Part shown: in pieces, positions 1 to 64,000 of the stretch | Position numbering within the stretch: position 1 is the stretch's first letter | Layout: every line of letters begins with the position of its first letter | Source: a virus | Reading direction: 5' to 3' (one strand) | DNA length: 64,000 nt | Virus record (IMG/VR): IMGVR_UViG_3300012662_000001 | Span: 1-64,000 of that record | Position numbers and translations under genes: made by a program | The notes under the pieces: generated by a model | Told to the model about the DNA's origin: nothing | Seen by the model: only the letters and a program-made list of their open reading frames with translations | The model's database searches: none

Positions 1-10
1 CTTTGGTGAT

Positions 11-484
11 GTGAATTCTCAGGAATATCGTGACTGGAAAGAAAATATGGCTTGTGTGACCATTCATAATGGAGCGGTATTGAATTCTTTTACAGGGCGT
101 GACATATTGCGTAATGTAGGTGAATTTACGAAGTGTATTGCAGGTCAGGATGTGTGGGCGAAGTACACAATGCAGTCCCTATATTCACGAATAGCGTGTC
201 AGCCGTTTCGTTCGGACGTGTGTGTGCAGGGTGTCCGAGTGCTTATAGGGTCAGTGCGATTTAAGTGTGAAGCCCAGAGTATATTTGAACTCTTTAGGAA
301 TGTGACTGCTAATCTGGATAGTTTTGTGAATCCGTCCTTACATTTTATATTTTGTGATTATCATTCATTAAATTATGACGCTACAAGTAGTCACGTCAGT
401 GAAGCACTTGCACAGGCTGTGCTGGACACAGGGGAATACAGAGATGGTGATGATATCACTTGGTTGATAGACACAATGATATGA
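11..484 (+). CDS. hypothetical protein; frame is open to the window edge, so possibly 5'-truncated
   Basis: 157-codon ORF; its TGA overlaps the next ATG (ATGA at 481-484); no recognisable motif. Confidence 0.35.
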   Translation: MNSQEYRDWKENMACVTIHNGAVLNSFTGRDILRNVGEFTKCIAGQDVWAKYTMQSLYSRIACQPFRSDVCVQGVRVLIGSVRFKCEAQSIFELFRNVTANLDSFVNPSLHFIFCDYHSLNYDATSSHVSEALAQAVLDTGEYRDGDDITWLIDTMI

Positions 485-1959
485 GACAGGAATTTGAACA
501 GTATCTGCAGAGAAATCTGATGTCATACACGGAGGTCAGTCCTTATATGTATGAGATAGGGGGTAAAATCTTTGAACTCTATAAGCCTGACAATGACGGT
601 GCATTGTTTGATGATGACTTTAGGTTCACAGGCATTCCGGCCAATCCAGAGAGGTACACTTCCGCAGAGACAACAGTGGACACACAGTGTGACTTCTATG
701 CCTACAAGTTTGGAGGGGTGTGGTATATGCTCCCTAAGGATGACAGAGATAAGGTCAAGTTGAAACGTCTGAAATATTTCGGTGAAGCAGTGCAGGAGAT
801 TCCAACGCCTGTCTTTATGGGTGTTCACGGTCAGTATGAGATTATGTCAGGTTCTGGGACTTATGCTGATTGGTGTGCCAAGGCGAAGTTCTATGGTGTT
901 ACAACACTTGGCATCTGTGAAAGGAACACTCTGTCTGGAGCGTTGAAGTTTCAGGTGGAGTGTCAGAAAAATGGTCTGAAGCCTGTCATTGGGATGGAAT
1001 GCACGGTGTATGACACTGTTAAGGACTTCAGGTTCACGGCCAAGGTGTTTGTCAGGAACGAGGTAGGGTGGCAGAGCCTCCTCACTATGTCGGAAGCCAT
1101 CAACTGTGATAATCCTGGATATATTCCTCTTGATCAGTTTAAGGAGGAAATAAACCGAAATGCGGAAGGATTGGTGGTGGTTGCAGACCCCAAGACGACT
1201 GACTATGATAGGTTCGCTGAAATCGGCTTGAAAATTGACTATTATCAGCTTGACCCTGTCAGGTATGTGGAGGAATCTCGTGATGAGGTGTATCTTAAGA
1301 ACTTGAAGAAGTTTTATCACAGTGGTATGCTCGCTCTTCCTATGTCTGACGCTTGGTATCTGGATGAGGAGTACAGTTGCATTCGGGCGAGACTTGCAAG
1401 CATAGGAGGTTCCAACTTTTATGACAGTGATGATCAGTGGTTCAAACCGAATGACGTGCTATTCTGTCAGCTTGCTGATATGTTTCCAAGTACGGATGAT
1501 GGTCTGGGGCTTGCGTATCAGGATTTCTTGGATGCGCTTGAAAGATTTATGGACATTGCTGACGGTATTGACTTCACCATCGACACAACAAAGCGTCATC
1601 TTCCACGCTACATTATGACGAAGGACGAAGCCGCCAAGTATGCCACCAATGAAGATATGTTCTGGGGGCTTATTGATGAGGGACTTCAGCGACATCCGGA
1701 ATTGATTGAACAGTATGGTGAGGAGGTGGTGATGGAGCGTATTGATAGGGAAGTTGGTGTAATTAAATTGGGAGACACGATTGATTACTTCCTAATCACA
1801 AGAGATATCATTAATTGGTGTCATCAGAATGGTATTATGACAGGTATTTCCAGAGGTTCGGCCGGAGGATGCTTAATTTCGTATCTCCTTGGGATCACAA
1901 AACTGGATCCAATAGGTTATAATCTTCTTTTCGAGAGGTTCTTAAACGAGGGTCGTGTT
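481..1959 (+). CDS. dnaE: DNA polymerase III alpha subunit (DnaE-type), exon 1 (PHP domain to start of palm)
   Basis: SRGSAGGCLISYLLGITKLDPIGYNLLFERFLNEGRV matches the conserved DnaE block GSAAGS..GIT..DP...LLFERFLNPERV. Similarity ends at about 1959, followed by 53 unrelated codons and a stop at 2116-2118. ATG at 481 preferred over TTG at 460. Confidence 0.8.
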
Positions 1960-3080
1960 GGTTATTGGAAGGATGAACAGATTGTTACTATTGACTTTGA
2001 AGATGGTCGACAATTGGAATTCAATGCTAAAAAGAAACTTGTGGTGGAACGTAATGGTCAACATATAGAATTATGTGCGAAGAATTTTGAAGTCGGGGAC
2101 AATATACTTGCATATTGATAATGATTTTGTACCTTTGTAAAAAGAAATTAAGTTATGGAAGATTATTTATTAAAATGCGTAAATTACAGCATTGAGCCTG
2201 TACGATTTGATGGTACAAAATTTGTTTATCTTTATGAAACTACGAATTTATGTAATGGGCATATTTACATAGGAGTAAGAGTGTATGATGGTAATCATCC
2301 TGAGAATGATCATTACATTGGTAACGGTTGTGGCATTAGAGTGAAGTCTGGTGCATTGTATAAAAGGAAAGGTAAAGAAACATATTTTAGAAGGGAACTT
2401 TCTAAATGGGGGTATCTTAACTTTAAGAAGAAAATTATTTGTTATTTTACTTCACTTGACGATGCACTACTTTCTGAAAAGAATATTGTGAATGAGGATT
2501 TTCTTGCTCGTAAGGATGTGATGAATATGGTTGAGGGGGGAGGTTTTCCTCCTTATGGTTGTGGTGAAAGTAATAGTAATTACGGTCATTATTGGACAGA
2601 GGAACAGAAACAGGCTTTATCCAAGAAACGTAAAAAACGTGGAAAGAGCAAGGGGGCAAATAATCCAAAGGCTACAGAGTGTTGGGTTTATGATTTATGG
2701 ACTGATAAAATTCATCATTTGCCTTTTATGAATCAAGCTGTTCAAATGGGATTGGTTGATAGATTGGCTTGTGGTATGAATCGGCTTTATAATTTTAGAT
2801 ATCTTTTTACTTCAAAAGAAGTAGGTGATGTAGAAACTTATCTTATGGAAAATTGTAAACCAAAATATCGTGACACCTATAAATTAATTCAGTTGGTTAA
2901 GTCTGGAAAAACTCGTGATGAAATCCACGAAATGGGTATAGTTAATGGTGGATTTTTAGGTAGGTTTTTCACTAAATATGATAAATATGTCGAAGATAAC
3001 AAAAATTAAGATTGAGGACAGGAAGGGATTCGTGCGTGTTTCCCTTCCTGACGAGTAGCCCCCATCAGTGATGGTGGGGG
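1960..3080 (+). mobile_element. putative group I intron interrupting dnaE, carrying a GIY-YIG homing endonuclease ORF (splice sites approximate)
   Basis: The DnaE catalytic motif EIDTDF (3087-3104) lies in frame upstream of the first ATG (3138). That frame is closed by TGA at 3069-3071 and has no start codon. Exon 1 ends after a U (1959 or 1962). Strong hairpins at 3020-3049 and 3059-3080 end in G3080. The insert is AT-rich. Confidence 0.55.
2155..3009 (+). CDS. GIY-YIG family homing endonuclease (intron-encoded)
   Basis: N-terminal KFVYLYETTNLCNGHIYIGV (GIY...YIG spacing); later basic NUMOD-like repeats (YGHYWTEEQKQALSKKRKKRG); AT-rich relative to the flanks; sits inside a split dnaE. Confidence 0.7.
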   Translation: MEDYLLKCVNYSIEPVRFDGTKFVYLYETTNLCNGHIYIGVRVYDGNHPENDHYIGNGCGIRVKSGALYKRKGKETYFRRELSKWGYLNFKKKIICYFTSLDDALLSEKNIVNEDFLARKDVMNMVEGGGFPPYGCGESNSNYGHYWTEEQKQALSKKRKKRGKSKGANNPKATECWVYDLWTDKIHHLPFMNQAVQMGLVDRLACGMNRLYNFRYLFTSKEVGDVETYLMENCKPKYRDTYKLIQLVKSGKTRDEIHEMGIVNGGFLGRFFTKYDKYVEDNKN

Positions 3081-6065
3081 CAAAGTGAAATTGATACTGA
3101 TTTTCCCGGAGAAGACCGAGGAAAAGTCAAGCAGTATATGGAACAGCGGTTCGGAGAGGTTAATGTTTGTTCAGTGGGTACTTACTCCGCCTTGCAGTTG
3201 AGAGCGGCTATCAAGGATATGTCTCGTGTGTATGGTCTGGAGTTTCAGGAAGTGAATGATATGATGAAGCTCTTTGCCGTGGATGATCGCAAACCGGAGG
3301 ATCTCTTTAGGATAGCCTGTGCGCAGCCACGTGTGAAGAAGTTTGTTAAGGAACACCCTGACTTGGTGAATGAAGTGATGTTGATTATGCCAGCACCAAA
3401 GGCACGCTCTGTTCACGCCTGTGCCACTATGATATTTCCAAAGGAGCACGATATGTTTCACTGGACACCTATTCGCAAGCAGAATGGAGAGTATGTGACA
3501 GAGTGGGAGGGTGGTGAGATGGATGGCGCAGGATTCCTAAAGAATGACATTTTGGGTATCAAGCAACTGGATAAGTTTCAGAATATGGTACGTCTTGTCA
3601 AGGAAAATGAGGGTGTTGATGTGGATATCTTCAGTGTGCCACTTGATGATGTGGAGGTGTATCGCTACTTTCAGAACGGCTGGACGGAGGATAATTTTCA
3701 TTTTGGCTCTCGTGGTCTAACAGGCTACTGCAAGGAAATGAAACCAGAGAATATAGAGGACTTGATTGCGGCTATTGCTTTATATCGTCCTGGAGCGATG
3801 GAGAATGGTTTTCACACGGAGTATGTCAAGCGTAAGGAGGGTGCTCCTGTGAGTTACTTTGTGGGTTCTGAGGGGATTCTTTCTAATACTTATGGTATCT
3901 TCTGTATTGCGGAGAATAGTGATGTGCTGACTAAAAGAGGTCTTGTTAAGATTCAGGACATTGTTCCTGGAAGGGATAAAGTAAAGACAGAGGATGGTTC
4001 TTTTCAGACAGTGTATCTTAAGAAGGATAACGGTGTTAGAGGTGTCGTTGAAGTTCGAACGACTTTTGGTCGTTCAGTGCTCTGCACTCCTAATCATAAG
4101 TTTTTAACGAGAGAACGTGGTTGGCAGGAAGCACAGAATTTGCGGCATAATGAGGAAGTTTTGTGCTATTTTGAACAATCCTTAAGAAAGGATAATCTAA
4201 CTGAAAGGGAACGTCTTGAACATTGGTTGTTAGGGTATTTTCTTGCGGAGGGCAGTTGTGGTTCATCTCCATATCTTACTGTTACTAATCAGGAAATTGC
4301 TGAAAAAGTGTCCAGGATTATATTGGAACTTTTCCCATCTATGACAATGAGTGTTAATGTGAAAAAGATTGTTCATAAGTCAGGTCGGATTGGTACGACA
4401 ACACGAGTATATGTAAAACAGAAGGACGGTAACAATGGTTATTTTAATGTGAATTATGAGCCTAATCAGTTTGTTGCTTGGTTGAAAAAGTGGGGTGTTT
4501 GGGGTCAGAACTGTTACACCAAGAGACTTCCTAAGGATTATTCTTTGGATATGATTGTCGGCCTATTGGAGGGGGATGGTTGTATGAAGAATTATACTTT
4601 GCGTCTCTGTAACAAGGAACTTTCTATGGATGTTTATATGGGGTTGCAGTCTTATGGAATTCAGTCTTCATACAGAATTAATAAAAGCGGAATACCTATC
4701 GTAAGTTGGAATGATTTGAATCAGGAGTTCAATCTTCGTTTATTTAGTCATAAGAAGTTAGTGAGACCATCAACGGTGCATTCTGGTTATGGTAGAGTCC
4801 GTTCCATTATTCCTATGGGAGCACGAAGAGTGTATGATTTGAGTGTGGATAATGTTCATAGTTTTGTTGTAAATGGCTGTGTTGTAGCGAATTGCTTCCA
4901 GGAACAAATTATGGAATTGTGTAAACATCTTGGAGGACTTTCACTTGTGGAAGCAGATGACGTGCGAAAGGCGATGGTGAAAAAGAAGTATGAAGCACTT
5001 CATCAGTATCACCCAAGGTTTGTTGAAAATTATGTGACACAGTTTGGTGTGACGAATGAATATGCTGAGAATGCGTGGAGTGCGATTGACAAGGCCTCCT
5101 CCTATTTGTTTAATCGTTCACACGCTGTTGCATACGCTTTGACAGGTTATATCTCACAGTGGATGAAAGTTCACTATCCGATAGAATACTGGAGCGTGGC
5201 GTTTAAGGAAGCGATGACGGAGGACTATCCTCGCTACATTGCTGAGATTAACAAGACAGGTGTTTGCACGGTAAAGCCTGTGGACATCAATCTGTCAGGA
5301 ACAGGCGTGTATATTGACTTTACAGCCAGAACACTCTATTGGTCTGTTACAGGAGTGAAGCAGGTGGCTGAAAAGGCGGCCACACAGATACTCAAGGAGC
5401 GTGATGAGAATGGTAGATACTGGTCTCTGGATGATTTTGTGACACGCCACAAGTGGAAGGGATCAGCGGTGAACACGAGAGTGGTGCAGAACCTTATTCT
5501 CGCAGGGGCGTTTGATGACGTGGAGAACATCACTGATGCCTCTCAGAGGGTGGAACTGTTAATATCCTATCTGGCTTCCACGAAGAACAAGCTGAATGAG
5601 GATGATCCTATCATAGCAGGGTTTGACACTCACAGGAATGACGCTTGGTGGTGGCAACTTATGCAGAAAAAGCTCTCAGGACTTGCGTTCTTTGACTATG
5701 AGAATATCTACGACAAGGTGCGGCAGTTCTTTCCTGAGGACTATGAGTATCACACCTTTGAGGAATGCAGTGACGTTGAATATCGTCCTAACAGAGGATA
5801 TGTCATAGTCGGCGGCTATGTGTCAGCGGTTGATCTGAAGAAGACAAAGAAAGGTGACATTCTATGTCGCATAACACTGGAGAATAATTATGAGTTTCTG
5901 GACTTGGTTGTGTTTCAGACTGAATATGAAAGACTTCAGGAGGAGATTGCTGCAAGCAAGGATAATATCATATTCCTGAATGCAACGCTCTATTATGACG
6001 CACGAAATGACAAAAATGCCTTGAGGGCTGATATGGAGACCGCTATGGTGACATTTAAGTTATAA
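3081..6065 (+). CDS. dnaE: DNA polymerase III alpha subunit (DnaE-type), exon 2 (palm/fingers/OB), includes an intein
   Basis: In-frame QSEIDTDFPGEDR (catalytic Asp pair), GTYSALQLRAAIKDM, RSVHACA, NDILGIK, ALYRPG, TYGIF|CFQEQIMEL, ADDVRKAMVKKK, FNRSHAVAYA. All are DnaE-like blocks. Confidence 0.8.
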   Translation, partial: QSEIDTDFPGEDRGKVKQYMEQRFGEVNVCSVGTYSALQLRAAIKDMSRVYGLEFQEVNDMMKLFAVDDRKPEDLFRIACAQPRVKKFVKEHPDLVNEVMLIMPAPKARSVHACATMIFPKEHDMFHWTPIRKQNGEYVTEWEGGEMDGAGFLKNDILGIKQLDKFQNMVRLVKENEGVDVDIFSVPLDDVEVYRYFQNGWTEDNFHFGSRGLTGYCKEMKPENIEDLIAAIALYRPGAMENGFHTEYVKRKEGAPVSYFVGSEGILSNTYGIFCIAENSDVLTKRGLVKIQDIVPGRDKVKTEDGSFQTVYLKKDNGVRGVVEVRTTFGRSVLCTPNHKFLTRERGWQEAQNLRHNEEVLCYFEQSLRKDNLTERERLEHWLLGYFLAEGSCGSSPYLTVTNQEIAEKVSRIILELFPSMTMSVNVKKIVHKSGRIGTTTRVYVKQKDGNNGYFNVNYEPNQFVAWLKKWGVWGQNCYTKRLPKDYSLDMIVGLLEGDGCMKNYTLRLCNKELSMDVYMGLQSYGIQSSYRINKSGIPIVSWNDLNQEFNLRLFSHKKLVRPSTVHSGYGRVRSIIPMGARRVYDLSVDNVHSFVVNGCVVANCFQEQIMELCKHLGGLSLVEADDVRKAMVKKKYEALHQYHPRFVENYVTQFGVTNEYAENAWSAIDKASSYLFNRSHAVAYALTGYISQWMKVHYPIEYWSVAFKEAMTEDYPRYIAEINKTGVCTVKPVDINLSGTGVYIDFTARTLYWSVTGVKQVAEKAATQILKERDENGRYWSLDDFVTRHKWKGSAVNTRVVQNLILAGAFDDVENITDASQRVELLISYLASTKNKLNEDDPIIAGFDTHRNDAWWWQLMQKKLSGLAFFDYENIYDKVRQFFPEDYEYHTFEECSDVEYRPNRGYVIVGGYVSAVDLKKTKKGDILCRITLENNYEFLDLVVFQTEYERLQEEIAASKDNIIFLNATLYYDARNDKNALRADMETAMVTFKL
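3903..4892 (+). mobile_element. intein with LAGLIDADG homing-endonuclease domain inside DnaE
   Basis: Starts with Cys (CIAENSDVLT). Block B is TPNHKF. Two LAGLIDADG motifs (LLGYFLAEGS, IVGLLEGDGC). Ends ...HSFVVNGCVVAN followed by Cys+1. Excision restores TYGIF-CFQEQIM, equivalent to the DnaE YQEQ(V/I)M block. 330 codons, AT-rich. Confidence 0.85.
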
Positions 6066-6082
6066 CTAAAAGCACACGAATT

Positions 6083-6613
6083 ATGGTAATCACAACACAC
6101 TTTGCGAATGTTCCAGTGGAACTGGAGACCAACGGCTTTGACGGTCGCATAGACATAGATCGCCTGACAAGCATAGACTATCAGAATCTGTTCGGGGAGG
6201 CCGTTACGGTCAGCGCTTTGTTGAACAAGGTGGGTCTTCTCAGGGCAGAAGCTGAAAAGGCGGTGGCCGAGAAGAAACTGGAGAAGGATATCTATGAAGC
6301 AGACAGAAAGAAGTTTTATCGTAGACAGGCACAGAAGAATGGTGGCAAGTTTTTCTTTGACAACGATGAGATAAAGATGTCGGAGAAGGCTCTTGAGGAA
6401 GTCATCCTATTGGATGAGGATTATCAACAGTTGTCCTGTGAACTTATAGAAGCGCAGAAGAACTTCGCGATTTTGGATACGTTGCAGTGGTCAATCCAGG
6501 ATAAAAGTCGTAAATTGAATAATCTCTTGAAGCCTGTTACTCCAGCGGAATTTCTGCAGGAACTGGTGGAGGGGGAGGTGAACTCCTTTTTGATACGTAA
6601 GAAAGGATTTTAG
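6083..6613 (+). CDS. hypothetical protein (coiled-coil)
   Basis: 176-codon ORF tightly following dnaE; no motif recognised. Confidence 0.5.
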   Translation: MVITTHFANVPVELETNGFDGRIDIDRLTSIDYQNLFGEAVTVSALLNKVGLLRAEAEKAVAEKKLEKDIYEADRKKFYRRQAQKNGGKFFFDNDEIKMSEKALEEVILLDEDYQQLSCELIEAQKNFAILDTLQWSIQDKSRKLNNLLKPVTPAEFLQELVEGEVNSFLIRKKGF

Positions 6614-6631
6614 AAGAATTCTTGAAAAGTT

Positions 6632-6663
6632 CCTTGGATATTCCAGAAGAATGACTATCTTTG
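6632..6663 (+). promoter_or_regulatory. promoter/operator cassette P1 (CCTTGGATATTCCAGAA, then TATCTTTG -7 box)
   Basis: CTTG(-33), 19-nt spacer containing TGGA-TAT-TCCA, then TAnnTTTG. Followed by the TAATCATTAAGG leader and ATG at 6690. Confidence 0.6.
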
Positions 6664-6689
6664 CAGTGTAATCATTAAGGAACAAGGTT

Positions 6690-6956
6690 ATGAAAGCACT
6701 CACAAATAGTCAAATGGCACTTCTTATTCAGGAAAAGGTTCAGAATAATTTCTGTGAAATTGGAAAGGATTTCACTTATTTTGACACTGATATTAGGAAG
6801 GAACGTAAGGACATTCTTTGTGAAGTGAATTTTGTATGGTGTGGCAATATTTGCAAAGTGGGTTTGAGATTATATAGTTTTGGTTGGATTGGTTATAGAG
6901 AACTAACTCACGCAGATAGAAAGAAAGTGGAGAAAATGGTTAGGGAAATTCAGTAG
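6690..6956 (+). CDS. hypothetical protein
   Basis: 88-codon ORF directly behind P1. Confidence 0.5.
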   Translation: MKALTNSQMALLIQEKVQNNFCEIGKDFTYFDTDIRKERKDILCEVNFVWCGNICKVGLRLYSFGWIGYRELTHADRKKVEKMVREIQ

Positions 6957-6996
6957 AAAACACGTTTAATTATTAACAAATTCATAACAACGAATT

Positions 6997-8409
6997 ATGG
7001 CAAGTTTTAACAGAGACAGATTCAGGGCTACTCCCCTGTCAACGGTGAATTCAACTGTTACCGAGACAAAACAGTATGACACCTATTACGGTGGAAGCAG
7101 TGACTATGCACCGTTCTTTAAGAACGTGGATGGTGTGACCATTAAGAGGGTGCTTCCGGCACACGAGCCTGGAGACAGCCCCTATGTTCCTATGATGACC
7201 TCAATGCTTGAGTGTGAGGTTGAGGACAGAAAGGATGGTGTGGTTATCGGCAAGAAGATTGCCAAGAAGAAGATCTTCATTGCAACGCTTCACGCAGGAT
7301 CAAAGTACGACATCATTGATGAGTACATCAAGAGGGTCTATGCTCTTGCCGAGCAGTATCAGGACAAGGACGAGCGTAGTCGCTTCCTGAACCCTATTAC
7401 AGGGTATAGAATGGGTAAACAATGGGTGTCAGGTATTCGTCCACAGTTAGAGTATGTCTATTATGCTCTTATTAACGGACAGATTTATCGTGACAGTTTG
7501 AAACCGAAACAGATGGAAGCCCTTAACAAGGAATCCGCCGAGATGTGTGCCCAGGACGACACAGCCGCAATCGACATCTTTAGTGACCCTACAACTGGAT
7601 ACCCTATTCAGTGGTCACGAGAAAAGGACGAGAACGGTAAGACTGTTGAGGTGCTCAAGGCGTTGCCGCTTCCTCGCACAATGTCCTGGGATCAGTATTT
7701 CGAGAAGTATGCCGTTCCGGATAAGGTGCTGGAGGATCTTCTCAAACTTCCTTCACTGAAGAGTTTGTATGTCGGCTCCTATCGCAAGAAGGACTTCGAG
7801 TATGCGCTGGATGGCCTGAAGAGGTTTGATCAGAACAACAACTACAACATCTTCGCTGATGAGGACTATCTGGACTACATAGAGAAGGCCGAAACCGAGC
7901 TTTCCAAGAAGTGGGGTTTAGAGGAAGAAAGCAGTCCAGCTCCACAGCCAAGAGTAGCAGCATCTCAGGAGGAGACTCCATCGAAGCCGAAGCCTGTTGC
8001 AAAGAAGCCGACAGCTAAAAAGGCCACTTCGGAGGAGCCGACACTGGAACAGAAGTTGAAGGTCATCAACGAGGAGTTCATCAGACAGTATGGCAACGAG
8101 TATGAAGAAATCACCGCTGACGACTTGGGTGATGATCTTGATTCCACCTATGCTCTTGCTGTCAAGAGGGAGGATCTTGGCTACGACCTTGATCACGTTC
8201 CTGGATGGGACGCCAAGCCGGAGGTTTCATCAAAGCCGAAGCCAAAGGTAGCACCAAAGGTTGAGGAGACGAAGCCTGAATCTAAAGCAGCACCAGAGCC
8301 ACAGCCGCAGACCGCAGTCGCTCCACAGCCGACAGGCAGCACAACGGCACAATCCGCTCTTGAAAGAATCAAGGCTATGCGTGAGAGAGCCAAGCAGAAC
8401 AAGCAGTAA
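6997..8409 (+). CDS. hypothetical protein with Pro/Lys/Glu-rich low-complexity C-terminal half
   Basis: 470-codon ORF; terminator follows. Sits in the replication/recombination module, but no diagnostic motif was seen. Confidence 0.55.
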   Translation: MASFNRDRFRATPLSTVNSTVTETKQYDTYYGGSSDYAPFFKNVDGVTIKRVLPAHEPGDSPYVPMMTSMLECEVEDRKDGVVIGKKIAKKKIFIATLHAGSKYDIIDEYIKRVYALAEQYQDKDERSRFLNPITGYRMGKQWVSGIRPQLEYVYYALINGQIYRDSLKPKQMEALNKESAEMCAQDDTAAIDIFSDPTTGYPIQWSREKDENGKTVEVLKALPLPRTMSWDQYFEKYAVPDKVLEDLLKLPSLKSLYVGSYRKKDFEYALDGLKRFDQNNNYNIFADEDYLDYIEKAETELSKKWGLEEESSPAPQPRVAASQEETPSKPKPVAKKPTAKKATSEEPTLEQKLKVINEEFIRQYGNEYEEITADDLGDDLDSTYALAVKREDLGYDLDHVPGWDAKPEVSSKPKPKVAPKVEETKPESKAAPEPQPQTAVAPQPTGSTTAQSALERIKAMRERAKQNKQ

Positions 8410-8428
8410 CGAAGTGATGATATGATTG

Positions 8429-8459
8429 AGGGGTGGTGTTGATGCCACCCCTTTTATTT
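8429..8459 (+). terminator. rho-independent terminator
   Basis: GAGGGGTGG-tgttgat-CCACCCC followed by TTTTATTT. Confidence 0.7.
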
Positions 8460-8467
8460 CAATTCTT

Positions 8468-9493
8468 ATGAAACAACCTTTAGCGATAATTAGCACCGAT
8501 TGGCACATTAAGGCTGACAACAAGGAATCCATTTTGAACATTGCGAAGCAGGAGATTCAGTTGGCTCAAAATCGTGGTGTGGACACGATTATATGGCTTG
8601 GAGATATGTTTGACAGCAGAACAAGTCAGAGCCAGGAACTTCTCACTCTTATGGATAGCATCCTGAATCTGTACTATCTGGCAGGACTGACCATACACTG
8701 CATTCCTGGGAATCACGACAAGACGGACTATGGCGATAATAGGAGTTTCCTGACGGTGTTCAAGTATCATCCTAACTTTCATCTTCACGAGACGCCTGAT
8801 ATGGTGGACTTTGGTGTTGTGAAGTTCTGGTTTATGCCGTTCTATAGGCAGGATGCCTATCTGGAAAGATTTCAGATGTGTATGCCACTTGGCAGGTGTG
8901 TTTTGTTCAGTCACACGGCTATCCAAGGTTCAATTAATAACGACGGCAGCAAGGTGGAGTCACCTATTAATGCTTCACTGTTTGAGGGCTTTGAAAAGGT
9001 CTTTCTTGGACACTATCATAATAGGCAGCAGCCAGCGAGGAACATTTTTCACTTACCGAGTGTTCAACAGAACAACTTTGGAGAGGATGAGGATAAGGGT
9101 TTTACCGTTTTGTATGATGATTTGTCATTTGAATCCGTAAGGTCGGTTTTTAAGCCGTACAGAGAAATTGTGGTTGATGCACGGACGGTTACATCAGAAG
9201 AGCTTGCGGAACTTTCTAAATCGTCCGTTGAAGGGGTGAATTTGCGGCTTACGTTCACAGGAGATCAACAGGCTGTGAAGAAGATTGATCGCAAGAAGTT
9301 TTCAGCGGTTGGTATCAGTGTTCAGGTCAAGTATGATGACATTGACGTTGAGGATGCTGATGAGCCGCACGGCATTACGGTTCTGGACGGTTCAAGCATT
9401 GGCGAGCGGTTCGAGAACTTCTGCAAGGAAAAGGGTTATGACTATGTAAAGGGATATAAACTATTAAAGGAAATAATGGGATGGCAGGAATAG
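8468..9493 (+). CDS. sbcD: SbcD/Mre11-family nuclease (calcineurin-like phosphoesterase)
   Basis: ISTDWH, GDMFD, GNHDK and GHYH motifs in the canonical order. ATG at 8468 chosen because the upstream TTG lies inside the terminator. Confidence 0.8.
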   Translation: MKQPLAIISTDWHIKADNKESILNIAKQEIQLAQNRGVDTIIWLGDMFDSRTSQSQELLTLMDSILNLYYLAGLTIHCIPGNHDKTDYGDNRSFLTVFKYHPNFHLHETPDMVDFGVVKFWFMPFYRQDAYLERFQMCMPLGRCVLFSHTAIQGSINNDGSKVESPINASLFEGFEKVFLGHYHNRQQPARNIFHLPSVQQNNFGEDEDKGFTVLYDDLSFESVRSVFKPYREIVVDARTVTSEELAELSKSSVEGVNLRLTFTGDQQAVKKIDRKKFSAVGISVQVKYDDIDVEDADEPHGITVLDGSSIGERFENFCKEKGYDYVKGYKLLKEIMGWQE

Positions 9494-10443
9494 AGGAACT
9501 TGTGTCGACGTTACAGAAGAAGTTCGGCAAGGAGATTGTGGCTGGAAACACTTCACAGGAGGTCACGTTCATTTCGTCAGGCAGTATGGGTCTTGACTTG
9601 GCTCTGGGTGGTGGTTATCCTCTTGGCAGGATAGTGGAACTCAGAGGGTATGAATCCAGTGGAAAGACCACGCTTGCCCTGACGGCCTGTGCAAGCATAC
9701 AGAAACAGACAGGCAAGGCGATTGTCTATGTGGACAGAGAGAACGCCATTGATATGGACTATGTGGAGGCACTCGGAGTGGACGTGTCATCTCAGAAGTT
9801 CATTCTTACACAGGCTGGAACGGCTGAGGAGTGTCTGGAAATCATACGTGAATCAGCGAGGTCAACAGCGGTGGGCGGTATTGTTATGGATTCAGTGGCG
9901 GCTATGTTTCCACGATGCTATCTGGAAGCGGAGGTCGGGGATGCCAAGATGGGTGTTCTGGCTAGACTGATGTCAGCTTGGCTTCCTGGAATTGTGGGTG
10001 ATCTGAAGAGAAACAATATTATTGCACTGTTTATCAATCAGTATCGTGAAAAGATAGGTGTGATGTACGGTTCACCAAAGACTACTCCAGGAGGAAAGAG
10101 CTTGGGCTTCTATGCAAGTCAGATTCTGGACATTGCCAAGTCAGGTGTTGTGGGTGATAAGGGTGAGGAATCAGCCATTCACGTCAAGGTGCGTGTGGAG
10201 AAGAACAAGGTCGCTCCACCGTTGCGCAAGGCGGAGTTTGACATTCGCTTCGGTGAGGGTGTGGATAGAGCGTCTGAGGTGCTTGGACTTGCGGTTGAGT
10301 ATGAGATTGTGGAGAAGAAAGGTGCATTCTTCCGCTACAACGGTAATCTCATCGGGCAGGGTTCAGAAAGGGCAAGGGCTTTCCTTGCTGATAATCTTGA
10401 GTTGATGCAGGAGATTGAAGCAAAGATAACGGAAAAGATTTAG
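9481..10443 (+). CDS. recA: RecA recombinase
   Basis: GSMGLDLALGGGYPLGRIVELRGYESSGKTTLAL (Walker A), DSVAAM, ARLMS, FINQYREKIGVMYGSPKTTPGGKSLGFYAS. Confidence 0.9.
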   Translation: MAGIEELVSTLQKKFGKEIVAGNTSQEVTFISSGSMGLDLALGGGYPLGRIVELRGYESSGKTTLALTACASIQKQTGKAIVYVDRENAIDMDYVEALGVDVSSQKFILTQAGTAEECLEIIRESARSTAVGGIVMDSVAAMFPRCYLEAEVGDAKMGVLARLMSAWLPGIVGDLKRNNIIALFINQYREKIGVMYGSPKTTPGGKSLGFYASQILDIAKSGVVGDKGEESAIHVKVRVEKNKVAPPLRKAEFDIRFGEGVDRASEVLGLAVEYEIVEKKGAFFRYNGNLIGQGSERARAFLADNLELMQEIEAKITEKI

Positions 10444-10447
10444 ACTT

Positions 10448-12442
10448 ATGAGACTGGAAACATTAAGGCTGAAGAACTTTCTTTCCTTTAGGGAACTGAA
10501 TCATACGTTTAGGAACGGTGCGATACTTATACAGGGGCGTAATCTCACAGAGGACAGCAAGGAGACGAACGGTGCTGGAAAGTCCACTATGGAAGCCGGA
10601 ATCTCCTATGCGTTGATGGCCACACCACTTCGCAAACAGACACTTGATAGAGATCTGATAAGATGGGGTGAGGATGAAGCTGAGATTGAACTGACGGTGT
10701 TCTGTCCAGTTCGAGGGCAGCGACTTCGAATATTCAGGAAGATTCGTGTAAAGGGTTCAGCGACGTTGGAACTGTATCTGAATGAGCAGCCTGTACAGTT
10801 TGCTTCCGTGCTGGAGGGGAACAGATACATTCTGGATTGGATAGCGATAACCCCTGAGGACTTGAAGTCCTTCTATATTCTAAACAAGGAGAACTACAAG
10901 TCCTTTCTGAGTGCTTCCAACACTGACAAGCTCGCTCTCATCAATCGTTTTATGAGGGCAGAGCGTCTGGAAACGGCTGATGACGTCATAAAGGAGCAGA
11001 GTGTTCTCTACATTGAGAAACGTGATGCAGCCCAGAAAAAGGTCTTTTCCGTGGAGGGTGAATTAAACGCCTATAAGAGCCAGTTGAACTATGAGCAGTC
11101 TCGTAATCTTGATGAGGAACTGGAACAGCAGGTACAGGCAATTAGTGAACGAATAGATGAGTATAGACTGAAGATTCAAGCGTGTGAAAATGATAACAGA
11201 CAGATGGAGGAATCCAGAGGTGGGGTTGAATCAGAGGTTCTTAGTGCGAAGGAACACCTAAATATAGTGAAGCAGTCTCTTGAAGCGATGATTGCTGACA
11301 GCACTCTTGAGCAGCGAAAAGAATCCATTAGACAGGAACGTCAGGGTCTTGATAGTGCCGTGGTGGAAGCACGGAATTTTCGTAGTGAGGAACATCGACA
11401 ACTTGATGAGACGAATAGAAAATTGACTGAACTGAACAAGGTGCTTGCAGGAGTGATCACGTGTCCACACTGTCACCATAGATTTTTATTGAATGATACG
11501 GAATGTTCCGTTGCTGAACTTGAGAATGAAAGGGCAGGAGTGACTACTGACATAGATGTTCATAATAAGACAATTGATGAAATCAATGCCGTGCTTGATG
11601 AACTTGCTGACAACCTTTCCACCTATGATGGCGAGGAAAAAGAAATTGTTAATGCTATGAATAGACGTGATGCTGAGATTGCGACATTGCGTAAACAGAT
11701 TGCTAATGCGGAGCGTGATATCTGTGGCAAGGAGATTATATTAAGTCAGTGTAAAGAGAACGTCAAACGTAATAACAACACTATTGAGAATCTGAACAAG
11801 GATATTCAGCAGGAGGAGAAAAGAATTACCGTGCTGATGGAAGATGGTATTCAAACAAAGGTTGAGGAATATAAGGGGTTGATAACCTTGACAGAAAAGA
11901 AGTTGGAGCGTGCTCAGAAGGAACTTGAGAAGGCCGAAACCGAACTTGGTGAGCTTCAGCAGTGGGGGCAGCGATTCAAGGATTTCAGAATGTCCTTGGC
12001 CTGTGAACAGTTGAAGACGATTCAGGATGTGGCCAATCTATCACTGGAAAGACAGAAGTCCGAGCTTCGTGTGTCCATTGATGGTTTCAAGGTGAACGCC
12101 AAGGGTCAGATCAAGAGTGAGATTACTGTTCTGGTCATCAACGGTGAGGGCGAATACAAGAGTTTTTGGTTATATAGCGGTGGTGAACGTGCCAGAGTGG
12201 AGGTGGCAATGATACAGGCGTTTCAGGAGATGCTCAACGCCACCAATCCCTATGGAGGTCTGGACTTTCTGATGATAGACGAGGTACTTGAGGGGACGGA
12301 TCCTCTTGGCTTGAGCCTACTTATTGAATCTTTGAAGGACGTGGAAAATCCAGTTTATATCATTAGTCACGTGATGAATATCAAGGCTGGTGTTCCAACG
12401 TTGACGATTACCAAGGAGAACGGTATAAGCAGACTTGAATGA
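10448..12442 (+). CDS. sbcC: SbcC/Rad50-family ATPase
   Basis: N-terminal NGAGKST Walker A, long central coiled coil with a CPHC hook-like motif, C-terminal YSGGERARV signature and LMIDEV Walker B. Confidence 0.8.
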   Translation: MRLETLRLKNFLSFRELNHTFRNGAILIQGRNLTEDSKETNGAGKSTMEAGISYALMATPLRKQTLDRDLIRWGEDEAEIELTVFCPVRGQRLRIFRKIRVKGSATLELYLNEQPVQFASVLEGNRYILDWIAITPEDLKSFYILNKENYKSFLSASNTDKLALINRFMRAERLETADDVIKEQSVLYIEKRDAAQKKVFSVEGELNAYKSQLNYEQSRNLDEELEQQVQAISERIDEYRLKIQACENDNRQMEESRGGVESEVLSAKEHLNIVKQSLEAMIADSTLEQRKESIRQERQGLDSAVVEARNFRSEEHRQLDETNRKLTELNKVLAGVITCPHCHHRFLLNDTECSVAELENERAGVTTDIDVHNKTIDEINAVLDELADNLSTYDGEEKEIVNAMNRRDAEIATLRKQIANAERDICGKEIILSQCKENVKRNNNTIENLNKDIQQEEKRITVLMEDGIQTKVEEYKGLITLTEKKLERAQKELEKAETELGELQQWGQRFKDFRMSLACEQLKTIQDVANLSLERQKSELRVSIDGFKVNAKGQIKSEITVLVINGEGEYKSFWLYSGGERARVEVAMIQAFQEMLNATNPYGGLDFLMIDEVLEGTDPLGLSLLIESLKDVENPVYIISHVMNIKAGVPTLTITKENGISRLE

Positions 12443-12939
12443 GTGAGAAGACTATAATAGGGGTGGATCCTGGAAAGGAGGGATTCATAACCGTAATGAG
12501 GGGTGGTGTGTTTACGCACCATCCTATTCCTATGGTAGGTCACAAGGAACTGGATATGGTGTCTCTTTCGACCTTAATTGTTGGTATAGCGAGTGAATGT
12601 GATCCGAGGATGACACAGGTTGTCATAGAAGATGTTCACGCAATATACGGCAGTGCCGCAGGAGCCACGTTCACATTCGGTGGAATAGCCTATGCGTTGA
12701 GGATGGGATTTATTATGGTCGGACTTCCTGTTGTGCTTGTGTCTCCAAAGAAGTGGCAGAAGGAGATGTTTGAAGGCATAAAGGTTGATTCTGACAAGAA
12801 AGTGATGTCCATTGCGGCAGCGAAGCGTCTGTGTCCTGGAACCGACCTACGACGGTCACCACGATGCAGTAAGCCTGATGACAATCTTACTGATTCACTT
12901 CTTATAGCGATATATGGGTCAAGACATTATGTGTTATGA
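12439..12939 (+). CDS. RuvC-like Holliday junction resolvase
   Basis: IIGVDPGKEG, VVIEDVHAIYG, C-terminal DDNLTDSLLIA. RuvC-fold acidic residues are in order; ATGA overlap with sbcC. Confidence 0.6.
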   Translation: MSEKTIIGVDPGKEGFITVMRGGVFTHHPIPMVGHKELDMVSLSTLIVGIASECDPRMTQVVIEDVHAIYGSAAGATFTFGGIAYALRMGFIMVGLPVVLVSPKKWQKEMFEGIKVDSDKKVMSIAAAKRLCPGTDLRRSPRCSKPDDNLTDSLLIAIYGSRHYVL

Positions 12940-13289
12940 AATGGGTTTTGAAATGTTCAAATAGAGCGAGGTGTGAGTTTGCTCGTGATGGTCAATGGTT
13001 GGAATCAGGGCATTATACATTAAAGTATGATAAGAAACGTGGAAGAATGTTTCCAGTCTCAGATGAGGAGGTGAAGTGTCCAGTGTGTGGTGAGCCGCTT
13101 CGATGGGAGGAGCAGGTCGTTCCTATATCGAATTTTGGTGTCAGCACGTTCAACGGTCTTTCAGATGAGGTGAAGAAGAAAGTGCTTCGTGAACGATTTG
13201 ACGCTGACAACAGACGCACTGGAAATGATGTTAAGGCAAACAACCATCGCAGGGCGGTGGAAAAGATGATAGGTTATGACAAGCAATGA
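12936..13289 (+). CDS. hypothetical zinc-ribbon protein
   Basis: CSNRARC...CPVCGEP cysteine pairs; overlaps the neighbours. Confidence 0.45.
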   Translation: MKWVLKCSNRARCEFARDGQWLESGHYTLKYDKKRGRMFPVSDEEVKCPVCGEPLRWEEQVVPISNFGVSTFNGLSDEVKKKVLRERFDADNRRTGNDVKANNHRRAVEKMIGYDKQ

Positions 13290-13593
13290 AATGTTTCTGG
13301 ATGCCTGTCAGGGCATCGTGATGAACTGCAACAGGCAGATTCTTGTGATTAGAATTATGGATGAGTGGCACGCAGTGCTCACACAGTATGTTCGTCTCCC
13401 TAACAGGGAGGTTCGCTATTCGGAGGTCACAGGTCAGGACATAACTCGAATAGTGAAGAATGTGCAGAGCAACTTCCAGAATATGACGGAGCAGCGACTT
13501 GAGGAACTTGTTCAGTCAATATGTGTGCAGACGTTTAAGTTTGAGACAGAGGACTATATTTGGTTGACCAAGGTGGACTTGAAACGAGTTTAA
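13276..13593 (+). CDS. hypothetical protein
   Basis: 105-codon ORF. Confidence 0.4.
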   Translation: MTSNEMFLDACQGIVMNCNRQILVIRIMDEWHAVLTQYVRLPNREVRYSEVTGQDITRIVKNVQSNFQNMTEQRLEELVQSICVQTFKFETEDYIWLTKVDLKRV

Positions 13594-13636
13594 ATCGATG
13601 TGAAATGACTAAATTTGGGTCGTATATTAATGCTTT

Positions 13637-14260
13637 ATGACGATGGGTACAACACAGATTGTAGGTTCGGCGATTGACACAGGCAGGGCGATCGGCGATG
13701 TTGGTATGATGGCCGTTACGGCTGGATTTTTTCTTGTTCTTTCTGGCATCCTTATGGTGGTGTGCTTTAAGTGGTTTATTCGACTTATTAACAGTATGTT
13801 GGAGGATCAGAAACGAACAATGGAGGAACTCCTAAAGGAGACACGCAATCAGAATTCACAGCTCGCCGAGTTGTCAGAATGTTTGGCCCCAGGAAATCAA
13901 CTGAAGACAAAGGTCATCTCGAATGCGTTTTTTGACTTGGGTGTGGAAAAGGTCTGCCACTTGATTAAGAAAGTGAGAGCCGAGAACCATATAGCGGATA
14001 GACAGGCCACAGAGAAAAAGGTTTATAAACTGTTGAAGAATCTACACAATGACCGAAACACTAAGTTGGATTCATTCACCTATCACGGACGTTCGCTTTC
14101 AAGTTATACAAATGAAGAGTGGATAGACAGGGTTAAGGTCGTTGTTCTGGAGGAACTTTACAATACCACTGGAGCCAATGATGAGCGTGCCAATACCAAT
14201 GTGGTGGCAATCTATGATCAGATAAAACTGGACTTTTATAGTAATATGATGCAGAAGTGA
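13637..14260 (+). CDS. hypothetical membrane-anchored protein
   Basis: N-terminal hydrophobic segment (MMAVTAGFFLVLSGILMVVCF). Confidence 0.5.
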   Translation: MTMGTTQIVGSAIDTGRAIGDVGMMAVTAGFFLVLSGILMVVCFKWFIRLINSMLEDQKRTMEELLKETRNQNSQLAELSECLAPGNQLKTKVISNAFFDLGVEKVCHLIKKVRAENHIADRQATEKKVYKLLKNLHNDRNTKLDSFTYHGRSLSSYTNEEWIDRVKVVVLEELYNTTGANDERANTNVVAIYDQIKLDFYSNMMQK

Positions 14261-15387
14261 TGGGTCTCTTTGAATTTATAGCAAAATCTCGTTCAGGTGT
14301 GTATAAGGATACATCTGAGAATCGTAGACTTCACCGTGTTGGACAGAAGTATGGTGGGCAGAAACAATTGGAGGATGAGGGTGAATTGATCCCTGGAATG
14401 CCTAATTCCACCAAGGTGAATCTGAAGAAGTATTTGTCTGATAAGGTAAAGGAACAAGTTGAGGAATATATTGCTAATGTTTCCACTCTTAAGGGGTTGT
14501 GGAATAAATCTGAGGGTCTGGATGCTATAATTGATCAGATTCAACATCATTTTAATAAGAATTTTGATTCCATTCCCAAGGCACAGAGAGCCTTTTATGT
14601 GGCAGTAGTGAAATGTCTTCTGGAACGTAAGGAAGAACTTCGTACAGGTGAAAAGAAAGATGTTTCCACTATGACTGAGACTGAAGAATTTGCTATTAAG
14701 CAGCAGAATGCAAGGCTTGAACGTGCTAAAAGACAACAGGCAGATTTTGAATTGTTAGCCAAGACATACGGAATTGAACGTGGTGCTCCTATGTCAATTG
14801 ATTTGGCAGACAGCGAACACGCAAATCCAAGGTATTGTACTCTTGTGGATGGAAGTTTTCGCCCTTATACTTCGAACTGTCAGACCTGTGTGGTTGCCTA
14901 TGAACTTCGTAAACGAGGATATGATGTTGAAGCAATAGGTGTTGCTGTTAAAAAGGGTGAGTATTCAAACGGTTTTCAACAAAGTATAGCAAGAGATAGC
15001 ACTTTTTCATTCGAAGAAGATGTGGATCCTGTTAAGTTGAATGGTGGTATTAAATCTAACACAGATAAGGGTCGTAGACAGTTTTTGGAAAATATCTGTA
15101 ATGTCACAAAGGAAAGTGGAACATATTTCTTTTCTTTTAAGAACAAAGGCAGATTTAGTGCTCATATAGTAGTGCTTGAAAGATTGTCTGATAAACTTCT
15201 TTTGGTTGATCCACAGGCGAATATAAAGAAGAATCTTTTGGAACCGATTGAATATACAAGATACTTTAAGAGTATTGATATTGTTTCTGAACATAATCAG
15301 GTCTTTCGGGTGAATGATTTAACATTCAAACCAGAAGTCTTTTCTATAGTGAAAAAGGCAGATATAAAATTAGACAACAATGATTGA
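14257..15387 (+). CDS. NRRLHRVGQxYG-motif protein with possible C-terminal papain-fold (Cys/His/Asp) domain
   Basis: N-terminus SRSGVYKDTSENRRLHRVGQKYG is shared with 54695..55876 and occurs twice in 53060..54622. C-terminal part has SNCQTCVVAYELRKRGYD, then SAHIVVLE, then LLLVDPQ. AT-rich. Confidence 0.55.
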   Translation: MMGLFEFIAKSRSGVYKDTSENRRLHRVGQKYGGQKQLEDEGELIPGMPNSTKVNLKKYLSDKVKEQVEEYIANVSTLKGLWNKSEGLDAIIDQIQHHFNKNFDSIPKAQRAFYVAVVKCLLERKEELRTGEKKDVSTMTETEEFAIKQQNARLERAKRQQADFELLAKTYGIERGAPMSIDLADSEHANPRYCTLVDGSFRPYTSNCQTCVVAYELRKRGYDVEAIGVAVKKGEYSNGFQQSIARDSTFSFEEDVDPVKLNGGIKSNTDKGRRQFLENICNVTKESGTYFFSFKNKGRFSAHIVVLERLSDKLLLVDPQANIKKNLLEPIEYTRYFKSIDIVSEHNQVFRVNDLTFKPEVFSIVKKADIKLDNND

Positions 15388-15616
15388 CGAAAAGGATATA
15401 TTGAAGATCTGTGAAACAGCAGGTTGGAAAGGTGGCAAGCTGATTTACGGTGGGTTCGCTGACGGCAAGTATTACGTTTCCTACGGAGCGGAGAGTGACG
15501 GTGCTGAACTTGCGTGTGTGGGTGCTCCTATAATTCTTGTCGTGGAGAACGGCAGGTGTAGAACAGCCACTGACAAGGAATGGGTTTACTTTTACGAAAA
15601 TTTTGTGAAAGATTAA
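15380..15616 (+). CDS. hypothetical small protein (immunity-like position)
   Basis: 78-codon ORF overlapping the end of the preceding gene. Confidence 0.4.
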   Translation: MIDEKDILKICETAGWKGGKLIYGGFADGKYYVSYGAESDGAELACVGAPIILVVENGRCRTATDKEWVYFYENFVKD

Positions 15617-15623
15617 GGATTGT

Positions 15624-15656
15624 TCCTTGGATTATCAGGATGAATGATTATATTTG
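15624..15656 (+). promoter_or_regulatory. promoter/operator cassette P2
   Basis: TCCTTGGATTATCAGGA, then TATATTTG; 19-nt spacer. Confidence 0.55.
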
Positions 15657-15684
15657 CATAGTGAAAATTAAAAATGATTTCGTT

Positions 15685-16137
15685 ATGATTAAGATTGTCA
15701 CAAAATCTCAGGATCGTTTTCGTCAGGCTGCTGAAATAGCAGTTCAGGCGCATCGGGGTCAAGTTGACAAGAATGGTGTTCCGTACATCTGTCATCCTAT
15801 TGCCGTTGCTCAGAAGTGTCCATATTATACAGCCAAGTGTGTGGCTATGCTTCACGACGTGCTGGAGGATACGGAGTTTACCTCAGAGGACTTGCTTGCT
15901 ATGGATGTTGATCCATATATCGTTGAATGTGTAGAAAAGTTGACACACGATTCAAAGGTTCCATATCTGGACTACATTCAAAGCATAATTGACACACGAG
16001 ACACAAATATCATCAGCATAAAGTATGCTGATCTGTGTGACAATCTTGATCCGACGAGGGGTGGCTTGAACAAGGAGAAGTTATCTCTGTATAGTAAGGC
16101 CAGAAGAATGATGGAGGAAGCCTTATGTCTTGTGTAG
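15685..16137 (+). CDS. small HD-domain (p)ppGpp pyrophosphohydrolase (SpoT/MESH1-like)
   Basis: AHRGQVDKNGVPYICHPIAVA...MLHDVLEDT...VEKLTHD matches the RelA/SpoT hydrolase-domain signature. ATG at 15685 chosen because P2 lies inside the longer ORF. Confidence 0.7.
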   Translation: MIKIVTKSQDRFRQAAEIAVQAHRGQVDKNGVPYICHPIAVAQKCPYYTAKCVAMLHDVLEDTEFTSEDLLAMDVDPYIVECVEKLTHDSKVPYLDYIQSIIDTRDTNIISIKYADLCDNLDPTRGGLNKEKLSLYSKARRMMEEALCLV

Positions 16138-18047
16138 AACTAAGAAATGAAATCCTCCGTCTAAATTCCCTGTATAGGCAGGGCAAGCCGGAGGTTAGTG
16201 ATGTTGAATATGACGCACTCGTGGAACAGTTGAAAGCGATGTCTCCTGATGATGACTTCTTTAGGTCAGGCGTTGCTGAAAAGGCGACTGACAGAATGCA
16301 GAAACTTCCTCTTCCTATGTTCTCTCTGGAGAAAATAAAGACGTTTAAGGAGTTTTTTGTGTGGGTCACGAGAATGGTCAAGGTTGGGTGTGAAAATCTT
16401 GTTATAACGCCTAAATATGACGGAATAAGTCTTCTTGTCAGTGAACTGTCACAGGCGGCCTGGACGAGGGGTGACGGTGTGCAGGGTCAACGTAGTGACG
16501 CACATTTTGCACGAATGAAAAATGGTGAGGACAGAGAACCTGTGTTTGAGTACACTTGGGGTGAGGCAATATGTTCCAGAGACGACTTTGAAAAGGTCAA
16601 GGGTGAATATAAGAATGCTCGCAATATGGTTGCAGGGCTGTTCAACTCCCCTATGGGAGCCAATACGGAGCAGATAGGAGCTGTGACATTTGTGAGGTAT
16701 GGCCTTGATTCTGATGAGAACAAGTCTGTGCAGCTTACTTATATGGAGAAACAGTATCTGTATGTTACTCCATTCAAGATGATTAAAGCAAAGGACATTC
16801 TATCCTATGATGAGAGTAGTATTCTGGATATGTTGAACACACTTTATAGGTTATGGAAACAGACCTACCAGATAGACGGTTTGGTTATTGAAGTGGATGA
16901 GAGCGGTGTTCGCAAGACACTGGGACGCAAGCCAAACGGAAATCCTGACTATGCCGTTGCGTTCAAGCGTGAGGAGTGGCTTCAATCCTACACCACAGTG
17001 GTGGAGAGGGTTGAATGGAATGTTAGCAAGGACGGTTGTCTATGTCCAGTGATATGTGTAAGGCCTGTGGAGATGGAGAGTGCCACCGTGTCCAGAGTGA
17101 CAGGTTATAATGCTCAATATATTCTGGAGAACAATATAGCGAGCGGTTCCACGATAGACATCATTCGCAGCGGTGACGTTATTCCAAAGCATATCAGAAC
17201 ACTTGGTTATTTGGAAAAGACCTGTTTACAGGAATTCCCTACCGTGTGTCCGTGTTGTGGCAAGCCTATTCAGTGGGACTCCACTCACACCGAGCTCGTG
17301 TGTGTGAATGAGAATTGTAGGCAGCAGGTCATTTCTCGTATGGTGTATTTCTTTAGGACGATGGGCTGTGAGGGCTTTGATGAGCCTATTGTGCGTCGCC
17401 TATATGACGCAGGAATGGACAGTGTCCAGGTTGCTGTGGCAAACAAGTCCACCGTATTTATGTACATACTTGGAGAGAATAAAGGTCTGGCGGTGTACAA
17501 TGAGATTCAGAGGAGAGTGCTTCACACGAAGAATTCCGTTGCACGACTTATGACAGCCTTTAATGTGTTTGGCGGTGCTCTTGCTGAGAAGACTGCACAG
17601 AACATCATAGACGGCAGTGAAGCGGTTCAGTATCTACTGGACGTGGGTGAGCCGATTGATGATAATGACATTCTGGCGGTGGTTCGTGAGGAGTTATACT
17701 CCATCTTTGGAGTGGGTGAGGTTACGGCTGACACGTTTATTGCAGGTATGGACAGGTTCCTGAGGATGAAGTATATGTATCCTCACTATGTCTACAGACC
17801 GCAGAGGGTGATTGCTGATGACTGTATGCACGTCTGTATGACAGGCTTTCGGAGCAGGGAACTGGAGGAGGAACTTGTAAGGCAGGGACACGAGGTTCTG
17901 AGCGGTGTCACGGCCAAGTGTACGGTTCTTGTAGTGGCTGATCTGAACTCGACAAGCAGCAAGATGCAGAAAGCTCAGAAGATGGGGATACGTATTGTGG
18001 ATAGAAAGACATTTGAAAATGAAATATACGGCAAGGAGAATAAATAG
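16125..18047 (+). CDS. ligA: NAD-dependent DNA ligase
   Basis: N-terminal SDVEYDALVEQL, adenylation motif TPKYDGISL (KxDG), zinc finger CPCCG...CVNENC, C-terminal BRCT-like segment. Confidence 0.85.
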   Translation: MSCVELRNEILRLNSLYRQGKPEVSDVEYDALVEQLKAMSPDDDFFRSGVAEKATDRMQKLPLPMFSLEKIKTFKEFFVWVTRMVKVGCENLVITPKYDGISLLVSELSQAAWTRGDGVQGQRSDAHFARMKNGEDREPVFEYTWGEAICSRDDFEKVKGEYKNARNMVAGLFNSPMGANTEQIGAVTFVRYGLDSDENKSVQLTYMEKQYLYVTPFKMIKAKDILSYDESSILDMLNTLYRLWKQTYQIDGLVIEVDESGVRKTLGRKPNGNPDYAVAFKREEWLQSYTTVVERVEWNVSKDGCLCPVICVRPVEMESATVSRVTGYNAQYILENNIASGSTIDIIRSGDVIPKHIRTLGYLEKTCLQEFPTVCPCCGKPIQWDSTHTELVCVNENCRQQVISRMVYFFRTMGCEGFDEPIVRRLYDAGMDSVQVAVANKSTVFMYILGENKGLAVYNEIQRRVLHTKNSVARLMTAFNVFGGALAEKTAQNIIDGSEAVQYLLDVGEPIDDNDILAVVREELYSIFGVGEVTADTFIAGMDRFLRMKYMYPHYVYRPQRVIADDCMHVCMTGFRSRELEEELVRQGHEVLSGVTAKCTVLVVADLNSTSSKMQKAQKMGIRIVDRKTFENEIYGKENK

Positions 18048-19711
18048 TGAGGTACTTCTATCGTGATAGTGCTTGGTGGCACATTGGGTTCAGTTATGAT
18101 CCGGAGTTGGTGAAGGAAGTAAAATCCTTTGCCAATTCTGGGTATAATCCCGAGTTAAAGGAGTGGTATGTGCCTGTTCATATAACTACATCGGCAGCGG
18201 TGCAGAAGTGGCTTGCAGACCATAATTTTCGGGAGGAGAGAGTCTATACACCGTCACGTAGAGTGGTGGAATATCAAGAGCCGCCGGAGGTGATAACATC
18301 TGATGACGTGCTTGTGGCCTGTGAAGAGGTCGGTCTGAAGCGCACACCACGTTATTATCAGGCGGAGGGTGTTGCCTATATGATTAATCACGGCAACTGC
18401 ATAAACGGTGATGATTGCGGCCTTGGCAAGACAGGGCAGTCCATTGTCACCGTGGAACTGATGGATGTATTTCCTACACTTGTTATTTGTCCAGCGTCCG
18501 TTAAGTATAACTGGAAGAAGGAGTGGCAGCGATGGAATCCAGCCAGAACGATGGGTATAGTGGAATCCGGAAGGAAGTATGATGAATCCGTTTGGGATAG
18601 TGACGTGGTGGTGGTAAATTTTGATATACTTGGTGAGCGGAGTACGGACAAGCCAAAGGTGAAGTACAAAGAACTTCTGAAGAAGTATTGGGGTTCGTGC
18701 ATAATTGATGAGATACACTTTTTGAAGTCAGAAAAGGCGATGCGTACACGAATGACGAAGAAGATAACGAAGCATATCGCTCACATTTGGGGTCTTACTG
18801 GAACGCTGACGCAGAATCGTCCTCTGGAACTTGTGCAGCCGTATCAGATACTTCGTAGGTTCACTGAAATCTTTGGTGACACTCTCGCATTCAAGTTTAG
18901 GTATTGCGACGCCAAGAAAACGATGTTCGGCTTTGATGCGAGTGGTTTTAGCAATCTGGAGGAACTCCACGAGCTGTTGCGAATGGCTGGATATGTTCGT
19001 AGACAGAAGAGAGACGTGCTCACGGAGCTTCCACCTGTCATAGAGCAGACCGTGGATGTTCCTATAAGCAATGTAAGGGAGTATCATCACGCAGAGGATG
19101 ACTTGTTGAATTACCTTGAAACAATAGACGTGGAAAAGGCAAGTTCAGCGGCTAATGCTCCTCATCTTGTTATGCTGAACACGCTTCGCACGTTAAGCAT
19201 TGTCGGGAAGATGGCCTTTATCAAGTCCTATATTCAGGAGTGGCTGGATTCAAACGAGGACAGACAGCTTGCCGTCTTTGGGGTACATCGTGAGCCGCTT
19301 CAGGAACTTGCTGACCACTTCAAGGCTCCAGTCATACAGGGTGGTGTGTCCATAGAGAACAAGCAGAGAATCGTGGACGCCTTTGCCGCACGGAAGCACC
19401 GACTTCTATTTGCCAACATTCAGTCCGCTGGAACTGGAACGGACGGTCTGCAGACACACTGTTCAGATATGGTCTATATAGAATTGCCTGACCGCAGTAC
19501 TGACGTTGAGCAGACGAACGCCCGACTGGAGCGTATGGGTCAGAGGAGCACAATCACAGTTACCTATTTACTGTCTCCCGAGACAATTGACGTGGAAATG
19601 AAGGAAACCCTGGACAGCAAGAAGATGCTCACTGACATTGTGAACGCAGGACATAGCGAGAACGAGCTTATTGCTATGAAATTCTTTAGAAATCGTAGGA
19701 GAAATCCTTGA
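18047..19711 (+). CDS. SNF2-family helicase/ATPase
   Basis: YYQAEGV, DDCGLGKTGQSI (motif I), IIDEIHFLKS (motif II), LTGTLTQN, helicase-C part with QSAGTGTDGLQ. GTG start overlaps the ligA stop. Confidence 0.85.
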   Translation: MRYFYRDSAWWHIGFSYDPELVKEVKSFANSGYNPELKEWYVPVHITTSAAVQKWLADHNFREERVYTPSRRVVEYQEPPEVITSDDVLVACEEVGLKRTPRYYQAEGVAYMINHGNCINGDDCGLGKTGQSIVTVELMDVFPTLVICPASVKYNWKKEWQRWNPARTMGIVESGRKYDESVWDSDVVVVNFDILGERSTDKPKVKYKELLKKYWGSCIIDEIHFLKSEKAMRTRMTKKITKHIAHIWGLTGTLTQNRPLELVQPYQILRRFTEIFGDTLAFKFRYCDAKKTMFGFDASGFSNLEELHELLRMAGYVRRQKRDVLTELPPVIEQTVDVPISNVREYHHAEDDLLNYLETIDVEKASSAANAPHLVMLNTLRTLSIVGKMAFIKSYIQEWLDSNEDRQLAVFGVHREPLQELADHFKAPVIQGGVSIENKQRIVDAFAARKHRLLFANIQSAGTGTDGLQTHCSDMVYIELPDRSTDVEQTNARLERMGQRSTITVTYLLSPETIDVEMKETLDSKKMLTDIVNAGHSENELIAMKFFRNRRRNP

Positions 19712-19723
19712 TATTTTCGTTAT

Positions 19724-19924
19724 ATGTGTAATAAAATAATTTTGTTGATGGAAAACACTAAAAGATTCAAGTGTCGATTCTTCGGCAGTAAGGAACGTAA
19801 GGGTCAGATCACACAGCAGACAGTCTTTGTCACGGCTTATGACCGTGCTATGGTTGAGGAGGTTCTCAACAATCAGGGGTGGGTGAAGATTAACGGCCTG
19901 AAGATAAGAGAATGCGAAGAATAG
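19724..19924 (+). CDS. hypothetical small protein (start uncertain; ATG at 19748 possible)
   Basis: short ORF between the SNF2 gene and rnhA. Confidence 0.3.
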   Translation: MCNKIILLMENTKRFKCRFFGSKERKGQITQQTVFVTAYDRAMVEEVLNNQGWVKINGLKIRECEE

Positions 19925-20388
19925 ACATATACACGGACGGCAGCTGTAACGCACGAACCAAGGTGGGCGGCTATGGTGTGTATGTCAAGGAAGATGACAG
20001 TGAGGTTGTTGTTCATCAGGGCTACACGGATACCACGACGGCACGAATGGAGATGCGAGCCGTGCTTCACGCAGTACGCCTGACACCCTATGATTCTGTG
20101 GACGTCTATATCCATTCTGATTCTCAGTTCATTGTAAGGGCGTTCAAGGATGGGTGGCTGTCACGCTGGAGGACGGCAGGATTTGTTGGTGTGAAGAACG
20201 CCCCCATCTGGAAGACCATTGTGTTCGAGATGGCGAAACGTTCACAGGCTCATTTTCACATCAGGTGGCTTCACGGTCACCAGAAGGACATTCTGGATGA
20301 CACCATCTTTGGAAACACGGTGGCTGACGCACTGGCTGACTATAAGAATCAGGAATCATACATTAAGGACACCGATGACAGTATATGA
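19912..20388 (+). CDS. rnhA: ribonuclease HI
   Basis: IYTDGSC...GGYGVYV...TTARMEMRAVLHAV...IHSDSQF...GNTVADALA; RNase H D-E-D-D motif order. Confidence 0.85.
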   Translation: MRRIDIYTDGSCNARTKVGGYGVYVKEDDSEVVVHQGYTDTTTARMEMRAVLHAVRLTPYDSVDVYIHSDSQFIVRAFKDGWLSRWRTAGFVGVKNAPIWKTIVFEMAKRSQAHFHIRWLHGHQKDILDDTIFGNTVADALADYKNQESYIKDTDDSI

Positions 20389-21839
20389 CACCAGACAAGT
20401 ATCAACAGGCGGTTATAGATGAATATAGAAAGACAAACCGCAACATTTTTATAAGTGCGACGGCAGGATCAGGCAAGACGACCTGTTTGTTGGAGTTGGC
20501 CAAGAGGACATCACCGTTAAAATCCACTATGTTTTTAGCATTTAACAAGTCAATAGCGGAGGAACTTGGCAGGAAACTTCCTCCTACCGTAAAGGCTATG
20601 ACTCTTCACGGATGCGCTCTGGCGGCTCTTCGTAAGACGTTTGCCCTGAAGTTTATGGTCAAGGACAACAAGTATTTCAGTCTTGCAAGTGAGATTCTGG
20701 AATCGCATAAGGTGCATTTCAAGCGAATTCCGGGGCTTGCAGTGCGTATGTGCAGACTACACGACCTTATGCGATACAATCTTGTCAGTGATGGTGTGGA
20801 TGAGGTCTGTGCACTTGCTGAAAGGTATGGTGAAGACTGTGATGAGAAAGTGGCTGGATACACCTGTGAACTGCATTCAGCGGCAAAGCGAGCAGCTGAT
20901 ACGTTCTTTGCAGGTGGCGCACAGGGAACCATTCCTATGGACTTTACGGATATGCTTGTATGGGCGGTGAGGTATGTGCCTAAAACGGAGTTCAAGCAGT
21001 ATAGTGTGGTGATGTGTGATGAATGTCAGGATATTAGCACATTACAGTATGAATTGATAAAGAGATTAAAGACCCCCAAGGGGCGTCTTGTGGCCGTGGG
21101 TGATCCGAAGCAGTCCATCTATTCGTTTCAGGGTTCCAATCTGGATTCGCTTCACGCAATACAGAACTCTCCCAACACAGTGACGCTCCCTCTGTCCATC
21201 ACCTATCGCTGTGCCAAGGCCATTGTGAAGGAAGCTCAGAGGGTGTTTCCAGAGGGTATAGAAGCGGCTCCGACGGCTGTTGAGGGTATAGTCACGAGAG
21301 GACTACTTAATGAAGTAGTTGAGGGTGACTTCATCCTATGTCGTAATAATGCACCGTTGATAGATGCTTGGCTGAAGTTGGTTAAGATGGGTCGTAGATG
21401 CGTGATACTTGGCAAGGACTTTGGTGACGCTCTTATGGAGATTCTGGACGGTGCGGAGTGTGTGGATGACCTTGAGAAGCCGCTTGTGGATCTTCTGGAG
21501 CGACTGCACCGCAAGGGCATCGAGCGACCTGAACGAACGGAGGCATACGCCAATCTGGATGAAAAGGTGGGCATTCTATTGAACCTGTTTGACTTCTTTG
21601 GCAGTCTTGAAGCAGTGAGAGAAAGAATTTTTGATATTTTCGTGGAAAACACTGATGAGAAGCACGTTATTCTATCAACAATTCACAAATCTAAGGGGCT
21701 TGAAACGGATAGAGTGTTCTTCCTTGAGCCAGAGTTGATTCCAAGCAGGTTTGCGACGACGGAACTCGCTATGTATGCTGAGAGATGTCTTATGTTTGTG
21801 GCTATAACAAGAGCGAAGAAAGAATTGATTTACATATAG
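20385..21839 (+). CDS. UvrD/PcrA-like SF1 helicase (paralog 1)
   Basis: TAGSGKTT (Walker A), MCDECQD, VGDPKQSIYSFQG, TIHKSKGLE, VAITRAKKEL. Confidence 0.85.
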   Translation: MTPDKYQQAVIDEYRKTNRNIFISATAGSGKTTCLLELAKRTSPLKSTMFLAFNKSIAEELGRKLPPTVKAMTLHGCALAALRKTFALKFMVKDNKYFSLASEILESHKVHFKRIPGLAVRMCRLHDLMRYNLVSDGVDEVCALAERYGEDCDEKVAGYTCELHSAAKRAADTFFAGGAQGTIPMDFTDMLVWAVRYVPKTEFKQYSVVMCDECQDISTLQYELIKRLKTPKGRLVAVGDPKQSIYSFQGSNLDSLHAIQNSPNTVTLPLSITYRCAKAIVKEAQRVFPEGIEAAPTAVEGIVTRGLLNEVVEGDFILCRNNAPLIDAWLKLVKMGRRCVILGKDFGDALMEILDGAECVDDLEKPLVDLLERLHRKGIERPERTEAYANLDEKVGILLNLFDFFGSLEAVRERIFDIFVENTDEKHVILSTIHKSKGLETDRVFFLEPELIPSRFATTELAMYAERCLMFVAITRAKKELIYI

Positions 21840-21843
21840 AATT

Positions 21844-22239
21844 ATGGGAAAGGAAAAGGAATTTAAGATCTACATCACCGTGCCAAGAGGTGAGGAACGT
21901 GTGTTGCTTAACTGCAACGATATGAAATCTATGAACGGTCTTACGCCGACAGCCGAGATTCTTGCCACACACTTTCAGGCGGAGCGTGTCAGGGTGGCTA
22001 TATGGGAACGAGATCATAAGGACAAAAAGAAGAACGAGGAACAGCCGTACAGACCACAACCCCTCTACATTGAGACGCAGCCTGATAGGTTCAAGGCCAT
22101 TGTGGATGAAATTAGGGGCAAGGTCACAGGGTGCAATGACCTATCACACATCGCCCTGACGATGGATTCCGCCTATATGCCTTGCTGCATTATAAGTGAG
22201 TTCCACCCTGATGAGTATGAGAAACAATCCATTAAATAA
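21844..22239 (+). CDS. hypothetical protein
   Basis: 131-codon ORF. Confidence 0.5.
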   Translation: MGKEKEFKIYITVPRGEERVLLNCNDMKSMNGLTPTAEILATHFQAERVRVAIWERDHKDKKKNEEQPYRPQPLYIETQPDRFKAIVDEIRGKVTGCNDLSHIALTMDSAYMPCCIISEFHPDEYEKQSIK

Positions 22240-22251
22240 AAGAAGATTACG

Positions 22252-23865
22252 ATGAACACAAGAATTCTGTTTGGAAAGGACGCAAGGGCGGCTCTGCTTG
22301 CAGGAGCGGAGGAACTCTATTCAGCCGTGGCGTCCACTCTCGGTCCGAGAGGGCACACTGTCGCCATTGATAAGGGGTACGGCATTCCTCACATCACCAA
22401 GGATGGTGTGACGGTGGCTCGTGCCTATGACACTGATGACCCGATGAAGCGAATGGGGGCGACACTGGTGAAGATGGTGGCTGCAAAGACCTGTGATCAG
22501 GCAGGTGATGGAACGACAACGGCCACGATACTCTCCTACGCTATGATGAAGCGTGGTGTGAGCGGTCTGGTAAACATTCAGAACCCACACGAGTATCGTA
22601 GAGGAATGGAGGATGCTCGAGATGAGGCAGCCCATTATATTCAATCCAATGCCGTGAAAATAGAATCTGATGAAATTGATAGAATTAGACAGGTAGCCAA
22701 AGTGTCAGCCAATGGTGACGATATGGTCGCTGATCTTATTACTTCAGCGATAGAAAGCGTCGGCAATGACGGCATTATAACCGTTGAAGAAAGCACCAAG
22801 GGTGATGAATCCACTGTGGAGGTCACCACTGGGTTTCAGTGGGGCAAGGGTATCATCAATCCATACTTTGTCACGGATCCGGAACGAATGGAATGCGTGC
22901 TGGACAGACCGTATGTGCTTATCTGGGGTCAGAACATCAACTATGTGCAGGAGATTCTTGCCGTGGTGCAGACCGTTTATACGGCCAAGAGGTCACTTCT
23001 TATAGTGGCTCCTAATGCTTCCAATGACGTTATAAAGTTTCTTGTAACCAATGTTCAGCAGAACAATGGGCTAAAGGCGTGCTTCGTTAAGGCTCCTGGA
23101 TTTGGTCAGATGCAGAAGGACTTGATGCAGGACTTGGCCGTAAAGGTGGGCGGTAGAATTGTCGGCGAGGAGTACGGCAACGCCATTGAATCATTCGGCA
23201 CGGACTGGCTTGGTGAGGTGGACAGAGCCACTGTTTCAGCGAATAGAACCATTCTCGTGGGCGGTGCTGGAAAGGACGGTGACATCAACGCCCGAATAGA
23301 GTTCATAAAGAACGAGATGGAAGGCAACTCCAACACCTATGACAGAGAGAAGTACAGGGAGCGCATCAGTCGTCTTACAGGCGGTGCGGCCGTCATCTAT
23401 GTGGGTGCGGATAGTGAGGTGGAGATGAAGGAGCGCAAGGACAGAGTGGATGACGCCATTGCGGCCACCAGAGCGGCTCTTGATGAGGGTTATGTTCCTG
23501 GAGGAGGAACTGTGCAGTACAAGATAGCCAAGATTCTGGAAGGATCACTAAAGAGCAATCCAGGATGGAACATTGACTATGTGGAGGGCTATCGTGCCGT
23601 GATTGAAGCTCTAAAGGAACACTTCCATATCCTATGTCAGAACGCAGGTGTGGAGCCTGTTCGTGTTGAGGTTATGATGGACTTGAAGTCCAAGGACTTT
23701 CAGCAGGGGTATAATCCGTTCAAGAACAGAATTGAGGATATGTATAAGGCAGGAGTGATAGATCCAGCCAAGGTCACAAGAACATCTTTGGAGAATGCAG
23801 TGTCAGTGGCTGTTCAGTTTCTTGGTATGTCTTGCGCTATGTCAGGTGAGGAGAAGACTAAATAA
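22252..23865 (+). CDS. groL: GroEL-type chaperonin (Cpn60)
   Basis: LGPRGHTV, AGDGTTTATIL, ITVEESTKG, AAVIYVGADSEVEMKERKDRVDDAIAATRAALDEGYVPGGG, DPAKVTR. Confidence 0.9.
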   Translation: MNTRILFGKDARAALLAGAEELYSAVASTLGPRGHTVAIDKGYGIPHITKDGVTVARAYDTDDPMKRMGATLVKMVAAKTCDQAGDGTTTATILSYAMMKRGVSGLVNIQNPHEYRRGMEDARDEAAHYIQSNAVKIESDEIDRIRQVAKVSANGDDMVADLITSAIESVGNDGIITVEESTKGDESTVEVTTGFQWGKGIINPYFVTDPERMECVLDRPYVLIWGQNINYVQEILAVVQTVYTAKRSLLIVAPNASNDVIKFLVTNVQQNNGLKACFVKAPGFGQMQKDLMQDLAVKVGGRIVGEEYGNAIESFGTDWLGEVDRATVSANRTILVGGAGKDGDINARIEFIKNEMEGNSNTYDREKYRERISRLTGGAAVIYVGADSEVEMKERKDRVDDAIAATRAALDEGYVPGGGTVQYKIAKILEGSLKSNPGWNIDYVEGYRAVIEALKEHFHILCQNAGVEPVRVEVMMDLKSKDFQQGYNPFKNRIEDMYKAGVIDPAKVTRTSLENAVSVAVQFLGMSCAMSGEEKTK

Positions 23866-23879
23866 CCAACGTAAAGTAT

Positions 23880-24104
23880 ATGAGCAAGAAGATTATCGGC
23901 AAGGGCGACATCGTTCGCATACGTCACAACACGTCTGATCACTTCTTTAGGGAGAATGAACTTGTAGTTGTCAAGGAGACATATCCACTATATGAGGATG
24001 ATCCGGAATATCTCAAGTGTGCCAACAGGGAGACACACTGGATGGTCAATATGGAGGATGTCACCCTGTTTGAACGCAACCCACACCCTGACGACGATGA
24101 ATAG
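23880..24104 (+). CDS. hypothetical small protein (not GroES-like)
   Basis: 74-codon ORF after groL. Confidence 0.45.
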   Translation: MSKKIIGKGDIVRIRHNTSDHFFRENELVVVKETYPLYEDDPEYLKCANRETHWMVNMEDVTLFERNPHPDDDE

Positions 24105-24132
24105 AAATTAAGTTTAACCAATTAAAATAGAA

Positions 24133-24594
24133 ATGATTATGTATTACGAAGTAAAAGTTAAGAGAACGTGCATCACTGACGGCAACGCCTATGGCACACT
24201 GAAGGAATCCTATCTGGTGAATGCCGTGAGTTACACTGACGTTGAGGCAAGCGTGGCTCGCTATATGGAAACAGTCTATCCTGGAGCTGAGTACAGTGTT
24301 CAGCGCATCTCCAAGAGCAAGGTTGAGGACTTTGTTTCAGTGCTTCTGGCTGACGGTACGGAAAAGCCTGAAACCTACTACAAGGTGCGCTGTGCCTATC
24401 TGGAGGACATTGACGGTCACGCCAAGAAGCGCAAGGTGATGGCACTTGTGAACGCTCCTGACGTTGAAAAGGCCGCCACGACGGTGCTTTCCAGCTATGA
24501 CCCTGATGGAAATCTGCACTATGAGGTCGTAAAGGTGGAGAAGACTTCCATCGTTGACGTTATAAACACAAGTGATGAAGAACTCAGGTCATAG
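24133..24594 (+). CDS. hypothetical protein, possibly the DUF4494-like family common in Bacteroidota
   Basis: MYYEVKVKR...LKESYLVNAVSYTDVEASV resembles that family as I recall it; not verified. Confidence 0.45.
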   Translation: MIMYYEVKVKRTCITDGNAYGTLKESYLVNAVSYTDVEASVARYMETVYPGAEYSVQRISKSKVEDFVSVLLADGTEKPETYYKVRCAYLEDIDGHAKKRKVMALVNAPDVEKAATTVLSSYDPDGNLHYEVVKVEKTSIVDVINTSDEELRS

Positions 24595-24610
24595 TTCTGT
24601 GTGTGAATCA

Positions 24611-24641
24611 CCCCTGTCGCAGAGGAAACTTTCGGCAGGGG
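24611..24641 (+). terminator. hairpin terminator
   Basis: CCCCTGTCG...CGGCAGGGG followed by a T-rich tract. Confidence 0.55.
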
Positions 24642-24657
24642 TTAATTTCTTTCAGTT

Positions 24658-26097
24658 ATGGCGGATAGGAAACTGATACCGAAACGAGTGATAATGGAGC
24701 AGGACGTGGAACGCATTATGCGAACCGCTCCTGACTGGATTCTGGATGCGGCTGATGAGATTCACGATCTCTATGTGGCGTCGGAATGGGCAAAGGAGGA
24801 GCGTGACCTTTCTCCAAAGAGATACTTTGACATCACCCTGAACGCAGGTACAGCCAAGGAAAAGGAACTTCACATTGACTTTCAGCAGACGGTGAATCCG
24901 TCATCTGTCATCAAGTCATCAGGCGGCACTCTGGAGGATATGCAGAAAGCCAACGGAGCACGTCTCGGCTATCTGGCTCTTGACCGTGCCTACAACAATG
25001 CCGTTCTTGCCTTGAACACGGCTATGGGGATACGCAGTCGCAAGCCGAGGAACATTGTGGATTATACAGGCACGATAATGGAGCTGTTCGGCAAGTTCTA
25101 CACCGTGGCTGACGTGCATAACGTTCTGAGCAAGGAATATCGCATAAAGGTTCCTGAGGATGAACTTCGCAAGTTCTATGTTGAGCATCGTGACCTGATA
25201 ACAAAGCGCAGAGCCGACTATGTGCTTAACAGCAAGGAATTTAGAATAGCCACCGAGACAGGCCGTCTGGAGGTGCTGAACAGGCTTCTCGTGGAGTTTG
25301 AGGTGAAGAACAAGGCCGCAGGAGGAAGTAATCTGGAGATATCCAATATGATCCTTCGCATCATTGAACAGGCACGCAAAGAGGTCAAGGGCAACGAGCT
25401 GAAGATGACCGTTGACGGCAGAATAGACGTGTCAGCCACGGTTCACGCAGAATCCAACGTAGTGGAGGTGATGAAGCATCTTTCCATCAACGCTCTCGTC
25501 ATCGGCCTTACGGCGGCCAAGGCAGGACTGAATCCAGCCGTGCTGATAGGGCAGCTTGCGAACAGTTGGTATAGCCAGTTCAACGGATTCAACGGCAATA
25601 TTATGGAGGGTAAGGACGTGCGGCTTCCTTCCGCCCTGATACGCTCCTATGACTGGGACGTAATCGCCAAGGAAAGCAAGGCCTTCATCGGGGAATTCAC
25701 GCCTATTACGGACGTTGTTGACGAGCAGGATGCTGTGGCTCGGGAACAGGGTGAAAGTCGTCGTGAGGAGCTTGTAAATCGTCTTAGAACTATAAAGAAT
25801 GCAAAGGATAGAGAACAGAAAAGAGCCAATCCCTACACTACGGACGGATTATCTACGGAATCCTCCGGAGGTCTGGTGGCAACCCCTGTCGAAGGAGGAA
25901 CAACGGAGCTGAAGCACGAGTTTGAAGTGGATTATGCCCTGAACGGAAATCAGAAACAGAAACACAATATTCGCATTCGTGGAAAGATACGTGAATCCAT
26001 TGATCGTCACGCAGCACAGAGGGAAGCCATAGTTGAGGAAAGGCGCAAGGCCAGAGCCGTGCGCAGAAAGGATGCCACTAAGCTCAAGAATGAATAG
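24658..26097 (+). CDS. hypothetical protein with basic C-terminus
   Basis: 479-codon ORF; no Walker or other diagnostic motif. Confidence 0.55.
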   Translation: MADRKLIPKRVIMEQDVERIMRTAPDWILDAADEIHDLYVASEWAKEERDLSPKRYFDITLNAGTAKEKELHIDFQQTVNPSSVIKSSGGTLEDMQKANGARLGYLALDRAYNNAVLALNTAMGIRSRKPRNIVDYTGTIMELFGKFYTVADVHNVLSKEYRIKVPEDELRKFYVEHRDLITKRRADYVLNSKEFRIATETGRLEVLNRLLVEFEVKNKAAGGSNLEISNMILRIIEQARKEVKGNELKMTVDGRIDVSATVHAESNVVEVMKHLSINALVIGLTAAKAGLNPAVLIGQLANSWYSQFNGFNGNIMEGKDVRLPSALIRSYDWDVIAKESKAFIGEFTPITDVVDEQDAVAREQGESRREELVNRLRTIKNAKDREQKRANPYTTDGLSTESSGGLVATPVEGGTTELKHEFEVDYALNGNQKQKHNIRIRGKIRESIDRHAAQREAIVEERRKARAVRRKDATKLKNE

Positions 26098-26103
26098 AAT
26101 TGC

Positions 26104-26111
26104 TATATTTG
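26104..26111 (+). promoter_or_regulatory. -7 box TATATTTG
   Basis: Bacteroides-type TAnnTTTG just upstream of ATG 26119. Confidence 0.35.
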
Positions 26112-26118
26112 CAGTGTT

Positions 26119-26505
26119 ATGAAGATAGTGTATAACAAGATAATTCCCTTTGAGGGGTATCTCTGCATCAACCTGTTTGGGATGCTCTTTGTGCGTGGCA
26201 CGAAGAAGGAGATGGAACACCGCATCACAATCAAGGTGCAGAATCACGAGCGAATACACACGGCACAGATGAGGGAAATGGGTTACATCTTCTTCTATCT
26301 ATGGTATTTTGTGGAGTACTGCATCATCAGGCTCTTTCATCAGAAGCAGGGGTGTGCCTATCGGGATGTGTCCTTTGAGGAGGAGGCCTATCTACACGAG
26401 AACGACTATCAGTATCTGCAGAACAGACGTCACTACACTTGGTTTAGGTATCTCAAGGTGAGAAGCAATCATCTGCACACTGGACGTGGATTCTGCCAGA
26501 AGTAG
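26119..26505 (+). CDS. hypothetical protein with HExxH motif
   Basis: NHERIHTAQ (H-E-x-x-H) followed by a hydrophobic stretch. Confidence 0.45.
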   Translation: MKIVYNKIIPFEGYLCINLFGMLFVRGTKKEMEHRITIKVQNHERIHTAQMREMGYIFFYLWYFVEYCIIRLFHQKQGCAYRDVSFEEEAYLHENDYQYLQNRRHYTWFRYLKVRSNHLHTGRGFCQK

Positions 26506-26516
26506 AATGTAAAATC

Positions 26517-26540
26517 AGGACGTCCAGACGTGGACGTCCT
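26517..26540 (+). terminator. perfect 10-bp hairpin
   Basis: AGGACGTCCA-gacg-TGGACGTCCT. Confidence 0.55.
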
Positions 26541-26575
26541 TCAAATGTTTAATAATTATTAAATCTTAATTCATT

Positions 26576-27658
26576 ATGGCAAAACCAGATTGGATAACAT
26601 TAAGCAAGTCCTCAGGGTCAGGAAATGACACCGTGACCGTGACTGCTGCAAAAAACACGAGCACTACCGCAAGGAGTGGCTCAATCACGGTCAAGTCCGG
26701 CTCTCTTTCAAAGGTGGTTACAATCAGTCAGGAGGGGCAGACTCAACAAAAAGGCAAAATTTATTTGAAATTTCCTTCAGGGGCGGCATTTCCAGCATCT
26801 TATGTTGAACAGGAATTAATTATAAGTAAAAGTGCGGCAATTGAAGGAACTGTATCTAACTTCGTATCAGGTGGAACAATAGAATCTATATCTGATGGAA
26901 TTCTTGTTATTGATGTTAATGGAATAGATATCAATGATTTTGTAGAACAACTTAATACTGGAGATGTAAGTCAAGCAAAAAAGATTTTTTTTGGAACAGG
27001 ATCTGAAACTGACTGGATCGGTTTATTAACTACAACAGATCAAGATTCAGAAGATAATTATGTTTCCCAGTACATTGCTAAAGTCTGGCAGTATGCCTTT
27101 GTTGATGGTTCTGATCAAGAAATAACCTGTTCTATTTTACGAACAATATCTTTTAATAATGTAAATTTGGGAACCATCAGTATTTCTGATGAAAATTGGA
27201 CTGATTATATGAATGAAGTGAATTCACTTATAATTACACCAATTGTTCACATATATGATCCGTCAACATCAAATGCAGAGGCTGCTGCAACAATTCGATC
27301 TAACCATTCTATAATTTTGCAGAGAACAACAACAACTTCTGGTCAATTAGTAATGAACGCTGATCTAATGATTGATTTTGAAGGGCAACTTTCAGATATT
27401 TCCATAGAAATTATGGATGCTGATACTGAAAATCTGTTTGAATCTTGCTTAATAAGCACAAATCCGCAAGAAATAAAATTGGTATCTTCCTTATATGATG
27501 GTACATACACATATTATGCTACAAATACAGATGATAATTCCCTTTATGTCTGGAATGACAATAATATGATAAATGTTCTTCCAATTTCTGTAGGTCTTAA
27601 TGCAATTAGTATTGATGCCAACCCTACTATTTCATCAGAAATACAACAGATTTATTGA
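26576..27658 (+). CDS. BACON-domain protein (probable tail fibre/receptor-binding or surface-decoration protein), currently expressed form (constant N-terminus plus cassette A)
   Basis: N-terminal WITLSKSSGSGNDTVTVTAAKNTSTTARSGSITVKSGSLSKVVTISQEGQ is a BACON repeat; the AT-rich C-terminal 305 codons lie inside the IR-bounded segment. Confidence 0.8.
   Translation: MAKPDWITLSKSSGSGNDTVTVTAAKNTSTTARSGSITVKSGSLSKVVTISQEGQTQQKGKIYLKFPSGAAFPASYVEQELIISKSAAIEGTVSNFVSGGTIESISDGILVIDVNGIDINDFVEQLNTGDVSQAKKIFFGTGSETDWIGLLTTTDQDSEDNYVSQYIAKVWQYAFVDGSDQEITCSILRTISFNNVNLGTISISDENWTDYMNEVNSLIITPIVHIYDPSTSNAEAAATIRSNHSIILQRTTTTSGQLVMNADLMIDFEGQLSDISIEIMDADTENLFESCLISTNPQEIKLVSSLYDGTYTYYATNTDDNSLYVWNDNNMINVLPISVGLNAISIDANPTISSEIQQIY
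26692..26739 (+). repeat. IR-L, 48-bp perfect inverted repeat inside the BACON gene
   Basis: CAAGTCCGGCTCTCTTTCAAAGGTGGTTACAATCAGTCAGGAGGGGCA; its exact reverse complement is at 28448-28495. Confidence 0.95.
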
Positions 27659-27667
27659 TAAAAATCA

Positions 27668-27695
27668 AAAGGGTGACCAAATAAGGCCACCCTTT
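27668..27695. terminator. bidirectional hairpin between the two convergent cassettes
   Basis: AAAGGGTG..CC-aaataa-GG..CACCCTTT. Confidence 0.6.
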
Positions 27696-27702
27696 AATTT
27701 AT

Positions 27703-28447
27703 TTACGGTTTAACAATGTAAATTGTTCCAATGGCTGAAAATTCTTCACCTTCAGTATTTATACCTGTAACAGTAAACTCGTAAGTTGAATCCGTTGTTG
27801 CTGCTGAACTTATTGAAATGAATAAGGTAAACCTTCCAGAATCAATTTCATTTCCTGAAGGTTTACCTTGAGGAGCGATGGTAATGTTGTCAGTATCAAC
27901 CTTGCTTTCATCTATTTGAATTGAATTTGGAATGATGTCAACGAAAAGGACAGCGACCTCGCCATTGGTTTCAGGTGCAAGCTCTATAGTTTCGGGAGAA
28001 AGCACGATTTCACTTGAAAGGGAACTTGTTTCCTTATAGATTTTAAGGGTGGCGGCCTCACTTACAACAACCTTACCATCCTCACCGCTTAATCCATCAA
28101 TATAAAAGGACAATGTTCCATAATAAGGATCAGAAGCACTTCCACTACCGAAATAAGTGCAATCAATCATCTTCTCAAAAAGATCAAAATCACTGATGCT
28201 AACCTGGAAGTTAACTGTCTTTGTGTGAGTTGCATCATTTGTTGATACAACGACTCCTGTGAGAGACAAGCCATAATTTATAATATCCTCTCCGAACACT
28301 TCCTCACCGTTTATCGTAAAAATTATTCCATTCAAAGACGTAAAGAGTCCGTCAAAATATTTAAGATCTACATTTTGAGAAACAGGGGCATAATTCTGCA
28401 TTGACGGAAAATTTATTTCAGATGGCCATTCAAGGGCGTTACTTGTT
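27703..28447 (-). other. silent alternative C-terminal cassette B for the BACON protein
   Basis: The minus-strand frame runs in frame through IR-R (KSGSLSKVVTISQEGQ then TSNALEWP...). There is no ATG before or within the repeat, and stops lie just upstream. The protein is distantly similar to cassette A (TYFGSGSASDPYYGTL versus IFFGTGSETDWIGLL). Confidence 0.75.
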
Positions 28448-28495
28448 TGCCCCTCCTGACTGATTGTAACCACCTTTGAAAGAGAGCCGGACTTG
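28448..28495 (-). repeat. IR-R, 48-bp perfect inverted repeat
   Basis: exact reverse complement of 26692-26739. Confidence 0.95.
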
Positions 28496-28508
28496 CAGTT
28501 AATTAAAT

Positions 28509-29684
28509 ATGGAAAAGAAATTTAGGTTTATAGACCTGTTCTGCGGAATAGGGGGGTTCCATCAGGCGTTGTCTGATCTGGGTGGTGAATGTGTCTTTGC
28601 AAGTGATATTGACAGGCACTGTCAGGATGTTTATGAAAGGAATTATGGACTGCGACCTGTTGGGGATATAACCAAGGTGGATGCGGCTGATATTCCGGAG
28701 TTTGATATTCTGTGTGGCGGATTTCCGTGTCAGGCCTTTTCCTGTGCGGGAAAGCAACTTGGATTTGATGACCCCACACGAGGAACGCTGTTCTTTGAGA
28801 TTATGAGAATAGTTCATCACCATCATCCAAAATATGTCTTTCTGGAAAACGTGCGTAATCTGTTGAATCACGACGACGGCAACACGTGGAGGGTGATTCA
28901 CGACTGTCTGGATGAGGCAGGATACAACGTGAATCCTCTTCCTATTGTCTTCAGTCCGCACTGGCTTGGCATTCCGCAGCATCGTGAAAGAGTGTTCATC
29001 ATTGCCGTCAGAGAGGATATCGGTACACCGCCTGACTTCACGTTTAGTGAACGTGCGTGGGAGATGGAGAATATCTTTCAGAGTGATGATGAGATTCAGG
29101 ACATTGAACGATACAGACTAAAGCCGGAGGTCGTGAACATTCTTGATGGGTGGAATGAGTTGATTCAGAACATTCACACGGACGTGGTGCCGTGCAAGAT
29201 ATGGGCGAAGTATCTCTGTGATCCTGAGGACGTGGTGTTTGATAAGGAGCCTTCTGATAGTCAGGTGAGAACCATTGAGCGCAATGTGATGCTCTATATG
29301 GAGAACAGAGACTTTATTGATGACTGGCTTATAAGGATGAACAGAAATCCTTTGTTTGGGACGTACTGGAATCGACTTGAATGGCAGGTGAAGGACAAGT
29401 CCGTGCGTGACATCTGGAAGTGCTATATGCAGAGACGTCAGACTGGAATTCGTGTCAGGGATTCCATCTGCTTTCCAACTCTTGTCGCTATGTCGGGACA
29501 GATTCCTATTGTCGGTTCAAGGAGACGATACCTGACACCGAGGGAGTGCGCCAGACTGCAGAGTTTTCCTGATTCATTCATAATAGATGACAATGTCAAG
29601 CAGGCCTACAAGCAGTTCGGGAACAGCGTGAACGTGGAATGTGTGAAGTTGTTCGCTATGATGATGCTTGATGTTATGAAGTAA
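28509..29684 (+). CDS. dcm: DNA (cytosine-5)-methyltransferase
   Basis: FIDLFCGIGGF (motif I), GGFPCQAFS (motif IV), ENV (VI), QHRERVF (VIII), QFGNSV (X). Confidence 0.9.
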   Translation: MEKKFRFIDLFCGIGGFHQALSDLGGECVFASDIDRHCQDVYERNYGLRPVGDITKVDAADIPEFDILCGGFPCQAFSCAGKQLGFDDPTRGTLFFEIMRIVHHHHPKYVFLENVRNLLNHDDGNTWRVIHDCLDEAGYNVNPLPIVFSPHWLGIPQHRERVFIIAVREDIGTPPDFTFSERAWEMENIFQSDDEIQDIERYRLKPEVVNILDGWNELIQNIHTDVVPCKIWAKYLCDPEDVVFDKEPSDSQVRTIERNVMLYMENRDFIDDWLIRMNRNPLFGTYWNRLEWQVKDKSVRDIWKCYMQRRQTGIRVRDSICFPTLVAMSGQIPIVGSRRRYLTPRECARLQSFPDSFIIDDNVKQAYKQFGNSVNVECVKLFAMMMLDVMK

Positions 29685-29721
29685 CACGTGGATGAACGTT
29701 TATGATTAGCACAGATTAAAT

Positions 29722-30168
29722 ATGGAAGAGAACATTGTCATTACAAGATTGAACGAGCTGTTGGGGTCTCACTTTGTCGTGATGACTCACACTTGGGGCT
29801 GTCACTGGAACGTGACAGGAATGGGATTTAAGGCGGCTCACGACTTTCTGAAGGAACTTTATGAAATGGAGCAGGAGCGTGTTGATGCCGTCGCTGAAAG
29901 AATTCGTGCTCTGGGTGGACTGGCTCCAGCGTCCGTGGAGGAGATGGAACACAGAACTCTTATACCACCGACTGACAGTTCATTAAGCAGCATCAATATG
30001 GTGTCAGCGTGGAACACTCTCAGTCGTCTATGGAATGGCATCATAGGGATCATTGAGGGCACACACAGGGTGGTTCCTGAGAATGACATCGCCACACGAT
30101 CATTTCTGGAGAATATGGCAGAGGAAATGCAGAAGGAACTATGGATGATTAAGGCAAATCTTGAATAG
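29722..30168 (+). CDS. dps: Dps-like ferritin (DNA-protection-during-starvation family)
   Basis: HWNVTGMGFKAAHDFLKELYEMEQERVDAVAERIRALGG matches the Dps ferroxidase-centre helix pattern; 148 aa is the typical size. Confidence 0.7.
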   Translation: MEENIVITRLNELLGSHFVVMTHTWGCHWNVTGMGFKAAHDFLKELYEMEQERVDAVAERIRALGGLAPASVEEMEHRTLIPPTDSSLSSINMVSAWNTLSRLWNGIIGIIEGTHRVVPENDIATRSFLENMAEEMQKELWMIKANLE

Positions 30169-30170
30169 GT

Positions 30171-30602
30171 ATGAAGTACAGCATCTGGAAGAGAATAGCG
30201 ATGGTGTTCAGTCCAAGGCGACTGGAACAGGCCATTGGCAGTGAGGTTCAAAAGGTGAACACGGAGTGGCACAGAGTGCTGAACTCCACCTACACTGACA
30301 GACCGCTTGACGCTGACGTGACACCGTTCGTGTCACTTCACGTGACAAAGGCAGGAATCTGGTGTGACGGCAGAAAGTGGAATAGGAGTGATGTTATGTT
30401 CCAGCAGAGAGCCGTGGGTGAGGCCGTTGACTTCAGTCCAAGGGTTATGCAGGAGTTCTGGGATGGAGCGGCCAAGGCTCTCGGTGAGTACATTCTGGAG
30501 CACGGCTATGGTCAGATAGTGCTTTCCACCGACCCTATGGACAGGAATGTGAAGATTGCCAATGTGCGTCTGAACGCATATAATCCAGAAAAGGATAAAT
30601 AA
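30171..30602 (+). CDS. hypothetical protein
   Basis: 143-codon ORF. Confidence 0.5.
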   Translation: MKYSIWKRIAMVFSPRRLEQAIGSEVQKVNTEWHRVLNSTYTDRPLDADVTPFVSLHVTKAGIWCDGRKWNRSDVMFQQRAVGEAVDFSPRVMQEFWDGAAKALGEYILEHGYGQIVLSTDPMDRNVKIANVRLNAYNPEKDK

Positions 30603-30618
30603 CTAAAAACATACGATT

Positions 30619-30819
30619 ATGAGAGCTTTGGCATTGATTCAGGGTGTGTTTGTGGTGCTGGCGGTGCTTGTGTTCAGCGGTCTGAGCATCACGTGGGTGT
30701 TTGCAGGAACTGGACTGTTCTTCTTTGCGGTGGATTGCATTGTCTTCTATGACATTGTTCGTGGCAGGAAGGGAACTCCGGTGGACAGGTTCGTTCGGTG
30801 GCTTACTGAAAAATCATAA
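30619..30819 (+). CDS. small membrane protein (two TM segments)
   Basis: hydrophobic stretches ALIQGVFVVLAVLVFSGL and VFAGTGLFFFAVDCIVF. Confidence 0.5.
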   Translation: MRALALIQGVFVVLAVLVFSGLSITWVFAGTGLFFFAVDCIVFYDIVRGRKGTPVDRFVRWLTEKS

Positions 30820-30856
30820 CAGTACACTTTTCATATAGTTTTACCAAATGTTGACA

Positions 30857-30895
30857 GCAGCGGTCAGGACGTGAGTTCCGACCGTTGCTATTTTG
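30857..30895 (+). terminator. rho-independent terminator
   Basis: AGCAGCGGTC...GACCGTTGCT followed by ATTTTG. Confidence 0.6.
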
Positions 30896-30912
30896 TGAAA
30901 ATTCCGGAATGA

Positions 30913-30946
30913 TTCTTGGATATTCCAGGACGATTATGCAACTTTG
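30913..30946 (+). promoter_or_regulatory. promoter/operator cassette P3
   Basis: TTCTTGGATATTCCAGGA, then CAACTTTG. Confidence 0.55.
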
Positions 30947-30972
30947 CATCTGTAATTAAAACACACCGAACA

Positions 30973-31287
30973 ATGAAGTCACTAAAAAAAGTACTGAGAA
31001 ATCTTCTCACCAAGTCTGTGTCCAGACACATCTATATCAATGACAAGTCCGTTGAGGAACGTCTAGCTCTAATCTCCAGAGCGCACACGACCTACTTCAG
31101 CAGGGTTAATCTCATAAATTATGAGGATACGGTGCGTGGCTGGTTTGAATCAGCCGGATTCGTGGTGCGTCAGGCGTATTCCGACATCACACCGTTCACG
31201 GCCCGAATCACTGTCAATCTCTCCTACCTGAACGCTGATGGCAGCGTGGCTTCACGTGTTGTTGAACTGTTCACCAGAATCGCATAG
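30973..31287 (+). CDS. hypothetical protein upstream of the sigma factor
   Basis: ATG at 30973 chosen because P3 lies inside the longer ORF. Confidence 0.5.
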   Translation: MKSLKKVLRNLLTKSVSRHIYINDKSVEERLALISRAHTTYFSRVNLINYEDTVRGWFESAGFVVRQAYSDITPFTARITVNLSYLNADGSVASRVVELFTRIA

Positions 31288-31290
31288 ACT

Positions 31291-31905
31291 ATGGCGTACG
31301 TTATGAAGAGAACAAGGAGGGAAGCGGACTTCTTTCTCGTGCAGAGGGCAATCTGCGGTGATCAGTCCGCCTACACGAGAATCTATGAGGACTATCAGAA
31401 GTCCGTGCGCTATGCCGTTTCAAGAATTCTGTACAGAAGACCGATGGACGTGGAGGACGTGTGCATAGAGACGTTCGAGAGGGCGTTTTCTCTACTGCAC
31501 AGATTCCAGCCTGACTATCAGCTGTCGGCCTGGCTTGTTAGAATAGCGTCCAACAGAGCGCTGGACTGTCTGCGGAGGGGTGGTAGAATGGACATCACCT
31601 CGGTGGACGCCACCGCTGACGATGACAGTCCCGTGCTGGAGCTTCAGTTGATGGATGACGCACCGCTTCCAACGGAGCAGGTGGAACGCACGCAGGACAT
31701 ATCCTATCTGGAGACGCTTATTGCGGATCTTCCAAGCAATGAGCGTGACGCACTTCGTATGAAGTGTCTGGACGGTCTTTCCAGTGATGAGTGCGCCGAG
31801 CAGATGGGAACGACCAGACGCACCGTGCGGCACTCCGTGCGTGACGGCATACGTCACCTGAAGGATATGGTGGATGAGAATGATGTTGAACTTAGAAGCA
31901 GATAA
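31291..31905 (+). CDS. ECF-type sigma-70 family RNA polymerase sigma factor
   Basis: region 2: FERAFSLLHRFQPDYQLSAWLVRIASNRALDCLRR; region 4 HTH: ERDALRMKCLDGLSSDECAEQMGTTRRTVRHSVRDGIRHLK. Confidence 0.8.
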   Translation: MAYVMKRTRREADFFLVQRAICGDQSAYTRIYEDYQKSVRYAVSRILYRRPMDVEDVCIETFERAFSLLHRFQPDYQLSAWLVRIASNRALDCLRRGGRMDITSVDATADDDSPVLELQLMDDAPLPTEQVERTQDISYLETLIADLPSNERDALRMKCLDGLSSDECAEQMGTTRRTVRHSVRDGIRHLKDMVDENDVELRSR

Positions 31906-31911
31906 TGTATT

Positions 31912-32214
31912 ATGGCATCGTGTGAGATAAGCACCCTCCGCACGAGGGTAAGACAGGGGACAGGGGTCTCCATAGACCGCAGCACCCTGAAATATGAATG
32001 GGTCGAGGGCGGCAGCAATGGAATTCAGACATTCTTTATGACCGCTGATGAGTTGGAGGCCTTTGATGAAAAGCAGATGAAGAAGTTCGGGCGGTTGAAC
32101 CTGAAGACAATGAGGACGGAAAGGTGGGTGAAGGATCACTGGGAAACGGATAAGAGTGATGAGCCGACCGCTGATGAAATGGAGGAAACAGACTATGACG
32201 AAGAGAGTGAATAA
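31912..32214 (+). CDS. hypothetical acidic protein
   Basis: 100-codon ORF. Confidence 0.4.
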   Translation: MASCEISTLRTRVRQGTGVSIDRSTLKYEWVEGGSNGIQTFFMTADELEAFDEKQMKKFGRLNLKTMRTERWVKDHWETDKSDEPTADEMEETDYDEESE

Positions 32215-32680
32215 CGCAGACCCGAGAGTGGAAGCCATAAGACAGTCCATAGACGAAAGCAGCATTCCAGAGGAGATGGCCTCCTGTATGGTGATGGCCA
32301 CGGCTATGGAGACAGTGATGAATGACGTTATGGAGCGCATCAGGACGAGATACAAGGCCGCTGGACTTGACGTCAGGGGCAATGACGTGCTCAAGGGGCT
32401 AAGGGGCTACTGTCAGGCCGTGAAGACGGCTGGCTACTGGTTCGATAGAGAGGTTGAGCCGAGGAACGTCGAGTGCACCTTTGGAACATACGGAACGGCC
32501 ACCTCCTATGACGGCTTTCGTGCAAGATGCGGTAAGGTGGCTGAACTTGTTTCTATGATTGTGCAGGCAAGCAAGGATCCCTCCGCAATGGAGAAAATTA
32601 GAGACGCAGCGAGAGAAGCGGCTCGTGACCGAGGTGTTACCCTTGAGGACTGGACACGGCTACATTTAAGGACAGAATAA
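32195..32680 (+). CDS. hypothetical protein
   Basis: ORF 32156..32680; the internal ATG at 32195 minimises overlap. Confidence 0.45.
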   Translation: MTKRVNNADPRVEAIRQSIDESSIPEEMASCMVMATAMETVMNDVMERIRTRYKAAGLDVRGNDVLKGLRGYCQAVKTAGYWFDREVEPRNVECTFGTYGTATSYDGFRARCGKVAELVSMIVQASKDPSAMEKIRDAAREAARDRGVTLEDWTRLHLRTE

Positions 32681-32705
32681 TAGTGAAACTAATAAATGAG
32701 ATGTT

Positions 32706-33242
32706 ATGAACTTCTATGAAGCGGCAATACAGGCGGTCTGCACCGCCTATGAGATAACGCCCGAGACGCTGAAAGGCGAATGTCGGGATGAACGAATAGT
32801 GGAAGCGAGAAAGTGGTACTGTCTGCTGACCTCTCCACGACCTCTGGTGCAGTCCGGACGTCACATAAATCGTGATCACGCCACCGTACTGCATCATCGC
32901 AGGGAGATGCGTGACACTCTGGGGCTTTATTCCATCTACAGAGAGCGATGGCTTGTTATGAAGAAGCTCTTTGACAGAATATTGATGGAGGGGCGACTGA
33001 ATGAGTGTTCTGTGGGTGTGGTTGAATATAGGAGTCAGTGGAAGTCCTATCGGGATCTGCTGTCAGCCGCCGAGAGAGCGCGACGTAAACTGGAGGAGAT
33101 GTCCACGTCCGTCGCAGGTGAGCCGTGCGTGGTGTGTGAGAACGGTGACGGTGAGTTCCACGTGATAAGGGTTAAGAACAGACTTGCCGAGCCGCTGCAT
33201 CTGGAGTGTATGCTGAACATTATAAAAGAAAGAAACAAGTAA
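32706..33242 (+). CDS. protein with DnaA domain IV-like HTH (Bac_DnaA_C-like) N-terminal domain
   Basis: RDERIVEARKWYCLLTS...SGRHINRDHATVLHHRREM resembles the DnaA C-terminal DNA-binding signature (...R..a.yl...G..f.rDHtTV.ha). Confidence 0.5.
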   Translation: MNFYEAAIQAVCTAYEITPETLKGECRDERIVEARKWYCLLTSPRPLVQSGRHINRDHATVLHHRREMRDTLGLYSIYRERWLVMKKLFDRILMEGRLNECSVGVVEYRSQWKSYRDLLSAAERARRKLEEMSTSVAGEPCVVCENGDGEFHVIRVKNRLAEPLHLECMLNIIKERNK

Positions 33243-33264
33243 CAATCAATAAAAGAAGGAAATT

Positions 33265-33645
33265 ATGAAGATTGATGAATGTATTGAGATTCTGAATGCC
33301 GTAAGGCAGGGGAAGCCCCTTGAGTATAGAGTTAAGGGAACGATGACGTGGTTGACAAAAGAGGACGTTCTTGATTCTGATGGGTGTCCATCACTTAACT
33401 TTGATGAGGAGGATTATCGTGTGAAGGAGGACAGATACAGAGCCTATGGGATGGAGGAGTTCGTGAATGATGCGTGCAATCACGAGTGTATGCTTATGAG
33501 GAAGAGGGGTGGAGGACAGGTTCTTGTTCCATCCGCTATCAGTGACAGCGGTGTTCAGTGTGGGGACTTTCGATTCAATTACTCTGAACTCCTGGACAGA
33601 CTCGTGTGGTATGATGATGGAACGCCTGTGGGTGTGAAGCTGTAG
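33265..33645 (+). CDS. hypothetical protein
   Basis: 126-codon ORF. Confidence 0.5.
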   Translation: MKIDECIEILNAVRQGKPLEYRVKGTMTWLTKEDVLDSDGCPSLNFDEEDYRVKEDRYRAYGMEEFVNDACNHECMLMRKRGGGQVLVPSAISDSGVQCGDFRFNYSELLDRLVWYDDGTPVGVKL

Positions 33646-33715
33646 AGCGGAGCAGGGTGCATAATCAGATCTTATCACCCTCGATAAGCGAAACTTATGG
33701 TCTGTTATAATTGGT

Positions 33716-33762
33716 AGGCATACAGAGAATCCGGAGAATGATCCTGACCCTGTATGCCTTTT
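33716..33762 (+). terminator. 10-bp stem hairpin followed by a T-tract
   Basis: AGGCATACAG...CTGTATGCCT then TTT. Confidence 0.5.
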
Positions 33763-34422
33763 CGTGTGAACTCCGAAGGATGTTCACACCTGGAACGTTC
33801 GAACAGAACGTTCCCCAACTTCCTGATACTCAGGACACCCTCCTATTTCTATGATAAGCATTTCTTATAATTGATGATAATCCTTCCTTATATTGAGCAT
33901 ACAGACAGGGGGCTGTATGGAGGGGTCGGCTTGGGTGGGCACAGAAGGGATTATAGGGGTTGGAGGTGGTCGGTTTAGATGGAGGGGTTCTGGGTATTTA
34001 GAGCCGTGCGGAAACCTCCGTTCCTAAATCCCTTTCGCTCACGTCAGGGTTGTTTTCGAGAGAAATTGAACGATGATAGGGATGTCTGAGGTGGGTGATA
34101 TCCTATACAGTGGTGCAGTAAGGCAAACTCCGGGAATTTCGGTACTTAACGGAAGCTCATCGGGACAGGCGGATGCCGAGATTTTGTGAAAAATAGGGTG
34201 TGAAAATGACGTGAAAAACATAATCGACTGATAATGAGTGACCAATTTCAAATGTAAAGTGGGTGATAACAAAATCCCAGAGGGTATTAAAACGAAATTA
34301 AGGTAAAATCCCGAAATTCCGTAAAATGTAAAGCGGTTTACAGACGTCATTCCTATAACTCCCCTCAGGTATCCCGAGTTATGATGATTAAAATTGTAAG
34401 TTGGTGAAATTTCGTGGAAATT

Positions 34423-34455
34423 TCATTGGATATTCCAGAATATATGCCAACTTTG
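34423..34455 (+). promoter_or_regulatory. promoter/operator cassette P4
   Basis: TCATTGGATATTCCAGAA, then CAACTTTG (19-nt spacer). Confidence 0.55.
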
Positions 34456-34513
34456 CCCCATAACTACTAAAATCACCGACATCGGTGATAATGTTTGCTT
34501 ATAATAGAAACTT

Positions 34514-34696
34514 ATGGATATGACAACAAAGGAGAGAAACGCACACATCGTGCGAAATGCGGTGGCCACGTCGGACACCATCACAGTACGTCTCGGGGAT
34601 GGAACTGAACTGGAGTTTCATCACACCAAGAGCACGGCAGGACGCCTGTTCAGGGAGGAACTTGCCAGAATAGTGGAGCAGTATCTATTGGCATAA
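34514..34696 (+). CDS. hypothetical small protein
   Basis: 60-codon ORF behind P4. Confidence 0.4.
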   Translation: MDMTTKERNAHIVRNAVATSDTITVRLGDGTELEFHHTKSTAGRLFREELARIVEQYLLA

Positions 34697-34738
34697 TGAA
34701 AACTTATAATTAGAACTCCTGTATAGAAAGTCTCCTAT

Positions 34739-34873
34739 ATGGAGCAGGGTTCGTCAGCCGTTCACGTCACGACCTATGAGGGCAGACTGACACGGAGTGA
34801 GGTCGTGGAATTTCTGGGTCTAAACAGACCTGATGTCGTGTGGTACGAGGTCAATCTCGTGGGCATAAAGTAA
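34739..34873 (+). CDS. possible 44-aa HTH (excisionase/AlpA-like) protein, below the ORF-track cutoff
   Basis: MEQGSSAVHVTTYEGRLTRSEVVEFLGLNRPDVVWYEVNLVGIK; terminator hairpin follows at 34883-34910. Confidence 0.3.
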   Translation: MEQGSSAVHVTTYEGRLTRSEVVEFLGLNRPDVVWYEVNLVGIK

Positions 34874-34882
34874 AACTGATGG

Positions 34883-34910
34883 ATGGAGGACAGTGAAGTC
34901 CTCCATTTAT
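34883..34910 (+). terminator. hairpin terminator
   Basis: ATGGAGGAC-agtgaa-GTCCTCCAT followed by TTAT. Confidence 0.55.
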
Positions 34911-34929
34911 CATATATGATAAATGAAAA

Positions 34930-35163
34930 ATGGACGAAGAGAAATACTATTGTGCAAACTGTAGATTCTGGGAAGCAGGAGAATTGTGGCAGTCTACTCC
35001 TATAAATATGGAGAGAAGGATTCCAACGACTGTCATCGCACAGGGAACGTGTCACGTCACAGGCAGACCCTATGGACGAATGAATTATATGCCTATATGC
35101 AGACGATTTGAACGAGGATTATATGAAAATCCAGGAATGATTTCACGGAATTTCCAGAAATAG
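34930..35163 (+). CDS. hypothetical Cys-rich small protein
   Basis: YYCANCRFW...C..C pattern. Confidence 0.4.
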   Translation: MDEEKYYCANCRFWEAGELWQSTPINMERRIPTTVIAQGTCHVTGRPYGRMNYMPICRRFERGLYENPGMISRNFQK

Positions 35164-35196
35164 TCTTGGAAGTTTCCAGAAATAGCCCCAACTTTG
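35163..35196 (+). promoter_or_regulatory. promoter/operator cassette P5 (preceded by a tandem half-copy at 35140-35160)
   Basis: GTCTTGGAAGTTTCCAGAAATAG, then CAACTTTG. GGAATTTCCAGAAATAG lies immediately upstream. Confidence 0.5.
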
Positions 35197-35259
35197 CATC
35201 GTTGGTTCAGTTGAGTGCTGCCAACAGGGTTGAAAGTTTAACATCTAAATAATTTCGTT

Positions 35260-35763
35260 ATGAACACAGCAATCATTCTTCCGGACGTCACATTCTCAAT
35301 GAGAGAGCACATCCTCGCCAAGGACAAGACGGCAATGAAGTATGTCAACAGGACACAGATTCAGGCAGAAATCAACCTCCTACTTGGAAACATTCAAAAG
35401 GCAGGTGTGAACATCGTTCCTCCACAGAAGGAGGTGAAGTCCAAGACTGACCTTATGGACGTGTACGGCTGGCTCTACAAGGAATGTGAAAAGTACAATG
35501 CTGAGGTTCTGACCGAGCGTCAGCGCAAGGTCGAGCAGGAATCATCGGAGCAGGTGGCTGCACCCAATGGACACAAGCACAAGGCCGCACGTCTCAAGGA
35601 CGCCAGCGACAGGCTCCAGAGATACAGTGACGAGCTGAAGCAGCGTAAGGCAGGTGACACTATGGGGCTGGACGCCAGAGGTCAGAAGCACCGCATCGCA
35701 AGTCTAAAGCGCAAAATCGCTCGTGCTGAAGCAAGTCTGAAGAAACTTCAGGAAATTTCCTAA
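35260..35763 (+). CDS. hypothetical protein (basic, coiled-coil C-terminus)
   Basis: 167-codon ORF. Confidence 0.5.
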   Translation: MNTAIILPDVTFSMREHILAKDKTAMKYVNRTQIQAEINLLLGNIQKAGVNIVPPQKEVKSKTDLMDVYGWLYKECEKYNAEVLTERQRKVEQESSEQVAAPNGHKHKAARLKDASDRLQRYSDELKQRKAGDTMGLDARGQKHRIASLKRKIARAEASLKKLQEIS

Positions 35764-35771
35764 TCAAGCCG

Positions 35772-35801
35772 TAGGAAATCCAGGAAATCGTACTATCTTT
35801 G
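35772..35801 (+). promoter_or_regulatory. promoter/operator cassette P6 (degenerate -33)
   Basis: TAGGAAATCCAGGAA, then TATCTTTG, then the TAATCATTAAATCAC leader. Confidence 0.45.
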
Positions 35802-35828
35802 CATCGTAATCATTAAATCACACACGCT

Positions 35829-36731
35829 ATGTCACATTTCAACATAGTCACTTCACTCCAGAACCTCAAGGAGCAGTATCGCACTCTCGCTATGGCCAAT
35901 CACCCTGACAGGGGTGGTGACGTCAGGACAATGCAGGAGATCAACGATGAATATCGTCGTCTCTATGTCATCTGGGTCGGCAGAATAGAGGATGAGAATG
36001 TTCGTCCGACAATGACGGCCGAGCAGTCCATTCATCAGTTCTACACGCAGAACGGATGGGAGGGCTCACGATACGATCCGCATCTTAGTGAAAAGGAGAT
36101 AGCCGCACTGGTTCGTGAATACTGCAAGCGGAACTGGAATCAGTGGAGGTTCAGCGTCAGGTGTCACTTCGCTTCTATGTGCAGTGAGATATCGGTGACG
36201 CTCACTGGAGGTCCGATAGATTCAGGACTTACCGAGGAAGCACGAAAATTTCACCAGGACTATGGGGTGCAGACGGCCTATCAGTTCGGAAGCGACCGTC
36301 ACAACGACAGTGTCGCACCTGAAGCGGAGGTTGTTATGCAGGACGTCATCTCCTATCTTATGTCCTTCAACTATGACGACAGTGACGACCAGATTGACTA
36401 CTTTGATACCAACTTCTATGTTCACGAGCACGTGGCTGGACAGAACGAGTGGAAGCACATCCAGAAACAAGCTCGTATCACCGCTCCACAGCCGACGCCT
36501 ACTGATGAGGAACTGGCTCGTCCCGAGCTGAGTGAGGGCGTGAACGTCATCACCTACTCCGAAAAGGCTCTGGCCGTGGTGGGAGACACCAAGCCGCTGA
36601 GAGCACGCCTGAAGGAACTCAAGGGTCGGTTCAATCCAGGCCTTACCGTGGGCGGCATAAGGAGGGCTGGATGGGTGTTCAGCGCAAAGTTCTACACGGT
36701 TGACACTCTGAGACAGGCGATATTCGCCTGA
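35829..36731 (+). CDS. J-domain (DnaJ-like) protein
   Basis: YRTLAMANHPDRGGDVRTMQEINDEY, a canonical HPD J-domain; the remaining 230 aa are unrelated to DnaJ. Confidence 0.8.
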   Translation: MSHFNIVTSLQNLKEQYRTLAMANHPDRGGDVRTMQEINDEYRRLYVIWVGRIEDENVRPTMTAEQSIHQFYTQNGWEGSRYDPHLSEKEIAALVREYCKRNWNQWRFSVRCHFASMCSEISVTLTGGPIDSGLTEEARKFHQDYGVQTAYQFGSDRHNDSVAPEAEVVMQDVISYLMSFNYDDSDDQIDYFDTNFYVHEHVAGQNEWKHIQKQARITAPQPTPTDEELARPELSEGVNVITYSEKALAVVGDTKPLRARLKELKGRFNPGLTVGGIRRAGWVFSAKFYTVDTLRQAIFA

Positions 36732-36825
36732 AATCACGTTGAATTCACGAAAATTAGGGAGGTTTACTCACTATGTGACACACTTGGTCGGGCGACCTTC
36801 CGTAATCGCAAATAAACGACTAAAA

Positions 36826-37167
36826 ATGACATTTCTACAGATTGACACACAGACACGAAGAACTGATGTGACGGAGAACGGCAAGGCCGTGTTCAGTTCA
36901 CAGGAGGGATTCTTCCGCATCCCAGTGACAGGGCTGAGGGCGTGCGTTCTGGACGAACGCAGCGGCTTTCTGTCCATCAAGACACAGCATGAGACGCTCA
37001 ATCTCCACTCCACAGGCTGGAAGTGGGAGGATCTTCTGGACGTCTTTGTGGCGGCCACTGAAGCCCTGATGAGCCACTATGCTGACAGACCTGACCTTGA
37101 TGAGAAAGTGACCGTCACGGAAGCAGGAGGAATCACGACACTTGTAAATCTATACTGCAATGAATAA
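36826..37167 (+). CDS. hypothetical protein
   Basis: first ATG of ORF 36739..37167. Confidence 0.45.
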   Translation: MTFLQIDTQTRRTDVTENGKAVFSSQEGFFRIPVTGLRACVLDERSGFLSIKTQHETLNLHSTGWKWEDLLDVFVAATEALMSHYADRPDLDEKVTVTEAGGITTLVNLYCNE

Positions 37168-37558
37168 GGAAAATAGAGCGAATGAAGCCGAGGTTCTATT
37201 GAACAGGCTTATGGAGCTGCACGGTGGGTGGATAGCCCACGGATGCGAGCCAAGAGAGATTATGAAATTGACAGCCGCTATGATGGCCGTGCTGACGCAG
37301 AGGGCGTTCCCAAGAAACCCCACGCAGAACGATCTTATGGAGTTCCCGACACGTCTGCTGAACTGCAATATGGTGTGGGAAAGATTTGTGTCTCTGCACA
37401 GGGACGCACTCTTCTACTCCGCTGATATGTTCAGGAAGTGGGTGTGGGGACTGTATCGTGGTCACGCTGAGACAAGAGCCGGACTGTGGAAAGTTCTTGG
37501 ATGGGAGACGTTCAACACTAATGATGAAGAAACAAATGAAGAAGAAAGACAATGCTGA
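37160..37558 (+). CDS. hypothetical protein
   Basis: 132-codon ORF. Confidence 0.5.
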   Translation: MNKENRANEAEVLLNRLMELHGGWIAHGCEPREIMKLTAAMMAVLTQRAFPRNPTQNDLMEFPTRLLNCNMVWERFVSLHRDALFYSADMFRKWVWGLYRGHAETRAGLWKVLGWETFNTNDEETNEEERQC

Positions 37559-37974
37559 ACGGATGGATTAGATGGTTCATCATCATCTTCGGGATGTTGA
37601 ATCTGGCTCACTGCATCTATAGTGGATGTGTGGGCAAATGGGAAGTATCGTGCTGCGAGTTCACGATTTCTATGCTCTTCTTTCTGCTCGCCCTATACGA
37701 CTGGACGATGGAGGGGAGACTTTCCGCCACACGTCGGAAATGGTTCCGCAGCGGATGGGTTCAAGGTCTAAACGCAATGGATAGAGCGCTACTGACCAGA
37801 TACAAACAGCTCCTAAACGAGGAACAGTCAACCGTCAGTCCACGTGTGGACGAGATTAATCGCATCAGATGCAGAACATCCAACGATGCGTGGAACAGAC
37901 TGATCCAGATACTGAATAGAAACAACTTTAAGAATGATGATTATGAGAGGGAGAACAGCACTGAAGATAGTTAG
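37552..37974 (+). CDS. hypothetical membrane protein
   Basis: two N-terminal hydrophobic segments. Confidence 0.45.
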   Translation: MLNGWIRWFIIIFGMLNLAHCIYSGCVGKWEVSCCEFTISMLFFLLALYDWTMEGRLSATRRKWFRSGWVQGLNAMDRALLTRYKQLLNEEQSTVSPRVDEINRIRCRTSNDAWNRLIQILNRNNFKNDDYERENSTEDS

Positions 37975-38176
37975 ACGCATCCGAGAGCAACCTGAACTCC
38001 AGACTTCCTATGCTCCAGTCACTGTCAGGCGAGCATTATGCACGGTGTATCGCAGAAAGCGGTATATGTCCTGGATAAAGTCCCACGTGAGAATTCGATT
38101 TGATGATAGAACAGCCGTGCAGATGCCTGACAGGACACTCTGTTTTATACTAAACGAAGAATTTGACACACTATGA
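37934..38176 (+). CDS. hypothetical basic small protein
   Basis: 80-codon ORF. Confidence 0.3.
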   Translation: MMIMRGRTALKIVRRIREQPELQTSYAPVTVRRALCTVYRRKRYMSWIKSHVRIRFDDRTAVQMPDRTLCFILNEEFDTL

Positions 38177-38402
38177 ACGCACGACAGACACGACGAGCCA
38201 GACGGCTCATAATGAAGAAAGGGTACTGGCGAATGAGGCATCTTCAAATGCAGATGAATCTTCGCAATCTATAGCTGGACTACACCACCTATACAAGCGA
38301 GATAGGAGGGCACGCCAATATGGATCCTGGACTGTTCCAGTGGTACAGAAACAGATACTGAGAATTTCAAAGAAGATTGCCTACTACGAACGAAGAATGT
38401 GA
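38163..38402 (+). CDS. hypothetical small protein
   Basis: 79-codon ORF. Confidence 0.3.
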   Translation: MTHYERTTDTTSQTAHNEERVLANEASSNADESSQSIAGLHHLYKRDRRARQYGSWTVPVVQKQILRISKKIAYYERRM

Positions 38403-38494
38403 TGAAACGTTATATGAATGAGAATGGTTCATATTGAATTTAGTCATAGCTAAACGACAAAACCAAATTGTCTTTGGGTGAATTAATGATTATC

Positions 38495-38530
38495 GGAGCA
38501 GGGTCGCAGGGATGCGCTCCTGTTTTTCTT
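38495..38530 (+). terminator. rho-independent terminator
   Basis: GGAGC...GCTCC followed by TGTTTTTCTTT. Confidence 0.6.
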
Positions 38531-38633
38531 TATCTACTTCCAAAACGATACATATAACATACAGAATTATGAATCCTATATGCTATATGGCGTGATTTCA
38601 AATGTAATTAGGATGCCCCGATTTGGGTGGTTT

Positions 38634-39503
38634 TTATGCTTTCTTTTCATACTTAGCTCGCTCACGCTCAATGATTTCATCTAAAGATGGTTCCTCCTCT
38701 TCAACAGGCGGCTCACTTTCACATTCCTCCATAGAAGCGACACCATCTTCAGGATTCAGTACGGATCCATTATCAGTCACTGTAAATCGTATGGCAGTAA
38801 TGGGATCAAGACCTTTCCATTCGGCCTTGGACTTTATCTTTTCAAAGGTGAATTGAAGTCTGGTTCCGACTTCTTCAAATTCTCTGGCAGCCATTTCAAG
38901 ATACTTGTTCACGAATGCCCACGAATCAAGACTATCACTCGCTCCAACCCATTTCCTGATGTCCTCTATTCTGGCAGTCCAGGTCTCTCTCTTCATATTG
39001 CTGGATATGTAGAGATATGTCATCATAGCCTGTGGACGTGTAAGACGAAGAAATGACTGCACACAGAAGGACACGTATCCTACTTTCTTGGTGAAGTTCA
39101 ACAGCCAGCACAGACTTCGCGGAACGATTCCAACACCATACTGACCATTTGGATAGGTAATGATGTCATAGAATAGAGGGTAGGTGTGAAGAGCACCATT
39201 CTCATCCACTTCATCTATGATGTCCACTTTTTTCATTTTTAGAAGTGTTGCCTTGATACTATGTTTACCTGAAATAACATACTTCGCTGGAATAGGAATT
39301 TCCAGTTCCGCCTTGTCATTCAGTGGAAAATACTTCTGCAATGTTGCTCTGTCAGCTTTTTCCCAGTCAATGTCCTCCGTCTTGGGAATATACTCCTGAA
39401 GAGCTTCTACCACTACCGCCCAACATCTTTTCTGTCGGGCATACTCATAACGAGCCACACTTATTGCGGCCTGTTTTGTCGTTCTTACTACTTGTTTCTT
39501 CAT
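38634..39503 (-). CDS. putative replication initiator (Rep, plasmid iteron-type, winged-helix), paralog 1
   Basis: Paralogous to 51212..52003 (RTTKQAAISVARYEYARQKRCWAVVVEALQEYIP versus RTTKRATRDVTKYSSARQKRCWAVVVEALQEFIP). Iterons lie immediately upstream of its promoter. FCVQSFLRLTRPQAMMTYLYISSN resembles the Rep_3 pattern L.s.Ys.rlY. ATG at 39503 is downstream of the -7 box. Confidence 0.5.
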   Translation of the reverse strand: MKKQVVRTTKQAAISVARYEYARQKRCWAVVVEALQEYIPKTEDIDWEKADRATLQKYFPLNDKAELEIPIPAKYVISGKHSIKATLLKMKKVDIIDEVDENGALHTYPLFYDIITYPNGQYGVGIVPRSLCWLLNFTKKVGYVSFCVQSFLRLTRPQAMMTYLYISSNMKRETWTARIEDIRKWVGASDSLDSWAFVNKYLEMAAREFEEVGTRLQFTFEKIKSKAEWKGLDPITAIRFTVTDNGSVLNPEDGVASMEECESEPPVEEEEPSLDEIIERERAKYEKKA

Positions 39504-39527
39504 AATGTATAGAAATTTGTTTACACG

Positions 39528-39535
39528 CAAAAGTA
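39528..39535 (-). promoter_or_regulatory. -7 box TACTTTTG for rep paralog 1
   Basis: TAnnTTTG on the minus strand, about 25 nt upstream of ATG 39503. Confidence 0.45.
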
Positions 39536-39591
39536 ATCACTACATAGTAAATTTCAAAATTAGAATTCGTACATTAAAATCTCCATCTTAA

Positions 39592-39634
39592 ATGTAATAC
39601 ACCTCGTTTCTGTATGTAATACACCTCGTTTCTG
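39592..39634. repeat. two direct 21-bp iterons (22-bp period), ATGTAATACACCTCGTTTCTG
   Basis: copies at 39592-39612 and 39614-39634, identical, separated by 1 nt; core TACACCTC is shared with the second iteron array. Confidence 0.9.
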
Positions 39635-39666
39635 AAGTAATTAAGATTTGTGAAATCCCGACTACA

Positions 39667-39693
39667 TCGGGAGGGGGTCGGGAAAATTCGGGA
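39667..39693. repeat. three helically phased TCGGGA repeats
   Basis: TCGGGA at 39667, 39678 and 39688 (11 and 10 nt apart). Confidence 0.7.
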
Positions 39694-39821
39694 CTTTCCA
39701 GGGTCTTAAATAGTAGGAAATAGTATAAGAAAAAGAGAAATAGGGCTCCTGTCGGAGCTTCTATCTTTTAGAGAATCTCATACGAAATTTATGAAATTTC
39801 ATAAAGAAATCCTATATCATA

Positions 39822-39854
39822 TCTTGGATATTCTAAGAAATCACCCCAACTTTG
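39822..39854 (+). promoter_or_regulatory. promoter/operator cassette P7
   Basis: TCTTGGATATTCTAAGAA, then CAACTTTG, then the TAATCATTAAACATCAC leader. Confidence 0.55.
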
Positions 39855-39882
39855 CAGGCGTAATCATTAAACATCACATATT

Positions 39883-40233
39883 ATGAAACAGATTGACACT
39901 ATGAACATCACGACCCCTAAATGGCACATAGAAGAGCTTACGGGCTATAAGCCTGAGACGACGTTCTGGCAGGATTTCTCCGTCGTTGAGAAGATGAACG
40001 GCCTTAATGGCGTTCAGGAGACGTTCAACAGAGCGTTCAAGGAGTGGTCAGACCACTATAGATACCTCACCGAGCTTGTTCTCGTGCTCAACTGGAAGTG
40101 CTGGGACTGGTATGATCAGGGTGATGAGGATATGTCTATGCTCTACCAGAACCTCTTCTATCAGGCAAGGGACTATGCTCTGGACAACCTCAAGGACGAA
40201 GAACTTTCCTATTTCGTGAAAACTACGGATTAG
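39883..40233 (+). CDS. hypothetical protein
   Basis: 116-codon ORF behind P7. Confidence 0.5.
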   Translation: MKQIDTMNITTPKWHIEELTGYKPETTFWQDFSVVEKMNGLNGVQETFNRAFKEWSDHYRYLTELVLVLNWKCWDWYDQGDEDMSMLYQNLFYQARDYALDNLKDEELSYFVKTTD

Positions 40234-40266
40234 TCCTTGGATATTCCAGAAATATGACTACCTTTG
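40234..40266 (+). promoter_or_regulatory. promoter/operator cassette P8 (closest to consensus)
   Basis: TCCTTGGATATTCCAGAA, 19-nt spacer, TACCTTTG, then the TAATCATTAAATCAC leader. Confidence 0.6.
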
Positions 40267-40295
40267 TGGCCGTTAATCATTAAATCACTTACGTT

Positions 40296-41786
40296 ATGGG
40301 ATTCACACCGAGCAAGTATCAGCAGCGCATCTATGATTTCATAGAGCAGGGCACAGGCAACGCAGTCATCAACGCAGTCGCAGGAAGCGGCAAGACAACA
40401 ACCCTAATCAGTCTCCTGGAACGTGTTTCGGCCACGAGCAGGGTTCTCTTTCTGGCCTTTAATAAGAGCATCGTGGAGGAACTGAAGATAAAGACCTCCC
40501 GATTCAGCAATGTGGACGTTAGAACACTGCACTCACTCGGATGCTCGGCTCTCCGTAAGCAGCTCTCCATAGGAGACATCAACAGCAGCAAGTATCGTCA
40601 ATACGTCACGGAGCAGCTGAAGTCAGGAGCATACGCCCCCACACGAGAGCTGTCTCTGAAGGAGAAGTCTGAGTATAAGAGCAACGTGCTGGATCTCATC
40701 GACCTCGCACGTGTCAATCTGTGTCAGTCCGCTCAGGAGGTTGCCGCTGTGGCCGAGAAGCACGGTCTGTTCCTGCACGACAACGAGATACAGCTCGCCC
40801 TGAATGCAATTGTCTGGGGTCGCAGCGAAAGCGGCCTTTCCACCATCGACTTCACGGATATGATATATCTTCCTTGCTACTTCAGCGAGGTGCGGTTCTT
40901 CAAGTATGACCTCGTCCTAATAGACGAGTGTCAGGACTTGAATGCGGCTCAGAGAACTTTATTCCTCAAGACCATTAAGCGCAACGGACGCTTCGTGGCC
41001 GTGGGGGATCCTCGTCAGGCGATATACGGCTTCGCTGGAGCGGACGTGGAGTCATTCAACCTCCTCAAGTCCCTCCCTAACACGGTGGAGCTTCCGCTGT
41101 CAGTGTGCTATCGCTGTGACAGGGAGATTATCAGGAAAGCCCAGACGGAGGTTCCACAGATAGAGTGGCGTGAGAACGCTCCTGACGGCACGGTGAACAG
41201 TGACGCCAAAATTGCCGACGTCAAGGACGGTGATATGGTGCTGTGTCGTCTGTCAGCACCGCTCGTGGCTCTCTGCATCAGGTGGATAGGTGATGGCGTC
41301 AAGGCCTACATCAAGGGTCGTGACATCGGCACCAACCTCGTCAATATGCTCCAGAAGACCAAGCGTGTCCGCATCAAGGACGCTCTCAATGTTCTCCGCA
41401 AGGAATTGGCTCGTGTTCAGGGGGAGATACAGAGGACGTGCGGTATGTCTCCTGAGGAGGCCGTCCAGCACACCGCCTATGTCCTCTATGAGGATAAGAT
41501 TAAGGCGATAGAGGTCATCGCCGAGGGACTGACCAAGGTTGAGGAGGTGTGTGATCGCATCAACGCAATCTTCAGTGACGAGAGCAAGCAGGGCATCTGT
41601 CTTTCGACCGTTCACAAGTCCAAGGGACTGGAGAGTGACAGAGTGTTCATCGTCTGTCCTGACAAGTTCCTACTGAAGCGGTCAATGCGAATTCCGTGGA
41701 TGGCGGAGCAGGAGCACAACCTCGTCTATGTGGCCTACACAAGAGCGAAGCACTATCTCGGCTTCGTGACGGACTTTAAGATATAA
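40296..41786 (+). CDS. UvrD/PcrA-like SF1 helicase (paralog 2)
   Basis: VAGSGKTTT, IDECQDLN, VGDPRQAIYGFAGA, TVHKSKGLESDRVF, VAYTRAKHYL. Confidence 0.85.
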   Translation: MGFTPSKYQQRIYDFIEQGTGNAVINAVAGSGKTTTLISLLERVSATSRVLFLAFNKSIVEELKIKTSRFSNVDVRTLHSLGCSALRKQLSIGDINSSKYRQYVTEQLKSGAYAPTRELSLKEKSEYKSNVLDLIDLARVNLCQSAQEVAAVAEKHGLFLHDNEIQLALNAIVWGRSESGLSTIDFTDMIYLPCYFSEVRFFKYDLVLIDECQDLNAAQRTLFLKTIKRNGRFVAVGDPRQAIYGFAGADVESFNLLKSLPNTVELPLSVCYRCDREIIRKAQTEVPQIEWRENAPDGTVNSDAKIADVKDGDMVLCRLSAPLVALCIRWIGDGVKAYIKGRDIGTNLVNMLQKTKRVRIKDALNVLRKELARVQGEIQRTCGMSPEEAVQHTAYVLYEDKIKAIEVIAEGLTKVEEVCDRINAIFSDESKQGICLSTVHKSKGLESDRVFIVCPDKFLLKRSMRIPWMAEQEHNLVYVAYTRAKHYLGFVTDFKI

Positions 41787-41797
41787 TTTCCTGGATT

Positions 41798-41832
41798 GCT
41801 CCTTGGATATCCAAGGAGCAGCCTTATATTTG
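41798..41832 (+). promoter_or_regulatory. promoter/operator cassette P9 with a 24-bp perfect palindrome
   Basis: TGCTCCTTGGAT|ATCCAAGGAGCA (41798-41821), then TATATTTG (41825-41832). Confidence 0.6.
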
Positions 41833-41856
41833 CACACAGATTAAAACACACACGAT

Positions 41857-42327
41857 ATGACAGAAGGACTAAAAATCACCCTTGACGGATGGACAGGGAA
41901 CTACAACGTGACCGAAATAACAGCCAGTGAGGACGGAACGGTGACGCTCCGATGCACACCTCGGGATGGGGGTGTGAAAGTCGCCCAGAGGGCGGAAAAC
42001 TCGGGAACCGTGGCACGACCACGAATTCGTTCCTATATGCACTGTTCAGGGCTTGTGCGTATGCTCGTGAACGGCAGAATGGTTACGGCAGCCGTCACGC
42101 ACTGCACTGACAGAGCGGTGCGAGTGCTGAATCTCGAACTTGGTGCGGCCTGGATCCCCAAGAACGTTCTCAGGTGGTCAGAAGTGGCCGGAATGCTCTG
42201 TGTCGTGGACGCTGACTACTGGCCGGACTTCACGACGGAGGTCAGCCCATCTATGATGGAATATCCTGTTCTGTTCAACGCAGAGGAGCTGTATGACAGA
42301 GAATTCACTCCAAACACCTATCTTTGA
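41857..42327 (+). CDS. hypothetical protein
   Basis: 156-codon ORF behind P9. Confidence 0.5.
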   Translation: MTEGLKITLDGWTGNYNVTEITASEDGTVTLRCTPRDGGVKVAQRAENSGTVARPRIRSYMHCSGLVRMLVNGRMVTAAVTHCTDRAVRVLNLELGAAWIPKNVLRWSEVAGMLCVVDADYWPDFTTEVSPSMMEYPVLFNAEELYDREFTPNTYL

Positions 42328-42350
42328 TTCCGTTTCAAAACCACATAGAG

Positions 42351-42512
42351 ATGAAAATGGAAGATATGATAAATAGAACTCTCCTATGGCTTGAGGGTCT
42401 AAATCTTGTTGACAGGATGATGGCCGTCACAGCAATAATGATTGGGGCTGCATTCACTGGAGCACTTATAGCTCTCACGTTAATGAGCCTTTTATGCCTG
42501 ATAGCCAATTAG
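42351..42512 (+). CDS. small single-TM protein, holin candidate
   Basis: 53 aa with hydrophobic MMAVTAIMIGAAFTGALIALTLMSLLCLI; immediately upstream of the endolysin. Confidence 0.35.
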   Translation: MKMEDMINRTLLWLEGLNLVDRMMAVTAIMIGAAFTGALIALTLMSLLCLIAN

Positions 42513-42534
42513 TTAAACAGTTATAAAAAGAGAA

Positions 42535-43047
42535 ATGATTATGAAGGAAAGAACATTATGGCCACTCGTGATGGGAGTGGTTGCATTTGTAGGCATTGTA
42601 TTCACTGTAACACGATGCACTCACAGAACTGACGAGGTGGTGGAGGAATGTGAAGAACACCACTTTGACGACACTGTGCAGAATGCAGAGATTATGGAAT
42701 CCGTCTATGATAGAATCTTCCAGCTCCGTCTGGATCACCCTGACATCGTGATGGCGCAGTGTATTCTGGAAAGCGGTGAGTTCACTTCCGACCTGTTCAA
42801 GGAGGGTAACAACTGTCTCGGTATGAAAGTTCCTGGACATCGTCCAACGTTTGCCGTGGGTGTATATAGAAATCACGCCAAGTTCAGGTCGTGGCACGAC
42901 TGCATCGCCGACTATGCTCTGTGGCAGAGCGCCTATGGGAGGGGTCTTTCGGATGACGCCTATCTGGCTCTGCTGGATAGAATATATGCCGAGGACGGCT
43001 CGTATGCAGGCAAGTTGAAATCAATCATTCGCAAATATAATCTATAG
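42535..43047 (+). CDS. endolysin, glucosaminidase/FlgJ-like muramidase domain with N-terminal signal-anchor
   Basis: AQCILESGEFTSDLFKEGNNCLGMK and YAEDGSYAGKLKSII match the glucosaminidase family pattern (ESGwG.S.la...NN.fGiK ... YAtdp.Y..kl); N-terminal TM segment LWPLVMGVVAFVGIVFTV. Confidence 0.75.
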   Translation: MIMKERTLWPLVMGVVAFVGIVFTVTRCTHRTDEVVEECEEHHFDDTVQNAEIMESVYDRIFQLRLDHPDIVMAQCILESGEFTSDLFKEGNNCLGMKVPGHRPTFAVGVYRNHAKFRSWHDCIADYALWQSAYGRGLSDDAYLALLDRIYAEDGSYAGKLKSIIRKYNL

Positions 43048-43050
43048 TCT

Positions 43051-43206
43051 ATGTGGAAAATAGTCAAGTCCCGTGTGGACAGAAACGCTGACTTCTTCAA
43101 GCAGATGGAGGATCAGGGGTGGGAACTGAAGTCAGCCCTCTACTCGTGTATGGATGGAATGTATCACTATATCTTTAGAAAGGAGAGTGACGATGCACAG
43201 CGGTAG
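43051..43206 (+). CDS. possible 51-aa protein, below the ORF-track cutoff
   Basis: MWKIVKSRVDRNADFFKQMEDQGWELKSALYSCMDGMYHYIFRKESDDAQR; starts 1 nt after the endolysin stop codon (43045-43047). Confidence 0.3.
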   Translation: MWKIVKSRVDRNADFFKQMEDQGWELKSALYSCMDGMYHYIFRKESDDAQR

Positions 43207-43579
43207 AGCGGAGCGATTCCATCCCCATTGTTGCATCGTTCCGGGCAATGTCACACTTCTGCTATACTACATCACACGTGTCATCGGGAAGCCCGTGTTC
43301 GCCAGAACACAGCTTTCCCTTTTCCGAACTCCAGTGTGGTGGCAATGGATTCAGGAGAACAATCTACCTCCTTCAATAGTCAATCTTATGGACGGCACAC
43401 TGGAGGAGAACTATGGTCTTAAGATAGAGGGCGGTGACGTGGAGACGACGAACATCAATCTCGCTGATGACAGCGCTCTAATCTGTGAGCGGTGGCTGGA
43501 AGGGTGGCGCAAGCAGTGCGCTCATCGCTCATACAGGCAGCACAACACCACGGAGTTCCGACCTCTGCTTGCGAATTAG
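43193..43579 (+). CDS. hypothetical protein
   Basis: internal ATG of ORF 43154..43579. Confidence 0.35.
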   Translation: MHSGRAERFHPHCCIVPGNVTLLLYYITRVIGKPVFARTQLSLFRTPVWWQWIQENNLPPSIVNLMDGTLEENYGLKIEGGDVETTNINLADDSALICERWLEGWRKQCAHRSYRQHNTTEFRPLLAN

Positions 43580-43643
43580 GTGGATGAATCCAGGGAATAT
43601 TCAATGGAATGCACGTTATGTCTTTTTAAATTTATAAAGAAGT

Positions 43644-43973
43644 ATGAGACAGTCAGAATTATGCAAGGAGATAGCCGCCAGAACGGCTGTCAGACCGTTA
43701 GGCGTCAGGGCGTGTCTTGAAGCGTTCACGGACATTCTCAGGGAGAAGACCCTTGGGGAGGGCGTGGAGATCATCACTCCGTTCGGCAAGTTTGGCCGCA
43801 AGACGTTTGCGGCCAGAAAGTGTCGAAACCCGAAGACAGGAAAGATCACCGTGACGCAGGAGACACGAGCACTGGCGTTCAGCACCAGAAAGAAGCTAAA
43901 GCTTCACCTGATGGAGGACGGCTCCTATAAAGCCATTCCACCACGCAAGCGCAAGTCAACAGTAAAGAAGTAG
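43644..43973 (+). CDS. hup: HU/IHF-family DNA-binding protein
   Basis: MRQSELCKEIAART...ACLEAFTDILRE...FGKFGRKTFAARKCRNPKTGKITVTQETRALAF, the typical HU arm pattern R.gRNP.TGe.i.i. Confidence 0.8.
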   Translation: MRQSELCKEIAARTAVRPLGVRACLEAFTDILREKTLGEGVEIITPFGKFGRKTFAARKCRNPKTGKITVTQETRALAFSTRKKLKLHLMEDGSYKAIPPRKRKSTVKK

Positions 43974-43977
43974 CGTT

Positions 43978-44469
43978 ATGGCAGCACCGAGAAAAAAATC
44001 AGCAGCGTCGGACGTAATCGTTCCGAAATGGAACGCTCGATTCGAGATTCAACCTGTGAAATTTGATCTTCACGACCACATCGACTTTCACAATAGATGG
44101 TGGCCAAAAGTCATCTGGATGGATGGGGTATGGCCAAAGCGTAACAGCAACATCATTGTGGACGTCACAGGTCAGACGTACACGTTCCGTCAGGTGTCAG
44201 TTCGCTCAACGAATATGGAGACACCCTTCCCGACTGAAGCCCTCTACCTGATAGAGACGCCAAGCACCGTCACCGTCTGCTCCAGCTCCTCCTTCTGGAG
44301 CTATGGCAAGAAAGTTCTCGCCGAGGGACGCAAGGGTGCTCGTATGTGGCCGTCCTACCTCAACTATCTTATGGAGTTTGCCCTTGTGACGTACAGCCGT
44401 GAGGACTGGGGCAGGCTTCAGGCCGAGGGACACATCACCATTGTCGAGAGTCAAATCAAACAGCAGTAA
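43978..44469 (+). CDS. hypothetical protein
   Basis: 163-codon ORF. Confidence 0.5.
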   Translation: MAAPRKKSAASDVIVPKWNARFEIQPVKFDLHDHIDFHNRWWPKVIWMDGVWPKRNSNIIVDVTGQTYTFRQVSVRSTNMETPFPTEALYLIETPSTVTVCSSSSFWSYGKKVLAEGRKGARMWPSYLNYLMEFALVTYSREDWGRLQAEGHITIVESQIKQQ

Positions 44470-44475
44470 CGCATT

Positions 44476-44898
44476 ATGAAAAAGTGGATTAAGAAGAAGT
44501 TCAAGGGGTTTTTCGAGTGGGCTTTCAGTGAAGAACTCGACAATATGAGAACCACCTGTGACAGACAGCAGCACACAACATCCCAGATGCAGAAGGAGAT
44601 AGAAGACTTGCGCATCCTTCAGAACCAACTCAACATCTATGAGAGAAAGTTGAAGGCACTTCTGGGCAGCATCTCTGTGTCGGCCAATCTCCCTAAAAAG
44701 GCGGAAAACTGGGCGGTGATATCCATTCAGGGTGAGCAGATAGACTATGTGAAGTTCATCGCTCTACCGAAGAACGATATGATCGCCATCAGTCAGTTCC
44801 TTGCACAGTTCCAGTCTCACGCACTGGAGACAAGTCCAGCGAACTATAATCTTGTGAACGGCAAGATAATCGAAATTAAGAACAACAAACAGCAGTAG
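44476..44898 (+). CDS. hypothetical coiled-coil protein
   Basis: 140-codon ORF. Confidence 0.5.
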   Translation: MKKWIKKKFKGFFEWAFSEELDNMRTTCDRQQHTTSQMQKEIEDLRILQNQLNIYERKLKALLGSISVSANLPKKAENWAVISIQGEQIDYVKFIALPKNDMIAISQFLAQFQSHALETSPANYNLVNGKIIEIKNNKQQ

Positions 44899-44900
44899 AA

Positions 44901-45677
44901 ATGAAACTTTCAGAAAAAAGAATCGTGTTCGTCGATATGGACGACACCCTAATTAAGACAGCGTCAGGCAAGACCTTTCCTCTGGGCGTGTACGATATGA
45001 CGCTTCGCCTGGACGTGTTTGCAAAGATAAAGATGATAGCCCCGAATGCGGTGTTCATCGTGTCCAATCAGGGTGGTCTGGAGACAGGTAACGTCAACCC
45101 AACGCTCTTTCAGCACAAGTTTATGTATGTGATAGCGGCTCTGCAGGAGTTTCTCGGACTGCACACATTCGTCGCAGGAAAGTTCTGCCCGACCCAGAAC
45201 CCAAAATTTGAGGGTCGCAAGCCGAACACAGCAATGCTCACTTCTATGCTGGACGAGTTTGAGCAGATAGTGAAGGACTACAAGTTTACCAAGGAGGAGT
45301 GTGTGTACATCGGTGACACGCTCATTGACACGGAATGGAAGACGGCTGAGAACTTCGGATGTGACTTCGTGCCTGTGGAGGACTTCCTCGGTATGCACGT
45401 TGATCCTCCCACCTATCGCATCGTGAACAAAAAGGACTGTTCCGACTATGACGGCAGGATTCTTACCAAGGCTGAGGCCGTGCAGATAGTGCGTGAACAC
45501 ACTAATGAGAACGGTGAAACGGAATGGGACATCGTTCCAAGCAAGTTCCTCCCTCCAAAGCCTGATGCAGCTCCGGAACCTGAGGACAAAAACAAGCCGA
45601 GATCAAAGAAGGAAGTCAAGGTCGTCGTTCCTCCGTTCGTGAAAAAGGCGGCTGAGAAAGGAAAACTGAAGAACTAA
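44901..45677 (+). CDS. HAD-IIIA phosphatase (polynucleotide 3'-phosphatase/GmhB-like) with Lys/Pro-rich tail
   Basis: VFVDMDDTLIKT (DxDxT), VSNQGG, GRKPNTAML, IGDT. Confidence 0.7.
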   Translation: MKLSEKRIVFVDMDDTLIKTASGKTFPLGVYDMTLRLDVFAKIKMIAPNAVFIVSNQGGLETGNVNPTLFQHKFMYVIAALQEFLGLHTFVAGKFCPTQNPKFEGRKPNTAMLTSMLDEFEQIVKDYKFTKEECVYIGDTLIDTEWKTAENFGCDFVPVEDFLGMHVDPPTYRIVNKKDCSDYDGRILTKAEAVQIVREHTNENGETEWDIVPSKFLPPKPDAAPEPEDKNKPRSKKEVKVVVPPFVKKAAEKGKLKN

Positions 45678-45681
45678 GATT

Positions 45682-45708
45682 TTCGGGGAGCAATCCCCGA
45701 ATTTCTTT
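45682..45708 (+). terminator. rho-independent terminator
   Basis: TTCGGGGA-gcaa-TCCCCGAA followed by TTTCTTT. Confidence 0.7.
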
Positions 45709-45748
45709 ATGACATCAGTTATATCTACAACAAATAAAATTACAGATT

Positions 45749-46432
45749 ATGAATTCAGAGAACTACTATTTCGTGTTTAAGGATATGAACAGTTCCTGTG
45801 GACGTGTCAAGGTTATGACATACCCCATTGAGAATCCAAGCAAGAACGCCCTTAAGAAAAAGGCCAAGAACATCATTGACAACGCTCAGAAAGCAGGAAT
45901 GCGGCTGGCTCTGCTGGAAGCCTATCCAGTAACTGAAAATGTATCTCAGAATCTACCGAAGCTGTCACGTCACACCAGAAATGAGCACCTTTACAAATAT
46001 GAAATTAATATGGGTGACATCCGTAGTGACAGAACCATTCGTGTTGACATCTATGAGTGCAGCACCGCTCCATATCTTCTCAATGAGAAACGTATCAAGG
46101 TTGTGTCTGAGGAATATGTGCAGAACGAGATTCGCAACGGCTATGAGATACTTGGAATCGCCTTTATGGGCGAAGAACAGTTTGTCACCGAGCCTATTAG
46201 TGACAGTGTGGTGGAAAACTCTCGCAAATCGTCTAAAAAGGACGAATATGTGTGGGTTAAGGTCAAGGACGGTGATGACGGTAACGGCATTAATTGGATT
46301 CCGGCTCGCAGAACCTCCAACGGTGAGATTGTGTCCTTCGTGGGTCTTATGTTCACGGACACTCCGAAGGAGGACACTCGCTCGTTCACGGACTGTCCAG
46401 TTCCTGGATACGTTATTACTACAACGATGTAA
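45749..46432 (+). CDS. hypothetical protein
   Basis: 227-codon ORF. Confidence 0.5.
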   Translation: MNSENYYFVFKDMNSSCGRVKVMTYPIENPSKNALKKKAKNIIDNAQKAGMRLALLEAYPVTENVSQNLPKLSRHTRNEHLYKYEINMGDIRSDRTIRVDIYECSTAPYLLNEKRIKVVSEEYVQNEIRNGYEILGIAFMGEEQFVTEPISDSVVENSRKSSKKDEYVWVKVKDGDDGNGINWIPARRTSNGEIVSFVGLMFTDTPKEDTRSFTDCPVPGYVITTTM

Positions 46433-46477
46433 TGAGCATCGCATATTGTTTGTAAATTCCATTTGAATAGGTTGTTG

Positions 46478-46509
46478 CCCGATCGCCTGTGACAGGTTAT
46501 CGGGTTTTT
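46478..46509 (+). terminator. rho-independent terminator
   Basis: CCCGAT..CCTGT-g-ACAGG..ATCGGG followed by TTTTTC. Confidence 0.7.
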
Positions 46510-46520
46510 CTTTATATTAA

Positions 46521-46554
46521 TCCTTGGATAATTCCAGACATTCCACTATATTTG
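46521..46554 (+). promoter_or_regulatory. promoter/operator cassette P10
   Basis: TCCTTGGATAATTCCAGA, then TATATTTG, then the TAATCATTAAATCAC leader. Confidence 0.6.
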
Positions 46555-46582
46555 CCGTATAATCATTAAATCACGTTACACT

Positions 46583-46861
46583 ATGAACAGCAGCATCACA
46601 TTAAAATCATTCAAATTTCAGAACAGCTCAGGATACATCAAGACGGACTATGTTCAGATATGGTTCAAGGACAGAGAAGTGGGGGTCATCGCTCCGGAGG
46701 GCATCTTTCTTCGTATGTATGATCCTCACTGCAAGGAGGGCATCCTGAGGCCAATTGAAGCACCCAAAACAAACGATGTTTCAGTGCTTACAAGGTTCTT
46801 CAGGGGTCACTTTGACGCCATCAATGACCGCTACACGACTGTGTTCAGAAATGAGCAGTAG
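46583..46861 (+). CDS. hypothetical protein
   Basis: 92-codon ORF behind P10. Confidence 0.5.
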   Translation: MNSSITLKSFKFQNSSGYIKTDYVQIWFKDREVGVIAPEGIFLRMYDPHCKEGILRPIEAPKTNDVSVLTRFFRGHFDAINDRYTTVFRNEQ

Positions 46862-47044
46862 GTTGCACATAAAACAAACTAAACGTATATTTGCCCCAAA
46901 GAAAAACGTTTCATAAGGGTGAATTGGTTTAGTCTTTTTGTTAGTGTTTAGGTTAAACTGGGGATTGACATTGCGGCTTACGAACTTCTTTCTTGTTGTT
47001 TGATTGGTTGTTATGTATTTGCTTAGATTTCTTTTCAATGAGCA

Positions 47045-47082
47045 GCCGAGGAGTACGGGCGTGACGCTTCTACTTCCTCGGC
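47045..47082. terminator. hairpin at the convergence point of the plus- and minus-strand blocks
   Basis: GCCGAGGAGTA...TACTTCCTCGGC (one bulge). Confidence 0.5.
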
Positions 47083-47118
47083 AATCCTTTTGTATATATA
47101 TGTTCGCAGAAATGTTTC

Positions 47119-47574
47119 CTACACAATCGTGAAGTCAAGATGGACGTCGTCCACATCAATGAAGCCCTGTTCCACAAGCAGAGTTGCTATTGTACAGCCG
47201 TCCGTGAACCGCACGTCAATGACTGGATACAAATTAGTGACAACGGTGAACGAGCCAACCTTTTCTCTGTGCAGATTGTCCCATACAGGCACGACAGGCG
47301 GCCTTCGCTCTCGTGTGCGCACGCCGAACGTGCCGCCATCCTTGAGAATCGTTCTTGGCTGAACCAGAACTGTCTCCAGAGACCTGATGTACTTGCGCTT
47401 CAGCAGACAGAATGCCGTTCTACAGACGTCTCTGTTCAGTGTGATGTAGTCAGCGGACACGTGAAACTCCTCACGCACTCTATTACGAAAGTAGTTCGTG
47501 TCCTCCTTCAGCATATCGTCAAAGTCCATACGAAGCAGGTTCAAAAGCCGCTCCTCTACTTTAGCATTACCCAC
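47119..47574 (-). CDS. hypothetical protein (last gene of the minus-strand island)
   Basis: 151-codon ORF overlapping the peptidase gene by 19 nt. Confidence 0.5.
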   Translation of the reverse strand: MGNAKVEERLLNLLRMDFDDMLKEDTNYFRNRVREEFHVSADYITLNRDVCRTAFCLLKRKYIRSLETVLVQPRTILKDGGTFGVRTRERRPPVVPVWDNLHREKVGSFTVVTNLYPVIDVRFTDGCTIATLLVEQGFIDVDDVHLDFTIV

Positions 47575-48152
47575 GATTCAATGATTTTATCAAAGTCACT
47601 TATAGGAAGACAGCCGTATCCATACGACCCCCAATCCAGACCCCACGTGTTCTTAAAGGTAAGTTCATCCTCACTGAACGCAGTCACCGTGACAGCGTGA
47701 TAACCCACAGGGCGACCCTCTCCAAGCCAGAACTGATTCGTTGCATTGTAGACAGGCAGAGCGATGAGAATCGGACCGCACGACACAAGAGCCGACTTCA
47801 TAGCCATAACGGACGGAATTCGAGCGTATAGAGAGACAATGCCGTTCTTCCGAAGTATTTCCATACCCTCCCGAGGTGTCATTCCCTCAACGGCCTTATT
47901 CTGTCTTCTGTCGTACACCCATCGTCTGTCTATGGGACACGTGTCACGGCTCCACTTCTCTCTGTCATACCTGACCATCTCATATAGGCACTGAGACACG
48001 CAGCTTCCATCAGCACCCTGATTGATGACGTCATTCCTAACATCAGCTCCAAAGAGTTTTGGAGTGGCTGTTGACAGAATCTGAACATATTCCACGTCCT
48101 TTGAACTTGCTCCTGACGGCTCGCAGCCGCATCTAATGTTCTTCAGTATCAT
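47556..48152 (-). CDS. papain-like cysteine peptidase (C1 family)
   Basis: VINQGADGSCVSQC (Gln oxyanion plus catalytic Cys), GYHAVTVTAF (His), KNTWGLDWGSYGYG (Asn-x-Trp-Gly). Confidence 0.7.
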   Translation of the reverse strand: MILKNIRCGCEPSGASSKDVEYVQILSTATPKLFGADVRNDVINQGADGSCVSQCLYEMVRYDREKWSRDTCPIDRRWVYDRRQNKAVEGMTPREGMEILRKNGIVSLYARIPSVMAMKSALVSCGPILIALPVYNATNQFWLGEGRPVGYHAVTVTAFSEDELTFKNTWGLDWGSYGYGCLPISDFDKIIESWVMLK

Positions 48153-48468
48153 AGTAGATTGAAATTATCAGCCATATCAGTGAATCCGTGCAGACGCAGA
48201 ACGTGCTGAAGCTCGTGCACAAACTCGACTTTTATGTTTCCAGACCAAAAACAATTCTTGTTTGAATCATAGTCCAGAATGAAGTCTGGATCCTCTTTAT
48301 CACCCATAGAATAGGCCGCCCATCCTTGCTTCCAGCCGTCTCGCAGAAGCCGACTTCAATCTCTTCGTGTCAATCTTCAAAAGTTTCATCACAAAACGAC
48401 ATTCTTCTTGGTTTATTGCTAAAGATAACCTCCTCTCTGTGCTTCCAGTTTACCGCTACCCACGCCAT
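48149..48468 (-). pseudogene. disrupted HExxH metallopeptidase-like gene, or alternatively two short genes of 32 and 52 aa
   Basis: The 3' part (48149-48307) encodes MGDKEDPDFILDYDSNKNCFWSGNIKVEFVHELQHVLRLHGFTDMADNFNLL and ends in an ATGA overlap with the peptidase start. The 5' part (48370-48468) ends at an in-frame TGA and is in a different frame. Confidence 0.35.
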
Positions 48469-48469
48469 A

Positions 48470-48769
48470 CTACTTCCTTCTAAATCTAACGATTGATTTT
48501 TCATTCATTAGTTCCAAAACAGAAATGGTGTATGTTTTACGTCTAAATCTTACTTCATTGTTCACCATTGTCATAGTTGTGGAATCACTTGCTGTGAGCA
48601 CGGCTCTATCCGTCCACATATCATAGGGAAGCAGAATGAAACCGTTGGACGTTGTTAGACTGTCAATTGTCCTCTGTGGGGTGTAGGTGCGTACCTCCAG
48701 ATACTGAACTCCGGAGCCACAGCCTACAAGCAACATTGCAGTCATAGTAATTATCATTAATCGTTTCAT
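48470..48769 (-). CDS. lipoprotein
   Basis: MKRLMIITMTAMLLVGCGSG, a signal peptide plus lipobox Cys. Confidence 0.6.
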   Translation of the reverse strand: MKRLMIITMTAMLLVGCGSGVQYLEVRTYTPQRTIDSLTTSNGFILLPYDMWTDRAVLTASDSTTMTMVNNEVRFRRKTYTISVLELMNEKSIVRFRRK

Positions 48770-49281
48770 AAGTCGTATTCCTTTGCTATTTTAACGGATT
48801 CCTCCTTGGTCATCGGGCGAACGTGATCCCAGCCCAAGTCATCAAGCAAACCCTGTGTTATGGGATAGTTCACGTGAACGTTGCCGTCCAAAGTGCAGTA
48901 GCATCTATGCTCATCATCACGGAACAGCACCACGTCCGGATAATTCTGTCTCCAGAATATAGGGTCGGAGAACGCCACCATAACGTCACTCCACTCCGTT
49001 TCCAGACCGTGCGGCCTGTCAACATTAGGTTGAACGGACATTATTGACCGAAATTCACTCTCTGTGAGACGTCTTGCAGGTGCTTGCAGTGAACTGGACT
49101 GTTGCTGTTCCAGAAGTCGCTGTAACTCGGTGTTCTTGATCGTAAGCTCCTCAATCAGAGCGTTGGCGTTGTCAAGCTCCTTCTGTAGATCCTTGACCTC
49201 ACGTTCCTTGAAATACATCTTTCTTTCAAGGCGGTCTATCTCCGCCTTGAAAGTTTGCATATTTTGTTCTATCACTGACAT
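48766..49281 (-). CDS. hypothetical coiled-coil protein
   Basis: 171-codon ORF; N-terminal heptad-rich region. Confidence 0.55.
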   Translation of the reverse strand: MSVIEQNMQTFKAEIDRLERKMYFKEREVKDLQKELDNANALIEELTIKNTELQRLLEQQQSSSLQAPARRLTESEFRSIMSVQPNVDRPHGLETEWSDVMVAFSDPIFWRQNYPDVVLFRDDEHRCYCTLDGNVHVNYPITQGLLDDLGWDHVRPMTKEESVKIAKEYDL

Positions 49282-49283
49282 TG

Positions 49284-49856
49284 TTAGTCCTTTAATGCAG
49301 TGTCCTGATTTATCTCCCCGATACCGAACTCCTTATAGTCTCGACCAATGAAGACGATGTAGATTCTTGAAGCATAAGGCTTGTCCCAGAACTGATAATT
49401 GTATCTAAATGTATGCTGATGTTCTGTAAGATACATAATCTCTTCTCGAGGATTGCCATCACTATGATAGTTATAGACTTCACATTCCTTTTCCAGTATC
49501 TTACAGTATTCCTCTATTGCCTGTTGTCTGTTGGAACTTACACCGTCTTCCTTGAATAAAGGGAGTGTCTTTATCATTCGAGTGTCACTCCAGATAATAT
49601 TCTTGCTGTTGGCCGCAAGCATAACTTCCCCAATGGATCTCAATCCAGCATCACTGCATCTACCAAAGTTGATATAGACCTGATTATAGCCGACTACTTC
49701 ATAGGAAACATTTCCCTTGCGAAGCTCTGAAAGCAGAACTGTGAGATTACCACCGACGTGCATTTCCTCGATGGAGAAGAAATCAGCGGCATAGACTGAA
49801 ATCGAAAGACAAAATGCTGCAATGACAGCAGCGATAATTGTAATAAATCTTTTCAT
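49284..49856 (-). CDS. secreted hypothetical protein
   Basis: MKRFITIIAAVIAAFCLSISVYA signal peptide. Confidence 0.55.
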   Translation of the reverse strand: MKRFITIIAAVIAAFCLSISVYAADFFSIEEMHVGGNLTVLLSELRKGNVSYEVVGYNQVYINFGRCSDAGLRSIGEVMLAANSKNIIWSDTRMIKTLPLFKEDGVSSNRQQAIEEYCKILEKECEVYNYHSDGNPREEIMYLTEHQHTFRYNYQFWDKPYASRIYIVFIGRDYKEFGIGEINQDTALKD

Positions 49857-49869
49857 AATACGAAATTGT

Positions 49870-50823
49870 CTATAGTTGTGAAAATATGTGTTTCAGTAGA
49901 ATGCCAACGAAGTTCACGTCCCAGCCGTTGCCAGCTCTGTTCCAGAGTTGATTGGGTGTCAGTCCGGCATAGTCAAGTTCACCGTCTCTAAACCCCATAA
50001 ATCTGAATCGTTCATCAGCGGACATACGTCTGACAATTTCTCTTCCGTCACGTGGCGGCTCAACCACATAGAAAACGTTGTGTTCCTCCAGTATGGTTCC
50101 AGAGAGACCGTCCGTGCGAACCTTGCGATTGTAGAGGTCGAGATTGGCGGCTTCAGTGACCTGAAGCTGATTGCCGAGCCTGTACTTCTCTTTGATGTAC
50201 TGTATACGCTTATCACTAAGATACAGTGATGGGTCTGGGTGCTCGTCAAGAAGATCCTTGAAGCGCAGACTAGAAGGACACTTCGATGGAACAATACTGA
50301 ACCCCTCCGGAAGACCTCCAAGCCGTGCGAATATCCAGACACGTTCCCTGTTCTGCGGTATGCCGTAGTCCTTGCTGTTCATAAGGCCGTAGGCGATATC
50401 ACCATAGCCAAGCTCCTTGAATGCGTCTTTGATAAGGTTAAATGTCTCTTCAAACTTCCTGGATAGGAAGCCCTTGACATTCTCCAGAAGAACATACTTC
50501 GGCTTCTTAACGGAGCACACATAGATGATGTCAGCGAAAAGTGTGCCACGACCATAGCGGTCTCTTTCTCCTTCCTGATCACCTATGAGGCTGAACGGCT
50601 GACACGGAAAGCCGCCTGTGAACAGGTCAAAGTCAGGCAGCTCCTCTGGATTCAACTTGGTGATGTCACCGTAGTTCCTGATGTCAGGGAAGTTAGCGGC
50701 CAAAAGTTTGTTGGCATCCTTGTTGATGTCGGACTGACCCACTACCTTAAACGGTATTCCGGAGCGTCTTAGACCGAATGACGCTCCACCGTATCCTGCG
50801 AATGTTTCAAATACTCGTAGCAT
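49870..50823 (-). CDS. dcm: DNA (cytosine-5)-methyltransferase (second copy, different family member)
   Basis: FETFAGYGGASFG (I), GGFPCQPFS (IV), ENVKG (VI), QNRERVW (VIII), GNGWDV (X). Confidence 0.9.
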   Translation of the reverse strand: MLRVFETFAGYGGASFGLRRSGIPFKVVGQSDINKDANKLLAANFPDIRNYGDITKLNPEELPDFDLFTGGFPCQPFSLIGDQEGERDRYGRGTLFADIIYVCSVKKPKYVLLENVKGFLSRKFEETFNLIKDAFKELGYGDIAYGLMNSKDYGIPQNRERVWIFARLGGLPEGFSIVPSKCPSSLRFKDLLDEHPDPSLYLSDKRIQYIKEKYRLGNQLQVTEAANLDLYNRKVRTDGLSGTILEEHNVFYVVEPPRDGREIVRRMSADERFRFMGFRDGELDYAGLTPNQLWNRAGNGWDVNFVGILLKHIFSQL

Positions 50824-50825
50824 AA

Positions 50826-51098
50826 TTATCTGTAGTTTTGGATTTTCTCGAAAAAGACATTAATGGCTTCCAGAATGGCCTGAAGATCCAGACCGCTGAA
50901 CTCTGACGGCTCATATTCATTACCCCAGATGTCGGCCACGTTGATCCAACCGTTCCCCTTGCGAATCACTGACTTAATCTGTGCGAAGTCACCGTTAACA
51001 GTTGCACAGTCAAGTGGGTGTGAAAAGAAAAGTTCCGTGTTAAGAGGAAGAGTGGACTTGATGAATGACTTAAAGTCAGAAACTGAAAAACGTGCCAT
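50826..51098 (-). CDS. hypothetical protein
   Basis: ATG at 51098 is the first start downstream of the minus-strand promoter cassette. Confidence 0.4.
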   Translation of the reverse strand: MARFSVSDFKSFIKSTLPLNTELFFSHPLDCATVNGDFAQIKSVIRKGNGWINVADIWGNEYEPSEFSGLDLQAILEAINVFFEKIQNYR

Positions 51099-51153
51099 AA
51101 TGCAAAGCAAAATAAAAACCAACAAACAAAGGCAACCAACCTGATTGCAAGTG

Positions 51154-51186
51154 CAAAGGTAGTCATCTTTCTTGGAAATCCAAGGA
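51154..51186 (-). promoter_or_regulatory. promoter/operator cassette P13 on the minus strand
   Basis: minus strand reads TCCTTGGATTTCCAAGAAA, 19 nt, then TACCTTTG. Confidence 0.55.
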
Positions 51187-51211
51187 TTTTATCAAGAATT
51201 TTCTAAAAAAT

Positions 51212-52003
51212 CTATTCGTCCAAAGATGGGTTTTTATTACTCATACAGCCGTTATCTGTAACCTTAAATCTTATGCCAATAACACGAGCCCTTTTCTTGG
51301 CAATCACCTTTTTAAGAATATATTCATACTCGAATGTAAGCCTACATCCTCTATCATCAATCTCCTTTTTACATTCCTTAATATAGTCCGTAACAAAGCG
51401 ATTAGTGTCTATCTGTTCTGGACAGTCCAGCCGCTTGCGAAGTTCCTGCAAGTCCGCATCCCAAACTCCAGCACCATATTTAGGATGCTTGCGGTTAAGG
51501 TTTTCTGACAAATAAAGGTACAAATTCATAGATGTAGGCCGTTGAAGAGCCATAAAAGATTGAACACAAAAAGAAGCATAACCTGTTTTCTTGGAAAAGT
51601 CCAACAACCATCTAAGAGAACGTGGTGGAATTCCCACCCAATATCTTCCATCCTTATTTAGAAGAGTGTAGAATAGAGGAAATGTAGCCTTTCTACCTTG
51701 TTCATCCACTTCATCTATGACGTTAATCTGCGTCATCTTTTCAAGTAGAGATCTTACACTGCCATTATGAGACATTACATATTTAGGTTCGATCTCTACT
51801 TCAAATTCAGAAAGGCTGTTTAGTGGAAAAATTTGTTTTAACCTTTCTGTGTCAAGAGTTTTCCAGTCCACTTCTTCATTTCCTGGAATAAATTCCTGCA
51901 AGGCTTCCACTACAACAGCCCAACAGCGTTTCTGTCGAGCAGAACTGTATTTTGTCACATCTCTTGTTGCACGTTTCGTTGTGCGTAAAATTCTTTTGCT
52001 CAT
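51212..52003 (-). CDS. putative replication initiator (Rep), paralog 2
   Basis: Paralog of 38634..39503 along its whole length; iteron array directly upstream. ATG at 52003 is downstream of the -7 box. Confidence 0.5.
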   Translation of the reverse strand: MSKRILRTTKRATRDVTKYSSARQKRCWAVVVEALQEFIPGNEEVDWKTLDTERLKQIFPLNSLSEFEVEIEPKYVMSHNGSVRSLLEKMTQINVIDEVDEQGRKATFPLFYTLLNKDGRYWVGIPPRSLRWLLDFSKKTGYASFCVQSFMALQRPTSMNLYLYLSENLNRKHPKYGAGVWDADLQELRKRLDCPEQIDTNRFVTDYIKECKKEIDDRGCRLTFEYEYILKKVIAKKRARVIGIRFKVTDNGCMSNKNPSLDE

Positions 52004-52023
52004 TTCGTTTGTAATTTGATGCA

Positions 52024-52031
52024 CAAATATA
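52024..52031 (-). promoter_or_regulatory. -7 box TATATTTG for rep paralog 2
   Basis: TAnnTTTG on the minus strand, 20 nt upstream of ATG 52003. Confidence 0.45.
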
Positions 52032-52067
52032 CAAATTATTTTCATAAACTATAATCCGTTCGTCTGT

Positions 52068-52146
52068 GGGGGGTTTTACACCTCTATTTGGGGGGTTTTA
52101 CACCTCTATTTGGGGGGTTTTACACCTCTATTTGGGGGGTTTTACA
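52068..52146. repeat. 3.6 tandem 22-bp iterons, GGGGGGTTTTACACCTCTATTT
   Basis: perfect copies at 52068-52089, 52090-52111 and 52112-52133; partial fourth copy at 52134-52146. Confidence 0.95.
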
Positions 52147-52943
52147 TTTCTGTAAAATTCTGTAAATGAAATAGTTATCGGGAAAAGAGGCCTCCTGTAA
52201 TAGTAGGGGTAATAGATATTGGGTAATAGTATGATTGTTTATTGATAGTATTACTCCTAAAGTCGTAATACATATCACAATCATACTATTACCTGAAATA
52301 GAAGGGAAATTAAGAAAAGGGAACCGAAACGTCACATCTGAAAATGGAGGGGCTTCGAAAGGGGACTCCTCCCTTACGGTCGGAGGTCTTGTCTTCCCCT
52401 TTCTACGCCCAGGAGAGGGTCGACAGAGCGACCCTGTTTCCTTATAGGAGAATCCTGTATGAAATGCCGTTATACAAACAGTCGTGTCAAGGCCGCAAAG
52501 AATTCAACATTCTTCCCTTCACACGCTTGAGAACGGATAGCATAGATGGGCAGTGCAGTTCCCTATGAAAGTCGTTTATGGAGCAGACATAAAAAGACAC
52601 ATAGCGAAAAGACGGTTGGTTCGATTCCACCTCCGTGGCCTAATTATTTCGGCCTTGTGCTGTAACGTGTTTTGTATTTGATTTGTGATTAGGTGAATTT
52701 GTCAGTTTTTAGACGATTTAGGCGATGTTTGATGTTGGTTCAGTGTAGTTGTCAGGTTTGTGATTAGTTTGTTCCTATATTGCGTAGAATTTTAGTTTGG
52801 ATATCATATTTACGAAAAATTGAGTTTTATCAGTAGTTTTAGAGTTTACAGAATTTTTCTTTTTCGTGTCATTATGCAGGTCGTCCACCGTCTGGGAAGT
52901 AAGGTTCTCCACGGTGGGCATTTTTATGAAAAATCGTGAAAAG

Positions 52944-52977
52944 TTCATTGGAAATTTCAGAAAGGCCACTATATTTG
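52944..52977 (+). promoter_or_regulatory. promoter/operator cassette P11 (a second TATATTTG lies at 53025-53032)
   Basis: TTCATTGGAAATTTCAGAAA, 19 nt, then TATATTTG. Confidence 0.5.
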
Positions 52978-53059
52978 TAGTGTGATAAGACAGAGTGATA
53001 GTTCTTTTAATAGGCTTGTTCTGCCTATATTTGTATCACGAAATTTTAATTCTTTAGAT

Positions 53060-54622
53060 ATGGCAGAAAAGAAATTGGTTCCAGTCGAGAGGTTCAGGGA
53101 GGTTGCCCTGAACAACGGCTATGAAGTGTTTGATGAGACACAGGTGGCGGACTATGCCAAGGACGCTATGATGAAGTCTCAGGCAGGTGTTCTTTCAAAG
53201 GAGGACAAGGATGAGTTCGCCGTGGAGATGGCGGGACTTATGAAGGCTATCTGTGCGAATGGGGACGGCAGTCAGTGCACTCTCTACTATCGCAAGCCGC
53301 TTGTTGACTGGAAAGTTGACGGCAACGGTGTCGTGATGAAGGGGATCGCAGGAACGTACACTGACACCCCTGAGAACAGAAAGTTGAATCGTGTGGGTCA
53401 GGCTTATGTTCCAAGTTCTGATGTTATTAAGTCTATCTATGGTGCTGGAAAGGAGGACATCGAGGAGAATAAGGTTGATGCTGAGATGGCAGAACAGGCC
53501 TCTTTCATTAGAAAGTCCTGTGCCGTTGTGGCCGCTGATGCGGAGAGAAGACTTGCCCTTGGTGAGATTGATGAAAAGCTCTGCAAGTCAGTGAAGACCG
53601 AGGTTGGTATGTATCTGACTTCGTGGGGTGACACGCTTGATGAGTGCTGCGACGTTGTGAAGTCTGAGGACTTGGCTGACGTGCGTGAGGACTTGGCTGA
53701 CGCCAAGGCGGCATTTGTTGACATTGTCAAGGCCGCTCACGGTCGCTATGCTGACACCGCCAAGAATAGAAGACTGCATCGTGTTGGTCAGGAGTACGGC
53801 AAGGCGGCTCAGGAGAAGGACAAAGATGAGAAGAAGCAGGGTGCGACTGATGGTGTATCAGGTGGGAAGCCGTCTCGCAATGGTGATTCCGTGAAACGTG
53901 ATCTTTCCATTCTTGAGGAGAACAAGGATAGGATTGTTGAGAAGTACGGCCAGGAAGCCTATGATAGGAAAGTTGAAACCCTAAAGAAGGAGGGTGATGA
54001 CTACGAGCAGAAGGAGACCGTGAAGCAACTCAAGGAGCGTGCTGACAAGCAGGACGCTGAGGAGGAGGAACGCAAAAAGGCTGATAAGAGAGCCAAGCGT
54101 CAGGAGAAGCGCAGAGCACGTCACGCAGCCAAGCGTGAGGCCGCTAAAAAGGCCAAGGAGGAAGTCGAAGTCAAGGCAAAGGCTGAAGTGGAGAAACAGC
54201 ATCCTGAGGAGAAAGAACAACCTGAAAAGAATGCGAATAGCATTGAGTTGACTTCTAAGGGCATTAAGGACTATGTTGACAAGAATAGCAGTACCCCTGA
54301 TGCTCGTATGCAAGCGATGGCCGCAGCCTATAAGGCACTCAAGGATAGTGGCAAGAGTAAGAAAGTTGACACGTTTGTTAAGGAGGTGTCAACTGGAAGT
54401 CCAAAAGTTGATATGGTTACACGGAAGTATGTGGAAGCTACTATGGCTGGAGCCACACACGAGGAAGCCAAGGCGTTTGCTGAAAAGGAGTTCAACTTAC
54501 TTGAGCACGGTATTCAGATGGCTCAGACTGCCATAGAGGACAATCTTCCTCAAGGTATGGCACAGCATTTGATGAAGACAGCCTATGCCGTCTTTGATAA
54601 GGCGAAGTTTACAAAGAAGTAG
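53060..54622 (+). CDS. NR(K/R)L.RVGQ-motif protein (two motif copies), Lys/Glu-rich; candidate internal virion/ejected protein
   Basis: GTYTDTPENRKLNRVGQAY (53351-53407) and GRYADTAKNRRLHRVGQEYG (53741-53800). The C-terminal 120 aa are paralogous to 54695..55876. ATG at 53060 is downstream of the promoters. Confidence 0.55.
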   Translation: MAEKKLVPVERFREVALNNGYEVFDETQVADYAKDAMMKSQAGVLSKEDKDEFAVEMAGLMKAICANGDGSQCTLYYRKPLVDWKVDGNGVVMKGIAGTYTDTPENRKLNRVGQAYVPSSDVIKSIYGAGKEDIEENKVDAEMAEQASFIRKSCAVVAADAERRLALGEIDEKLCKSVKTEVGMYLTSWGDTLDECCDVVKSEDLADVREDLADAKAAFVDIVKAAHGRYADTAKNRRLHRVGQEYGKAAQEKDKDEKKQGATDGVSGGKPSRNGDSVKRDLSILEENKDRIVEKYGQEAYDRKVETLKKEGDDYEQKETVKQLKERADKQDAEEEERKKADKRAKRQEKRRARHAAKREAAKKAKEEVEVKAKAEVEKQHPEEKEQPEKNANSIELTSKGIKDYVDKNSSTPDARMQAMAAAYKALKDSGKSKKVDTFVKEVSTGSPKVDMVTRKYVEATMAGATHEEAKAFAEKEFNLLEHGIQMAQTAIEDNLPQGMAQHLMKTAYAVFDKAKFTKK

Positions 54623-54634
54623 AAAAATTCACAG

Positions 54635-54672
54635 AGCACTCCTTGGAATCTCCTGAGGAGTGCTTATATTTG
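54635..54672 (+). promoter_or_regulatory. promoter/operator cassette P12 embedded in a 9-bp-stem inverted repeat
   Basis: AGCACTCCTtggaatctcctgAGGAGTGCT, then TATATTTG. Confidence 0.55.
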
Positions 54673-54694
54673 CATTGTGAAAAAATTGAGAGTT

Positions 54695-55876
54695 ATGTTA
54701 ATAGAGAAATCAAGAAGTGGTGTCTATCAGGACAATCCGGAAAATAGGCGGCTGCATCGTGTCGGTCAACGCTATGGTGAACAGAAACAATCGGAGGAAA
54801 AGAAAGGTGGTGATGATGGTGTAAGGGATGTGGAGATTGTTACTTCCAAGCAGGGGGTTAAGACATTTCTTTCCGGGAAAGTTGGTGGCGACTACTATAA
54901 GGCTGTTGCTGAAGCCCATAAGGCATTAAAGAGAAGTGGTAAGAATAAGTCTGTTTCTCTTATGCTTGCTGAATCCGGAAGCGGTGAGCCGTCCAAGGAT
55001 GTTCCTGCAAGGAAATATGTGGAAGCTGTTAATGGTGGTGCTTCTCACGATGAGGCCGTCGTCTTTGCCAATGGCTGTTACGATGAACTTCTGGCAAAGA
55101 TAAAGAACGTTCAGGAAAAGGTTCATAGCGAGGGTGTTAGCTCTTCCGCTTCTACGAAGATGTTTGCGGCTGTGAACAAGTGGTTTAATGATCAGAAGTT
55201 TGAGAAGAAAGTTATTTCAGAATCTAAATCCATTGCTGATAGAATGAAGGAAGCAGGGTTTAAGCAGACTAATGAGGGGTGGGAGAAGTCCAATGGGGAT
55301 ATAACTGTGTCAGTTAAGAAACTAGCTTCGGGATATTACATTGGTGCAAATGATGGTAAACCCAAAACTTTAGTGCCTACACAGGCACATTTTTCTGGAG
55401 ATCCATTTGAAAAGATGCTTGCGGCTGTTGACAAGCGTCTTGTTTCTGCGGAAGCAGCCAGAAAACAGGCTGAGGAGATTGATAGAGGGGTTCGTGCGGC
55501 AGAGGAGAAGCACAATCTGGAGGAGATTAAGCGAATTAATGAGAAGATGAATGCTTTTATGAAGAAGCAGCCCGACGCTGATAAGAAATCGACTGAAACG
55601 TCGGAAAAACCGACTTCACGTGTCACGTTTGTTGATGTTCCACACGCCAAGGATGTAAATTTGAAGAAATATCTTACTGATTCAAGGCGTAAGCAAGTTG
55701 ATTATTTGATGAAGGCTGCAGAAGTTATGCCGAAAAGCACTTTGAAACAGATGCACGACGAAGCCGTTAAGAAGTTCAATGACAACTTTGACAGTATGAA
55801 GAAGTCAGAGCGTGCTTCCGCTCTTTATGTCATTATGAAATATAAGGACTTGATGAATAAAAAAATCCTTAAATAA
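54695..55876 (+). CDS. NRRLHRVGQxYG-motif protein; candidate internal virion/ejected protein
   Basis: The N-terminus EKSRSGVYQDNPENRRLHRVGQRYGEQKQ is nearly identical to that of 14257..15387. Its C-terminal NLKKYLTD...KFNDNFDS is also paralogous to that gene. Confidence 0.55.
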   Translation: MLIEKSRSGVYQDNPENRRLHRVGQRYGEQKQSEEKKGGDDGVRDVEIVTSKQGVKTFLSGKVGGDYYKAVAEAHKALKRSGKNKSVSLMLAESGSGEPSKDVPARKYVEAVNGGASHDEAVVFANGCYDELLAKIKNVQEKVHSEGVSSSASTKMFAAVNKWFNDQKFEKKVISESKSIADRMKEAGFKQTNEGWEKSNGDITVSVKKLASGYYIGANDGKPKTLVPTQAHFSGDPFEKMLAAVDKRLVSAEAARKQAEEIDRGVRAAEEKHNLEEIKRINEKMNAFMKKQPDADKKSTETSEKPTSRVTFVDVPHAKDVNLKKYLTDSRRKQVDYLMKAAEVMPKSTLKQMHDEAVKKFNDNFDSMKKSERASALYVIMKYKDLMNKKILK

Positions 55877-55886
55877 GGAGAAGAAT

Positions 55887-56285
55887 ATGAAAATGCACGA
55901 CGATATAGTCAAGAGAATGTCTGATGCCAAGGTGTCATTCGGTTCCATAGAGGATGTTCTTAGGGAGGGGGCAAGAAGTAAGAGCGGTGACTCCGGAGCC
56001 TATGTTGGTGACATTGAAGTTGACCTCAGTGGTTCTTATAATGAGCACGCCTGGAATTCTTCTGGCAGGAACAAGCCAAAGAAGACATATCAACTTATAA
56101 TTCACACGAAGAAGATAGACGGTGTGGATAACTTTGGTATCGTGCGAGCCTTTAATGACGGCACTCTTACAAGAGATCAGATCGAGAGTGTCACTCTTGC
56201 GGAAAGTAATCCGTGGGAGGGTTACTGGACAAAGATTAGAGAAGTGGATTTGGATGATATGCCTGTAAAGGCCGATAGAAAATAG
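55887..56285 (+). CDS. hypothetical protein
   Basis: 132-codon ORF. Confidence 0.5.
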   Translation: MKMHDDIVKRMSDAKVSFGSIEDVLREGARSKSGDSGAYVGDIEVDLSGSYNEHAWNSSGRNKPKKTYQLIIHTKKIDGVDNFGIVRAFNDGTLTRDQIESVTLAESNPWEGYWTKIREVDLDDMPVKADRK

Positions 56286-56318
56286 TTGTGGTCAGTTGAT
56301 ATCAATTGATTATTTCAA

Positions 56319-56338
56319 CTTTGAAATGATTATATTTG
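56319..56338 (+). promoter_or_regulatory. plain Bacteroides-type promoter (TTTG, then TATATTTG)
   Basis: CAACTTTGAAATGATTATATTTG upstream of ATG 56376. Confidence 0.4.
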
Positions 56339-56375
56339 CCGTGTAGTCAGTGAGTGATTAAAAATTACATAAGAG

Positions 56376-57050
56376 ATGAAAAAGTACATTTACACCAAGG
56401 AGAGTGAATTCGTTATCGTGGAGACTGACGGTCTTGGCAGAATCGATAATTTTATGGTGACAGGTGTCATCGGAAAGAATTACAGCAATCTTGTGCAGTC
56501 CGGATTCTGCTTCAAGATGGGTGATGAGGTCAGCATTGCTTCTATGCTTAATATGGCGAAGCTCTGCAAGGCCAAGGTTGAGTGTTTCGAGGGCAACGCT
56601 CTTGTTTCGGATGAGTCAGTTGACTACACTGAGGAGCCTGTTGTTGAGCCAGTGGTTTCAGTGTATGGCGTTTCAATTGAGCGTCCGGAGAATGTCGTTG
56701 CAGGTGAGACATACGATGTCAAGACAACACTTAAGACCCTTACCAAGGGTGACAAGGGCTATGACAAGGTGATTGTCAGGTTTGCCACCGTGGCTCCGGA
56801 GGGTGGTGAGTGCACGATGACGCTCGTTGATTCTCAAGGCAGTCAGTTCAAGTTTGTGAATAACGGTACTTGGGGTCCGAGTGAGGGCTTTCCTCTTCCA
56901 GCGGAGTATGAAGCCACGACTCCTATGCAGGTGTCCTACAATCAGGCCGGAACCTATGTTCACACGACAGAGCTTGTGAACCTTGAGGATAACAGCGTTA
57001 TTATATCAGACACAGCCGAGGTTACTGTGGTTGAAAAGTCTGGGGACTAA
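56376..57050 (+). CDS. hypothetical protein, beta-rich (Ig-like?) C-terminal half
   Basis: 224-codon ORF just upstream of the portal gene. Confidence 0.5.
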   Translation: MKKYIYTKESEFVIVETDGLGRIDNFMVTGVIGKNYSNLVQSGFCFKMGDEVSIASMLNMAKLCKAKVECFEGNALVSDESVDYTEEPVVEPVVSVYGVSIERPENVVAGETYDVKTTLKTLTKGDKGYDKVIVRFATVAPEGGECTMTLVDSQGSQFKFVNNGTWGPSEGFPLPAEYEATTPMQVSYNQAGTYVHTTELVNLEDNSVIISDTAEVTVVEKSGD

Positions 57051-57071
57051 TTATGTAGAAACATTTTCTAT

Positions 57072-58790
57072 ATGTCAAGAAGACAGCGAAATAGAAGTCA
57101 TCGTATGGGAGCTGAATCAACGGCTCCCATAGATGCTTTAGAGGGGATGTCCATTCAGGAGTTGAGCCTGATGTCACAGGCCGCTCCGCTTGCTCTTCAG
57201 AATCGGCTGGAAAAGGCTCTTCGTTCAGAGAACGTTGAGGACGTGCTAAAGGCACAGGCGTTCATCGCACAGCAGGAGAAGAGCGGCAGAGCTGTCAAGC
57301 CTGACATCAAGTCCATCCTATGGAATCCATCTGACATAGGGTTCAATGGTCGTGGCTATCGTGATCCGAACAATGGCATACCGTTCACCACACTTCAGCG
57401 GATGGGTGATATCTATATTATTAAGGCCATCATTAACACTCGTATTGAACAGATACAGAATTTCTTGCGATATAGTGATGATGATCAGAAGCCTGGATTC
57501 CAGCTGCGATACAAGCAGATGCTCGGCGGTGACATTAAAGAGATATCCAAGAAGGATATGAAAGTTGTTGAGGGGCTTGTGCGCTTTTTGGAGGATGGTG
57601 GTGAGAATGATAAGTGGTCTTCGGAGGACAATTTTCAGGATTTTACACGTAAGACCATCAAGGATTCACTCTGTCTGGATCAACTCTGCTTTGAGGTTGT
57701 TCGCAGTCGGAGTATGAAAGTGAATAAGTTCAGAGCGGTGGATGCCTCTTTGATACGGCAACTTGACACGGATGATCCTCGCTATGCAAGTATGTTTGAA
57801 TCATATAGGTGGCACGGTTATCTTCCTCGCTATGCGATGGTCTATGACAGTCAGATAATACGTAATCCAGCAACTGATGAGCTTGTTGTCTACTATCCGT
57901 GGGAACTTGGTTACGGCATACGTAATAAGACGACCAATGTGTTTAGGAATGGCTATGGCTGTTCTGAACTGGAGACCCTTATAGAGGTCGTGACGTGGAT
58001 TCTGTGGGGTATGCAGTATAACGGTAATTTCTTTAAGCAGGGTTCACAGCCAAAGGGATTCATTAATGTCAAGAATTCCAATATTGACCAAGGCACGCTG
58101 AATGAGTTTCGTCAGGACTGGAAACAGACGATGTCCACTGTTTATAATGCTCACAAGATTCCTGTAATACAGGGTATTGATCTTGAGTGGGTAGACTTGC
58201 AGCAGTCCAACAAGGATATGGAGTTCACGGAGTGGATTAAGTTCCTTTTCGTGGTGACGTGCGCTGTGTATCGTATTGACCCATCAGAGTTGGGTTTTCA
58301 GTTTCAGGATGCAGCAAGGGTGTTCGGACAGGACGGTCAGAAGGAGCGTCTTGACCATTCACAGAAGAAAGGTCTCTTTCCTCTACTCATTTTCTTTCAG
58401 AACATTGTGAATCGCTATATCATATCTGAGATAGATGACCGTTTTGAATTCGTGTTTACAGGCGTGGACATCAAGGACGAATCTGCTCAGATAGAGATTG
58501 ACAAGAAGAAGTTGGACGCAGGTGTTGTTTCTCTGGAGGATATGTTCCGCAAGTATTCGGGGCGTGACCTTGACCCTGAGAAGGATACCATTCTCAATTC
58601 CATCTATCAGACGGCACAGAGCAACAAGATGATGGGTGGTGAGGATATGAACGGAGCCGTTGATCAGATGAACGGTGAGGGTGGCGGTGACGACTTTGAC
58701 ATTGCTGATATGCTTATGCAGAAGTCACAGGGCAACCCTATTCTTGGCAAGGCACTGGAGTTTATTGATAATCAGTTATCGGCAAAATAA
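57072..58790 (+). CDS. portal protein (by size and synteny)
   Basis: 572 aa; immediately precedes a MuF-like gene, as in SPP1-type head modules (portal then gp7/MuF); no motif verified. Confidence 0.55.
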   Translation: MSRRQRNRSHRMGAESTAPIDALEGMSIQELSLMSQAAPLALQNRLEKALRSENVEDVLKAQAFIAQQEKSGRAVKPDIKSILWNPSDIGFNGRGYRDPNNGIPFTTLQRMGDIYIIKAIINTRIEQIQNFLRYSDDDQKPGFQLRYKQMLGGDIKEISKKDMKVVEGLVRFLEDGGENDKWSSEDNFQDFTRKTIKDSLCLDQLCFEVVRSRSMKVNKFRAVDASLIRQLDTDDPRYASMFESYRWHGYLPRYAMVYDSQIIRNPATDELVVYYPWELGYGIRNKTTNVFRNGYGCSELETLIEVVTWILWGMQYNGNFFKQGSQPKGFINVKNSNIDQGTLNEFRQDWKQTMSTVYNAHKIPVIQGIDLEWVDLQQSNKDMEFTEWIKFLFVVTCAVYRIDPSELGFQFQDAARVFGQDGQKERLDHSQKKGLFPLLIFFQNIVNRYIISEIDDRFEFVFTGVDIKDESAQIEIDKKKLDAGVVSLEDMFRKYSGRDLDPEKDTILNSIYQTAQSNKMMGGEDMNGAVDQMNGEGGGDDFDIADMLMQKSQGNPILGKALEFIDNQLSAK

Positions 58791-58960
58791 TGGCTTATAG
58801 AGAACGAGTTCCAAGAGTGCAGAGACACGTTGACCCTATGCGCTATCCAGCTGTGCAGGGGCGATATGAACGTGAAGCGATGAAGAGTTTTGCACCTGTG
58901 GAGCTGTTTGGCAATATTGTTGAGACGATGACGAAGATAGTCAAGGAGAAGCGAGGTTGA
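58790..58960 (+). CDS. possible 56-aa protein, below the ORF-track cutoff
   Basis: its ATG overlaps the portal stop (TAATG) and it ends 1 nt before the MuF start. Confidence 0.3.
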   Translation: MAYRERVPRVQRHVDPMRYPAVQGRYEREAMKSFAPVELFGNIVETMTKIVKEKRG

Positions 58961-58961
58961 T

Positions 58962-59909
58962 ATGCTTTTTACGGACAAGGACATACAGCGTATTCTAAAG
59001 GAAGTGGACTTGTCCACGGCCAAGTTGGTGGCTCGTGTTCTTGGCAGAAATTACCTGACGAAGTATGACCTCGATTTGTTGAAGAAGCGTGGTGTTGACC
59101 TATTAAAGTTGATACCGAAGTTTCCAGTGCATTATCAGTCGTTCCTGTTTGGTCGTGTTTCGGCCGCACTGGGCGATTCCATCACTAGAACGATGGGTTA
59201 TTCTGATCTGTTACAGTTTCTTCCTAAAATGGGTGATTTTGTCCCGACTGCGATGGAATTGTCCTTCTATGACGTGGCGGCTAATAAGACCTACACACAT
59301 ATAAAGGGCTTTGGTGATAGACTGAAGAATGACGTGCGAAACGCTATTTCCGCCGAGGAGATGTCCTATATACAGACTGAACAGGCCGCAAGGGCGAACA
59401 AGGTCATTCACGATGAGATATTGAATGGTACTGTTCAGAAGCGGACGGTGCAGAAGATTGCTTCCAATATAGCACATCAGATGGATGACTGGAATAGGGA
59501 TTGGGGGCGTATTGTGGAGACGGAGTGTCAGGATGTGTTCAATCTTGGTAGGGCACAGACGTTTATGCAGGATGACGCTGATCCCAAGGTGTTCTTTCAA
59601 GTGTATCCTGGAGCCTGTAAGCACTGCATCCGTCTATATTTGACACACGGTGTGGGTTCACAGCCGAGGATATTCAGGCTTTCAGAGTTGTTGGCCAACG
59701 GCACGAACTATGGTGTTAAGTCGAAGGAATGGAAGCCTACCGTTCACCCAGTACATCCCTTTTGCCGCTGCCAAATAACCAGACTTCCAGAGGGTTATGT
59801 ATGGAGTGAGGAGAATCACAGGTTTGAACCTCCTAAGAACTATGTTCGTAAGGTACAGCGCAGGAGCAAGGTTCACATTGATATCGGTGACAAACATTAT
59901 GACGTATAA
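58962..59909 (+). CDS. MuF-like minor head protein (SPP1 gp7 family)
   Basis: C-terminal ...CKHCIRLY...VHPVHPFCRCQITRLP matches the Phage_Mu_F H-P-x-C-R-C signature. Confidence 0.75.
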   Translation: MLFTDKDIQRILKEVDLSTAKLVARVLGRNYLTKYDLDLLKKRGVDLLKLIPKFPVHYQSFLFGRVSAALGDSITRTMGYSDLLQFLPKMGDFVPTAMELSFYDVAANKTYTHIKGFGDRLKNDVRNAISAEEMSYIQTEQAARANKVIHDEILNGTVQKRTVQKIASNIAHQMDDWNRDWGRIVETECQDVFNLGRAQTFMQDDADPKVFFQVYPGACKHCIRLYLTHGVGSQPRIFRLSELLANGTNYGVKSKEWKPTVHPVHPFCRCQITRLPEGYVWSEENHRFEPPKNYVRKVQRRSKVHIDIGDKHYDV

Positions 59910-59916
59910 AAATTAT

Positions 59917-61245
59917 ATGATTATGAGATTCAAGAAATGGCTTGGGATAATGACTCCGCAGGAAAAGCTGGAGGAGTATCACGATCTTAGAAAGCGGCTT
60001 GCTCAGATAGAGGATGAGGGTAAAGAACTTGCTCATCAGTTCTCTATTCAGAAGTCCATTGTTGACAGCATTGGTGAGGGTGTGCCTGATTCCAGAAGAG
60101 CGGAGGTGCTTGCGAAGCACACCGACTTTATGAAAGGTCACACGAAGCGTGTCACTGCCTGTGTCAATGAGCGTGAAAAGATTCTGAAGGGAATTGCCGT
60201 GCTTGTTGAGGAATGTCAGGAGGTGCGTGATGAGATTGCCAAGAGCCGCAAGTTGAACGGTCTGATGGAACTTCGCAAGGTTGGCAAACTGAACGAGAGT
60301 GAATATTTTAATCTTGTCAAGTCAGTGGACGGCAAGCCTGTTCGGTATGCTGATATGGTTGCTATGCGTGAATCAGACGGCAAGATTCTCATTCTGCATC
60401 GTGTGGATGATGAGATGTGTTCGACAGGTGAGGTGTGCATTCCTGGAGGTCACGTTGAGCCTGACGAGGACTTTAAGACAGCGGCCTTGCGTGAGTTTAA
60501 GGAAGAGACGAATCTTGATCCTATTGTGGCCAGAGGTATTCGTTATCTCGGTGAGTATAAGAGCGTTGATGCTCACATTCAGTATTTTCAGGTCTATGTG
60601 GATCCAGGACAGCCGATTACGGTTGATGCCACAGAGGAGTGCTTCTATGAGTGGATAGACATAAGTGAGATTCCGTTCAAAAACTTTATCTTTGACCAAG
60701 GGAAGAATGTGCTGAATATGATGAACAGGGTATGGCGTATGGATTCCGTTGAGCCGCTTGACACGGTTGTTAAGGCTGTTCAGGATGGTCGTATGTCCGT
60801 TCAGTGTTTTAAGGAAATCTGTTCTGACATTGTGAAAAAGGCACTGGCCACGGAGAACGCAGCACCTGTCATTCCGGAGAGTATGGAGGGTGACGTGAAG
60901 AAACTCACTATGCCTGTTCGTGACCCGATGTGTGGTGTTGAAACGCTTTTGAAGGGAATCAACGGTGTTGACGAGGTGGTTGTGAACGGCACGGAGACTA
61001 TTAAGTTTGTTAAGCCGTTGTTCATTCATAGTGTTTCCTATGAGGAAAATCCGGAGACAAATAGACTTGTTCAATGTGAGGTTGCCTATGTTGGTGAGGA
61101 TTCAGATATGAGCAAGCTGATTGACGTCTTGCGGAATGGTTTGAGGAATGGTTCGGTGAATTTCAGAGTTAAGGAAGAGGAATTTACTTCCGTTAATGAG
61201 AACGGCACGGACTATGTCGGTGACCCCATCTTTGCGGTTATGTAA
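59917..61245 (+). CDS. Nudix hydrolase domain protein with long N- and C-terminal extensions
   Basis: Nudix box GGHVEPDEDFKTAALREFKEETNL (Gx5Ex7REUxEExGU). ATG at 59917 is the first start after the MuF stop. Confidence 0.75.
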   Translation: MIMRFKKWLGIMTPQEKLEEYHDLRKRLAQIEDEGKELAHQFSIQKSIVDSIGEGVPDSRRAEVLAKHTDFMKGHTKRVTACVNEREKILKGIAVLVEECQEVRDEIAKSRKLNGLMELRKVGKLNESEYFNLVKSVDGKPVRYADMVAMRESDGKILILHRVDDEMCSTGEVCIPGGHVEPDEDFKTAALREFKEETNLDPIVARGIRYLGEYKSVDAHIQYFQVYVDPGQPITVDATEECFYEWIDISEIPFKNFIFDQGKNVLNMMNRVWRMDSVEPLDTVVKAVQDGRMSVQCFKEICSDIVKKALATENAAPVIPESMEGDVKKLTMPVRDPMCGVETLLKGINGVDEVVVNGTETIKFVKPLFIHSVSYEENPETNRLVQCEVAYVGEDSDMSKLIDVLRNGLRNGSVNFRVKEEEFTSVNENGTDYVGDPIFAVM

Positions 61246-61281
61246 GTTTCTGATTATTTTTGTCCATAATTATTGACGTGA

Positions 61282-61944
61282 ATGAGCGGAACGAATGACT
61301 TTAACTTCTTTCTTCCAGCTGATCTTGTAAAGGCGGAGGATTCAACTCGGTATCCTCGTGGTGACGAAAGACGCTACGAGAATATGGTGTTTGAAGGAAT
61401 CGCGAGTGACAATAGCAAGGACTATGAGGGAGAGAGTATGGAGCCGAAAGGCTTTGACTTGAGTCACTTCCTGAAGCACGGTCTGTTGAATCTTGATCAC
61501 CTTACTATAAGAGCGAAGGAACTAAAGTCCAGATTCTGGATTGGTGAGCCGCTGGAGGCCAAGATTGTTGACAACAAACTCTGGGTGAAAGGTAAGCTCT
61601 GGAAGGATAGTCCTGAAGCAAGGGCGTTCTGGGATAAGTGCATTGAGATGGCTGAGAGTGGCTCGACACGCAAGCCAGGAATGTCCATCGAGGGGCGTGC
61701 TCTGGAACGTGACCCGAAGAACCCAAAGCATATACTCAAGGCTATTATCAATAATATAGCGATGACGTTCACTCCAGTGAACTTCAATTCCTATATTGAG
61801 ATTGCAAAGGGAATTCAGTCGCAGGATTTCTATCCTACTGACGGTTCAATAGCAGTTAGTGATGATGTGATGCTGGAGGTTGTGCGTGGTGGCAGGAAGT
61901 TTATTATTAAATCAGATTTTACAACGGTGGAAGAAAGCATCTAA
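61282..61944 (+). CDS. prohead protease (HK97/S78-like)
   Basis: FEGIASDNSKDYEGESM, LLNLDH (His), GMSIEG (Ser), NIAMTFTPVNFNS. Pattern and position (between portal/MuF and the capsid gene) are typical. Confidence 0.6.
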   Translation: MSGTNDFNFFLPADLVKAEDSTRYPRGDERRYENMVFEGIASDNSKDYEGESMEPKGFDLSHFLKHGLLNLDHLTIRAKELKSRFWIGEPLEAKIVDNKLWVKGKLWKDSPEARAFWDKCIEMAESGSTRKPGMSIEGRALERDPKNPKHILKAIINNIAMTFTPVNFNSYIEIAKGIQSQDFYPTDGSIAVSDDVMLEVVRGGRKFIIKSDFTTVEESI

Positions 61945-61989
61945 TGGCTACGATTCCAGTAGAATGTAAACAATAAATTTTTTAGTGTT

Positions 61990-62754
61990 ATGTTAGAATT
62001 GACAGAAAACCAGAAGAATGATGAACTCGTAAAGTCTCTGTTGGATAGCGGCTTTTCTGAGGAGACCATTGCAGGTTGGATCAACTCTGGCGACATTACC
62101 CTGAAGTCTGAGGAAACCAAGGGCGACGGTGGTGAGGAAGAGGAGCCAAAGAATGATCCTGACAACGGTTCTGAGGGTGAGGGCGGTGAGCACGAGCCTG
62201 AGGAAGAGGATGACAAGGACAAGAAGGAAAAGTCCGAAGGCTGTGACGGTGACGGCAAGGAGGGTGAGAATGATGACCCCGAACCGCCTATTGCCAAGAG
62301 CCTTGACAAGGATGATCTGATGAAGAGCCTTGCTTCCGTGCTTGATGAGCGTGATGACGTTCTGAAATCTATGGTTGCTGATTCCTTTAAGGATGTGCTT
62401 GCAAAGGTTGACGGTCTTGTTAAGTCCATTGACGGTCTTGTTACAAAGATTGATGCAATCGGTGATCAGGCTCCAGCGTTTAAGTCAGTTGGACTGAATC
62501 GTGCTGTACTTGAGAAGTCCATTGGTGGCGGCGCAAAGGATGACAATGACAAGACTATTCTCAGTGTCAGCCGTGATCGTATGGTTGTTAGAGCGCTGAT
62601 TGAAAAGGCCATTGACGAGGAGAAGGATGAGGTTATTCAGAAGTCACTTCGTGACGAGACCCTGAACTACCTTATAGATCCTATTGGTGGTGCAATCGGT
62701 GAGACAGCCGCACGCTATATGTACAATAACAAGAACGTGCGTCTTGTGAAATAA
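61990..62754 (+). CDS. scaffolding-like acidic protein
   Basis: a very acidic Glu/Asp/Gly tract, then a helical region; lies between the protease and the capsid gene. Confidence 0.4.
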   Translation: MLELTENQKNDELVKSLLDSGFSEETIAGWINSGDITLKSEETKGDGGEEEEPKNDPDNGSEGEGGEHEPEEEDDKDKKEKSEGCDGDGKEGENDDPEPPIAKSLDKDDLMKSLASVLDERDDVLKSMVADSFKDVLAKVDGLVKSIDGLVTKIDAIGDQAPAFKSVGLNRAVLEKSIGGGAKDDNDKTILSVSRDRMVVRALIEKAIDEEKDEVIQKSLRDETLNYLIDPIGGAIGETAARYMYNNKNVRLVK

Positions 62755-62791
62755 TTTCGCAGTTATAAACTACTTAATTTTATAGTTCATT

Positions 62792-64000
62792 ATGGATTTG
62801 TTTAACTACACAGGCAACGAAAATGCCAATTCGCTTGAGTCAATGTCCTCAGAGGAGATTCTCAAGGCGATGGAAGCTGGTCTGCTGACTGGAATGCAGT
62901 ATGACAATCAGCTCAACAACGGTGGCGGTCTGAAACCGGAATCTCTGGACGGAGTTCTCAAGAACCTCGAGAACAGGCTTGATCAGCTTGTTTTCTGGAA
63001 TGAACTCGGAAGACAGAGAATCGAGAACACCGTACATCAGTACAATCAACTCTACAAGTACGGTCAGGAAGTCGGCATCTTCAATGTTGAAGGAGAAACC
63101 CCTACCGAGACCGATTCTATCTACAGACGTAAGTCAGTAGTTGTGAAGTTCACAGGCGTTACTGGACAGGTAACTCATCCGGGAATGATTGTGAAGACCG
63201 TTGTGGGCTCGCTCTACACCAAGGAGGTTGAGAATAAGACAATTTTGCTTCAGACCATTCTTGACAAGAAAGTCATTGATGCTGATTCTAACAAGGTTCC
63301 GGAGGAGTTTGACGGTGTGTTCGCACAGCACGTTGCAGGTATCAATGACATCACAGGTGGTCTTCTCGGTAAGACTTCTGAGCAGGTGCTTGACGCCTAC
63401 TTCGGAGACGTGGCCGTTATTAACGCAAATGGTTCAGTTCTTACTGACGCACTTGTTGAGGATGCCGCACAGGCTGTTGTCAATGACAGAAACGGTATCA
63501 TCGATCGCATTGTTTCCTCTCCAGTCGTATTCAACAACTATGTTAAACTCTTTCACGAATCGAAGCGTGTCATTGTTGGAATGCAGGGTGGCGTCGTAGG
63601 TGCTACTATGGGTCAGTCCGTCAACGATATCACAACTCAGTTCGGTAAGGTTGCTATCAAGGCCGACAAATACTTTGACTGGAACGCTCCAGTGAAACTT
63701 GGTCGCGCCAAGACATCTGACAAGGCTCCAAACGCTCCAGTGAAGGACACTTCCGCAGCCGTATCAGTGGCCGTTGATGCAAAGGGTCAGTTTGGTACAA
63801 TGCACGCTGGAAACTACTTCTATGCAGTGGTGGCTGTTAATAGATATGGTGAATCAGAACTCGTACTTCTTAACGATGATGCACAGGCGGTAGGTGCAAC
63901 ACAGTCTGTGACATTGAAGTTCACAGGTGCTATATCGTCTGCATATCCTGAGACCTGTTATGTTATCTATCGTACCGAAGCCAATCCAGCAGACAAGAAC
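62792..64000 (+). CDS. major capsid protein (HK97-fold), 3'-truncated by the window edge
   Basis: 403 codons from ATG 62792 to the window end with no stop, so it is absent from the ORF track. Starts MDLFNYTGNENANSLESMS...GGGLKPESLDGVLKNLE. Position after protease/scaffold is typical. Confidence 0.6.
   Translation, partial: MDLFNYTGNENANSLESMSSEEILKAMEAGLLTGMQYDNQLNNGGGLKPESLDGVLKNLENRLDQLVFWNELGRQRIENTVHQYNQLYKYGQEVGIFNVEGETPTETDSIYRRKSVVVKFTGVTGQVTHPGMIVKTVVGSLYTKEVENKTILLQTILDKKVIDADSNKVPEEFDGVFAQHVAGINDITGGLLGKTSEQVLDAYFGDVAVINANGSVLTDALVEDAAQAVVNDRNGIIDRIVSSPVVFNNYVKLFHESKRVIVGMQGGVVGATMGQSVNDITTQFGKVAIKADKYFDWNAPVKLGRAKTSDKAPNAPVKDTSAAVSVAVDAKGQFGTMHAGNYFYAVVAVNRYGESELVLLNDDAQAVGATQSVTLKFTGAISSAYPETCYVIYRTEANPADKN

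Follow-up and report, generated by a model that had tools for sequence, protein, structure and literature searches.

The rep2-ori2 module

The rep2 gene lies at positions 51212-52003 (minus strand) of the window, i.e., the whole 64-kb stretch of phage DNA analyzed, and codes for a 263-aa protein with the N-terminus MSKRIL which, judged by its predicted fold, is a RepE-like initiator of the Rep_3 superfamily. A longer 277-aa open reading frame from an ATG at 52045 also exists, but it would cross the -7 box, and the homologue alignments begin at 52003. Rep2 scored 24.1 bits against Pfam Rep3_C (PF21205), above the cut-off of 21.1, and 16.2 bits against Rep3_N (PF01051), under the cut-off of 22.4, and it was matched by phrog_4402 (replication initiation protein, 2.4e-11). 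A profile built from the Rep family reached proteins strongly passing both Rep3_N and Rep3_C. A profile search of PDB sequences was without a match, as were megablast and tblastn searches of 50,697 phage records and 72,556 plasmids, and 185,579 species genomes, MAGs included, yielded no relative of the Reps. The captured plasmid or satellite origin offered as one explanation in an earlier note on this DNA is thus not supported. As these sequence searches gave no match, the placement of Rep2 needed a fold search. Its AlphaFold model (pLDDT 80.9, pTM 0.81) contained two tandem winged-helix domains (WH1 and WH2), and the best 43 Foldseek matches in the PDB were all RepE or Rep-iteron complexes (43/43, probability 1.00, E-values down to 5.8e-8, TM 0.41-0.58), ranking before domains 2-3 of RctB and including initiators bound to iteron DNA and to the single-stranded DNA of an unwound DUE. 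Apart from the Rep-like proteins, no initiator candidate was seen across the 64-kb window, nor was a DnaB-type helicase, a loader, or a primase identified there.

Upstream of rep2, a scan with TANNTTTG identified the Bacteroidota-type -7 promoter box TATATTTG at 52024-52031 (minus strand), 20 nt 5' of the ATG, the last iteron lying ~36 nt upstream of the box. The ori2 iteron array consists of the 22-bp unit GGGGGGTTTTACACCTCTATTT in 3.6 copies at 52067-52146 (Tandem Repeats Finder, 100% matches, score 160) and lies between genes, at 64-143 bp 5' of the rep2 ATG. The -7 box and the 3.6 perfect repeats had both been recognized in the earlier note, with the array starting one position later (52068). 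The iterons of the window were identical to those of the related contig L001 despite a dS of ~0.6 in the neighboring rep2, and their copy number varied from 2.6 to about 5.6 across near-identical genomes. The gap that follows the array includes a short A+T-rich direct repeat, TTCTGTAAAA in 1.9 copies (52148-52166; Tandem Repeats Finder), also present in L128, and is closed by the motif TCGGGAAAA (52178-52186, plus strand). This motif has two exact copies in the 64 kb, the other being that of ori1 at 39678-39686, and a CGGGA(A/T)TT-like motif occupies the equivalent position in the origins of the relatives. The earlier note was right about its presence and misplaced it at 52188.

Phased TAATAG/ATAGTA repeats together with an inverted repeat form a candidate unwinding element at 52197-52293 with 70-83% A+T, a range that was also obtained for 52214-52300. 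The motif GTAATAGTA starts at 52197 and 52223, GGGTAATAG at 52207 and 52221, and ATAGTA at 52245, while the perfect 17-bp inverted repeat (52222-52238 and 52277-52293) contains an inverted motif copy at 52284-52292. Repeats of this kind with one inverted copy had been proposed for 52196-52260; they are present there, except that the inverted copy lies slightly beyond. Five of the 10 copies of AATAGTA in the window fall within the two origin regions, and CTATT/ATAGTA repeats with a period of ~11 bp were found in every origin of the family. The same stretch (52197-52293) is a candidate for the right-hand recombination junction of the rep2 cassette, and homology with relatives of a different Rep type restarts at 52206.

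DnaA boxes are common, if not universal, in iteron plasmid origins; the box TTATCCACA was absent at up to one mismatch from 52004-52980 and from 39504-39882. Nor did the rep2 promoter show an inverted half-iteron operator. An inverted degenerate iteron at 52296-52309 was discarded as a Rep2-specific element because it is located in backbone shared with genomes of other Rep types. GC skew was likewise set aside as an origin marker, since it tracks gene orientation and transcription and is uninformative on replication.

A second module with different iterons

Module 1 is a discrete 1,256-bp rep1-ori1 cassette at 38533-39788, delimited by a clean indel that leaves it missing in three close relatives (L050, L052, and L053) and present in L051/L002; on this genome comparison it is an accessory module. 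The rep1 gene (38634-39503, minus strand) encodes a 289-aa paralogue of Rep2 with 46% identity across 257 aa (E = 1e-83), and the exact Rep1 protein is present on 10 contigs. By itself Rep1 passes no Pfam cut-off (17.9 bits against Rep3_C, under the cut-off). Its upstream region holds the 22-bp iteron ATGTAATACACCTCGTTTCTGT in 2.3 copies at 39592-39641 (Tandem Repeats Finder), the TCGGGAAAA copy given above, AATAGTAGG at 39709, and two AATAGTA at 39709-39726. Only two full iterons were present in each of the eight contigs examined, fewer than in all other modules (3.4-5.6), so ori1 may be weak or purely regulatory.

Pairwise alignment and the location of both modules in the sequence thus bore out the earlier note's description of a second Rep paralogue with a repeated layout, of two initiator/iteron pairs with differing iterons in one phage genome, and of a conserved order of elements in modules 12.5 kb apart (the arrays are separated by 12,475 bp, and the layout is family-wide). 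The shared core that it had noticed, TACACCTC, occurs seven times in the window against 1.9 expected by chance, and five of the seven lie inside the arrays. The sequence GAGGTGTA is central to both iteron types and the WH2-side half differs between them. The description of module 2 as a diverged duplicate was not supported, as Rep2 is 91-97% identical to proteins of L014/L001 and 63-72% identical to P0006/P0004, and Rep1 is 83-86% identical to proteins of L002/L020. Each is therefore far closer to proteins of other phages than to the other; they are two alleles of the family pool joined by recombination and not a duplication within the genome. The substitution rates indicate strong purifying selection on both genes (dN/dS 0.02-0.11), with 0.02 for rep2 against its L001 orthologue (dS 0.61) and 0.10-0.11 for rep1.

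Co-variation of Rep proteins and iterons

All 13 Rep-homologue loci (13/13) carried their own upstream array of 21-22-bp repeats in 2.3-4.3 copies, followed by the CGGGA and ATAGTA/CTATT layout. In the Rep2 variant of L014/L128 (91% identical), 10 of the 24 substitutions fall within residues 72-88 (p = 3e-5), and the change in the corresponding iteron is confined to its central 7-8 bp (ACACCTCT in the window vs. ATGCCCCG in L128). Identity in WH2 correlated with that in the second iteron half (Mantel r = 0.54, p = 0.001), co-variation statistics of this kind being confounded by phylogeny. Domain mosaics were also observed, such as P0006 and P0013, which are 92% identical in WH1 and 37% in WH2. 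Iterons hence co-vary with the predicted Rep recognition helices, from which cognate specificity is inferred. The loci constitute a natural series of at least 10 Rep/iteron specificity types, accompanied by a predicted assignment of helices to iteron halves.

Probable cassette turnover at a conserved candidate origin locus

The site of module 2 (position B) is the divergent junction between the leftward early operon and the rightward structural operon, and it was the origin locus in all relatives readable there (L001, L003, L006, L042, L043, L044, and L128), which comprise every close relative examined and several distant ones. Its contents differ: Rep2 types occupy it in the window, L001, and L128, a very diverged third Rep type in L043 and L044 (hhalign probability 94.9), and still other Rep types in L042 and L003. 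The flanks are conserved despite these exchanges. On the left, 51120-51205 is kept in L043, L044, and L128 with their other rep types and includes the -7 box of the leftward operon downstream of rep2 (51154-51161, minus strand; -7 scan), while on the right a non-coding backbone by the structural operon (52206-53059, plus strand) retains 83-84% identity in L043 and L044 irrespective of their rep type. This backbone contains a structured region (fold z-score -2.7) and a tRNA-like element at 52533-52636 matched by tRNA models; Rfam at gathering thresholds and ARAGORN returned nothing for the window. The tRNA-like element was rejected as an att site because its 3' part matches no Bacteroidota genome.

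Iteron-like sequences of other specificity types were found downstream of both rep genes. A fossil iteron of the L043 type at 51215-51238 spans the rep2 stop, encodes the last eight residues, and differs from the functional L043 iteron by one mismatch in 20 nt; two tandem copies occupy this site in L001, L014, and L128. Three further heterologous fossils lie 3' of rep1, of the L002/L020 type at 38537-38560 (one mismatch in 20 nt), the L010 type at ~38585-38604 (three mismatches in 20 nt), and the L014/L128 type at 38610-38633 (one mismatch in 20 nt). The fossils are layered in L128, in the order two of the L044 type, two of the L043 type, and rep. Across the family, an iteron copy was present in 7 of 15 rep 3' flanks compared with 2 of 300 background windows, and six of the seven are heterologous, the copy in L042 being of its locus's own type. 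From these sequence comparisons, rep and its iterons behave as an exchangeable cassette on a conserved origin backbone across the family, and the fossil iterons appear to record the order of cassette replacements. Among the explanations put forward in the earlier note, incompatibility escape fits best with this same-site turnover of specificity that leaves fossil iterons behind.

Interpretation and alternative explanations

With moderate confidence, module 2 is interpreted as an iteron-type origin with its cognate RepE-like initiator, the specificity of which turns over by cassette replacement. The interpretation is based on the observed fold, repeats, conservation, co-variation, purifying selection, presence/absence patterns, and fossil iterons, and the best reading of the two sites is as theta-type iteron-controlled origins that would fire in the phage. 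In the mechanism proposed on this basis, which extends to DNA binding, melting, helicase loading, autoregulation, and origin activity, the 22-bp iterons would be bound by Rep2 monomers that, given a spacing of two helical turns, would line up on one face of the DNA. According to the predicted model, the central 8 bp of the iteron would be read by the WH1 recognition helix (~residues 83-90) and the G-rich half by WH2 (helix ~200-217). The Rep2-loaded array would then open the adjoining A+T-rich stretch of phased TAATAG/ATAGTA repeats, where the helicase would be loaded, and autoregulation of rep2 is probable since the array lies directly upstream of its promoter. Module 1 would be a further module of this kind with a different specificity type, and the pair may provide two independently controlled origins that double as incompatibility determinants. 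New cassettes would enter beside the backbone, old rep genes would be lost, and old iterons would stay as fossils, such that a two-module genome may be a step in, or a result of, this turnover.

It is less probable that a single origin works, most likely module 2, and that the other module is a regulator or an incompatibility/exclusion device, for instance one by which module 1 titrates or handcuffs a co-infecting relative's Rep or origin, or shields against such interference. The constantly short ori1 array is consistent with this, as are the evident ability of three close relatives to replicate without module 1 and the central GAGGTGTA of both iteron types, which makes cross-binding by WH1 conceivable; this reading is nevertheless considered unlikely given the purifying selection on Rep1, the complete layout of module 1 down to TCGGGAAAA and the AATAGTA repeats, and the Rep1-like protein that is apparently the sole Rep within 10 kb in L010 and L040. 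A division of labor by lifestyle, in which one origin maintains a low-copy plasmid-like episome in a carrier or pseudolysogenic state and the other serves lytic amplification, as do oriR/RepA and oriL/RepL in phage P1, would suit the classic role of iteron replicons as copy-number-controlled plasmid replicons, the recovery of ~106-kb contigs from many whole-community metagenomes, and the absence of an obvious integrase from those regions of this phage group that were seen. Such a division is improbable in view of the lack of ParA/ParB, toxin-antitoxin, repressor, and integrase genes among the window proteins scanned and in the precomputed annotations, the missing Rep relatives in the species genomes and plasmid collection, the same type of both modules, unlike in P1, and the sufficiency of one module in close relatives.

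Alternatively, the Rep-like proteins might be mere winged-helix transcription factors and the repeats operators of divergent promoters, with replication starting elsewhere. RepE-type proteins do autorepress, the iterons adjoin promoters at a divergent junction, and both regions lack a DnaA box; against this, tandem arrays of direct 22-bp repeats, and not inverted operators, beside A+T-rich phased repeats are an origin signature, the window offers no other initiator candidate, and the structural matches are initiators with iteron DNA and unwound DUE single-stranded DNA, which together render the alternative very improbable. A chimeric assembly of two one-module strains is a hardly credible source of the arrangement: one-module relatives of both kinds do exist, with position B only in IMG/VR contigs 160295, 144418, and 135457, but the exact Rep1 and exact Rep2 occur together on the independent assemblies ERZ808263 NODE_7 (106,510 bp) and ERZ26858473 NODE_218, so the chimera was rejected, and contig 142699 likewise has modules at positions A and B. 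Several contigs end inside the arrays (L001, L007, L008, L014, and L034-L037); these ends were discarded as genome termini and read as tandem-repeat assembly breaks because other assemblies span the same arrays.

Besides the preferred reading of origins with exchangeable cassettes, the heterologous 3' iterons and the second replicon might serve as weapons or shields in replication competition between phages, an idea regarded as quite unlikely. Carrying rivals' iterons in single copy could allow a genome to titrate or handcuff the initiator of a co-infecting relative, and a second origin of another specificity could keep its carrier replicating if the first were targeted. If true, this competition would drive rapid helix-specific diversification of the Rep/iteron pairs at the locus and amount to an arms race between lytic gut phages fought by plasmid-style incompatibility, and functional fossil iterons would be a new form of inter-phage competition. 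On the preferred reading, the logic of plasmid incompatibility groups, with specificity turnover and multi-replicon states, would also operate in a phage lineage. Replication origins have hardly been charted in uncultured gut Bacteroidota phages, and two delimited candidate origins with their putative initiators are provided here; the Rep/iteron modules could also be of use in Bacteroides genetics, as orthogonal replicon parts.

Comparison with known systems

The source phage is of a gut Bacteroidota type with a genome of ~106 kb. The "Flandersviridae" and "Gratiaviridae" (PMC8008677) were considered as candidate families and the phage was assigned to neither, as the described PolA, DnaB, and DnaG content and the 85-kb "Flandersviridae" genome do not fit.

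The module most resembles mini-F RepE/ori2, together with pPS10 RepA and R6K pi (PF01051/PF21205), in its two-winged-helix initiator with RepE as best structural match, direct repeats of 22-bp period by rep, an A+T-rich neighbor, and an array upstream of the rep promoter. It departs from these plasmids in its marginal sequence similarity, with one Pfam cut-off passed (Rep3_C, by Rep2 only), in the lack of DnaA boxes and of an inverted-repeat operator among the elements found, in its replicon, a ~106-kb phage, and in the phased TAATAG/CTATT repeats that replace the plasmid 13-mers. Two pairs of different specificity joined by recombination are also a feature of multi-replicon plasmids such as IncF (FIA/FIB/FII) and two-Rep_3 plasmids of Acinetobacter, multi-replicon Rep_3 plasmids being a subject of, for example, PMC7315799 and PMC9927589. 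In contrast to these, the present pairs reside in a phage, with a minimal 1.26-kb cassette and not a cointegrate product as the second module, and fossil iterons record what appears to be serial replacement at a fixed site.

Among phages, P1 has two replication modules (oriR/RepA with the incC and incA iterons, and lytic oriL/RepL) and iterons on both sides of rep, as in L042, where the downstream copy is of its own type. However, the P1 replicons are unrelated in type whereas both modules here are Rep_3-like, and the downstream incA of P1 binds the same RepA whereas most downstream copies here are of another specificity. Unlike P1- and N15-like phage-plasmids, no partition, toxin-antitoxin, or integrase genes were found by PHROG/Pfam and annotations in the window of the ~106-kb genome. 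The lambdoid O/ori-lambda system offers a parallel in that the DNA-binding specificity of the initiator and the iteron sequence co-vary between related phages, the replication modules of which are exchanged as mosaics. The lambda iterons lie within the O gene and O does not have the Rep_3 fold, whereas the iterons here are intergenic and upstream of rep, and lambdoid phages carry one module each compared with the two of the present genome.

Candidate Origin Layout and Co-occurrence of the Two Modules

The rep2 gene was assigned to 51212-52003 on the minus strand (263 aa, beginning MSKRIL); a 277-aa start at 52045 was rejected, as it would cross the promoter box and every homologue aligned from 52003. 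From rep2 toward higher coordinates, module 2 displayed a Bacteroidota-type -7 box (TATATTTG, 52024-52031), the ori2 iteron array (52067-52146; TRF period 22, 3.6 copies, 100% matches, score 160), the short repeat TTCTGTAAAA (1.9 copies), TCGGGAAAA at 52178-52186, and TAATAG/ATAGTA motifs (52197-52250), one further copy of which is inverted (52284-52292) and lies within a perfect 17-bp inverted repeat. The Rep gene, -7 box, and 3.6 perfect 22-bp iterons that the earlier note had described at 51212-52260 were all present in the sequence, as was TCGGGAAAA, which lay ten positions away from the 52188 given for it. Module 1 had the same element order, as had been claimed for iterons, motif, and repeats, with rep1 at 38634-39503 (minus strand), a -7 box at 39528-39535, the ori1 array at 39592-39641 (2.3 copies, with no more than two complete units in 8/8 contigs), TCGGGAAAA at 39678, and two AATAGTA copies at 39709-39726. 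The motifs shared by the modules far exceeded chance: the only two exact TCGGGAAAA copies in 64 kb lay one in each module, half of the ten AATAGTA copies in the window fell in the two origin regions, and the common core proposed for the two iteron families was recovered as TACACCTC, with five of its seven window copies within the two arrays (expectation 1.9).

Exact Rep1 and exact Rep2 occurred together on ERZ808263 NODE_7 (106,510 bp) and, from an independent sample, on ERZ26858473 NODE_218 (40,012 bp), a co-occurrence on independent contigs that ruled out an assembly artefact. Many contigs from several assemblers ended within iteron arrays; since other contigs ran through the same arrays, such ends result from assembly breaking at tandem repeats. 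In origins otherwise identical base for base (the window, L004, and L030-L033), the ori2 array had 2.6, 3.6, 4.6, or about 5.6 units, and iteron copy numbers from short reads should not be trusted.

Rep Family, Predicted Fold, and Proposed Origin Type

Pairwise alignment supported the description of Rep1 and Rep2 as paralogues (46% identity, E = 1e-83). Sequence evidence alone for Rep identity was thin. Rep2 passed Pfam Rep3_C (24.1 bits, cut-off 21.1), fell under the Rep3_N cut-off, and matched phrog_4402 "replication initiation protein"; Rep1 was under the cut-off for both domains, and a profile search of PDB sequences returned no match. At the level of fold, the predicted structure settles the RepE-like identity of Rep2: with a model built from a 16-sequence alignment (pLDDT 80.9, pTM 0.81), all 43 of the top 43 structure matches (probability 1.0, E down to 5.8e-8) were RepE of mini-F, in both monomer-iteron and dimer-operator complexes, or a Rep-iteron-DUE complex, with RctB next. 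Searching 1.84 billion representative proteins with a family profile gave a small family of 25 clusters at E < 1e-10 (lengths about 250-275 aa), known so far only from this phage group and unannotated metagenome proteins. Beyond these clusters the profile ran on into 340-430-aa proteins strongly passing Rep3_N and Rep3_C, so that Rep1 and Rep2 appear to be divergent members of the Rep_3 superfamily, a membership indicated by predicted fold and partial by sequence thresholds.

The best-supported reading of module 2 is a predicted RepE-like, iteron-controlled origin. Rep monomers would bind the 22-bp units and melt the stretch of phased repeats, which is rich in A+T (70-83%), and the promoter-adjacent array would autoregulate rep. 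No DnaA boxes were identified in either origin region, an inverted operator was looked for and not found, and GC skew was uninformative on the origin.

Every Rep homologue locus examined had its own 21-22-bp tandem array upstream (2.3-4.3 copies), followed by a CGGGA(A/T)TT-like motif, CTATT/ATAGTA repeats (period ~11 bp), and a hairpin. Between the window and relative L001, rep2 had dS = 0.61 and dN/dS = 0.02 with identical iterons, and dN/dS of rep1 was 0.10-0.11; the low ratios in both genes and the unchanged ori2 iterons at this divergence show that selection maintains rep1, rep2, and the ori2 repeats.

Co-variation of Rep Domains and Iterons

The iterons were compared in a common register of an A-rich start, an 8-bp central half, and a 10-bp second half. 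Iterons of Rep2 and of the homologue P0006 had the second half AAAACCCCCC in common and differed in their central halves, with second winged-helix domains (WH2) 75% identical and first winged-helix domains (WH1) 57% identical. Homologues P0006, P0008, P0011, and P0013 shared a central CACGCT together with the WH1 segment KYVVSKGRS-KPTLLKM, and the 92% identity of P0006 and P0013 in WH1 against only 37% in WH2 shows domain-level recombination among the Reps. WH2 correlated with the second half (Mantel r = 0.54, p = 0.001) and WH1 with the central half (r = 0.40, p = 0.017), both values being confounded by phylogeny. The clearest case of co-variation was the Rep2 variant of L014 and L128 (91% identical), where 10 of 24 differences fell within residues 72-88 (p = 3e-5), a segment including helix 83-90 ahead of the WH1 beta-hairpin in the Rep2 model, and where the differences between its iteron (GGGGGGTTTTATGCCCCGATTT, 3.4 copies) and that of the window (GGGGGGTTTTACACCTCTATTT) were confined to the central 7-8 bp. 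Since the two iteron types of the window have a central GAGGTGT in common and differ in the WH2-side half, with WH2 domains of Rep1 and Rep2 39% identical, the modules would be expected to have distinct specificity with some possible cross-talk.

Probable Cassette Exchange and Fossil Iterons

Position B, the module 2 site beside the structural operon, was never empty: all lineages in which the site could be read had a Rep gene and iterons there. The window, L001, and L128 shared the Rep2 type. L043 and L044 instead had a third Rep_3-like type, very diverged (21.3 bits on Rep3_N, 18.9 bits on Rep3_C; matched to the family by hhalign at probability 94.9), and the iterons of these two loci were private to each. 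A relative of this third type occupied the site in contig 135457, and other types did so in L042 and L003. Cassette borders were sharp, with the left flank 51120-51205, which holds the -7 box of the next operon, and everything rightward from 52206 conserved across Rep types. Directly downstream of the rep2 cassette, a C5 cytosine methyltransferase gene (49870-50823, minus strand) and a 90-aa ORF formed an insertion (49868-51120) compared to L043 and L044.

Module 1 was a clean 1,256-bp indel (38533-39788), missing from contigs 135457, 144418, and 160295, the first two of which displayed at its site a terminator hairpin and then TATGAAATTTCA within about 20 bp. Contig 142699 carries module 1 and thus also has two modules, and a coincidence in contig size (54,329 bp) suggests a third two-module lineage. 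With the neighbouring helicase as anchor, only 1 of 78 viral loci had a Rep within 5 kb, and in L009, L010, L016, L038, and L040 the Rep lay at a further position, again as a solitary opposite-strand gene. Beyond their own clades, Rep1 and Rep2 both had their nearest relatives in this last group; rep1 and rep2 are therefore alleles from a family pool, not the in-genome duplication implied by the earlier note's "diverged duplicate".

Iteron copies were also identified 3' of rep genes. In a scan of 200 nt around the stop codons of 15 rep genes with 14 iteron types (≤3 mismatches/20 nt), matches occurred in 7 of 15 rep flanks compared to 2 of 300 random windows. An L043-type iteron (51215-51238) supplies the last eight codons and stop of rep2, and two such copies were found at the rep2 end in L001 (heterologous iterons at 900-950), L014, and L128. 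The 100 bp 3' of rep1 (38537-38633) held L002/L020-type, L010-type, and L014-type copies, and further copies flanked rep in L043 (4090-4140, two of L044 type), L044 (3300-3345, one of window type plus L014-type copies), and L042 (one of its own type). The order in L128 (8075-8185), of conserved flank, two L044-type copies, two L043-type copies, and rep, is exactly as would be expected had a Rep2-type cassette inserted next to the origin backbone of an L043-like arrangement, on the backbone side of the older iterons, and had the older rep gene then been lost. The acidic C-terminal tail of Rep2's relatives was absent from Rep2, which would fit a junction inside the gene. The 3' copies are best read as mainly footprints of serial cassette replacement via two-module intermediates, with a possible role as decoy or handcuffing sites.

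Conserved Non-coding Backbone

The ~850 bp of non-coding sequence from ori2 to the structural operon (52206-53059) was 83-84% conserved in relatives of differing Rep type; possible roles are as a non-coding RNA, as a packaging site, or as an origin component. Positions 52335-52665 folded better than shuffled sequence (z = -2.7), and G+C-rich hairpins within 52343-52445 were conserved. The backbone also contains a tRNA-like element (52533-52636, plus strand; L043, 5484-5584; L128, about 9480-9590) whose anticodon loop is interrupted by 36-42 nt of inserted sequence. On the Rfam tRNA model it scored 19.6 bits in the window, under threshold, and 36.7 bits in L043, above the gathering score of 29, and its acceptor and T stems had compensatory changes among the window, L043, L044, and L128. 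ARAGORN made no call on the element, and its 3' 19-mer had no match in Bacteroidota genomes.

Genomic Context

Genes ran rightward until 38176, rep1 was a solitary leftward gene, and rightward genes resumed at 39883-46861, followed by a leftward block (47119-52003) ending in rep2 and, after a 1-kb non-coding stretch, the structural operon from 53060. The window encodes a DnaE-like polymerase, SbcCD-like proteins, RecA, NAD-dependent ligase, RNase H, three SF1/SF2 helicases, GroEL, ferritin, a sigma-70 factor, HU, two C5 methyltransferases (the second at 28509-29684), an endolysin-like glucosaminidase, a portal protein, and BACON-domain proteins. It also encodes a 178-aa protein with a DnaA C-terminal domain (32706-33242, plus strand; Bac_DnaA_C helix-turn-helix, 39.5 bits), although DnaA boxes were absent from both origin regions. 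The window proteins covered by scans or annotation included no integrase or partition gene, and no gene for DnaB, a primase, or a loader was identified within the 64 kb. The polymerase was split in two ORFs, matching phrog_405 profile positions 47-440 and 717-1064, with a 284-aa ORF without Pfam match between them (ORFs at 460-2118, 2155-3009, and 3138-6065). This arrangement may stem from insertion of a mobile element or from a polymerase that is split by nature. The UvrD-like helicase gene of relatives had Hint/homing-endonuclease (intein-like) domains or a GIY-YIG/NUMOD3 endonuclease neighbour (homing elements in L010 20576-20888 and L040 20794-20972), indicating that selfish elements are active in the phage group. 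Related contigs were 98-107 kb. Protein P0250 of contig 142699 carries the NCBI TPA label "MAG TPA: hypothetical protein [Herelleviridae sp.]", an affiliation that appears doubtful for this group given the DnaE-like polymerase, GroEL, ferritin, and Bacteroidota promoters (TAnnTTTG type) in its gene content.

Comparison with Known Systems

By predicted fold, the Reps belong to the same superfamily as those of the mini-F, pPS10, and R6K replicons, and the module would work alike. Plasmids that combine two replicons in a single molecule are well known, and phage P1 also carries two, but of unrelated types, whereas both are Rep_3-type here. Initiator-iteron co-variation as in this family is known from lambdoid phages. 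New here are the presence of two modules of Rep_3 type in a large phage of Bacteroidota type, an origin backbone that stays fixed while specificity cassettes are exchanged on it, a mobile rep-ori cassette of minimal size (1.26 kb), and a layered record of fossil iterons.

Follow-up and report, generated by a model that had tools for sequence, protein, structure and literature searches.

A conserved peptide module on mosaic proteins of large Bacteroidota phages: a candidate docking tag for loading cargo into the head

RESULTS

Organization of the locus

Three proteins encoded in the window, the whole 64,000-nucleotide stretch of phage DNA analysed here, carry a common peptide motif (Table 1). 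A six-frame regular-expression search of the 64 kb with NR[RK]L.RVG gives four matches only, at 14320–14343 in protein A, 53375–53398 and 53765–53788 in protein B and 54743–54766 in protein C, and the motif pattern does not occur in 300 shuffles of the window. The sequence-only reading had counted four copies in three proteins; this count is exact, and the peptides match those it quoted. The start codons were judged from homologues. With starts at ATG 14260 for A (MGLFEFIAKSRSG...) and ATG 54695 for C (MLIEKSRSG...), the motif lies within ~10 residues of the N-terminus in both proteins, so its placement at the extreme N-terminus of two proteins in the same reading also holds. The start of protein B is ATG 53060. 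Searches of the whole window for tRNAs and Rfam families were negative.

Table 1. Coordinates of the motif carriers, their modules and the neighbouring head genes in the window
Feature	Position	Strand	Description or evidence
Protein A, 375 aa	14260..15387	+	N-terminal motif, module Y, linker, papain-fold toxin domain (Gln_amidase)
Motif copy in A, FIAKSRSGVYKDTSENRRLHRVGQKYGGQ	14275..14361	+	regular expression and translation
Module Y in A	14389..14640	+	helical domain, NLKKYL...FN.NFDS; BLASTP against C
78-aa ORF	15380..15616	+	overlaps the stop codon of A; conserved downstream of A-like genes
Protein B, 520 aa	53060..54622	+	conserved N-domain, motif 1, helical insert, motif 2, Lys/Glu-rich linker, module X
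Motif copy 1 in B, VMKGIAGTYTDTPENRKLNRVGQAYV	53336..53410	+	regular expression and translation
Motif copy 2 in B, IVKAAHGRYADTAKNRRLHRVGQEYGK	53723..53803	+	regular expression and translation
Module X in B	54191..54619	+	KALK.SGK...RKYVEA..GA.H.EA; BLASTP against C
Protein C, 393 aa	54695..55876	+	N-terminal motif, module X, variable middle, module Y
Motif copy in C, LIEKSRSGVYQDNPENRRLHRVGQRYG	54698..54778	+	regular expression and translation
Portal protein	57072..58790	+	PF04860, E 3.7e-17; phrog_12, E 1.9e-39
MuF-like minor head protein	58962..59909	+	phrog_115, E 6.2e-9
NUDIX protein of the head module	59920..61245	+	PF00293, E 1.5e-15
Head maturation protease	61282..61944	+	phrog_1028, E 3.2e-39

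Genes B and C lie immediately 5' of the portal/MuF head module, as had been proposed, and gene A is in the replication/early region, outside this module. The MuF-like protein stays below the Pfam threshold for PF04233 (Phage_Mu_F; 21.5 bits against 29.6, E 4e-4). Pfam and PHROG scans detect no MuF or portal domain in A, B or C. The MuF-like protein, the NUDIX protein and the protease of the window are all without the motif, showing that their incorporation does not depend on it. The nearest record to the portal is an unannotated 'Bacteriophage sp.' from human faeces (MT835500.1, 49% identity), followed, among named relatives, by Chryseobacterium phage MA9V-3, the Bacteroides phages DAC and SJC03 and SPO1-like Bacillus phages. 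The motif carriers belong to a clade of large, apparently virulent Bacteroidota phages with an SPO1/Herelleviridae-like portal; no integrase was noticed in the subset of window ORFs that was scanned.

Modular structure of proteins A, B and C

Two further segments are exchanged among the three proteins. Module X is common to B (residues 378–520) and C (residues 35–178; BLASTP E 5e-14), and module Y to A (residues 48–125) and C (residues 321–396; E 4e-8), in agreement with the mosaic of shuffled segments described earlier from the letters. Other than the N-terminal header and module Y, A and C have nothing in common. Module X is restricted to the closest relatives (L004–L006), and module Y occurs in 36 ORFs of the collected loci (jackhmmer), 35 of which also have the motif. 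The Lys/Glu richness ascribed to B and C is real (K+E fractions of 0.24 and 0.23, compared with 0.12–0.18 for most neighbours); the acidic scaffold-like protein p254 likewise has 0.23.

Protein B is a core gene upstream of the portal. Its N-domain was detected in 36 ORFs, each of them located 5' of the portal gene, even where portal identity is only 45–49% (L011, L015). The shortest versions (166–168 aa) consist of the N-domain and two motifs, with one motif in L014. In the AF2 model, motif 1 forms a strand (93–100), a short helix (104–108) and a second strand, with mean pLDDT of 64, 93 and 83 for the 10-residue blocks 91–100, 101–110 and 111–120. The strand 93–100 directly follows three strands of the N-domain, and it may extend the N-domain sheet in this model. 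Motif 2 shows the same strand/helical turn/strand pattern with lower confidence (pLDDT 65–80). A Foldseek search with the B model gave nothing significant in the PDB and uncharacterised metagenomic phage proteins only in BFVD. The slot between B and the portal, taken by protein C in the window, is variable. In phages with 93–95% identical portals, this slot holds a protein of 427 aa (56% identity), one of 199 aa that has only the motif and module Y in common, or a frameshifted copy.

Protein A carries a toxin domain of the PF15644 family (Gln_amidase, residues 207–321), which scores 33 bits (E 1.4e-7) where the family cut-off is 24.1. Residues Cys208, His303 and Asp318 are invariant or nearly so among 18 homologues. 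The domain is modelled with pLDDT of 81–94, and Foldseek matches it to a papain-like toxin (9l5u), CdiA-CT and AvrPphB with probabilities of 0.96–0.99 and weak E-values (~0.02–0.04). Module Y of A is helical in the model (pLDDT 73–90). The motif segment (residues 8–35) has pLDDT of only 36–54, so its placement relative to the remaining protein is not confident. Searches with the deamidase domain gave close A-like proteins only, with no MuF-fused relatives. The domain occupies a distal locus here and the portal-proximal slot in other phages. The 78-aa ORF is present directly 3' of every A-like gene (L007, L010, L016, L017 and L048; 74–96% identity) and has no family match in profile searches. 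By analogy with toxin–immunity pairs (PMC5576092), it is possibly an immunity or partner protein of A.

Sequence conservation of the motif

The motif is ~27 residues long, with the consensus (D/E)(D/E)x-I-E-K-(A/S)-R-S-G-V-Y-x-D-(T/N)-(P/A)-E-N-R-(R/K)-L-x-R-V-G-Q-x-Y-G, followed in phage carriers by a flexible Lys/Glu-rich linker. Among 68 instances from 59 protein clusters, G at position −8 (67 of 68), Y at −6, N at 0, R at +5, V at +6 and G at +7 are constant. The core, with arginine conserved at +1, +2 and +5, carries about three net positive charges. The copies of A and C are identical at 17 of 21 residues, 11 of which use different codons, and the nucleotide identity among copies is only 57–65%. 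So many codon differences with the peptide kept indicate old purifying selection rather than recent DNA duplication. The motif is a genuine, selected and self-contained module and represents an undescribed sequence family: profile and sequence searches of Pfam, PHROG, NCBIfam, PADLOC and PDB sequences found no curated family covering it (zero matches in the PDB), and a literature search on LGRVG returned nothing relevant.

Distribution of the motif

An exhaustive profile search of 1.84 billion representative proteins matches 1,289 clusters, and the motif occurs at 136 places in IMG/VR. The sequence-only reading had suggested a profile search of phage and ICE proteomes and mentioned a similar motif in large proteins of phages and conjugative elements. 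The phage part of this suggestion stands, with a 1,411-aa protein bearing two copies and proteins of NUDIX-motif-X-motif arrangement; conjugative elements were not borne out, as none of 72,556 plasmids has a match. The search found the motif almost absent from bacterial genomes as well, with ~5 genuine instances in the genomes of 185,579 prokaryotic species (one genome each). Among the prokaryotic replicons searched, the motif is essentially confined to phages. The degenerate DNA pattern Y.D...NR.LGRVG gave 17 genome-contig hits, about the number estimated for chance from base frequencies, and only ~4–5 of them are genuine. The tblastn matches in Pseudomonas phage Psa21 and Enterococcus phage fHoEfm07 were judged to be chance by reading the sequences. 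Against an index of 5.8 billion proteins, the motif profile retrieved only proteins of 30–84 aa, many apparently truncated or frameshifted. The only cultured carriers are Bacteroides phages DAC16, DAC19, DAC20, DAC22, DAC23 and SJC03, for which the literature search found no virion proteome.

Position, cargo and genomic context of phage carriers

In most of the 59 IMG/VR carrier clusters, the motif lies within the first 60 residues, and single-copy phage carriers from the global search mostly show it near residues 2–40. The C-terminal parts of the 59 clusters are unrelated. Domains detected in 58 representatives are Zeta_toxin (4), Gln_amidase (4), NUDIX (2), HEAT (2) and RelA_SpoT (1), and most representatives have no known domain. 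Judged from these matches, the cargo is predicted to be of effector type, toxin-like together with many proteins of no known domain. Zeta toxin, papain-fold deamidase, RelA/SpoT and NUDIX are effector types that otherwise occur joined to MuF or portal proteins. Fusions of RelA/SpoT and Zeta-like domains to MuF have been reported (PMC5512222; PMC5576092), and NUDIX is present in portal family phrog_15528.

The gene order B, C-slot, p224, portal, MuF, NUDIX, protease is conserved. A portal homologue is present in the fetched flank of 53 of the 79 loci, and the motif gene lies away from head genes in 13, as gene A does; these loci were collected from IMG/VR by means of the motif and include many close relatives, which means that the counts are not independent. 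In more distant phages, the motif gene is between portal and MuF or abuts MuF (L065, L069, L073). In DAC22, the four carriers (DAC22_77, a Zeta toxin, and DAC22_80, DAC22_82 and DAC22_85) are ~75 kb from the portal and adjoin large fibre-like genes.

The motif is also fused to head-type proteins. In one locus (L045, 9260–10768), a prohead protease (residues 3–165) carries it at about residue 262. In another (L070), a MuF homologue has a C-terminal copy with ~20 residues after it, the only distant relative of this kind. Homologues of the head-module NUDIX protein contain one or two copies (561 aa in L011, 870 aa in L015). A further candidate for a MuF–motif fusion, P0148, was rejected as unrelated to MuF.

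Tandem arrays in invertebrate proteins

The same motif is found as 3–14 tandem repeats in TKL kinases and a RING protein of invertebrates, namely molluscs (snails, oysters), an echinoderm (starfish) and a cnidarian (hydroid); KAK0061970.1 and XP_062600528.1 are examples among the Biomphalaria and oyster kinases. Reciprocal profile searches link the phage and animal sets, and the sequence logos built from 68 phage and from 346 animal instances both read N-R-x-L-G-R-V-G. An animal protein with 13 repeats has no repeat-family match in Pfam. These arrays had escaped the sequence-only reading. They weaken readings that tie the peptide specifically to the phage portal or capsid, and its partner, if any, need not be a phage head protein.

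DISCUSSION

A docking tag for head loading

The reading that we favour, with a probability of about 0.45, is that the motif would serve as a docking tag by which cargo enters the procapsid, in the manner of the T4 capsid-targeting sequence. Gene position, the fusions to a prohead protease and a MuF-like protein and the variable cargo slot are consistent with it. The prohead protease, the MuF homologue and NUDIX are proteins expected inside procapsids, and their fusion to the motif supports head loading. So does the combination of a constant header with a variable cargo slot, as in T-even internal-protein loci, where variable cargo is encoded behind a constant header (PMC3012670). The conservation of the motif as a protein module, its header-like position, the effector-type cargo and the near confinement to phages point the same way. 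Counting against it are gene A and the 13 loci distant from head genes, the remote carriers of DAC22, the window's own MuF-like, NUDIX and protease proteins that lack the motif, and the animal arrays. We infer that this phage clade attaches the motif to proteins destined for the head interior. During procapsid assembly, the module would dock on a conserved head component, for which the scaffold or capsid interior, the portal/MuF complex and hub B, with one copy directly after its own N-domain, are candidates. The fused cargo would then be carried into the procapsid, including the papain-fold deamidase of A, Zeta-type kinases, RelA/SpoT, NUDIX and many unknown domains, and would be ejected with the DNA into the next host. 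Such a tag would take the place of a covalent MuF or portal fusion.

Alternative explanations

Pairing of the motif with its own copies, as in effector-associated or RHIM-type modules, would couple effectors to a hub (B with two copies, the animal kinases with 3–14) and make head association secondary or absent. Several proteins of one genome do have a common header, along with a conserved two-copy hub, and both the tandem arrays on TKL kinases and the RING protein and the reciprocal link between phage and animal sets would suit such pairing. RHIM, the fungal HET-s/PP and the bacterial BASS motifs are likewise ~20 residues long and G/N/Q-rich, stand singly at protein ends or in repeats, and occur on kinases and effectors in prokaryotic and animal proteins. 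Unlike these, the present motif has neither the (I/V)Q(I/V/L)G core, absent from the logos of all 68 phage and 346 animal instances, nor an NxGxQxG core, and it bears a strong charge, with three or four Arg and one Asp; its richness in Arg would disfavour in-register stacking. The variable positions of the hub copy (B motif 2) and the cargo copies also show no consistent co-variation within genomes, e.g. NQRLGRVGK and NRRKHRVGQ in L022. We consider self-pairing doubtful. A broader proposal, which we likewise regard as rather unlikely, is that the peptide is an undescribed adaptor mini-module of phages and animals that binds itself or a conserved ligand. In phages it would place changeable toxins or effectors on a portal-adjacent hub and in animals, where TKL kinases and a RING E3 bear 3–14 copies, act as a signalling scaffold, the two sets being related by descent or horizontal transfer and not by chance. 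The mini-module may then be a strand/turn/strand 'knuckle' of ~20 residues with the core Y-x-D-(N/T)-x-x-N-R-x-L-G-R-V-G.

The three conserved arginines and the positive charge of the core could instead belong to a basic hairpin by which proteins would be tethered to host nucleic acid or to the genome inside the capsid. The motif sits on proteins expected to share a capsid with DNA, and a polymeric nucleic acid as ligand would suit the animal arrays. However, it has no likeness to a known DNA-binding motif in Pfam or the PDB, its flanks are acidic and followed by mixed Lys/Glu linkers, and in the AF2 model copy 1 of B, following the N-domain strands, looks like part of a folded domain, not a free basic tail. 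We regard nucleic-acid binding as improbable. A function outside the virion, in which the carriers would be expressed normally in the cell and bind a conserved protein of the host, is somewhat less probable again: it agrees with the location of gene A among replication genes, the host-directed toxins among the cargo domains and an occurrence in animals that favours a partner not specific to phages, but poorly explains why a prohead protease, MuF and a conserved gene upstream of the portal would bear the tag. The lowest probability, a small one, goes to a processing site or propeptide at which the prohead protease would cut polyprotein modules apart or trim off a leader at the N-terminus. The head module does encode a maturation protease, the motif stands between domains in several multi-domain proteins, and the T4 tags are themselves removed by the prohead protease. 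On the other hand, 27 conserved residues go far beyond the needs of a cleavage site, part of copy 1 of B is modelled as structured, only the short tail follows the motif in the L070 MuF homologue, and no cleavage consensus is conserved after the motif in the 68 instances.

Comparison with known packaging systems

The T4 capsid-targeting sequence is ~10 residues long and is cleaved off by gp21. Like the present motif, it is a short conserved N-terminal tag on highly diverse proteins (IPI, IPII, IPIII, Alt) encoded at variable loci. The T4 proteins are packed into the prohead and injected, a fate proposed here for the motif carriers. The module here is longer (~27 residues), with an apparent small strand/turn/strand fold in AF2 models; it also occurs internally and in two copies, shows no sign of cleavage and belongs to a different phage lineage, with an SPO1-like portal. 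Given the two lengths, homology between the tags is not expected. Encapsulin cargo-loading peptides and the coat-binding helix-turn-helix at the C-terminus of P22 scaffolding protein are short C-terminal elements that dock cargo inside an HK97-fold shell. They resemble the proposed tag as short docking peptides but differ from the motif in their C-terminal position and unrelated sequence.

MuF polymorphic toxins and polyvalent proteins also combine a constant trafficking header with swappable C-terminal toxins (RelA/SpoT, Zeta-like kinase, peptidases), and their genes lie in the portal/MuF module with a small ORF after the toxin gene (PMC5576092; PMC5512222). The variable C-terminal toxin domains of the present family (Gln_amidase PF15644 in A; Zeta_toxin and RelA_SpoT in others) correspond to this design. 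In contrast to the MuF toxins, the header of A, B and C is a short peptide and not a head protein of ~110 residues or more. MuF toxins were described from temperate phages, whereas the carriers here are apparently virulent; the motif has no match in plasmids and is almost missing from the species genomes searched.

Implications

If the docking reading is true, the motif would provide a sequence rule for recognizing effectors injected by gut Bacteroidota phages of this large group, most of which are uncultured. It would mark at least 59 cargo clusters, mostly of no known function and probably anti-defence or host-takeover proteins, and would offer a 27-residue handle to package foreign proteins into Bacteroides phages. 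It would also mean that non-covalent tagging can substitute for the MuF and portal fusions of polyvalent proteins. The animal kinase arrays suggest that the motif has a partner, or associates with itself, in a way not specific to phages; if so, the motif would be a further case of a short signalling module common to prokaryotic conflict systems and animal signalling proteins.

Motif copies and shared segments in the window

The three motif-bearing proteins of the window, A, B and C, share a peptide of about 27 residues with an NR(R/K)L.RVG core. We call it the header where it stands at the N-terminus of its carrier. A six-frame scan for NR[RK]L.RVG gives four matches in the window and none elsewhere in it, at the same positions at which the sequence-only reading had placed the motif four times in three proteins; shuffled versions of the window contain it in 0 of 300 cases. 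Between the four copies, pairwise identity is 57-81% for protein versus 57-65% for DNA, and in any one pair 6-11 of the 12-17 residues that agree are encoded by different codons. Because protein identity is retained with different codons, the peptide is under long-term purifying selection and did not arise by recent DNA duplication. The shuffling of other segments among the three proteins, also proposed earlier, is confirmed by BLASTP: module X is common to B (residues 378-520) and C (35-178, E 5e-14), and module Y to A (48-125) and C (321-396, E 4e-8). Of 36 ORFs with module Y, 35 carry the motif, and the one that lacks it is a frameshifted copy. A metagenomic protein of 351 aa (P0148) begins with the first half of an A-type header (MGLTEYIIKSR...) and has the complete motif at its C-terminus only, which suggests that recombination within or adjoining the motif shuffles the modules.

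Features of the window; start codons of A, B and C were picked by comparison with homologues
Feature	Position	Strand	Remarks
DNA polymerase region	460-2118, 2155-3009, 3138-6065		two adjacent ORFs matching different parts of phrog_405; homing-endonuclease ORF (phrog_314) between them
Protein A gene	14260-15387	+	motif carrier
78-aa ORF	15380-15616		overlaps A stop codon at the end of the toxin gene; present after every A-like gene in relatives
HD-domain phosphohydrolase	15580-16137		phrog_990; Pfam HD_4 slightly under threshold
GroEL-type chaperonin, phage-encoded	22252-23865		phrog_5725, E 5e-140
Replication-initiator-like gene	51212-52045	-	starts directly beside the 22-bp repeats
22-bp repeats	52045-52151		inside the ~1 kb non-coding gap before gene B
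Protein B gene	53060-54622	+	motif carrier, two copies
Protein C gene	54695-55876	+	motif carrier
p132, 132-aa ORF	55887-56285		between C and p224; without motif; variable gene of the slot upstream of the portal

The 22-bp repeats comprise four overlapping register copies of a 41-nt reference, that is, the unit TGGGGGGTTTTACACCTCTATT head to tail about five times, and look like origin iterons. The DNA polymerase gene appears split, because a homing-endonuclease ORF lies between the two partial phrog_405 matches.

Distribution of the motif

The motif is outside every curated family searched, and no match in Pfam, PHROG, NCBIfam, PADLOC or PDB sequences covers it. A profile built from 15 copies and run against 1.84 billion representative proteins retrieves 1,289 clusters with E <= 1e-3, of which 432 reach E <= 1e-10. 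Scanning IMG/VR yields 136 confirmed places, and the 78 loci fetched there contain 128 ORFs with the motif, which group into 59 clusters at 60% identity. The logo of 68 instances reads (D/E)(D/E)x-I-E-K-(A/S)-R-S-G-V-Y-x-D-(T/N)-(P/A)-E-N-R-(R/K)-L-x-R-V-G-Q-x-Y-G, followed by a Lys/Glu-rich stretch. The only cultured phages with the motif are the Bacteroides phages DAC16/19/20/22/23 and SJC03, each of whose genomes has 3-5 places that match. The plasmid search gives no match. Among 185,579 prokaryotic species, one genome each, the specific pattern matches once, and a looser pattern 17 times, about the estimated chance number, with some 4-5 genuine. The suspected link to conjugative elements is thus not borne out. 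One of the few genuine cellular instances, in Bacteroides propionicigenes NSJ-90 (locus L085, 3367-8000), lies just downstream of a 422-aa ORF judged tyrosine-integrase-like from its sequence and two further ORFs, and this region may be a small integrative element.

Most carriers have the motif within 60 residues of the N-terminus. It also occurs between domains (two copies in a 1,411-aa protein; NUDIX-motif-X-motif proteins), in a MuF homologue that has it C-terminally (locus L070) and after a prohead protease domain (locus L045). The recognisable domains that follow the header are Zeta toxin, Gln_amidase, NUDIX, HEAT, RelA/SpoT and AAA; the majority of carriers have no known domain.

Genomic context

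Downstream of C lie the small ORFs p132 and p224, then the portal, a MuF-like minor head protein, NUDIX, the head maturation protease and an acidic scaffold-like protein. The portal belongs to the SPO1/Herelleviridae type; its closest relative, at 49% identity, is in an unannotated record from human faeces titled 'Bacteriophage sp.', and its closest named relatives are in a Chryseobacterium phage and the Bacteroides phages DAC/SJC03. The motif served to retrieve the context loci, many of which are closely related to each other; counts describe this set and are not independent observations. Where portals are 68-95% identical to that of the window, the order B, C-slot (the variable gene position between B and the portal), p224, portal, MuF, NUDIX, protease is kept. 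The N-domain of B and the directly following motif, there NRKKGVVG, are retained even at portal identities of 45-49%. More distant phages have a motif gene between portal and MuF or right beside MuF. The C-slot itself is variable: portals are 93-95% identical, yet the slot protein is 56% identical, half-length or frameshifted. No homologue of p132 turns up in the 79 related loci, and it matches no known family. The four carriers of DAC22 (variant NRKLGRVG) are far from the portal but adjoin large fibre-like genes.

Gene A is surrounded by replication genes (DNA polymerase, ligase, helicases), apart from the head module. Its product ends in a papain-fold toxin domain with conserved Cys/His/Asp residues, a Gln_amidase (PF15644) score above the cut-off and a confident AF2 model, for which Foldseek gives a papain-like toxin/immunity pair, CdiA-CT and AvrPphB with high probability and weak E (~0.02-0.04). 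Cargo shifts between loci behind one common header, because other phages have this deamidase domain, at 33% identity, in their C-slot protein close to the portal. The 78-aa ORF may encode an immunity protein. In four related loci (L007, L010, L017 and L048) a second motif-bearing gene sits between this ORF and the HD-domain phosphohydrolase.

Predicted structure

The AF2 model of B covers residues 1-270 and was built from 24 sequences. The N-domain is confident (block means >= 90 for residues 11-80), and motif 1 directly after it is modelled as a strand (93-100), a short helix (104-108) and a strand, with mean pLDDT of 64, 93 and 83 in the 10-residue blocks spanning it. We infer that the first strand joins the N-domain sheet. 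For motif 2 the model repeats this pattern less confidently. The N-terminal motif of A, with pLDDT of 36-54, is not confidently placed relative to module Y or the toxin domain. On these two models the motif looks like a small knuckle that might either be built into a domain, the case of B, or project as a free appendage, the case of A. Searching with the B model in Foldseek brings up nothing informative.

Related tandem repeats in animals

The top-scoring matches of the global search are non-phage proteins with 3-14 tandem copies of (K/R)-(T/V)-Y-V-D-N-x-x-N-R-x-L-G-R-V-G-(M/L)-P-x-G-S, with Ser-rich linkers between them and 41 residues as the median spacing. These proteins (P0026-P0047, P0098, P0143 and others) mostly have a Raf/CTR1/MLK-like (TKL) protein kinase domain C-terminal to the repeats; one has RING fingers and coiled coils after them. 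Those with a named source are encoded on large genomic animal scaffolds from gastropods (Biomphalaria, Physella, Bulinus, Plakobranchus, Candidula), bivalves (Saccostrea, Mercenaria, Mactra), the starfish Acanthaster and the hydroid Hydractinia. A profile built from 302 animal repeats only, searched against 4,266 ORFs of phage loci, finds 116 ORFs at E <= 1e-4, all of them true motif carriers (116/116), and detects B, C and A of the window at 7.9e-14, 2.9e-7 and 1.3e-6. Because reciprocal profile searches connect the two sets, they form one sequence family, which may reflect common descent, transfer or convergence. The animal repeat has no Pfam entry, and our literature search found no description of it or of the phage motif.

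Possible function

We tentatively read the motif, with a probability of roughly 0.45, as a putative head-addressing tag on head-associated cargo. A constant header on swappable effector domains is what such a tag would produce, and the same goes for the conserved hub that carries the motif at a fixed place upstream of the portal, for the motif's fusions to NUDIX, MuF and prohead protease, and for the variable slot. The animal arrays suggest that the partner of the motif, or its self-association, is not phage-specific. A homotypic adaptor is an unlikely alternative, though the most probable of the rivals. That the motif tethers nucleic acid is improbable, that it is a host-directed linear motif more so, and a protease site or propeptide is the least probable reading.

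For the head-addressing tag, the header and cargo pattern parallels the T4 capsid-targeting sequence (PMC3012670), and MuF toxins and polyvalent proteins follow a parallel logic (PMC5576092, PMC5512222). The defining feature of MuF toxins is missing here, because no MuF domain is in the same chain. The sequence-only interpretation is supported in part: a tag on head-associated cargo is a plausible candidate reading, and the tie to conjugative elements is not supported. The motif would belong with cargo-addressing tags and polymorphic effector headers.
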